In this document: positions 1 to 32,000 of the stretch, piece after piece
Position numbering within the stretch: position 1 is the stretch's first letter
Layout: the number at the start of each line of letters is the position of its first letter
NCBI GenBank assembly: GCA_037444445.1
Contig: JBBIMK010000009.1
Span: 32,438-64,437 of the forward strand
Direction of reading: 5' to 3'
Source of the DNA: a bacterium
GTDB taxonomy: Bacteria; UBP7; UBA6624; JBBIMK01
DNA length: 32,000 nt
The notes under the pieces: generated by a model
The model's input: the letters and a program-made list of their open reading frames with translations, nothing else
Databases searched by the model: none
Told to the model about the DNA's origin: nothing
Made by a program: the position numbers and the translations under genes

Positions 1-34
1 TTTCCCGCCATTGGCTCCCAGCCATTTCTTTGCC

Positions 35-1237
35 TCAAACGGTTCCCCCGGCGCCCGCAGGGGGCTGGGGCTGCTCTTCTATCCGCAAAGTCACCAGTCG
101 GAACACACCGCCCCGCCGAATGAAAAATTCCACCGAGTCCCCCACTGACATACTCCGAATCATCTTCCGAAGTTCAAAGGCATCTTTGTATACTTTCCCG
201 TTAACGGAGTAAATCACATCCCCGGCGGCAAGCCCCGCCTGCTCCGCCGGCGAGCCCGGAAAAACCCCCTTGATTTTTACCGGATATTTCATTCCCTTGT
301 AAAATTCATCTAATCTCAGAATCTCTTCCTTGATATAACGCTGAATATCCTGCTGTGGATTAAACCCCTGCTCTACACCGGGCCAGCCACCGATATAAGT
401 AGGATTCCTCTCCTGAGGGGTCCAGAAGATGAAGAGCCCTGCCCACGGGTAAATCACCCGCCCGTATTTTAAGATGTCTTCCGCACTCTTCTTCGCATCG
501 TTGATGGGGTAGAAAAGATTTTGTGCCTCCATCGCACTGGAACCCCAGGAGTTAATCCCAATCTGCTCGCCCCGGGCATTAAAAGTGGCTCCCCCGCTGT
601 TACCGGCATTGATGGTGGCCGTGGATTGAATTATCCAGGTGAGTTCCTTACCATAGTCCGGATTATTGAAAACATCCTCCGCACTCATCAGCGGAAATGG
701 ATATTCAAAATCCTTCACAATACCCACCGTTACAGTGTTCACCAGCTGGAACTCTTTGAGCCGGAATCCCGGGTTGAATTGCTCAATCATAAATCCTAAG
801 GAGGCATCGCCGGGAGAGCCAATGGCGAAAACCAGGTCATTTTTCTGAATCTTCTCAGAATCCGCCAGGTCTACATACGGGAAGACTCTGGGTTCCGGGG
901 TGATGATTTTCACCAGGCCGAAATCCACCTTCACATTAGTGCCCACCACTTTCCCGGGAAGCACCTCCCCATTATCCAGAGTAATATCTACGAGTTTAGC
1001 GGAGGTGACCACATGCCAGTTGGTGTAGATATAGCCATCCGGCGAGACGATGGAGCCGCTTCCTCCACCCCCCCCTGCTCCACCGGGGCTCCGATGTAAC
1101 ACCCGAACCATGGCAGGCTTCACTTTCGCCACCACCGGCGTCAGGTCCATCGTCGCTATCCCTTCCGCTCCCTGCTCCTCCGTTGCTTCCAGCGACAGCA
1201 CCATAAAAGAAAGCAAAAGGATAGAAAGTTTTTTCAT
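35..1237 (-). CDS. htrA: HtrA/DegP-family periplasmic serine protease with C-terminal PDZ domain (catalytic triad intact)
   Basis: From ORF 35..1258. Signal peptide MKKLSILLLSFMVLS. Trypsin-fold motifs are present: YTNWHVV (His), VDFGLVKI (Asp) and INAGNSGGA (Ser). PDZ-like segment GSPAEQAGLAAGDVIYSVNGK. I prefer the ATG at 1237 over the GTG at 1258 because GGAGGG lies 8 nt upstream and the start forms an ATGA overlap with the upstream gene's stop. Confidence 0.85.
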   Translation of the reverse strand: MKKLSILLLSFMVLSLEATEEQGAEGIATMDLTPVVAKVKPAMVRVLHRSPGGAGGGGGSGSIVSPDGYIYTNWHVVTSAKLVDITLDNGEVLPGKVVGTNVKVDFGLVKIITPEPRVFPYVDLADSEKIQKNDLVFAIGSPGDASLGFMIEQFNPGFRLKEFQLVNTVTVGIVKDFEYPFPLMSAEDVFNNPDYGKELTWIIQSTATINAGNSGGATFNARGEQIGINSWGSSAMEAQNLFYPINDAKKSAEDILKYGRVIYPWAGLFIFWTPQERNPTYIGGWPGVEQGFNPQQDIQRYIKEEILRLDEFYKGMKYPVKIKGVFPGSPAEQAGLAAGDVIYSVNGKVYKDAFELRKMIRSMSVGDSVEFFIRRGGVFRLVTLRIEEQPQPPAGAGGTV

Positions 1238-2274
1238 CTTTTCATCCCTCCTTTCCACTCGGCGATGGTCACATCTCGCTCAAGGATGCGGCCATCCCGC
1301 CAGATTTTCACTGAAAAAGTATCCCCGATATTCAACTGATTCACAGGAATCCAGAAGTCCTGAGGCAGGGTAAGAGATTTCCCCCCCAGTTCCAGCAGGA
1401 AATCGTTGGCACGAATCCCCGCTTTATCGGCTGGACTCCCCTCATCTACGAAAGTAACAAATAGTCCATAATCATACGGGTATCCGTAGCGGGTTCGCTG
1501 GGTGTCATCCACCACCAGCAAAGATACCCCGGTCCAGGGGCGGGCGAATCGCCCCTTCTCCACTATCTCCTTCACCACTCTCCGCACCGTATTCACCGGA
1601 ATGGCAAAGTGCAAGTATAATTCCTTATATTGCTGACGCAGGAAAGTAAGAACCCCCACCACTTCTCCTCGGAAATTCAAAAGAGGTCCCCCCTGCATTC
1701 CGTAGGAAATAGGGGCATCCGTTTGAATAAAGGTAGTCACTCCACCTTCCGCCCAGGGTCCCGCGGTGGGCAGTGCAGAAAGTATCCCGAAAGAAGGTGT
1801 GAACAGCCCATTTGAACTCACACCGACGGCAATCAGAGGCTCACCCACTCTCGGTGATTCGTTCTCGGGCAGGAAAGGAACCGCGGTCAGTTTCTCCGCC
1901 CGGATGCGAACCACTGCCACATCCGTCGGCTCATCCATTCCCAACAGCACCCCCTCATAACTTTTCCCATCTGAAAGAATCACCTGGATATAACGGGCAT
2001 ACTTCAAGGTTTGAGCCGTCGTGAGTATATATCCCTTTTTGTCATCAAAAATGAATCCAGAGCCTACTTCCGTAAGGGTTGCGTCACCCAGAATCCCTCG
2101 CTTACGCTCTAAAAAACGAACCTTCACCTGCACCAGAGCCGGTAACACTCCGTTGGAAATATCATTCATCCGCTGGGCATAAGGATGTATTTCCCGGGGC
2201 ACGGTGGTGCCGAAAAGGAACACCATACAGACCCCCCCCACCAGTCCAGCCATTTTCAGCCTGAGTCCTTTCAC
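1234..2274 (-). CDS. HtrA-like protein with PDZ domain; catalytic His and Ser both replaced by Gln (predicted pseudoprotease)
   Basis: ORF of 346 aa. HtrA-like blocks GSGFIFDDKKGYILTTAQTL, PTDVAVVRI and IQTDAPISYGMQGGPLLNFRGEVVGV, plus PDZ-like GSPADKAGIRANDFLLELGGK. GTG start at 2274 with GAGGAGGA 5 nt upstream. N-terminal hydrophobic signal or anchor. Confidence 0.8.
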   Translation of the reverse strand: MKGLRLKMAGLVGGVCMVFLFGTTVPREIHPYAQRMNDISNGVLPALVQVKVRFLERKRGILGDATLTEVGSGFIFDDKKGYILTTAQTLKYARYIQVILSDGKSYEGVLLGMDEPTDVAVVRIRAEKLTAVPFLPENESPRVGEPLIAVGVSSNGLFTPSFGILSALPTAGPWAEGGVTTFIQTDAPISYGMQGGPLLNFRGEVVGVLTFLRQQYKELYLHFAIPVNTVRRVVKEIVEKGRFARPWTGVSLLVVDDTQRTRYGYPYDYGLFVTFVDEGSPADKAGIRANDFLLELGGKSLTLPQDFWIPVNQLNIGDTFSVKIWRDGRILERDVTIAEWKGGMKR

Positions 2275-2287
2275 CGCATTCCTCCTC

Positions 2288-2659
2288 TCATTCCAGTAAT
2301 CCTGTAACTTCCTGTTTTCCGGAGACCTTCAAATTATTGATCACATCCCTCACCTTCTCCACACCTCGGGCAAGGGCCTCTGCTTTTTTCTTCTGCTCCT
2401 CCGTTTCCAGCTCCCCATCCAGGATGACCACCCGATTCTTCACCGTAATTTTCACATTTTTCAACTGAAGGGCAATATAGGGGTCAGAAGCGAGGCTCTC
2501 CAGCACAGTGGTCTGGATGGCCATATCAATGCTTTCCACCGCCATATGCTGGGGCGCCAGAGAAGTTCTCTCCCGCATCGTCCTCCCCTTCCCCTCACAC
2601 GCCACTCCCATTCCTATCGCCAGCACCAGCGCCACAAGTACACTCCCTCTCATCGCCAT
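2288..2659 (-). CDS. BON (OsmY-like) domain protein, secreted or possible lipoprotein
   Basis: ORF of 123 aa. N-terminal signal VLVALVLAIGMGVAC. BON-like core DPYIALQLKNVKITVKNRVVILDGELETEEQKKKAEALARGVEKVRDVINNLKV. Confidence 0.7.
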   Translation of the reverse strand: MAMRGSVLVALVLAIGMGVACEGKGRTMRERTSLAPQHMAVESIDMAIQTTVLESLASDPYIALQLKNVKITVKNRVVILDGELETEEQKKKAEALARGVEKVRDVINNLKVSGKQEVTGLLE

Positions 2660-2719
2660 TGTTCATTTTACCACATCTTTTCTAAAAACTGCAAGTCAAC
2701 TGCTCCTTCTCCGACTCCA

Positions 2720-4060
2720 TCAGACGGAAAGCCCCCGCAAAAGGCTTCGGTCAGGGGTAAACGCCGAGGCCGCCTGGGCTGCATAATTCTGCACCAGGTA
2801 ATATCCCACCCCTCCCACCACCAGCGCAATGAACACCACAGAAATCAGCAAGGCTCCCACGGCATTCCCCCGTCGCATATGCCCGAATTCCGCCAGGGCC
2901 ACGATGGTCAAATACAGCCCCCACAGAAATAGAATTCCTGCAAGCCCATACAGGACAGCGGAGCCCGAAAGAAATGCCATGTCCCCCGCATATCCAGAGA
3001 GAAAAAAAGGCACAAACAGGAAGGATGACCCCTTCCAGACCCAGGGAAAGGTGGTATATTGTCGGAGTATCACCAGAGCGAGGAAGAAACTCACGGAGTA
3101 GACCAGCCAGAGAGCCAGAACAAGGAAAGGAATGAGGTAAGGCCCATAAGTGAGCATTTGCTCATACGGCTGGAGAGCACGGCGCCGAACATCATACAGA
3201 AGCGCCTGCCTCATATCCTCATCCTTCGTCATCTGGTTAATGGCTGACACAGATTGTATCTGAGCCTGAGTCATAACCATCTGGTCAAAGTTTGCCATCA
3301 AATTGTCCGCATTTTGAAACATTCTTGCCGAGGTCAGAGAGCCCGTAAGCAGGACGATAAACAGGGGGTAAAGGAAAGTGGCTCCTCGGGCGGTGTCCCG
3401 GAAAACATCCCCGGGTGCTACCACCAGCCGATAAAGGTCCACCCAGAAATCTTTCCACAAAAAAATCAAAATAATCAACGCCAGAAGAACCATAGAGAAA
3501 GCACCCATATTCCGTCCCGTGACCGTCCAGAATGGGGTTGCCCAGACCAAACGGTAGTTCCCGGTGAATTTCAGCGTCCGAAAAATTTGGTCCACTCCTT
3601 TAACATCGGATGAGAACTCTGCCGCCGGCGCCTCATACCGGAAGAGATAATCCTTCAGAACCGTTGGAATCGCTGCCACATATATCCGCACTGAAGCGCT
3701 CTCCTTCCGAGCCTCCAGGATTTTCACATACTGCCCATCCACCCGTAAAAGCCCTGCATCCGAAACCTTGAACCCCTCCTTTTCCAGTCCTTCCCGGAGA
3801 GCCTTCACTTTCCGGTCCGTTGCCTCCACAGGCCGGTCCAGGAGCTCTTCCTCGGTGGTAATGGTCAAAGTGGCTTTTCCAGAGAATTTCAGCACGAGAG
3901 TTCCCTTCTCCTCGGTAACGGAGAGGGAGGAAGGGTGACGAAAAAAAAGCCCCCATTCTGTGTTGTAATAAGGGGTCGTGCCAAAATTCTGCAATACCGT
4001 GCACCCGGACAGCACTCCCACAAAAGATAACAAAATCCAACCTCTCCTCTTCGCCATCAC
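2720..4060 (-). CDS. Lipoprotein-signal polytopic membrane protein of unknown function (soluble N-terminal domain plus C-terminal multi-TM, Yip1-like region)
   Basis: ORF of 446 aa. Lipobox LLSFVGVLSGC. About 170 aa of soluble domain, then several long hydrophobic segments. The start is GTG at 4060 or ATG at 4057. The family assignment is uncertain. Confidence 0.7.
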   Translation of the reverse strand: MMAKRRGWILLSFVGVLSGCTVLQNFGTTPYYNTEWGLFFRHPSSLSVTEEKGTLVLKFSGKATLTITTEEELLDRPVEATDRKVKALREGLEKEGFKVSDAGLLRVDGQYVKILEARKESASVRIYVAAIPTVLKDYLFRYEAPAAEFSSDVKGVDQIFRTLKFTGNYRLVWATPFWTVTGRNMGAFSMVLLALIILIFLWKDFWVDLYRLVVAPGDVFRDTARGATFLYPLFIVLLTGSLTSARMFQNADNLMANFDQMVMTQAQIQSVSAINQMTKDEDMRQALLYDVRRRALQPYEQMLTYGPYLIPFLVLALWLVYSVSFFLALVILRQYTTFPWVWKGSSFLFVPFFLSGYAGDMAFLSGSAVLYGLAGILFLWGLYLTIVALAEFGHMRRGNAVGALLISVVFIALVVGGVGYYLVQNYAAQAASAFTPDRSLLRGLSV

Positions 4061-4083
4061 TGATGAAAGTGTATGACGAAATC

Positions 4084-4109
4084 ACAAAAAAATCAAGGGA
4101 TTCCTGATT
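4084..4109 (-). terminator. Weak AT-rich hairpin followed by a T7 run (candidate intrinsic terminator or attenuator after groEL)
   Basis: The minus strand reads AATCAGG-AATC-CCTTGATT followed by TTTTTGTG. The stem is about 7 bp and includes one wobble or bulge. It lies about 25 nt upstream of the next gene's start. Confidence 0.35.
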
Positions 4110-4208
4110 TCCACCTCAGAGGATGTTACAGGATGCCAGTGTGGAGCCTTTCCCCTCTTGGCGGGGCGGAGATAGAATCCCCCCTGAATGTATCACCGAG
4201 GAATGCGG

Positions 4209-4234
4209 GTGGGCGAGCCGACAGGCTCGCCCAC
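4209..4234 (-). terminator. GC-rich perfect stem-loop downstream of groEL with no U-tract
   Basis: GTGGGCGAGCC-GACA-GGCTCGCCCAC forms a perfect 11-bp stem, 36 nt after the groEL stop. No T-run follows on either strand, so it may act as a transcript-stabilising or processing hairpin rather than a classical terminator. Confidence 0.4.
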
Positions 4235-4269
4235 GAAACCTGCCTCACCCCTCGGAAAGACAGCGGGTT

Positions 4270-5892
<1,623 letters not shown>

Positions 5893-5908
5893 TCATCCCT
5901 CCTTTTGC

Positions 5909-6199
5909 TTAATCTTCCACGATGGCGAGAATGTCATCTTCCCGGAGGATTAAGTATTCATCCCCCTTATACCGAACCTCATTCCCGCCATATTTGGAAA
6001 ACAGCACCTTCTGCCCTTTCTTCACTTCCATGGAGGCTCTCTGCCCATTCTCCAAAAGCCTTCCGGGTCCCACCGCAATCACCTCACCGAGGATGGGCTT
6101 ATCCTTCGCTACATCCGGTAACACGATGCCGCCTTCACTGACGGCTTCCTTCTCCAGACGCTTCACCACAACCCTGTCTCCTAACGGCTTTAACGCCAT
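5909..6199 (-). CDS. groS: Co-chaperonin GroES (Cpn10)
   Basis: ORF of 96 aa: LKPLGDRVVVKRLEKEAVSEGGIVLPD...GEVIAVGPGR...GDEYLILREDDILAIV. AGGAGG Shine-Dalgarno upstream. Confidence 0.97.
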   Translation of the reverse strand: MALKPLGDRVVVKRLEKEAVSEGGIVLPDVAKDKPILGEVIAVGPGRLLENGQRASMEVKKGQKVLFSKYGGNEVRYKGDEYLILREDDILAIVED

Positions 6200-6234
6200 T
6201 CTCTCTACCTCCTGTTAAAATTTTATTTTCCATT

Positions 6235-6261
6235 TTAGCACTCTCGTGCCTTGACCGCTAA
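6235..6261 (-). promoter_or_regulatory. CIRCE operator (HrcA binding site), imperfect inverted repeat
   Basis: TTAGCACTC-N9-GACCGCTAA against the consensus TTAGCACTC-N9-GAGTGCTAA. One arm is perfect and the other has 2 mismatches. It sits between the -10 box and the groES Shine-Dalgarno site. Confidence 0.8.
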
Positions 6262-6263
6262 TA

Positions 6264-6293
6264 ATTATAGAAGATTCAAAAACCCTGTGTCAA
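6264..6293 (-). promoter_or_regulatory. Sigma70-type promoter of groES-groEL
   Basis: The minus strand reads TTGACA (6293..6288), an 18-nt spacer, then TATAAT (6269..6264). Both hexamers match the consensus perfectly. CIRCE begins 2 nt downstream of the -10 box. Confidence 0.75.
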
Positions 6294-7869
6294 GTCCTTC
6301 CAGTTACCTCTGGTTTCCCACTCATATTCCAGAATTTGAATGGTTGCTCCTTCCTTCTGAAAGGTTTTCAGCAGGCGGAAGTTCCACTCGGCCGCCGCCA
6401 GCACCGGATTCCCCTGCCAGGGCTCCTGATAGGAAAATCCATAATGGGGATGATAGGTGAGCATCATCAACCGATACCCGGGGTATCGGATGGGACGAGG
6501 AACCACCAGCCCCAGCAAATCCACCACTTCGCAGTCGCAGTAATACCCTAAATACCCGATGTCTGTGGAAGAAACGGAAATGGGGGGCTGACCATTCTCC
6601 TTCAGCCACTCCGCCGCTTCCTTCTTCAATTCACTCTTCGTTTTGTGTTCCTGAAGTTCATCCCACAGCCCGGCGGAATGCTCCAGAAAAGACGGAAGCA
6701 AGGCAATGCCAGCCAAAACAAGCCCGAATCCAGCCGCTGGCTTCCATTTCCCCAGCCATTGCCATACTTTCCCTGTTCCGATACTCACCAGCAAAAGATA
6801 AATCGGATAGATGGACATAAAGTACCACGGCGCTATGAGAGCGTGGGTGATGGAGAAAAACACTAAAAAAGTCCAGTGCCACACCATCAGCAACAGCCCT
6901 TCATTTCTTCTCGCCACGATAGAATACATCCCGAACAGGTAAAAGGGGAAGAGAAAAATTTTCAGTGGAGCCAGCGTGTGAATAAAGGGGTTATAAAAGA
7001 AAAAATAACCGAAAACATCATACCCCCCCCTGTGGGTGAATGAAATACTGGGACAGAAGCGAGGTATCTAAAGACCCCATCGCCCCCATCTTCAATCTCC
7101 AGATAACATCCGATAAGTCCTTTTTCGCAAGGAGAGGCTCCGGCAGGAGAACTCCATAATATCCATAAATCAAAAGGGCAGTCAGAAATGAAAAAAGCCC
7201 CAAAAATAGCAGGGTTTTCATTCCCCTTTTCCAGTTTTGATAAAAAAGAAACAGGATTGCCGAGGCATCGTAAAATATGGCTTCCGGTCGTGTGAGAACC
7301 ATTGTCAGCATCACTAAAGACAGGTTGAAAGGCTCTGCCTTCTTCCTCATAAGAACGAGAAGCAGGAAAAACAAAAAGTGAAAAAGTGGCGTTTCCATCC
7401 CCGAGGCTTCAAAAATATGAAAGAAGGGATTCCAGGTGAAAAAAAGGAGGGCAATGGTGGCTGTGCCTCTTCCCCATTCTTCTTTCACAAAAAAATAGAG
7501 GAGGATACAGGTGAATAGAAAAAAAAGCCAGTTCAGGAGGTAAGCCGAAAGAATTCCTTCTACCCCGATAGAAATCAGTCCAGCGTTCAACAGCATAAAA
7601 AGGGGTGCAGAGGTTCCGAAAATCCGCATCCCCGGATTGAACACCGCCCCCAGCCCATCCGCCAGGTTCCGGGCATATCGCAGGGTGATCAGAGCATCGT
7701 CCGTGGGATATTGAACCAGAACATACGCCAGCAAACGAAGAACCGCACCCGTAAGAATCAGCAGGATTGCCGTCTTCTCTGTTTTCCAGTATTTCTTTAC
7801 CTGACGAGTGATTATTTTTCTGCCTGTGCAAATATAAGAAAAACCTGCTATGTGGAAGAGCACACCCAT
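6276..7869 (-). pseudogene. GT-C-fold (ArnT/PMT/arabinosyltransferase-like) polytopic membrane glycosyltransferase-like gene, split by a frameshift at a G8 (plus-strand C8) tract
   Basis: ORFs 7018..7869 (283 aa) and 6276..6929 (217 aa) are both highly hydrophobic. The downstream frame stays open up to 7067 and encodes membrane-like sequence (YDVFGYFFFYNPFIHTLAPLKIFLFPFYLFG). Removing one C from the run at 7023..7030 joins the frames into one ORF of about 530 aa (...FIHPQGG-YDVFGY...). The first-loop motif YPTDDALITLRYARNLADGLG resembles the Asp-containing first extracytoplasmic loop of GT-C enzymes. Confidence 0.6.
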
Positions 7870-7906
7870 ATGCAGTTCAGGAGGTAAAATGTGTCGGGAA
7901 GTGGAT

Positions 7907-9028
7907 TTATTCTTCTAAACCGGCGATCCCGCCTTTGAACTCGGTTCGTGCTTTCCTCAACGAGCGCTGGCGGACGAAAAGTTTGAAATCGTGTGGGCTG
8001 GAAGCCGCATTTAATGCGGTCTCATAGGTGATTTTCCCCTCCGTATATAACTGATACAGGTGCTGGTCAAAAGTCTGCATCCCCTCAAACTCATCCTCTT
8101 CCATAGCCTGGCGGATGAGGGAAAGGTCTTCCCCTTCCTGAATCAATTCTCGGATTCTTGCCGTGGCGACCATAATTTCCATAGCGGGGATGCGTCCCCC
8201 TCCCACCATAGGCAGTAGTCGCTGGCAGAGAATGCTCTCCAGGGTAGTGGCAAGCATTATCCGAATCTGGTTCTGAAACTCTGGTGGGAAGTATTCCACA
8301 ATCCGGTTCAAAGTTTGAACCACATCCATCGTGTGGAGTGTGGTCATCACCAATCTCCCGGTGATGGCCGCCGTGATAGCCGCCATAATGCTTTCCCGGT
8401 CCCGCATCTCTCCAATCATAATGGCATCCGGGTCCTCCCGCAGAATGGTGCGGAGAGCGGAAGCAAAGTCCGAGGTGTCCAGCCCCACTTCCCGCTGGTT
8501 GATGATAGCCTTTTTATCGTAGAACACATACTCAATGGGGTCTTCCACACAGATGATGTGATACGGCTTGTGAAGATTGATGTGCTCAATCATAGTGGCG
8601 AGAGTGGTGGACTTCCCGCTTCCCGTGGTTCCAGTAACAATAATCAGCCCCCGGGGTCGCAGAGAGAGCTGCGCCAGCAGGGGGGGAAGGTTGATCTCTT
8701 CAAAGGTGGGGATGCGAGTTTTCACATGGCGAATAGCAAAGGCGAGGGTTCCTCTCTGGCGGAAGAAGTTCACTCGGAAGCGCCCCTCAATATCCGGCGC
8801 CCGATAGGAGAAGTCCAGTTCATCCCGCTCTTCCAGGAGATGTTCCCGCTTGGCAGTCAGGAGGGTTCGCCCCGCCGCTTCCAGGTCCTCTTCCGTCAGG
8901 ATAGGCAGGTCCGTAGGTTCCAGAATCCCATCAATCCGAAGATAGGGAGGGCGTTCAAACCCCAGATGAAGGTCTGATGCCCCCCGCTCCACCATCATTC
9001 GGAGCAAATCTCTGATGTCTATCGGCAT
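7907..9028 (-). CDS. PilT/PilU-family type IV pilus retraction ATPase (divergent paralog)
   Basis: ORF of 373 aa. N-terminus LLRMMVERGASDLHL. Walker A GTTGSGKSTT, Walker B DPDAIMIGEMRD, His box TTLHT. The RIRELIQEGE segment replaces the canonical AIRNLIRE motif. Confidence 0.85.
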   Translation of the reverse strand: MPIDIRDLLRMMVERGASDLHLGFERPPYLRIDGILEPTDLPILTEEDLEAAGRTLLTAKREHLLEERDELDFSYRAPDIEGRFRVNFFRQRGTLAFAIRHVKTRIPTFEEINLPPLLAQLSLRPRGLIIVTGTTGSGKSTTLATMIEHINLHKPYHIICVEDPIEYVFYDKKAIINQREVGLDTSDFASALRTILREDPDAIMIGEMRDRESIMAAITAAITGRLVMTTLHTMDVVQTLNRIVEYFPPEFQNQIRIMLATTLESILCQRLLPMVGGGRIPAMEIMVATARIRELIQEGEDLSLIRQAMEEDEFEGMQTFDQHLYQLYTEGKITYETALNAASSPHDFKLFVRQRSLRKARTEFKGGIAGLEE

Positions 9029-9064
9029 TCCTCATCGCCCCCTTTGCGTTTCATCTTCATTTTA

Positions 9065-9070
9065 ATTATA
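9065..9070 (-). promoter_or_regulatory. Candidate -10 box (TATAAT) for the downstream PilT-family gene
   Basis: A perfect TATAAT on the minus strand, just after the pilin-operon terminator and about 38 nt upstream of the ATG at 9028. No convincing -35 element is present; the upstream sequence is AT-rich. Confidence 0.3.
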
Positions 9071-9078
9071 CTCTATTT

Positions 9079-9118
9079 ATAAAAATCAGGGGGGTCTCCT
9101 TCAGGAGGAGACCCCCCC
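9079..9118 (-). terminator. Rho-independent terminator ending the pilC-pilin operon
   Basis: Perfect 12-bp GC-rich stem GGGGGGTCTCCT / AGGAGACCCCCC (9089..9100 pairing with 9106..9117) with a 5-nt loop. On the minus strand it is followed by TGATTTTTAT. It lies 40 nt after the stop of the last pilin gene. Confidence 0.85.
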
Positions 9119-9157
9119 ATTATACGGGCGCCCCACAGAATTGGAAATGAACTTTCT

Positions 9158-10252
9158 TTACTGTTCTACGGTGCCGCCGGTGGCTTGCTCGGTTCCAGCG
9201 GAGTAGTAAACCACGACGCCGTCATAACGACCATCCTGGTTGGGTGTGCTCACATCCGTGGCTCGGGCAACCCCTGGTGCAGGAACAAAGGCCACATTGG
9301 GTATCTCCGCCACGCCCAGGAGTGTGCCCTGAGAGCTCACTCCACCATAGCCCGGCTCATTTAACCAAATCGAGCCCGGGATAAAAGCGTTAGGATTCTG
9401 ACGGCATCCGAACCTGTCTACCACCGTGCCTGACAGGGTGCCAAACTCTGTGGGCAGACCGTTTAGTCCACCGTTTGGATTTCGTGTCCCCCAGCAGTGC
9501 AGGACATCCTTCCCCACAGTGCGGACCGAGCCATACCCAGCCAGCAGGAAGTGGTCAATAGAGAATGGCCTCATAATGCCTCCGGTGGTGCCTAACTGGC
9601 GGATAATCCCCGGCGTTACCCCGTAAGCCCGATAGGCGAACTCACCCGGAATCCAGTCCACCGTCTGGGTGTTATCATCCCCCATGAAGTAGTAAATTAC
9701 CTGCTGTTGACCAGTGGCTAAAGGGTTATCACTGGGTAACGGACTCAGGGTGCCGCACTGGGAAGTCTGGGTATTGCAGTTGTTGGTGTCTCGTCCGGGG
9801 TAATTCGGGTCCGATAGAATGTTACCCAGAAGATCGCCGCCTTGTGGCCGCGGGGGTAAGCCCGCTCTCCACCAGCAGCCGAAGCGCGGGTCCAGGTTGG
9901 TCCGAATGCAGAGAGAGCTTCCGTCCTTCATAAATGGATTCCGATGGTAAGAAGTTTGATACCCGTAGAAAATTAAGGGGTCCATGGGCTGTGCAGTAGC
10001 GAGAGCAGCCCACCCTTGCCCATTGGTCCAGGAAGCCACATCCCCACCGTAAATATAGTTCGGATATAGGCCATCCTGATCCGTGGCGTATCGCTCCAGG
10101 GATATCTGGATGGCGTGGACGGAGGACTTGGTTTGCACCTCCAGCGCCTTGTCCTTCGCCTTGATGAAGTTGGGAAGGGCAAGGGAAACCAGTATCCCGA
10201 TGATGGTGATGACCACCAATAACTCAATGAGGGTAAACCCTCTACGAATCAT
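9158..10252 (-). CDS. Large prepilin-type (GspG-like N-terminus) protein, paralog P1, 364 aa
   Basis: Class III signal MIRRG|FTLIELLVVITIIGILVSLALPNF with Glu at +5. GspG-like helix ending in ERYA. GGAGG lies 7 nt upstream of the ATG. Six Cys residues. Shares internal motifs with P2 and P3: GYxxxYxxNPF, PGxFxY, AGYG, and C-terminal DGxxDGVVV. Confidence 0.9.
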   Translation of the reverse strand: MIRRGFTLIELLVVITIIGILVSLALPNFIKAKDKALEVQTKSSVHAIQISLERYATDQDGLYPNYIYGGDVASWTNGQGWAALATAQPMDPLIFYGYQTSYHRNPFMKDGSSLCIRTNLDPRFGCWWRAGLPPRPQGGDLLGNILSDPNYPGRDTNNCNTQTSQCGTLSPLPSDNPLATGQQQVIYYFMGDDNTQTVDWIPGEFAYRAYGVTPGIIRQLGTTGGIMRPFSIDHFLLAGYGSVRTVGKDVLHCWGTRNPNGGLNGLPTEFGTLSGTVVDRFGCRQNPNAFIPGSIWLNEPGYGGVSSQGTLLGVAEIPNVAFVPAPGVARATDVSTPNQDGRYDGVVVYYSAGTEQATGGTVEQ

Positions 10253-10385
10253 AAAAACACCTCCTTTTTTCCGTCAGGGAGAAAAGGAAGCCCGCTTTTT
10301 CAGGGAGAACCCTGTGGGGCGCCCTTTCTTTTTTATCTCTCTTCAATGCAGGCTTCCCTTCCTCTCTGCACGGAATTTTTATTCC

Positions 10386-11555
10386 TTACTTCAGTTCCCG
10401 TTTGGGCTCCTTATCCAATCCACCGTAAACCAGGGTGATAATTTGGTCAGGCGTGCCATCAGGGCCACTTCCACTGGGTCCCACCTCATCTCCAGGCTTC
10501 AGGGGCGTAATGGTATAGGTGCACTGCCAGGTACTTGGCGGGACTTTGTAGAAGGGGACATTCATCGGGTCTGGCTCAAAGGAGAAATATCCCGTGAGAA
10601 ACCCGTGAGCACCGCCGAAGGAGGTCCAACACCAACCCCCCGCACCCGGTGGTTCACAGCAGGAGCGGTGCATATAATCGTAGCCCAGGGTTTTGATAGA
10701 GCCGAAGCCCACGAGAACATATCCGCAGACGGCGTGGGAAAGGATTCGGGCCGCCGGTAGGCTACCCGTGTTGTTCAAGGCTTCCAGATGGGCATCCACG
10801 GTCTCACCGTCGCAGAAAACCGGGTGATAAAAGAACTGACCCGGCACATCCATGCTCGGAGGACCATACTGCTGACGATAGCCGGACATGTCATTTGCCC
10901 ACAAATCCGTCCACACCGATTCGCCTTTCCCCCAGCCGAGGTCGAACATAAGGTTGCCATATCTGCCTCCCACGGCGTAACCAGGGCTGTAGAGTTGAAC
11001 ATAAGGGGACCCCGCAGCCCAGACGCTGTTGATGTTTGGCGGTATGAACGGATTCTTCGGATACTCGCTCAGATAGCCGAACATCAACAGCATGTCCATG
11101 CAGACTTCCTTGCTCGGGGAGTTGGGACCCCGATACTCCGGAACTCTCTGCTTCAGGGTTCCCAGTTCAGGCAGACAGTAAGGCCGGTTGGTGTTGCAAT
11201 CCACAAAGTCCGGCGGGTTTAGCCAACTGCCATCGTAATCCAGGAAGGCAGATTCACCGGCGTTCGTTCCCGGATTGCATCCGGAGGAACTAGCGTATGG
11301 TCCTCCGTCTGCACTGGCGATATTGAACTCCTGGTCACCTCCCGTGACTACCTGTGGATAGAGCCCCGCATTTTCCACAGCGTAGCGCTCCAGTGCCATC
11401 TGAATGATGTGGATGTTGGCTTTGATCTGCGTTTCCTTCGCCTTATCCCGCGCCCGTATATAGTTGGGTAAGGCGATAGAAACCAGAATTCCCAGAATCA
11501 CCATAACCACCAGTAACTCAATAAGCGTGAAACCTCGAATCATTCGGGATTTCAC
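10386..11555 (-). CDS. Large prepilin-type (GspG-like N-terminus) protein, paralog P2, 389 aa
   Basis: MKSRMIRG|FTLIELLVVMVILGILVSIALPNY. GTG start with GGAGG 9 nt upstream; an alternative ATG lies 12 nt downstream. Ten Cys residues. C-terminal GPDGTPDQIITLV resembles a GspG C-terminus. Confidence 0.9.
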   Translation of the reverse strand: MKSRMIRGFTLIELLVVMVILGILVSIALPNYIRARDKAKETQIKANIHIIQMALERYAVENAGLYPQVVTGGDQEFNIASADGGPYASSSGCNPGTNAGESAFLDYDGSWLNPPDFVDCNTNRPYCLPELGTLKQRVPEYRGPNSPSKEVCMDMLLMFGYLSEYPKNPFIPPNINSVWAAGSPYVQLYSPGYAVGGRYGNLMFDLGWGKGESVWTDLWANDMSGYRQQYGPPSMDVPGQFFYHPVFCDGETVDAHLEALNNTGSLPAARILSHAVCGYVLVGFGSIKTLGYDYMHRSCCEPPGAGGWCWTSFGGAHGFLTGYFSFEPDPMNVPFYKVPPSTWQCTYTITPLKPGDEVGPSGSGPDGTPDQIITLVYGGLDKEPKRELK

Positions 11556-11596
11556 CGCGTATCACCTCCTTTCAGATTCTTGTTGTTCTCTTTCAT
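11552..11596 (-). other. Candidate upstream ORF (14 codons, MKENNKNLKGGDTR) overlapping the P2 start as GTGA
   Basis: ATG at 11596 with GAAGGA 9 nt upstream. The TGA stop (11554..11552) overlaps the P2 GTG start (11555..11553). The P2 Shine-Dalgarno site lies inside the uORF. A homologous arrangement precedes P3. Confidence 0.3.
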
Positions 11597-11649
11597 TTTT
11601 TGGGTTCCTTCGTTTTACCGCCTTTCATCCTCGGATAACGAAGTAGCCT

Positions 11650-12789
11650 TTACGGCGGTGGCCCCTGACCTGAGGCTTCGCATCCGGGCTTCCGGGTGTC
11701 CATGAGCACCTTCACATCCACGCCGGAGGAGAGAACGGTGATGACACCGTCTGGCAACCCGTCAGGACCGTTATACACGCAGTAAGCATCGCGTGCGGAG
11801 GCATAGTTCAAGTCCCCCGGTTCCAGTTTGCAATCCCCCTCCGCATCATCACAGGCGAGAGTGCTCTCTGCGTAATCGCCCAGGACATCATAGACATCGT
11901 GCCCGCGATTCCAGCTAGCACCATAGCCTGCCAGATGATAGCCCACCACCTTTGCCTGCATAAAGAACCCTGTCCAGACATAATTCGAGTCTGGCTGTAT
12001 GGGGTAGTAGTAGAAGTTGCCCGGTAGGTAATTGTGGAGGATTTTGTTGGAGGTTTGAGCCTGGGCGGGGTCGCAGCCGGGGCTCCCTAACTTGCATCGG
12101 ATGGAATAGGGTGGGTGCCCTGCCCAGCCTCGGGCGGTAACGGTAAGCCCTGATACAGTATTATTCAATTGCCCCCCGCGCTGGCAAGCGCCTTTGCCTA
12201 ACCCATAAGCCCCGGAAGGACCGCAGATGGCTCCGTAAACCCCCTCGCTGACATCCCACATAAAGGAGTTGGTAGGTCCGCCCACATGTCGACAAGAGGC
12301 GTCGTCGGCTGATTGACACCGATTGTTGGGGAAAACCGTGCTGTAGTTGCAGAACACATCGGCGTTGCCCCCCATGTTATTTGGCCAGCGCGGGTGTGGA
12401 CACTCCCGCACCTGAAACTGGATTCCGGTGCCCGCCGCTGACATAAAGGGATTGTTAGGGTACCGATTGAGGTAGCCGTATTCCATGAGTGGGTCCCCAT
12501 CCCCGCAGGGCTGGCTGATCCTCGGGCAGTATATCGGGGCAAAGGGGGAAGCATTCCAGTCGTCGTAATTCCCCCCCAACAGCCACTTGGGAAAGGCCCC
12601 GTCATTATCCGAAGCATACCGTTCCAGCGCAGTGCGGATAATGTGCAGGTTCGCCTCCACCTGCTTCTCTCGCGCTTTGTCCCGCACCCTCGTGTAGTTG
12701 GGCAACGCAATGGCCACCAGTATCCCGATGATGACCATGACCACCAGTAACTCAATCAGTGTGAATCCACGAATCATTCGGGATTTCAC
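11650..12789 (-). CDS. Large prepilin-type (GspG-like N-terminus) protein, paralog P3, 379 aa, very Cys-rich
   Basis: MKSRMIRG|FTLIELLVVMVIIGILVAIALPNY. GTG start with GGAGG 9 nt upstream. Fourteen Cys residues. C-terminal GPDGLPDGVITVL. Confidence 0.9.
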   Translation of the reverse strand: MKSRMIRGFTLIELLVVMVIIGILVAIALPNYTRVRDKAREKQVEANLHIIRTALERYASDNDGAFPKWLLGGNYDDWNASPFAPIYCPRISQPCGDGDPLMEYGYLNRYPNNPFMSAAGTGIQFQVRECPHPRWPNNMGGNADVFCNYSTVFPNNRCQSADDASCRHVGGPTNSFMWDVSEGVYGAICGPSGAYGLGKGACQRGGQLNNTVSGLTVTARGWAGHPPYSIRCKLGSPGCDPAQAQTSNKILHNYLPGNFYYYPIQPDSNYVWTGFFMQAKVVGYHLAGYGASWNRGHDVYDVLGDYAESTLACDDAEGDCKLEPGDLNYASARDAYCVYNGPDGLPDGVITVLSSGVDVKVLMDTRKPGCEASGQGPPP

Positions 12790-12842
12790 CTGATATCACC
12801 TCCTTTGAATTGGATTTGAAAGTGTTTCCGGTTCTTTTTCAT
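12786..12842 (-). other. Candidate upstream ORF (18 codons, MKKNRKHFQIQFKGGDIR) overlapping the P3 start as GTGA
   Basis: ATG at 12842 with AAGGGA 7 nt upstream. The TGA stop (12788..12786) overlaps the P3 GTG start (12789..12787). It shares the MK-x-N start and the KGGD-x-R end with the P2 uORF. Confidence 0.3.
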
Positions 12843-12853
12843 TTTTTCATCCC

Positions 12854-14077
12854 TTATTTGAACAGGTCAATGATGTGGAAAATGGGGAGGTACAGGGCGA
12901 TGACAATCGTTCCCACCACGGCGCCAATGACAAGAATCATCACGGGCTCAATCAGGCTGGCAAGCCCTTTGATGGTGGCATCAATCTCCACATCGTAGAA
13001 ATCGGACAGTTTATACAGCATATCCTCCAGGTTTCCCGCCTCTTCGCCTACGGCCACCATGTGGTAGACCATAGGGGGGAAAATCCCGGTTCGCTTCATC
13101 GCAGGTGCAATCCCTTCCCCTTCTCGCACCCGGTCCCGAATGTAGTGCACACTCTGAGTGACCACATAGTTATCGGCGGTATCCGAAACCACTTCCAGTG
13201 CCTCCAGGATTGGTACCCCACTCTGGGTGAGTGTGCCTAAGGTTCTGGAAAAACGAGTGATAGCCACTTTCTTGGACAGAGGACCCAGAATCGGAAGACG
13301 GATGAAAAGAGGGTCCAGCAAGCGATGCCCCCACCGACTCTTCCGAAACCGCCAGAAAATCATCACTCCCACAAAAGGAGATGGAAGCACCCACCACCAG
13401 TTTAAGACGATAAAGTCGGAAATTTCTACCAGCTTCTGCGTGAGCGCTGGAAGAGGCACATTCCCGGAAGAAAGGCTCTCATACAGGCTGGCAAACTGTG
13501 GCACGATGTAAATTAAAATCCCCATCGTAATCAGGAATGCAATCACGGTAACGAAGGAAGGGTAAGCCATGGCGGAGCGAATCTTATGCCGCAAATCCAG
13601 TTCCTTCTCAAAGAACATGGCCATACGCTCCAGAATGGCTTCCAGAACGCCACCGATTTCCCCCGCATGCACCATACTTACGAAGAAGTTAGAGAACGAA
13701 CGGGGGTGCTTCTTCATGGCTCTCGCCAGGGTTTCTCCGCTCTCCACATCCAGCCGCAACTGATGCACAATCCGCTTCAGGTTGGTGTCCTGGGTCTGCT
13801 CCTCTATCACATCCAGGGCGTTGGCAAGGGTAAGACCCGCCGAAATCAAAAGGGAGAACTGACGGGAAAAAACGGTGAGGGACTTTAATCCGACACCACG
13901 GAAGCGACCCATGAAAGCCCCCGCACTCCTTCCCCCTTTCTTTTCCCGAATGCGAACCACCCAGTATCCCTGGCGGCGCAGTGCATCCACCACCGTCTGG
14001 GGATTATCCGCCTCCATTACCCGCGAGAAGGTCTTCCCCCCCGCTCCCCTCGCAGTAAATACAAATGTCTTCGCCAT
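12854..14077 (-). CDS. pilC: Type IV pilus / T2SS platform protein (PilC/GspF family)
   Basis: ORF of 407 aa with two GspF-like repeats (FSRQFSLLISAGLTLANALD and FSRTLGTLTQSGVPILEALE) and three or more TM segments. ATG with GAGGGA upstream. Confidence 0.92.
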   Translation of the reverse strand: MAKTFVFTARGAGGKTFSRVMEADNPQTVVDALRRQGYWVVRIREKKGGRSAGAFMGRFRGVGLKSLTVFSRQFSLLISAGLTLANALDVIEEQTQDTNLKRIVHQLRLDVESGETLARAMKKHPRSFSNFFVSMVHAGEIGGVLEAILERMAMFFEKELDLRHKIRSAMAYPSFVTVIAFLITMGILIYIVPQFASLYESLSSGNVPLPALTQKLVEISDFIVLNWWWVLPSPFVGVMIFWRFRKSRWGHRLLDPLFIRLPILGPLSKKVAITRFSRTLGTLTQSGVPILEALEVVSDTADNYVVTQSVHYIRDRVREGEGIAPAMKRTGIFPPMVYHMVAVGEEAGNLEDMLYKLSDFYDVEIDATIKGLASLIEPVMILVIGAVVGTIVIALYLPIFHIIDLFK

Positions 14078-14099
14078 TTCTTATCCCTCAGGCAATTTT

Positions 14100-14128
14100 A
14101 TATTACCACAGGCAAAAAAACTTGTCAA
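14100..14128 (-). promoter_or_regulatory. Sigma70-type promoter upstream of pilC and the pilin genes
   Basis: The minus strand reads TTGACA (14128..14123), a 17-nt spacer, then TAATAT (14105..14100) preceded by TGg, an extended -10 element. It lies in the 95-nt gap between pilT and pilC. Confidence 0.65.
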
Positions 14129-14172
14129 GTGGGGGGGAGGAAAAAGGGGTAAAAAGATGGAAATGTGCGTAT

Positions 14173-15315
14173 TCATGGGCTTTCCATTGCCTCCCGGGAT
14201 GCCATCTCCAGTGCCTCTTCCACACCGCCGGCAGGACCTGCCGCGATGAGACGCTGGAGTTCCTTCGGATTATGGGCGGCAGCCATGGCAGTCTCCAGGG
14301 TTATCCTCCCGGAGAAATAATAATCTCGCAGACACTGGTCCATCGTCTGCATTCCTAATTTGGTGTGGGTCATCATGGTGGAGTGAATCTGATAGATTTT
14401 TTGCTCCCGAATCAGGTTCCGGACCGCCGGGATGTTGAGCATCACTTCAAAGGCAGCCAGGCGCCCCTTCCCATCCGCTGTGGGCAGAAGTTGCTGGGAT
14501 AAAACGACCTCCAGGGCATTGGCTAACTGCGCCCGAACCTGGGATTGCTGATGTGCAGGAAAAACATCAATGATGCGGTCAATGGATAACGGAGCATTGA
14601 TGGTGTGGAGGGTGGAAAAAACCAGGTGTCCCGTCTCTGCAGCGGTAATGGCGGTAGAAATAGTTTCCAGATCCCGCATCTCCCCCACCAGAATCACATC
14701 CGGGTCCTGACGGAGCACCCTTCGCATGGCTTCCGCGAAGGAGAAAGTATGGTCGCCCACCTCCCGCTGATTCACATTGGCTTTTCCATGCGGAATCACA
14801 TATTCAATCGGGTCTTCCATTGTGACCATGTGAAGAGGCTTGGTCTGGGAAATGACATTGAGCATGGCAGCCAGGGATGTGGTTTTCCCGCTCCCCGTGG
14901 GACCGGTGACCAGAATCAGCCCCCGAGGAAGCATAATTTTCTCCTTCATAATCGGAGGAAGCAGGAGTTCATCCATGGTGGGAATGCGGCTGGGCAGCGC
15001 CCGAATAGCGAGGGTCACTCCCGTGCGGGTCAGGGATAGATTGCACCGAAACCGACCCAATCCCTCCTGCTCGTAGGAAAAGTCCAATTCCCTCTCGTTC
15101 TCAAACCGCTTCCTCCTCTCCTCCCGAATCATACTGTAAGCCAGTGCACGGGTATCCTCCGCGTCCAGCACCTCGTATTCTGTCAGGCGGACCAGGTTCC
15201 CCAGCACCCGAATCGTGGGAGGAAGGCCCGGCGTCAGATGCAAATCCGTGCCGTTGACTTCATGAACCTTTACCAGCAGGTCCAGAACAGTATATTCGCC
15301 CACTCCCTTCGGCAT
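14173..15315 (-). CDS. pilT: Type IV pilus retraction ATPase PilT
   Basis: ORF of 380 aa. Walker A GPTGSGKTTS, Walker B DPDVILVGEMRD, His box STLHT. PAVRNLIREQK matches the PilT-specific AIRNLIRE motif. Confidence 0.9.
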   Translation of the reverse strand: MPKGVGEYTVLDLLVKVHEVNGTDLHLTPGLPPTIRVLGNLVRLTEYEVLDAEDTRALAYSMIREERRKRFENERELDFSYEQEGLGRFRCNLSLTRTGVTLAIRALPSRIPTMDELLLPPIMKEKIMLPRGLILVTGPTGSGKTTSLAAMLNVISQTKPLHMVTMEDPIEYVIPHGKANVNQREVGDHTFSFAEAMRRVLRQDPDVILVGEMRDLETISTAITAAETGHLVFSTLHTINAPLSIDRIIDVFPAHQQSQVRAQLANALEVVLSQQLLPTADGKGRLAAFEVMLNIPAVRNLIREQKIYQIHSTMMTHTKLGMQTMDQCLRDYYFSGRITLETAMAAAHNPKELQRLIAAGPAGGVEEALEMASREAMESP

Positions 15316-15333
15316 TTCAGCACCACCTCCATA

Positions 15334-17136
15334 TTACGAAATCAGGGGAGCCAGTTTCCGCGGCGCCTCCGCCAGACCGGGAACCCTCCGCTCGGGAACC
15401 CGTTCAGGTATTAACTCCAGAGCCCGTTCCTCGGGTGGAACCACCCGGAGCACTTCCTCCAGCGTCGTAATTCCCTCCAGGGCTTTGCGAACACCGTTTT
15501 CGTACAGGGTCCGCATTCCCTCCCGCATCGCCTGGCTCTTGATTTCCATGTGAGAAGCGCCCGACAGAGCCATTTCCCGGATCCGGGGGCTCATCACCAT
15601 AATTTCAAACAGGGCGGTTCGGCCCTTGTAGCCAATCCCGTTGCAGAACTTGCACCCCACCTTGTTATAAAGAATCACTTCCTCCGTTTCCTTCCGCCCC
15701 AGAACCTTCATCACCCCCGCTATCTTCTCCATCTCGTACGAAGAGGGATGGTAGGATTTCTTGCAATAAGGGCAGAGGACGCGAATCAAACGCTGGGCAA
15801 CCGCCGCTATCAGTGTGGCATTCACCAGGTAGGGCTCCACGCCGATGTTCACCAGACGAATGATGGATGAAGGTGCATCATTGGTGTGAAGGGTAGAAAA
15901 AACGAGGTGACCGGTCAGGGAAGATTGAATCGCCATCTCCGCCGTTTCGTAGTCCCGAATTTCCCCGATCATCATGATGTCCGGGTCGGAGCGGAGAAAG
16001 TGCCGGAGCGCCGAGGCGAAAGTCACTCCCACCTTCGTGTTCACCTGCACCTGATTCACCCGGTCAATTTCATACTCCACCGGCTCTTCAATGGTCATCA
16101 CATTCACTTCATCGGTGGCAATTTTCATCAAAGAAGCATACAGCGTCGTGGTTTTCCCGCTCCCCGTAGGACCCGTGAGAAGGATAATCCCGTGAGGGCG
16201 GGAAATCAATGAGTTCCACACCTTCATCTCGTCCTCCGAGAACCCCAGGTCCACCAGGCTCATCAACCCCACCGCCCGGTCCAGTATTCGCATGACAATT
16301 TTCTCCCCGTACACCGTAGGAACGGAAACCACACGCATATCAATCTCCCGGTCGGGCATCTGGAAAAAAATCCTCCCATCCTGAGGCTTTCGTCGCTCCG
16401 CCGTGTCCATCCCTGCAAGAATCTTGACCCGGGCCAGCGTAGCCGCTATGGCTTGCTTCGGGATTTCCATCTGTGGTATCAAAATGCCGTCCACCCGGTA
16501 CCGAACCTTCATTTTTTCTCTCCGGGGTTCCAGGTGGATGTCCGAAGCCCGGGAATTTACCGCTCCCGTAATCAGCGTGTCCACCAGCTTGACAATCGGG
16601 GCATCTTCTACCTCAAACTCTTTGGAAATCTGCTTGAGTTCCAGAAGGTCCAGCCCCTTTTCCCGCCGCTCCGCCACAAACTCTTTGATGGCTTTCTGCG
16701 CAGCGTGCTTCACCCCGTAGTGCTGTTCAAAGGCGTGCTTTAAAGCATCCAGGGTGGTGATAGCCGGGCGAACCTCATATCCAGTCGCCAGCCGTATGTC
16801 ATCAATCGCAAGAAGATTCAGAGGGTCCACCATCGCCAGCACAAGCGTATTCCCCTCCAGTCGCACCGGAAAAACCTGATGCCGAAGAATCAGGTCGGGA
16901 GTAATCACCCCTTTCGTAATCAGCGCCTGGTCCACGGGCGTCTCAAACAGGTCAATCACCTCCACACCCAGTTGATGGGAGAGGGTCCGGGTGATATCCT
17001 CCGGGGAAGCCATCGCCAGTTCCACAATCACCTCTCCCAGGCGCTTCCCCGTTTCCTGCTGGACTTTCAGGGCACGCTCCAGGTCCTCGGCAGTAAGTAA
17101 CCCTGCCTCCACCAGCAAATCACCTAATCTCTTCAT
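15334..17136 (-). CDS. pilB: Type IV pilus assembly ATPase PilB/GspE family with N-terminal MshEN-type domain
   Basis: ORF of 600 aa. N-terminus RLGDLLVEAGLLTAEDLERALKVQ. Walker A GPTGSGKTTT, Walker B DPDIMMIGEIRD. Tetracysteine CPYC...CKFC zinc motif. Confidence 0.93.
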   Translation of the reverse strand: MKRLGDLLVEAGLLTAEDLERALKVQQETGKRLGEVIVELAMASPEDITRTLSHQLGVEVIDLFETPVDQALITKGVITPDLILRHQVFPVRLEGNTLVLAMVDPLNLLAIDDIRLATGYEVRPAITTLDALKHAFEQHYGVKHAAQKAIKEFVAERREKGLDLLELKQISKEFEVEDAPIVKLVDTLITGAVNSRASDIHLEPRREKMKVRYRVDGILIPQMEIPKQAIAATLARVKILAGMDTAERRKPQDGRIFFQMPDREIDMRVVSVPTVYGEKIVMRILDRAVGLMSLVDLGFSEDEMKVWNSLISRPHGIILLTGPTGSGKTTTLYASLMKIATDEVNVMTIEEPVEYEIDRVNQVQVNTKVGVTFASALRHFLRSDPDIMMIGEIRDYETAEMAIQSSLTGHLVFSTLHTNDAPSSIIRLVNIGVEPYLVNATLIAAVAQRLIRVLCPYCKKSYHPSSYEMEKIAGVMKVLGRKETEEVILYNKVGCKFCNGIGYKGRTALFEIMVMSPRIREMALSGASHMEIKSQAMREGMRTLYENGVRKALEGITTLEEVLRVVPPEERALELIPERVPERRVPGLAEAPRKLAPLIS

Positions 17137-17172
17137 CCCTTCTTCACCTGCCTCATCCTTATCCTCTTTCCC

Positions 17173-19377
17173 TCATCGTTTTTCCCGTCTCATTTTCATT
17201 GTAGCATCTTTTTTATTTCTGTCAACTCTTACATCCAGGTGCCTTATACCAGCCTGCAGTGCCACCAGGGATTCGGGGGATGGAGGCTCTCCCCCATAAA
17301 AATACTTCTCCACACAGGTTAACAGCCCGTGAATTTCCCGCTCCGACGATGGTGAAACCCGGAGGACAGAAACCAGATACTCCCGATAGGTTGCCGAAGG
17401 CGAGCGCGGGAACCCGGCTTTCTTTTCCACCCTCCCCACCAGCGATAACAGCCTCTCCCGGAAAGAGGGCGAACGCGGAAAACGCCCACCCATAGATAAA
17501 ATGACAGAATGGATATGGTGATAAGCATAAGGGAAAAAAAGAGGCAGCAGGAACGCAAGGATTAGAGGAACTTTTACCCGGTTGAACCAATTCCCAATAG
17601 GCCTCGCAAGCGTAGATACATAATACGACAGCGTGGCGGCGAGGAAAGCCAGACGGTCCTGAAAATAATTTCCCGGGCTGAGAGGGTTCACATCCCGGCT
17701 GAGACCCCCCACACCACCCGGGTTTGTCACGGAAACATTCTGCAAAACCTCAGGCGTGGGGTCCATCGTTATCCAGGCATAATTTGGGATATACGCTTCC
17801 ACCCACGCATGGGCATCCTTATCCTTCAGCGTAAAACTCCCCTGCAAGAAATCATACTCCCCGCCCATATACCCACCCACCACTCGCGCAGGGATTCCCA
17901 CCGCTCTTAACAGCACAGCCATCGCACTCGCATAAAACTCACAGTACCCACTCCGCCCCTCAAACAAGAAATAATCCACCGCATCCCGGTCCCTCGGAAT
18001 CCTCCCCAATTCCAGCTTGTACTGGTAACGCGGCGAATTCAGGAATCTCCGTATCGCCTCCATCTTCTCATAAGCGGAAGCAAAGCCGTCCGTAATCTCG
18101 TGCGCCAGCGCATAAACCCGCTCAGGAACCTCAGGCAATTCCAGATACCGCCTCAGGACCATGGCCTCCCTGGAGGGTAGTGAATCCACCCGATAAATTT
18201 TCAGGGTCGTCTCATCCGTCTTCACCACATACGACTCTACGGAGTAAGAATACCCCGGGTTTAACACAAAAGAGGTTCGCAACGACCCCTCCCGGTCCGA
18301 CGACACGAAACTACCCTCCTGGCGGTGAAATGAAAACGGTAACCTCACCGAAACGGGCTCCCACAGGGCAAACAGCACATTCGGGTGAGGTTTCAACACC
18401 CGAAAAGTAGTTCTCACCCTTTCATATTCGTAATCCCGCTCCTCATCAGGCTCTATCAGAGGAATATACCCCTTTTCCGAGTCAACCGAATGAGGTGTCA
18501 GGGGCGAATGCGAGGGGATTTCCCATCCCCTGCCCGTATAAGTCGTGAACACCAGCCCGCGGAAATACCCCGCAAAAGGAGCAGAAACCTCCATCGCAGG
18601 CTCCTCCGACAGGTGGATACTTTCCCCCGATGCCAGTTGCAAGTAAGGCGAGAAGCCCGAATACCGCACATAAGCGGGAGGCAGGTCATCCGAAAAATTT
18701 AACGGCACAAGACTTCCAATGGTTCCGCCGGCAGAGGTGGGTCCAGCCAGCAACACCAGAGACTCACCCCGGGGAATCTTCGCTACCATCAAGAACACAA
18801 TAGATGAAAGCAGAAAAGCCCATAGAAAAATGTTCAACCCCAGGCGGAAGAAGACGGGCACAGTCCATTTCTCTCGCTTCTCCAGATTTTTCTGAAAACC
18901 TCCCCGTTGGATAAACATAGTGGATTCCCCAAAGATGACCAGTAGCAGGCTTGCCAGCCCCAGAATCGCAAAAAGTATCCCCGTAAAATTATAAAGGGAT
19001 AGACCCCCGGTGAACAGCGACACCGCTACAGGAAACGACAGGAAAAATAGCACATCCTGAAGGGTAAATAACCGGAGGAGAAAAACTATCAACAGCCAGG
19101 GAACCAGCCGGCCGATATAGAGATAAAAGTTACCAAAATCCTTCACCCCCTGATAAGTATAGTAAGTGAACAAAAGGAAGGAACAAATTTCTCCCAGTAT
19201 CCGAACCCACTTGTGCAGTGAGCGAGGAATGAACAGGCTGAGAAAAAAACTGCCGTTCATCAGGGCATAGAGAAGGATTGCCTCATAGGGCTTGTAGGAA
19301 AGCGCCAGAAACACCAGCGCAAAACACAAAGAGGAAATCACCCATACCAGCACATACTGGAGGGTGGAAATGGGCAT
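17173..19377 (-). CDS. TgpA-like membrane protein with transglutaminase-like core domain
   Basis: Multi-TM N-terminal half. Transglutaminase core GRSGYCEFYASAMAVLLRAVGIPARVVGGY...DAHAWVEAYIP...WITMDPTP (Cys-His-Asp). The start is uncertain. ATG 19377 has AAGGG 9 nt upstream. ATG 19425 has GGAGG directly abutting it. The ORF-track start at 19596 overlaps the DUF58 gene by 194 nt and is unlikely. Confidence 0.85.
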   Translation of the reverse strand: MPISTLQYVLVWVISSLCFALVFLALSYKPYEAILLYALMNGSFFLSLFIPRSLHKWVRILGEICSFLLFTYYTYQGVKDFGNFYLYIGRLVPWLLIVFLLRLFTLQDVLFFLSFPVAVSLFTGGLSLYNFTGILFAILGLASLLLVIFGESTMFIQRGGFQKNLEKREKWTVPVFFRLGLNIFLWAFLLSSIVFLMVAKIPRGESLVLLAGPTSAGGTIGSLVPLNFSDDLPPAYVRYSGFSPYLQLASGESIHLSEEPAMEVSAPFAGYFRGLVFTTYTGRGWEIPSHSPLTPHSVDSEKGYIPLIEPDEERDYEYERVRTTFRVLKPHPNVLFALWEPVSVRLPFSFHRQEGSFVSSDREGSLRTSFVLNPGYSYSVESYVVKTDETTLKIYRVDSLPSREAMVLRRYLELPEVPERVYALAHEITDGFASAYEKMEAIRRFLNSPRYQYKLELGRIPRDRDAVDYFLFEGRSGYCEFYASAMAVLLRAVGIPARVVGGYMGGEYDFLQGSFTLKDKDAHAWVEAYIPNYAWITMDPTPEVLQNVSVTNPGGVGGLSRDVNPLSPGNYFQDRLAFLAATLSYYVSTLARPIGNWFNRVKVPLILAFLLPLFFPYAYHHIHSVILSMGGRFPRSPSFRERLLSLVGRVEKKAGFPRSPSATYREYLVSVLRVSPSSEREIHGLLTCVEKYFYGGEPPSPESLVALQAGIRHLDVRVDRNKKDATMKMRREKR

Positions 19378-19402
19378 CTGCCACAGCCCTTTCCCCCTTT
19401 GT

Positions 19403-20671
19403 TTATCCAGAATAGAGTAAGTCATCCTCCTGTGATAAAGTATACACCCTGGCTCCCCCGGATGCAACCTGCTGGAGAAACTTCTGCACAGGGTCCCGAG
19501 GGAGAGAGAGAGGAGAAATCTTGCCTGAATCCGCCCCCCCACCGGAACGAAAAGCCTCGGGATTGATGTAAAAAAAGGATACAGAAGCCACAACACAACT
19601 GAGGTGATGGAGAATCGGAATCATTTCCTCCCTGATGCTGGAGGTGAATAAAAGGAGATGAAGGTTGGGAGAACGAAGATGAGACAGGAGGCGGAGAAGC
19701 ACGGTAGAGAAGGGGTTAGAGCCTTTTCCCTGAATGCAGGCTAATTTTTGGAAGGCCACAAGAAGGGAGGCAGGTCCCGAAGCAAGGGTGAAATCCATTC
19801 CATCCGGCTCATCAAAATAAACACTCCCCAGTGCACCCGTAGAGAAATAGTAATGCGCCACGGAAGCGGCAGAGCGAATAGCCACCTCCAGGGTATTCCG
19901 GGGACCATCCCCCAGAATTTGATGGGGGTCCACATCCACCACGATTAAGAAATTCCCCCCCATTTCCCTGAGGAACTGTTTCAGGACCGGGAAACCCAAT
20001 CGGGCGGAGGTGAGCCAGTGAATATTCTTAAATGGGTCCCCCGGGACATACGGACGCAGTCCGATGAATTCATCCCCCGCTCCTTCCAGGGATACGCTGG
20101 GTCGCAGAGGAAGCGGTGAGCCCCCGCCCGCTTCCAGGGGAAAAGAGGTGAGAATGAGAAACCGAGGATACACGGTGAATGCCCGTTCTATCCGGAATAT
20201 CTCCTGCACCTGATATAACTTCATCGGGTCCTGCGATTCCAGAACTATAGTGGAAAACGGATAGATTCCCCGACGCACACTCCGAAGGCTGAAAGGATAA
20301 CGCACCTCCTCCCCTTTCTGAATCCGGGCAAGATGAATTTCCAGCGGCGACTCTATATAGGGCGCCTGAAAACTCACTTTTAACAGAATCTTCTGAAGTG
20401 GCGTGTGATTCCGCACCACCACTTCACCCTGAAAACTATGCCCCTCTACATTCCCCTCCGGAACCCGCAGGTCCACACTCACTCCCCGGAGACTCCGAGT
20501 CACCCAGATGAAGGCGATGATGTGTAAAGCCACGAAGAAAGATAGCACCGCATCCAGCGTTTCCACAGCAGCACTCGTAACAGACAGCACAAAGATAAAA
20601 AGGGCAATGAGCAAAAGAGAAATCCCCCGGGGTGCTATGAAATACCGGGTCCTATGCGATGGGAACTTCAT
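19403..20671 (-). CDS. DUF58 family protein (vWA-like, MoxR-associated)
   Basis: ORF of 422 aa. Two N-terminal TM helices. DUF58 signature GDEFIGLRPYVPGDPFKNIHWLTSARLGFPVLKQF. The ATG overlaps the end of the MoxR gene by 20 nt. Confidence 0.8.
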   Translation of the reverse strand: MKFPSHRTRYFIAPRGISLLLIALFIFVLSVTSAAVETLDAVLSFFVALHIIAFIWVTRSLRGVSVDLRVPEGNVEGHSFQGEVVVRNHTPLQKILLKVSFQAPYIESPLEIHLARIQKGEEVRYPFSLRSVRRGIYPFSTIVLESQDPMKLYQVQEIFRIERAFTVYPRFLILTSFPLEAGGGSPLPLRPSVSLEGAGDEFIGLRPYVPGDPFKNIHWLTSARLGFPVLKQFLREMGGNFLIVVDVDPHQILGDGPRNTLEVAIRSAASVAHYYFSTGALGSVYFDEPDGMDFTLASGPASLLVAFQKLACIQGKGSNPFSTVLLRLLSHLRSPNLHLLLFTSSIREEMIPILHHLSCVVASVSFFYINPEAFRSGGGADSGKISPLSLPRDPVQKFLQQVASGGARVYTLSQEDDLLYSG

Positions 20672-21590
20672 GAAGAAGAGCCGTGAGAACCTCTTTCTCC
20701 GTAAGACCGGAGACCTTCAGATGAGGCTTCAGATACACCCTGTGGGAGAGCAGTGGGACAAAAAGTTCTTTCACATCGTCCGGAATCACATACTCCCTGC
20801 CCCGAAGAAAAGCCAGAGCCTGAGAAGTGCGTAATAGCCCCAGGGCACCCCGAGGACTGGCCCCCAGCAGAAAATCCCCGTGCCTGCGAGTGGCATCCCC
20901 TAACGCCACGATGTATTCCAGAATGGAACCCGACACCTTAATATGCCGTATCGCCCTCTGTAGTTCCAGAATCTCTTCCTTCCCTACCACTGGAGTTATC
21001 GTGGTGATAGGGTGCTGAAGCATCTGGTCTAACAACATTTGCACCTCTTTCTCCGGGGGGAGATAGCCCAGGGAAATCCGCATCATAAACCGGTCCAGTT
21101 GTGCCTCCGGTAGCTTATACACCCCTTGATATTCCACCGGGTTCTGCGTGGCAACAACGAAAAAGGGGTCATCCAGAGGTGTGGTAATTCCCTCCACCGT
21201 CACTTGATGTTCTTCCATCGCTTCCAGGAGAGAGGATTGAGTCCGAGGCGTTGCCCGATTGATTTCATCCGCCAGGAGAATATGAGTGAAGATAGGCCCC
21301 TTTTTGAAGTCAAAATCACTGGTTTTCTGATTATAAATGTAAGCGCCCGTGATGTCCGAAGGCAAGAGGTCTGGCGTCAATTGAATCCGCCGAAAGGTGA
21401 GTTGGGTGGAAAGGGCAAGGGCTTTGGCCAGTGTGGTTTTCCCGGTCCCGGGCACATCTTCAATCAGAAGATGTCCACCCGCAAGGAAGCAAACGAGGCA
21501 CTGCTCCACGACAGAGTCTTTCCCGATAATCACCCGCTGAACAGAATTTTTCAGCTGGGAAGCGAGAGCGAATCCCTGGTCCCAGTTCAA
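20652..21590 (-). CDS. MoxR-family AAA+ ATPase
   Basis: ORF of 312 aa. Walker A GHLLIEDVPGTGKTTLAKALA, Walker B ILLADEINRATPRTQSSLLEAMEEHQVT. TTG start with GGAGG 7 nt upstream. Confidence 0.9.
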   Translation of the reverse strand: MNWDQGFALASQLKNSVQRVIIGKDSVVEQCLVCFLAGGHLLIEDVPGTGKTTLAKALALSTQLTFRRIQLTPDLLPSDITGAYIYNQKTSDFDFKKGPIFTHILLADEINRATPRTQSSLLEAMEEHQVTVEGITTPLDDPFFVVATQNPVEYQGVYKLPEAQLDRFMMRISLGYLPPEKEVQMLLDQMLQHPITTITPVVGKEEILELQRAIRHIKVSGSILEYIVALGDATRRHGDFLLGASPRGALGLLRTSQALAFLRGREYVIPDDVKELFVPLLSHRVYLKPHLKVSGLTEKEVLTALLHEVPIA

Positions 21591-21605
21591 TCTCCTACCT
21601 CCTCA

Positions 21606-22961
21606 TCAATAGGCGCCCCGGGCTGACAGCACAGCCACCGGTGTCAAAAAAAGAATTTTCATATCCAGCCAGGGCGTCCAGTTCTGGATATAATACAGGT
21701 CCAGCCTTACCCGCTGTTCATACGACAGGTCCGACCGTCCGCTCACCTGCCATAACCCGGTGAGTCCGGGTTTCACGGAAAGGAATAAACCTTCTGATGG
21801 AGCATAGCGGGGAAGTTCCTCGGGCACTACGGGCCGGGGTCCCACCAGACTCATCTCCCCCCGAAGAACATTCACTAACTGGGGTAACTCATCTAACGAA
21901 TACTTCCGAAGAAATCTTCCGAGAATCGTCACCCTCGGGTCCTGCTTTAACTTGAATTGCTGTTGAAATTTCTCCGCCAGAGCGGGCTCCTGCTTCAGCA
22001 TCTCCTCCGCCTCAGGAACCATCGTCCGAAACTTCCATAAAAAAATCGGCTTTCCCCCTTTCCCTATCCGCATCTGAAAATGGAATGGGCTCACTCGCAC
22101 CTCCAGAAAAAGAAGTAAGGAAAGAAGAAGAAACAGCGGAAGGGAAACTATGAACAAAAAACTTCCCAGGGTGTAGTCCACCACTCCTTTGAAAATTTTT
22201 CCGGCAAAGGATGCATATAGACAGCGATGACTCATCAGAGGAATGCCCTCCAGTTCCTCAAAAGATAAGGTGGAAAACAAAAACCCTGTCACGGGGGGAG
22301 TGGCTTTCATCGGAAGACCGTGCTGGAAAGCAAAACGCACCACCTGCGCAAATCTCTCCTCATCTCGCACGGGAACCACCAGCAATAGATGAGGTGAATC
22401 CTGCATCACCCTGGCTTCTAATCGCTCCATCAAAGTGTCCAGCGGCGCCCAGGAAACGGCAATCACTTCCGCCCTCGGGTACATCCGCAAAAGTTTACGC
22501 TGAACCTCCTCGCCCCCCTCATCCTCTGAAAGAAACAGAACCTTCCACTGAGCCCGCCGATAATGGGGTAATAGCCATCCATCTTTCAGAACAAGGAAGA
22601 GAAAAGAAAGCCCCCAGGAAACAACCAGCACTACGCGGGAAGGGTCAAGGGTGTTCAGAAAAAATGCCAGTAGTGTGAGGGAAAAAAGCGCAAAAGTGGA
22701 GGCATGAAAATAATGCACCGCATTTTTTTTTAGATTAAAAAAGAAATTGTCTAATTCGTAAAACCCGCTAAAAAGCAGGTAAATAAGCAGGAAAAAGGCA
22801 AACCCGAAGGCATGAAATAGATACCAGGGCAGGGGAGCGTAGGAGGGTGAGAAAAAACCAGCCAACAGCGAAAAACGAAGCCAGTAGGAGAAAAGAAAAG
22901 CCAGGAAGGAAACCAAAACATCCAGAACTATCCGATAACTCAAGTTATACCGGGTTGCCAT
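21606..22961 (-). CDS. Polyprenyl-phosphate sugar phosphotransferase (WbaP/bacterial sugar transferase family)
   Basis: N-terminal TM helices. C-terminal PF02397-like region: [22 protein letters not shown]...[17 protein letters not shown] prefer the ATG at 22961 to the ORF-track start at 23021. Confidence 0.85.
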
Positions 22962-24036
22962 GAGCGGATAGAAAACTGAAGAACCTTTCCCGAAAGACCT
23001 GCGGAGAAAACCTTCGCGCATAGTTCTGTAGCACCTCCCGGGAGTAGGAGGAGGAGGAGAAGGAGCGAACCGCAGACTCCAGAGATTGGGGAGTGGGGGC
23101 CGGGAACAGAACGCCCGTTTGACCGGGAATTACCGTTTCCACCGCCGCACCATCGGATAAAGCAATGACTGGTGTCCCCGCGGCCATGGCTTCCACAGCA
23201 CACAGCCCGAAATCCTCTACTCCGGGAAAAATCAGGGCTTGCGCCCGGGCGTATAAGCCACGCAGAACATCTCGCTCCACCCAGCCCAGAAATTCTATAT
23301 TCTTTCCCGCCTTCTGACGAAGAGTTGAACCCAGGGGGCCCTGCCCTACAATCTTCAAGGGCAATCCCAGAGAATGGAAGGCTTCTATTGCCATTTCTAC
23401 CCCTTTATACGGGACGAGTCGGGAGACCAGCAGAAAGTATTCCTCACGAGGCAAACAGCCCGCACTGGCAAAAAACTCTACATCCACAGGAGGGTAAATC
23501 ACCTCAGCAGGGCGGCGGTAGTACCGCTCAATCCGCTTCGCCACGAATTGCGAAATCGCCACAAACTCATCCACCCGATGGGAGGCCACCACATCCCACT
23601 GCCGTAGCGATGGGAAAAAAGAGGCAGCCAGCGGCCGCTTCCACACGGAGAGTGACGAAAGATACACATCCCGCTGGTCCCAGATATACCGCATGGGCGT
23701 GTAGCAGTAGCAGACATGAAACGACCGGGCAGGGGGAAGAACGCCCTTCGCCACACAGTGATTCCCGGTAATGACCAGGTCCACATCTTCTATCCGCAAA
23801 CTCTCCACCGCCAGGGGGAATAGAGGAAGAAGATTCCGGTAATACCGATGGATGCCAGGGAAATTCTGTAAAAATGAGGGGTGAACCCGATGAACCCCCA
23901 GGAATCGTTTCCATCGCCGGGGATGATAAAACAACACATACACCGATGCATTCGGGAAAAAAGTGAGAAAGTGTGACAGAACTTCTTCCGCACCACCGGG
24001 CTCCTCCAACCACTCATGAACCAGCGCGACCTTCAC
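22945..24036 (-). CDS. Glycosyltransferase, GT4 family (GT-B fold)
   Basis: ORF of 363 aa. N-terminus MKVALVHEWL. C-terminal motif FPGVEDFGLCAVEAMAAGTPVIA. GTG start with AGGGAG 8 nt upstream. Confidence 0.85.
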   Translation of the reverse strand: MKVALVHEWLEEPGGAEEVLSHFLTFFPNASVYVLFYHPRRWKRFLGVHRVHPSFLQNFPGIHRYYRNLLPLFPLAVESLRIEDVDLVITGNHCVAKGVLPPARSFHVCYCYTPMRYIWDQRDVYLSSLSVWKRPLAASFFPSLRQWDVVASHRVDEFVAISQFVAKRIERYYRRPAEVIYPPVDVEFFASAGCLPREEYFLLVSRLVPYKGVEMAIEAFHSLGLPLKIVGQGPLGSTLRQKAGKNIEFLGWVERDVLRGLYARAQALIFPGVEDFGLCAVEAMAAGTPVIALSDGAAVETVIPGQTGVLFPAPTPQSLESAVRSFSSSSYSREVLQNYARRFSPQVFRERFFSFLSAHGNPV

Positions 24037-25387
24037 CCGTTGAACTCCCTGACGGTGTCGGCAAGGGGGAAATCCGAATGACCTCCGGCGGAGGCTGGGG
24101 AGACATTTCCGGAAATAGATTCACCAAATCCTGTGATTTCATCATTAATATCAGCGGATACGAACGAGGTGGAAGATTCTGGATATACCACCCTTCCGCT
24201 GTCTTCTGCAGGGTAAACTGCACATCAGAGGCGAGAGCAGGATCCACGAGGGCCACAGGCACGAACCCCGGCGCCCTCGCCACAAGAATCCCTGTATCCT
24301 TTGCACCCGTACTCCAGAACACAATCGCTCCCACTCCCCCATTCAGGAAAAAGTAACTCCCGCTCCCTTCCATCGCCATCCCGGGATAAAGGATTTGATA
24401 TGAAAACGGCGGATACACAGGCTTCATCCCGGCGAGGAAAGAGTTCATTGAAAGAAACATCACATACACAGGCCGCGGTAACCCCTCCGGAGGTAACAAC
24501 CCATCCATAGAGTTCTCATCCCTGTTATGCAGCGGGTCAACGAACCACCTATCCACTCCCATTGCCGTCAAAGATACAGCAAGTCTTGCCATAGCGCTCG
24601 CTCGTTCCTCCCCGCTTCTCATATAACCCACAACCCCCAGACGCCCCACCACCACATCCTTCTTACTCCCCACCAGCCGGCGGATATAATCCACCACCCT
24701 ATAAGTGCGCAAGTATGTAGAGTAATCCCAATAAGTAGAGGAAGAGAAAGGAATCACCAAAGAAATCCCGTCGGCGAAAGACAAAACCCCTCTCGCTTGA
24801 AGAGTCTCCAGGAACACCTCATCCTCACCAGATACCCCTCCCACATACACCTTCGCCAGAGGGTCAAAGGCGCGGATGGCTTGATATGCCAGCAAAAATG
24901 TCCTCCCATAAGACACAGCCAGAGGTTGAGAAAACGAAATCCCACCGATGGGACCCCCTCCCTCATCCACATTCTCAAACACCTCATACCCATAAATCAG
25001 CCACCGATACCGCTCCGCCACTCTCCCGGCAAACCGTGCGAACGCTTCCGCCCTCTCATCCCCTCCATATAGCAGGTTAGAGCCCGTTAACAGAGCCAGC
25101 ACATCCAGCCCCAGGCTCCGTGCATGCTGAACCACAGGGTCATAAACTGAGAAGTCATACTTCCCCTTTATCCTTTCAATCTCATTCCACAGGATGCTCA
25201 ACCGGATGGCAGAAAAGTTCCCCCTCCGTATCTCTGCCACATCCTTCTGCCAGTCTGCATCCACCGTCACATTTACCCCGGCAGGTTCATACACCTCACC
25301 CCTCACTTCCTTCCCCTGCACCAGAAAAACCACCGCAGGGGCAATCCACTTTGCTAGATACAAAAAGGCACTTTCCTTATACTTCAT
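24014..25387 (-). CDS. Secreted TIM-barrel glycoside-hydrolase-like protein (clan GH-A-like); function uncertain
   Basis: Signal or anchor LAKWIAPAVVFLV. The segment IRLSILWNEIERIKGKYDFSVYDPVVQHARSLGLDVLALL resembles the N-terminal strands of GH5/GH39/GH42-type enzymes. Where the clan's NE(P) motif is expected, the sequence reads YEVFENVD. ATG at 25387; an alternative GTG at 25396 overlaps the alaS stop. Confidence 0.4.
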   Translation of the reverse strand: MKYKESAFLYLAKWIAPAVVFLVQGKEVRGEVYEPAGVNVTVDADWQKDVAEIRRGNFSAIRLSILWNEIERIKGKYDFSVYDPVVQHARSLGLDVLALLTGSNLLYGGDERAEAFARFAGRVAERYRWLIYGYEVFENVDEGGGPIGGISFSQPLAVSYGRTFLLAYQAIRAFDPLAKVYVGGVSGEDEVFLETLQARGVLSFADGISLVIPFSSSTYWDYSTYLRTYRVVDYIRRLVGSKKDVVVGRLGVVGYMRSGEERASAMARLAVSLTAMGVDRWFVDPLHNRDENSMDGLLPPEGLPRPVYVMFLSMNSFLAGMKPVYPPFSYQILYPGMAMEGSGSYFFLNGGVGAIVFWSTGAKDTGILVARAPGFVPVALVDPALASDVQFTLQKTAEGWYIQNLPPRSYPLILMMKSQDLVNLFPEMSPQPPPEVIRISPLPTPSGSSTGEGRAGS

Positions 25388-25392
25388 ACCAA

Positions 25393-28044
25393 TCACCTTC
25401 CTCCGTAAGGCGAGGGTCCCAATAGTTGAAGGAACAGAGAGTCAGCAGCGTTCTGGATGGCCAACGAGAGAGAATCCACCTTCTTCCCCCCCGCCTGTGC
25501 AAAGTGGTCCTGACCTCCTCCCTCTCCCTGAATGATATCCCGAACCTCATGGATAATCGTGCGAGCCGACACCCCTTCCTTCATCAGATTCGGTCCTATG
25601 GCCACCACCACATACGCTTTCTTCTCGTGGACACACCCCAGTACCACCGCCTTATCCGGGTTTCTCCGGATGAACAGCCCGGCCACATCTGCCAGTTCCT
25701 TAGGGGTCACATCCTCTAATTCTTTATACCCGACAGCATTCCCAATTTTTTCCAGGTGGTCCAGAGATTCCACCAGCGTGCGGGCTTTCCATCTCTGTAC
25801 CTGTTTCCGCAGCCCTTCCAGCAGGCGTTGATGTTCCAGGAATTTCTTTTCCAACGATATGATGGGGGTAGAAAGGTGGCGGGAAAGGGCTCGGAGAATG
25901 CGGTCGGAGTGCTGAACCCACCGGAGAGCCTCCAGCCCGGTGACAGCCTCCAGACGCCGGAGCCCGGCCCCCACTCCTTCCTCGCCGGTAATCTTAAAAA
26001 ATCCCACTTCATGCGTCCTGTCTAAATGGGTTCCTCCGCATAACTCCCGGGAAATTCCTTCTACTTCCACCACACGAACCGTGCTACCATACTTCTCCCC
26101 GAACAGAGCCACCGCTCCAGAAGCCATTGCTTCTTCATACGATTTCTCCTCGGCTTTCACCGGATGATTCTGGAAAATCCACTCGTTCACCTTTTGCTCC
26201 AGTTCCTCCAGTTGCTCCTGGGATATAGGGTGCAAAGCATGAACATCAAACCGGAGAAGGTCAGGTCCAACGAGGGAGCCAGCCTGGGTGGCGCCCTCTC
26301 CCAGCAGGTTCCGCAAGGCGGAGTGGAGAAGATGAGTGGCCGTATGAGCACGACGAATGGCCGCCCGCCGTTGCCCGTCCACTTTTGCTTCCACCTCTTC
26401 GCCTACCCTCACATCCCCGTTCAGAATTCTACCATAGTGCAGGATGGTTCCCATCTCGTGTCGGGTGTCCAGAACCTCAATCCGGGCATCCGTGAGGAGG
26501 CTTTTAATCTCGCCGGTGTCGCCCATTTGCCCCCCCGCTTCCGCATAAAAGGGCGTTACATCTAAAGCCACAATAATTTCGTCATTTTTCCGACGGATAT
26601 ATTGAATGTGCGCCGGGCTCTCCAGACGCTGGTAACCCACAAATTGGGACGCCCGGGGTTCCCCCGCTGCCGCCCACTCCTCAGAAGCCACCCGGTGAGC
26701 CCGGCGCCCCCTTTCCCTCTGCCGTTCCATCTCCCGCTGATACCCCTCTTCATCCACCTTCAGCCCTTGCTCTCTCGCCATCTCTATGGTCAACTCCAGC
26801 GGGAATCCGTAGGTATCGTAGAGAGCGAATGCCACCTCACCGGGAAGGGTGTCCTCCCTCAGCCCCGAAATTTTTTCCTCAAAATATCTCGTGCCTACTT
26901 CCAGCGTCCGGAAGAATGCCGTTTCTTCCGCTTCAATGGCTTTCCAGATGAGATAACTTCTCTCCCGAAAGTTCGGCAAATAAGTCATATCCATGTCAGT
27001 GGATTTCCCCACCAGGGTATTGACCCCGGTGTGGAAAAAGGGGCGGGACATTCCCATCTTCACGCCGTAGCGGACAGCCCGTCGGATGAGCCGCCGAACC
27101 ACATATCCGTGTTTCACATTGCTGGGACGGATATTCTCTGCCATGGTGAAACACACCGCCCGTAGATGGTCGGCACAAATCTGCGCCACTTTCACTCTTT
27201 CCTTCGGGTCCTTTTTCTCAAACAGGTTCAAATAATGTTGAACAAGAGGGGCCAGAAGATGGGTCTCAAATACCGAAGTATAGCCATTGACGACGGCACA
27301 AAGACGCTCCAGCCCCATGCCCGTGTCCACGCCCCGCTCCGGTAAACGCTCCAGCTTCCCCTCTCCCCGACGGTTGTATTCCATAAACACCAGGTTCCAG
27401 ATTTCCAGGCTCTTCTCCTCATCTCCCGGTAGTGCCTTCTCCGTCAGGCGGTAGTATATCTCTGTGCACGGGCCACAGGGTCCGGTCTCCCCCATCTTCC
27501 AGAAATTATCCTCTTTGCCCCGAGCCAGAATCCGGTCCGCGGGAATCCCCGCTTCACGCCAGAAATCCCGACTCTCTTCATCCGCTGGAACCTCCTCATC
27601 TCCCTGAAATACGGTCACCCACAGTCGGTTCGGGTCCATCTTCAGAAATTCCGTTAGAAACTCCAGTGCCATAAATATGGCTTGAGCCTTAAAATAACTT
27701 TTGGAGCCGAAGGAAAAATTGCCCAGCATCTCAAAAAAAGTCAGGTGCCGTGGGGTGGTGCCCACCTTCTCCACATCCGTGGTCCGTAAGCAGGGCTGGC
27801 AGGTAACGAGGCGTGGAAAAGGTGGCGCTTTTACCCCCAGATAGTATGGCTTGTATTGCGCCATACCTGCATTGGTGAACAACAGAGAAGGGTCATCCCT
27901 GAGCACCAGTGGAGCCGGCATCTCCTCCCTGTGGTCCAGATTTTTATAGACAGGGCGGGTGCGAAAATAAACCAGAAACTCCCTCCGCAGGGTTGAAGCA
28001 TCCGCCACGCTTTCTTTCGATTCAAACCGTCCTCTCTTCATCAT
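25393..28044 (-). CDS. alaS: Alanine--tRNA ligase
   Basis: ORF of 883 aa. Motifs: DPSLLFTNAGMAQYK, RHLTFFEMLGNFSFG, editing-domain HTATHLLH and CGGTH, C-terminal GGGQDHFAQAGG. Confidence 0.97.
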   Translation of the reverse strand: MMKRGRFESKESVADASTLRREFLVYFRTRPVYKNLDHREEMPAPLVLRDDPSLLFTNAGMAQYKPYYLGVKAPPFPRLVTCQPCLRTTDVEKVGTTPRHLTFFEMLGNFSFGSKSYFKAQAIFMALEFLTEFLKMDPNRLWVTVFQGDEEVPADEESRDFWREAGIPADRILARGKEDNFWKMGETGPCGPCTEIYYRLTEKALPGDEEKSLEIWNLVFMEYNRRGEGKLERLPERGVDTGMGLERLCAVVNGYTSVFETHLLAPLVQHYLNLFEKKDPKERVKVAQICADHLRAVCFTMAENIRPSNVKHGYVVRRLIRRAVRYGVKMGMSRPFFHTGVNTLVGKSTDMDMTYLPNFRERSYLIWKAIEAEETAFFRTLEVGTRYFEEKISGLREDTLPGEVAFALYDTYGFPLELTIEMAREQGLKVDEEGYQREMERQRERGRRAHRVASEEWAAAGEPRASQFVGYQRLESPAHIQYIRRKNDEIIVALDVTPFYAEAGGQMGDTGEIKSLLTDARIEVLDTRHEMGTILHYGRILNGDVRVGEEVEAKVDGQRRAAIRRAHTATHLLHSALRNLLGEGATQAGSLVGPDLLRFDVHALHPISQEQLEELEQKVNEWIFQNHPVKAEEKSYEEAMASGAVALFGEKYGSTVRVVEVEGISRELCGGTHLDRTHEVGFFKITGEEGVGAGLRRLEAVTGLEALRWVQHSDRILRALSRHLSTPIISLEKKFLEHQRLLEGLRKQVQRWKARTLVESLDHLEKIGNAVGYKELEDVTPKELADVAGLFIRRNPDKAVVLGCVHEKKAYVVVAIGPNLMKEGVSARTIIHEVRDIIQGEGGGQDHFAQAGGKKVDSLSLAIQNAADSLFLQLLGPSPYGGR

Positions 28045-28075
28045 TACCAGAATAATTATATCAGGTGCCGGCTCA

Positions 28076-29194
28076 TCACAGGCGAACGAGGTATGGATTT
28101 TCCCATCGGAGCGAGAGAAGAAGCGTCACCACCAGGAGAATTCCATTGGGAAGCCAGGCGGCAATCACAGGAGACAGGGCTCCCCCCTGCCCTACCCGGA
28201 TGGTTACCGTTACCAGGATGTAGTAAATGAGAGCAATCACGGCGGAGACCCCCAGTCCTATTCCAGACCCGGAACGCTCCCGGGTTACCCCCAGCGGCAC
28301 CCCCAGCAAAGCAAAAACAAAACTGGCAAAAGGAATAGCCACTTTCAGGTGCAGTTGAGTTTCCCATTTTTTTACCACTTCCGGCTCTATCCCGGCGAGC
28401 TTCAGGTGTTGAATGTACCGTCGGAGTTCCCGATGAGTCATCTGCTCTGGTGCCAGGGTTTCTTTCATAGCCTCCTCCAGGGTCCTGGAGAAATCTACAT
28501 TCAGGCGAGAGAAGTCCGTGTTTAGTGAGCGTCCGTCAGGGAAGAATTGAGTTAACCTTCCGTTAAAGAGTTCCCATTTTCCAGGCGAAGAGGGTTGAGC
28601 CCTTTCCGCTGTAGCCAGTTGTCCGGGTTTTCCCTGCTTATCAAATTCTATCCAGGTGATGGCGTAGAGCACGCCGCCCTGCAATTTCGTGGCGTAAATC
28701 ACTCTCTGAACCACATTCCCCACCTTCTCCGGGAGAATGATATTTTCTGCTTCTACGGCTGGCTTTCGGAGGGCATCTGCTTTCACGCGTTCAAATTCCA
28801 CCGCCGCCCACGGCACCAGGGTCTCGTTCAACACCAGCCCCGCCAGGCTCACGAATACACCGAAAAAGGCAAATGAACTCAGAATTTGAAAAAATCCTAA
28901 CCCCGTAGCCAGTAAGGCGGTAAACTCCCCTCGGGAGGAAAGCCGATTGGCTGTTAAAAGAGCCGCCAGCAATAACCCCATGGGCAGAGAATAGGTGATT
29001 GCCTGCGGGACGCCTAACAGAAAAAGCACACCCACATAGGATATATGAACCTTATGCTCCACCAGAAGAGAAAGTAAAGGGCGCAGCAAAAGGATGGAAA
29101 TCATCAGGGTGGAAAAAGCCAATACACCAAAAATGAACAGGGGAAATAATTCTGTCAGGATGATTTTATTTTTCAGGCTGAAGTGGAATAACAT
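28076..29194 (-). CDS. LPS export ABC permease, LptF/LptG (YjgP/YjgQ) family
   Basis: ORF of 372 aa. Three N-terminal TM segments, a central soluble (periplasmic) domain, then three C-terminal TM segments. The ATG overlaps the lptB stop by 1 nt (TAATG). Confidence 0.8.
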   Translation of the reverse strand: MLFHFSLKNKIILTELFPLFIFGVLAFSTLMISILLLRPLLSLLVEHKVHISYVGVLFLLGVPQAITYSLPMGLLLAALLTANRLSSRGEFTALLATGLGFFQILSSFAFFGVFVSLAGLVLNETLVPWAAVEFERVKADALRKPAVEAENIILPEKVGNVVQRVIYATKLQGGVLYAITWIEFDKQGKPGQLATAERAQPSSPGKWELFNGRLTQFFPDGRSLNTDFSRLNVDFSRTLEEAMKETLAPEQMTHRELRRYIQHLKLAGIEPEVVKKWETQLHLKVAIPFASFVFALLGVPLGVTRERSGSGIGLGVSAVIALIYYILVTVTIRVGQGGALSPVIAAWLPNGILLVVTLLLSLRWENPYLVRL

Positions 29195-29985
29195 TAGCCA
29201 GTGGGGGCGGAAGGAGAGGGTGGCAGAGATTCCTTCGGCGCTTCCTGAAGTTCTTCCGGCACCCGAAAATGCCGACCCAGGTAGTATTCCTTGGCCACCG
29301 GGTCCTCCGCCACCTGCCGGGATGTGCCCGACAGGAGGATGCGTCCCTGGTGCATGATATACACTCGGTCGCAGATGGCAAGAGTCTCACGAACATTGTG
29401 GTCGGTCACCAGAAGGCCCACACCCCGGCTCTCTCTCAGCCGGCGGATGATTTGCTGGAGGTCCTGGATCGCGATGGGGTCCACGCCGGTAAAGGGTTCA
29501 TCCAGCAGGAGGAAGGAAGGACTGGTGGCCAGGGCCCTGGCAATTTCCACCCTCCGCCTCTCCCCGCCGGACAAGGCATATCCTTTCTGCTGTTTCAGTT
29601 CCGTAAGCCCCATTTCACTCAAAATCTGCTGAGCAGTTTCCTGTCGTTCCTTCTTCTTTTTCCCCAGTACTTCCAGCACGAGGAGGACATTCTCTTCCAC
29701 AGTGAGTTTGCGAAAGACGGAAGGCTCCTGGGCAAGGTAGCCGATGCCCATTCGGGCTCTGCGATGCACCGGCACCCTCGTAATGTCCTTCCCGTCCATA
29801 AACACCCGCCCCCGACTGGGGGGGATTAACCCCGTGAGCATATAAAAGGTGGTGGTCTTCCCGGCCCCGTTGGGTCCTAAAAGCCCCACGATTTCACCCT
29901 GGTTCACCTCTATCTGAACGGAATCTACTACCCTCTTCCGCCCATAGCGCTTCACCAGGTCTCGCCCTTCCAGTTTCTGGTTCAT
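29194..29985 (-). CDS. lptB: LPS export ABC transporter ATP-binding protein LptB
   Basis: ORF of 263 aa. Walker A GPNGAGKTTTFYM, signature LSGGERRRVEIARALA, Walker B FLLLDEPF, H-loop TDHN. It carries a Pro/Ser-rich C-terminal extension of about 20 aa. Confidence 0.88.
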   Translation of the reverse strand: MNQKLEGRDLVKRYGRKRVVDSVQIEVNQGEIVGLLGPNGAGKTTTFYMLTGLIPPSRGRVFMDGKDITRVPVHRRARMGIGYLAQEPSVFRKLTVEENVLLVLEVLGKKKKERQETAQQILSEMGLTELKQQKGYALSGGERRRVEIARALATSPSFLLLDEPFTGVDPIAIQDLQQIIRRLRESRGVGLLVTDHNVRETLAICDRVYIMHQGRILLSGTSRQVAEDPVAKEYYLGRHFRVPEELQEAPKESLPPSPSAPTG

Positions 29986-30053
29986 GCCCTCACACCTGAA
30001 AATACTCTGATTTTATGAATGGATTATTCTCCCCTTTTATTCCATGAAAGAAT

Positions 30054-30126
30054 AGCCGGCGGGCGGACTTGAACCGCCAACCTGCTGATTACGAATCAGC
30101 CGCTCTGCCGATTGAGCTACACCGGC
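30054..30126 (-). tRNA. tRNA-Thr (anticodon CGU); no encoded CCA
   Basis: Minus-strand sequence: GCCGGTG-TA-GCTC-AATCGGC-AGAGC-G-GCTGA-TTCGTAA-TCAGC-AGGTT-GGCGG-TTCAAGT-CCGCC-CGCCGGC-T. The cloverleaf has a 7-bp acceptor stem (one G-U pair), a 5-bp anticodon stem, anticodon loop TT-CGT-AA, and a canonical T-arm. Confidence 0.9.
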
Positions 30127-30183
30127 ATCCTATCACCGCAAATATCATATCATAATCCGTTGAGATAAAATAGAGTTCAGAAG

Positions 30184-31800
30184 ATGAATCGCATCGTCCT
30201 CTGGGGATTTATGGGGTCCGGGAAAACCACCGTGGGGAAACTCCTTGCCCAATATCTGGGCTGGAAATTCGTGGATGTGGATGAGGAAATCTGCCAGAGA
30301 ACTGGAAAATCTATCCCTGAATTTTTTCAGCAACAGGGGGAGGAGGCTTTTCGCACCCTTGAATCTCGCATCATTCGCTCCCTTTCTCACCGCTCAAAAG
30401 TGGTGATAGCCCCCGGCGGCGGAGCAGTGATGGAAACAGAAAATGTCATCGCCCTTCAGCCCCACAGCCTGATGGTTCACCTTTCCGCATCACCAGAAAC
30501 CCTGCTCCAGAGGTTAAAAAAGGTGAAGACCCGCCCCCTGTTGTTGAAAGGTAAGTCCGTCCGCCAGAACATCCTCCGCCTTCTCGCTCTCCGACAGCCT
30601 TCCTATGACCGAATCCCTTTCCGGGTTCCCACCGACGACAAAACTCCTGTGGAAGTGGCGCAAGAGATTCTCACTTTGCTTCCTTCCCGGATGGAGGAAC
30701 TCACCCCGAAATCCCCTCGCTTGCCCACGAAAGTCTGGCTGGGAAGGGGCATCACCGCTCATCTCGGTGATTTCCTCAAGATGGCTTCCTGCACCCCAAA
30801 GGTGCTTTTTCTCTCCGACCCGAAAGTGCCTCCTTTCTTCCGCCTTCAGGCAAAAACCTCTCTTTTTCTCTCTAACTTTCAGGTGCACGAAAGGTTATTC
30901 TCTTCTGGAGAAGAATTAAAAAATCTTTCCTTCGCACAAAAAATCTGGTCTGCTCTGTTTGAAATTCAAGCGGATAGAAGAACTCCTGTGGTGGTGATGG
31001 GCGGCGGAACCCTCACCGATGTGGCTGGTTTCGCCGCCTCCACCTTCCTCCGCGGCCTGCCCCTGATTCTCATTCCCACCACTCTTCTTGCTCAGGTGGA
31101 TGCCTCCATCGGCGGTAAAAATGCCCTCCACTTCCATTCTATAATCAATCAAATCGGAACCTTCTATTTCCCCGCCATCGTCCTCATTGACCCCCTGTTT
31201 CTGCTGGACCTTCCGGAGAAAGAAATCCAATCCGGTATGGCAGAGGCAGTGAAAGCAAGTATCGTGGCTAACCCCTCCCTTTTTGCGTTCATCCAGAAAA
31301 ATGCAGGTGGCATCCTGAATAGAAATCTCCAGGTGCTGGAGAAAGTAATTCGGTCCGCTGTGGGTGTGAAAATGAGGGTGGTGGAAGAGGACCCTTACGA
31401 GAAAGGCAGGCGGAGGGTGTTGAACCTGGGGCATACTTTTGCCCACGCCCTCGTTTCTGCTTATCCATTTCTTTCTCACGGTGAGGCTGTATCCATTGGG
31501 CTGGTTCTTTCCGCCCGCCTTTCATCCGCCCTCCGTCAGGCTTCCCCATCCCTTGTGAAAACTGTAGTTGCCCTCCTGAGAAAATTGAAACTCCCTACCT
31601 CACCACCGCCTCGCTTTTCTTCTAACCCCCACTTTCAAAAGGCTTTATCTCTGGATAAAAAGCGGAAGGGTGAAATTCTTACCCTCGTTCTCCCCGTTCA
31701 AATCGGGAAAGTCCGCCTCGCTCCTGTCCACCCATCTGCCCTGCTCAAATTCCTGAGATGCAAAGAAATGAAGCGTCCTCTAAAGGGGAATGAAATATGA
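30184..31800 (+). CDS. aroKB: Bifunctional shikimate kinase / 3-dehydroquinate synthase (AroK-AroB fusion)
   Basis: ORF of 538 aa. The N-terminal ~165 aa carry shikimate kinase motifs WGFMGSGKTTVGKLLA and DVDEEI. The rest is AroB-like: VVMGGGTLTDVAGFAASTFLRGLPLILIPTTLLAQVDASIGGK, LNLGHTFAHAL, HGEAVSIGL. Confidence 0.9.
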   Translation: MNRIVLWGFMGSGKTTVGKLLAQYLGWKFVDVDEEICQRTGKSIPEFFQQQGEEAFRTLESRIIRSLSHRSKVVIAPGGGAVMETENVIALQPHSLMVHLSASPETLLQRLKKVKTRPLLLKGKSVRQNILRLLALRQPSYDRIPFRVPTDDKTPVEVAQEILTLLPSRMEELTPKSPRLPTKVWLGRGITAHLGDFLKMASCTPKVLFLSDPKVPPFFRLQAKTSLFLSNFQVHERLFSSGEELKNLSFAQKIWSALFEIQADRRTPVVVMGGGTLTDVAGFAASTFLRGLPLILIPTTLLAQVDASIGGKNALHFHSIINQIGTFYFPAIVLIDPLFLLDLPEKEIQSGMAEAVKASIVANPSLFAFIQKNAGGILNRNLQVLEKVIRSAVGVKMRVVEEDPYEKGRRRVLNLGHTFAHALVSAYPFLSHGEAVSIGLVLSARLSSALRQASPSLVKTVVALLRKLKLPTSPPPRFSSNPHFQKALSLDKKRKGEILTLVLPVQIGKVRLAPVHPSALLKFLRCKEMKRPLKGNEI

Positions 31801-31870
31801 CAGCTTATTCATCTATGAACCTTGTGAACGGCTGGCTGGAATCCGATTTTACCCTTTATGCGAATCTGCC

Positions 31871-31899
31871 CCGGAAGTCTCCACTTACGGTTGTTTTTT
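31871..31899 (+). terminator. Candidate rho-independent terminator after aroKB
   Basis: CCGGAAGT-CTCC-ACTTACGG (8-bp stem with one mismatch) followed by TTGTTTTTT, about 70 nt after the stop codon. Confidence 0.5.
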
Positions 31900-32000
31900 A
31901 GCGAATTTTTTTGGGGGAACTGTTACCAGTTCTCCCGGCCCAGGAGGGCCTATGGATACAGGATTGGGATAGATGTATTGTTTAAGGATACGCCCCCCTT

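Follow-up and report, generated by a model that had tools for sequence, protein, structure and literature searches.

Three unusually large type IV prepilin paralogs encoded within a type IVa pilus gene cluster

Results

We analyzed a 32,000-nucleotide stretch of DNA (the window) from an uncultured bacterium, which carries three tandem prepilin genes, P3, P2 and P1 (Table 1). A preliminary description had reported three ORFs in a dedicated pilC-pilin operon. The coordinates and lengths given for the ORFs were exact, but the genes lie inside a co-directional type IVa (T4a) pilus cluster with the order pilB-pilT-pilC-P3-P2-P1-pilT2. Both PilT/PilU ATPases scored above the TIGR01420 cut-off, indicating a retractile pilus rather than a GspG-type secretion pseudopilus; type II secretion system (T2SS) clusters are not known to carry PilT-family retraction ATPases. 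No prepilin motif other than those of P1-P3 was found within the window, nor were genes for PilMNO, a secretin or minor pilins, and no prepilin peptidase gene was found in the window or its flanks. LptF/G and LptB are also encoded within the window and, judged by these genes, the host is an LPS-bearing diderm.

Table 1. Genes, regulatory sites and RNA structure of the pilus cluster
Feature	Position	Strand	Length	Details
PilB, pilus extension ATPase	15334..17136	-	600 aa	T2SSE 3e-128 plus MshEN; best NCBIfam match type IV-A PilB TIGR02538, 585 bits
PilT copy 1, retraction ATPase	14173..15315	-	380 aa	TIGR01420 PilT/PilU, 438 bits (cut-off 319)
Sigma-70-like promoter site, pilT-pilC gap	14100..14128	-		TTGACA-17-TAATAT with upstream TG; 10/12 matches
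PilC, platform protein	12854..14077	-	407 aa	T2SSF 2.6e-65; best NCBIfam match Thermus-type PilC NF052607
Large prepilin P3	11650..12789	-	379 aa	14 Cys; PF07963 32.9 bits; strong RBS; 1:1 orthologs in L081 and L086
Large prepilin P2	10386..11555	-	389 aa	10 Cys; PF07963 32.9 bits
Long RNA hairpin, P2-P1 spacer	10269..10375	-		-52.7 kcal/mol; z = -4.67; 0/200 shuffles fold equally well
Large prepilin P1	9158..10252	-	364 aa	6 Cys; PF07963 30.3 bits; strong RBS; orthologs in L081 and L086
Intrinsic terminator after P1	9087..9119	-		14-bp stem, 9 G-C pairs, then ATTTTTAT
Second PilT/PilU-family ATPase (PilT2)	7907..9028	-	373 aa	TIGR01420, 431 bits (cut-off 319); position kept in L081, L086 and L088

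A near-consensus promoter ahead of pilC and a perfect 12-bp terminator behind P1 had also been proposed. A promoter-like site is present at the former position and a strong terminator, a hairpin with a U-run, at the latter, and the close relative L086 has kept both. In the more distant L081, the gap between pilT and pilC contains TTGACA-17-TATAAA. Promoter-like sites as a class were not clearly enriched in the region, with 12 found and 7.1 ± 2.5 expected. L086 preserves the structure of the hairpin in the P2-P1 spacer (z = -5.35), and an Rfam search of the locus, this hairpin included, matched no family.

Each of the three proteins opens, as previously described, with a class III signal, in which FTLIELLVV, with Glu at +5, follows a short basic leader whose last residue is Gly. 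The N-terminus reads MIRRG/FTLIE in P1 and (GTG)KSRMIRG/FTLIE in P2 and P3, the slash marking the end of the leader. All three scored above the curated cut-offs of PF07963 (30.3-32.9 bits versus 21.2) and TIGR02532 (33-35 bits versus 16.3), and all carry Gly14 and Pro22 (mature numbering), like T4a major pilins and GspG. The ribosome-binding site AAGGAGGTG lies 5-8 nt 5' of the start codon of each gene. The mature proteins measure 359 aa (P1), 381 aa (P2) and 371 aa (P3), which is ~2.5 times the size of the usual pilus subunit. P1-P3 are type IV prepilins and unusually large paralogs. P2 and P3 have the same leader and agree at mature residues 1-11 (19 of 20 positions from the N-terminus), a pattern typical of co-assembling or alternative major pilins. 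The motifs ALPN[FY], ERYA, PG-x-F-x-Y, [AV]G[YF]G and DG-x2-D-x-[VI][VI] were found in all three prepilins. The motif given as [FY]GY-x3-Y-x-NPF was also present, but its spacing had to be corrected to [FY]GY-x3-Y-x2-NPF.

The Cys counts were the same as those given before, and every Cys lies after residue 87, in the globular part. Cys accounts for 1.6-3.7% of P1-P3 compared with 0.5% of the other window proteins. The even counts had been taken to suggest disulfides, and the comparison with relatives was consistent with this: each of the nine orthologs, from three genomes, has an even number of Cys, and alignment columns with Cys come and go in pairs. From these sequence patterns, we infer that P1-P3 contain disulfides. 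The term Cys-rich applies to the window pilins and their near relatives and not to the family as such, in which distant homologs have 0-2 Cys. An IVYWREL fraction of 0.442 suggested growth near 79 °C, and the clade of the window, with its Cys-rich near relatives, is probably thermophilic.

The globular region had not been recognized as any named domain. Searches of Pfam, NCBIfam and PDB sequences, together with Foldseek against the PDB, gave the same outcome despite a confidently predicted AlphaFold2 model, and the profile check of 23 + 50 family members gave no domain for the ~300 residues at the C-terminus. AlphaFold2 models of P2 (pLDDT 82, pTM 0.85) and P3 (pLDDT 74) contained a helix at residues 11-61 (pLDDT >90) and 3-5 strands in the C-terminal half. 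Foldseek returned no PDB match for P2 and no significant match for P3, for which the best were the T4b pilin CofA (E = 0.14) and Thermus PilA5, and it recognized no pilin fold in the globular part of either model. The outer domain of P1-P3 matches no described family or solved structure, and a literature search found no description of the large-pilin family. Any two of the globular domains share only ~22% identity, and the blocks conserved in the family are distributed along their entire length. These blocks, together with the lack of a separable known domain, make it unlikely that the prepilins are pilin-anchored display modules, an option raised earlier. A relation to the Rib domain was considered and rejected, as the Rib-repeat match consisted of ten weak matches to a short PDGxxDxxIxV block and the Rib models miss the pilins.

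We compared P1-P3 with GspG, which they had been said to resemble. The likeness held for the first ~75 residues only. In this part, including the ...YP... turn after alpha-1, P1-P3 resemble GspG/PulG (TIGR01710, PF08334; PDB 5WDA), with an hhalign probability of 99.5% over 71 columns. GspG was the best NCBIfam match of P1-P3, through the N-terminus only: TIGR01710 scored 46-54 bits against a cut-off of 88.85 and covered profile positions 1-61 of 134, and a PF08334 search gave no match in P1-P3. The GspG landmarks proposed inside the globular part, the DPWG region and the C-terminus, were not supported (hhalign E = 0.37 over 8 columns). By eye, GYL..YP.NPF resembles GYL..LP.DPWG of GspG, the blocks are collinear, and the C-terminal DG-rich block of P1-P3 resembles the C-terminal DG region of GspG, which binds calcium. 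Six genuine GspG sequences were collected from contig loci for the comparison; neither local nor global profile alignment supported the landmarks, the global alignment giving no support past about residue 75. P1-P3 are about 2.6 times longer than GspG, their globular part is unrelated to it by profile comparison, and they are encoded in a T4a pilus cluster that has two PilT genes rather than with a T2SS.

DUF1559/HX9DG proteins (PF07596, TIGR04294) of Planctomycetota and Verrucomicrobiota also combine an N-terminal prepilin helix with a 250-350-aa domain of unknown function, and they too belong to uncultured or little-studied diderm lineages. A relation to them was rejected: there was no PF07596 match, the H-X9-DG motif was absent from all three prepilins (regular expression H.{9}DG), as had been noted, and hhalign of the globular parts gave E = 0.18. 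DUF1559 genes occur in dozens per genome in PVC bacteria, whereas the large-pilin family has 2-3 tandem copies at each locus examined.

The globular domain defines a rare, unannotated family, with 268 representatives among 1.84 billion. The family falls into three subfamilies that match P1, P2 and P3, and its members occur as tandem pairs or triplets. A synteny survey, as suggested in the preliminary description, found pilB-pilT-pilC, three pilins and pilT in the metagenomic loci L081, L086 and L088. The P3-P2-P1 order and 1:1 orthology were confirmed by BLAST in L081 and L086, indicating that the three types are non-redundant. Tandem pilin pairs were found in L082, L084, L085 and L089, and a 302-aa pilin-like gene adjoins the pair in L082. 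The class III signal is missing from some members of the family. Homologs appear in public annotation as 'type II secretion system protein', which is a mis-annotation, or as 'PulG'. Between the window and L086, identity was 67-80% for the pilins and 95-97% for PilB, PilT, PilC, PilT2 and GroEL, and such fast divergence relative to the machinery would be expected of surface-exposed subunits. GroEL of the window lineage was 68% identical to that of Armatimonadota and Bacillota MAGs, which gives a loose placement only. One relative came from an anammox reactor (PMC9202391).

Discussion

On balance, we favor with some reserve the reading that P3, P2 and P1 are anciently diverged, co-expressed pilins that form the filament of a retractile T4a pilus, assembled by PilB and PilC and retracted by two PilT proteins. 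A prepilin peptidase encoded elsewhere would remove the 5-8-residue leader, and the conserved 51-residue N-terminal helix (Phe1, Glu5, Gly14, Pro22) would pack in the filament core. The globular domain of ~300 residues, with a family-specific fold rich in loops, Gly/Pro and aromatics, would form the exterior and, in the probably thermophilic clade, would be cross-linked by 3 to 7 disulfides. The resulting filament would be thicker and more tightly packed than usual, and P1-P3 may co-polymerize or form alternative filaments. It is in this sense that we infer major-subunit status, co-assembly and filament thickness, and a thick filament or alternative major subunits, both among the options of the preliminary description, are the best hypotheses. 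Since the outer domain matches no known family or structure, the retractile pili may be unusually thick or of mixed subunits.

Large T4a pilins such as Myxococcus xanthus PilA share with P1-P3 the class III signal, the alpha-1 helix, the PilB/PilT/PilC neighbors and an enlarged globular domain. In a survey of 1,955 major pilins the maximum was 297 aa; large major T4a pilins are those of at least 166 aa mature, and a subset has several disulfides (PMC11046646). The largest solved structure is that of M. xanthus PilA, with 208 aa mature (PDB 8TJ2; Treuner-Lange et al. 2024, PMC11046646). With 359-381 aa, mature P1-P3 are well within the large class and longer than every surveyed major pilin, so a major-subunit role would be unprecedented. 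The PilA chain 8tj2_C matches the family profile at residues 9-51 (E = 5e-13), whereas the globular domain of P1-P3 has no sequence or Foldseek similarity to PilA. Three conserved paralog types occur here rather than a single pilin.

Streptococcus sanguinis PilE1 and PilE2, which are close paralogs, and Thermus thermophilus PilA4 and PilA5 are pilins of 111-150 aa. Like P1-P3, they are tandem or multiple major-pilin paralogs with near-identical alpha-1N segments; PilE1 and PilE2 co-assemble (PMC10628169), and PilA4 and PilA5 build alternative filaments (PDB 6XXD, 6XXE). In contrast, the globular domains of P1-P3 have diverged to the low identity given above and are roughly three times larger. 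The modular type IV pilins, such as S. sanguinis PilB and PilC, are likewise far above normal pilin size, and consist of a complete pilin module followed by a recognizable extra domain such as vWA or lectin (PMC8179133). P1-P3, unlike these, have no separable known domain, and their conserved blocks run throughout the globular region.

We weighed three other explanations against the favored one. The first, which we regard as unlikely, is that P1-P3 are minor pilins, working either in a priming or tip complex of the GspH-I-J-K or PilV-W-X kind or as a tip adhesin, with a small major pilin encoded elsewhere. Three distinct pilins in a fixed order across genomes do recall minor-pilin sets, and the 302-aa pilin-like gene beside the L082 pair and the minor-subunit role of large pilins such as GspK (~330 aa) would also fit. 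However, P1-P3 are mutually homologous, unlike typical minor-pilin sets, and all three keep Glu5, Gly14 and Pro22 with near-identical alpha-1N segments. The strong RBS of each gene and the unit's own promoter and terminator also argue against minor pilins, as do the pairs of distant lineages, which form transcription units of their own, a common arrangement for major pilin genes.

It is quite improbable that P1-P3 are pseudopilin-like proteins in the style of DUF1559 or GspG, forming a short periplasmic pseudopilus or staying anchored in the membrane, with a role in secretion or in capturing substrates. The pilin genes lie between two PilT-family retraction ATPases, the fast divergence fits external exposure, and the GspG match, although the best in NCBIfam, is N-terminal and below the cut-off. 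The public annotation of homologs and the missing prepilin signal in some of them would fit a pseudopilin, and the size and architecture (helix plus ~300-aa domain) resemble those of DUF1559 proteins, but the globular-domain alignments to GspG and DUF1559 and the absence of H-x9-DG speak against such a relation. It appears very improbable that the three genes encode interchangeable variants, antigenic or phase, of a single major pilin, used one at a time and kept to evade phages or predators. Fast evolution relative to the machinery and tandem copies with the same leader would agree with variants, whereas globular domains this different speak against them. Orthologs of each type, with their order kept in both L081 and L086, and a subfamily for each type point to distinct retained roles and not to a variable cassette array. 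All three genes have a full RBS and signal peptide, and no silent or truncated copies were seen.

A bolder version of the favored reading, which we consider doubtful, is a retractile T4a shaft of three different ~40-kDa subunits with a previously unseen globular fold, which would be the largest filament-forming pilins known and would make a markedly thicker, disulfide-braced fiber in a thermophilic diderm. If this were true, the three-subunit fiber could exceed the width of the canonical secretin channel, implying an unusual outer-membrane route and raising the question of how the fiber exits an LPS-bearing diderm cell. Pilus mechanics, diameter and outer-membrane passage are understood from subunits of 110-210 residues, and subunits of 360-380 would almost double this range. 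Such a filament, if real, would also test the idea from M. xanthus that a large globular domain gives rigidity. With its conserved pilin triplet, the cluster provides a natural setting in which to study heteropolymeric or alternative pili. The globular domain, for which there is neither a Pfam or NCBIfam model nor a structural neighbor, could be used to define a new family, and a thermostable pilin rich in disulfides may be of interest for protein nanofiber engineering.

Three prepilins in a type IVa pilus locus

An ORF listing confirmed the three co-directional genes of the preliminary description, the tandem prepilin paralogs P3, P2 and P1 (named in transcription order), at the coordinates and lengths claimed for them. 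Each protein carries the class III signal reported for it, a short basic leader whose last residue is Gly and then FTLIELLVV, and scored above the curated PF07963 and TIGR02532 cut-offs. Phe1, Glu5, Gly14 and Pro22 are present in all three mature proteins, and a ribosome-binding site, AAGGAGGTG, precedes each gene at a spacing that fits the listed start codon. The leader and first 11 mature residues are identical between P2 and P3. The Cys counts were also correct, with every Cys located C-terminal to residue 87, and the common motif blocks were present in the paralogs, except that the NPF block had been given the wrong spacing and reads [FY]GY-x3-Y-x2-NPF. No further prepilin motif was found in the 32-kb window.

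Positions in the window and properties of the pilus locus features
Feature	Position	Strand	Details
pilB	15334-17136	minus	best match type IV-A PilB
pilT	14173-15315	minus	TIGR01420, 438 bits (cut-off 319)
Promoter-like site	14128..14100	minus	confirmed; kept in close relative
pilC	12854-14077	minus	best match Thermus-type PilC
P3	11650-12789	minus	379 aa; mature 371 aa; start GTG; 14 Cys
P2	10386-11555	minus	389 aa; mature 381 aa; start GTG; 10 Cys
RNA hairpin, P2-P1 spacer	10269-10375	minus	-52.7 kcal/mol; z=-4.67
P1	9158-10252	minus	364 aa; mature 359 aa; start ATG; 6 Cys
Terminator	9119..9087	minus	confirmed; kept in close relative
pilT2 (second pilT-family gene)	7907-9028	minus	TIGR01420, 431 bits (cut-off 319); after terminator

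The claimed promoter-like site and terminator are both real and both conserved in a close relative, and the pilT-pilC gap of a distant relative holds a TTGACA-17-TATAAA site. The pilC-pilin genes do not form the stand-alone unit first proposed, as pilB and pilT lie upstream on the same strand and a second pilT follows the terminator. The two PilT paralogs both score higher than the TIGR01420 cut-off, and the best matches of PilB and PilC are type IV-A and Thermus-type, respectively, so that the locus belongs to a type IVa pilus equipped with retraction ATPases rather than to type II secretion. Genes for a prepilin peptidase, PilMNO or a secretin were not found within the 32-kb window. Genes for LptF/G and for an LptB-like ABC ATPase (28076-29985) point to an outer membrane that contains LPS.

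A further promoter-like site, TTTCCA-17-TATAAT (10/12 matches; 9119-9147, minus strand), abuts the 5' end of the P1 terminator upstream of pilT2, and suggests separate transcription of pilT2. The hairpin in the P2-P1 spacer is long and very stable, and sits a short way upstream of the P1 ribosome-binding site; none of 200 shuffled sequences folded as well. The corresponding spacer of the close metagenomic relative L086 folds equally well (z=-5.35) with a different stem sequence. The distant relative L081 lacks the hairpin, an Rfam search gave no match, and the window contains a single copy. One possibility is an intercistronic element that controls processing or stability and thereby sets pilin stoichiometry.

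The globular domain

Pfam and NCBIfam searches with P1-P3, and with 23 + 50 family members scanned individually, matched the N-terminus only. PDB sequence searches with P2 alone or a 58-sequence profile likewise did not extend past the N-terminal helix (at most residues 1-75), where the matches were geopilins, PilA and GspG. The AF2 model of P2 (58-sequence alignment, pLDDT 82, pTM 0.85) predicted a helix (11-61), about 180 mostly irregular residues, and strands at 241-247, 276-284, 335-345 and 372-378; its best PDB Foldseek match had E=1.3. The P3 model (58 sequences, pLDDT 74, pTM 0.81) generally had the same layout. Its best Foldseek matches, T4b pilin CofA (E=0.14) and Thermus PilA5 (E=2.3), are compatible with a pilin, without significance. 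The domain left unrecognised in the preliminary description thus gave nothing in the sequence-based family searches on P1-P3 and nothing significant in the Foldseek searches on P2 and P3.

Profile-profile comparison matched the N-terminal 71 columns to six genuine GspG proteins (99.5% probability) and to 17 DUF1559 proteins (99.7%). Because the globular parts gave only E=0.37 and E=0.18, respectively, the proposed GspG landmarks inside the insertion are statistically unsupported and DUF1559 membership is excluded. Modular pilins have a recognisable grafted domain (PMC8179133), and none was recognised in P1-P3. We class P1-P3 as type IV pilins outside the GspG, DUF1559 and modular-pilin families, and our literature search found no paper describing this globular-domain family.

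A word-index search with P2 returned about 90 full-length homologs (340-460 aa), all from metagenomes or MAGs. An exhaustive HMMER search of 1.84 billion representatives, with a profile of the globular domain alone, gave 268 matches at E<=1e-3, falling to 162 at E<=1e-10 and to 42 at E<=1e-30. Apart from a few short fragments and a 1,582-aa Rib-repeat protein, the matches listed were 250-450 aa long. The family is rare yet coherent, and best BLAST hits sorted 221 of its proteins into P2 (95), P3 (55) and P1 (71) groups.

The Rib-repeat protein, P0229, carries 16 Rib domains and is a Gram-positive LPXTG protein; the family profile matched it ten times, through a C-terminal block (...PDGxxDxxIxV) in which the pilins' last strand resembles the Rib domain. 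Rib kinship was rejected, as the resemblance is motif-level and Rib models did not match the pilins. Some proteins, P0048, P0053, P0058 and P0139 (L087 8001-9221), share the globular domain without a class III signal or N_methyl match, and begin with a different sequence or a plain hydrophobic anchor. The domain may also occur outside pilins, or these starts may be mis-called.

Conservation and divergence of the paralogs

The TgpA-pilB-pilT-pilC-three pilins-pilT cluster is common to the window and three independent relatives, L081 ('bacterium JZ-2024 1'), L086 (JGI 3300010938) and L088. By BLAST bit scores, L081 and L086 have 1:1 orthologs of P3, P2 and P1, arranged as in the window. Four more distant relatives (L082, L084, L085 and L089) carry tandem pilin pairs distant from machinery genes, each pair in the first three comprising one P2-like and one P3-like gene. 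With orthology and order conserved, and the globular domains of the window paralogs only ~22% identical pairwise, the paralogs are old and individually retained. Such retention argues for distinct roles, in co-assembly or alternative filaments, and against a variable cassette array.

Identity between the window and L086 was 96% for PilB, 96% for PilT, 95% for PilC, 97% for PilT2 and 95% for GroEL, versus 69% for P3, 67% for P2 and 80% for P1. This pilin-selective acceleration is the pattern expected of surface-exposed filament subunits.

The pilins contain 1.6-3.7% Cys, compared with 0.5% in other window proteins. Cys richness (6-14) is limited to the nearest relatives, distant family members having 0-2. 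The count was even in 9/9 orthologs (window, L081 and L086), and Cys columns were gained or lost pairwise among the nearest P2-type homologs, where co-occurrence suggested the P2 disulfides C127-C152, C248-C277 and C93-C120/121. By the Zeldovich relation, the IVYWREL fraction of window proteins (0.442) gives a rough growth optimum of about 79 C, and the source sample was probably taken from a hot spring. GroEL identity was 77-99% inside its own clade, then 68% to Armatimonadota, Chthonomonadetes and Bacillota MAGs. We infer that disulfides would stabilise this extracellular domain in what is probably a thermophilic branch within a deep lineage.

Proposed role of the three pilins

Among 1,955 T4a major pilins surveyed, mature length was 42-297 aa (mean 141 +/- 25), and six or more Cys occur in about 9% of the large pilins. 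Of those with a solved structure, M. xanthus PilA is the largest at 208 aa, and its large domain accounts for tight packing and for rigidity (PMC11046646). P1-P3, if filament-forming, lie above this size range. We moderately favour the reading that they would be co-expressed and would build a retractile T4a pilus as its structural subunits, their large family-specific globular domain being probably disulfide-braced in this clade. The main rival, in which they are minor pilins or a tip set and the gene for the true major pilin lies at another locus, seems to us less likely. The preliminary observation of three giant Cys-rich prepilins was upheld, and its interpretation only in part, with the stand-alone operon corrected and the GspG landmarks statistically unsupported.

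Neighbouring genes

At 17173-21590 in the window, a transglutaminase-like TgpA gene directly upstream of pilB is preceded by MoxR AAA+ ATPase and DUF58 genes; TgpA has this position in L081, L086 and L088 too, and the two preceding genes recur in L081 and L086; we know of no functional link between these genes and the pilus. A 460-aa ORF (24014-25396, minus strand) between a GT4 glycosyltransferase gene and alaS gave no Pfam family and one weak partial NCBIfam match (GH35-like, E=1e-4). At 6276-7869 (minus strand), where GC falls to 0.41-0.46, two membrane-protein ORFs (217 and 283 aa) weakly match PMT_2/GT-C and arabinofuranosyltransferase-like models. L086 lacks this segment, with groES-groEL directly after pilT2. 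The segment resembles an insertion particular to this strain, possibly a GT-C glycosyltransferase gene that has been split, and its place next to the pilus genes may point to glycosylation of the pilins.
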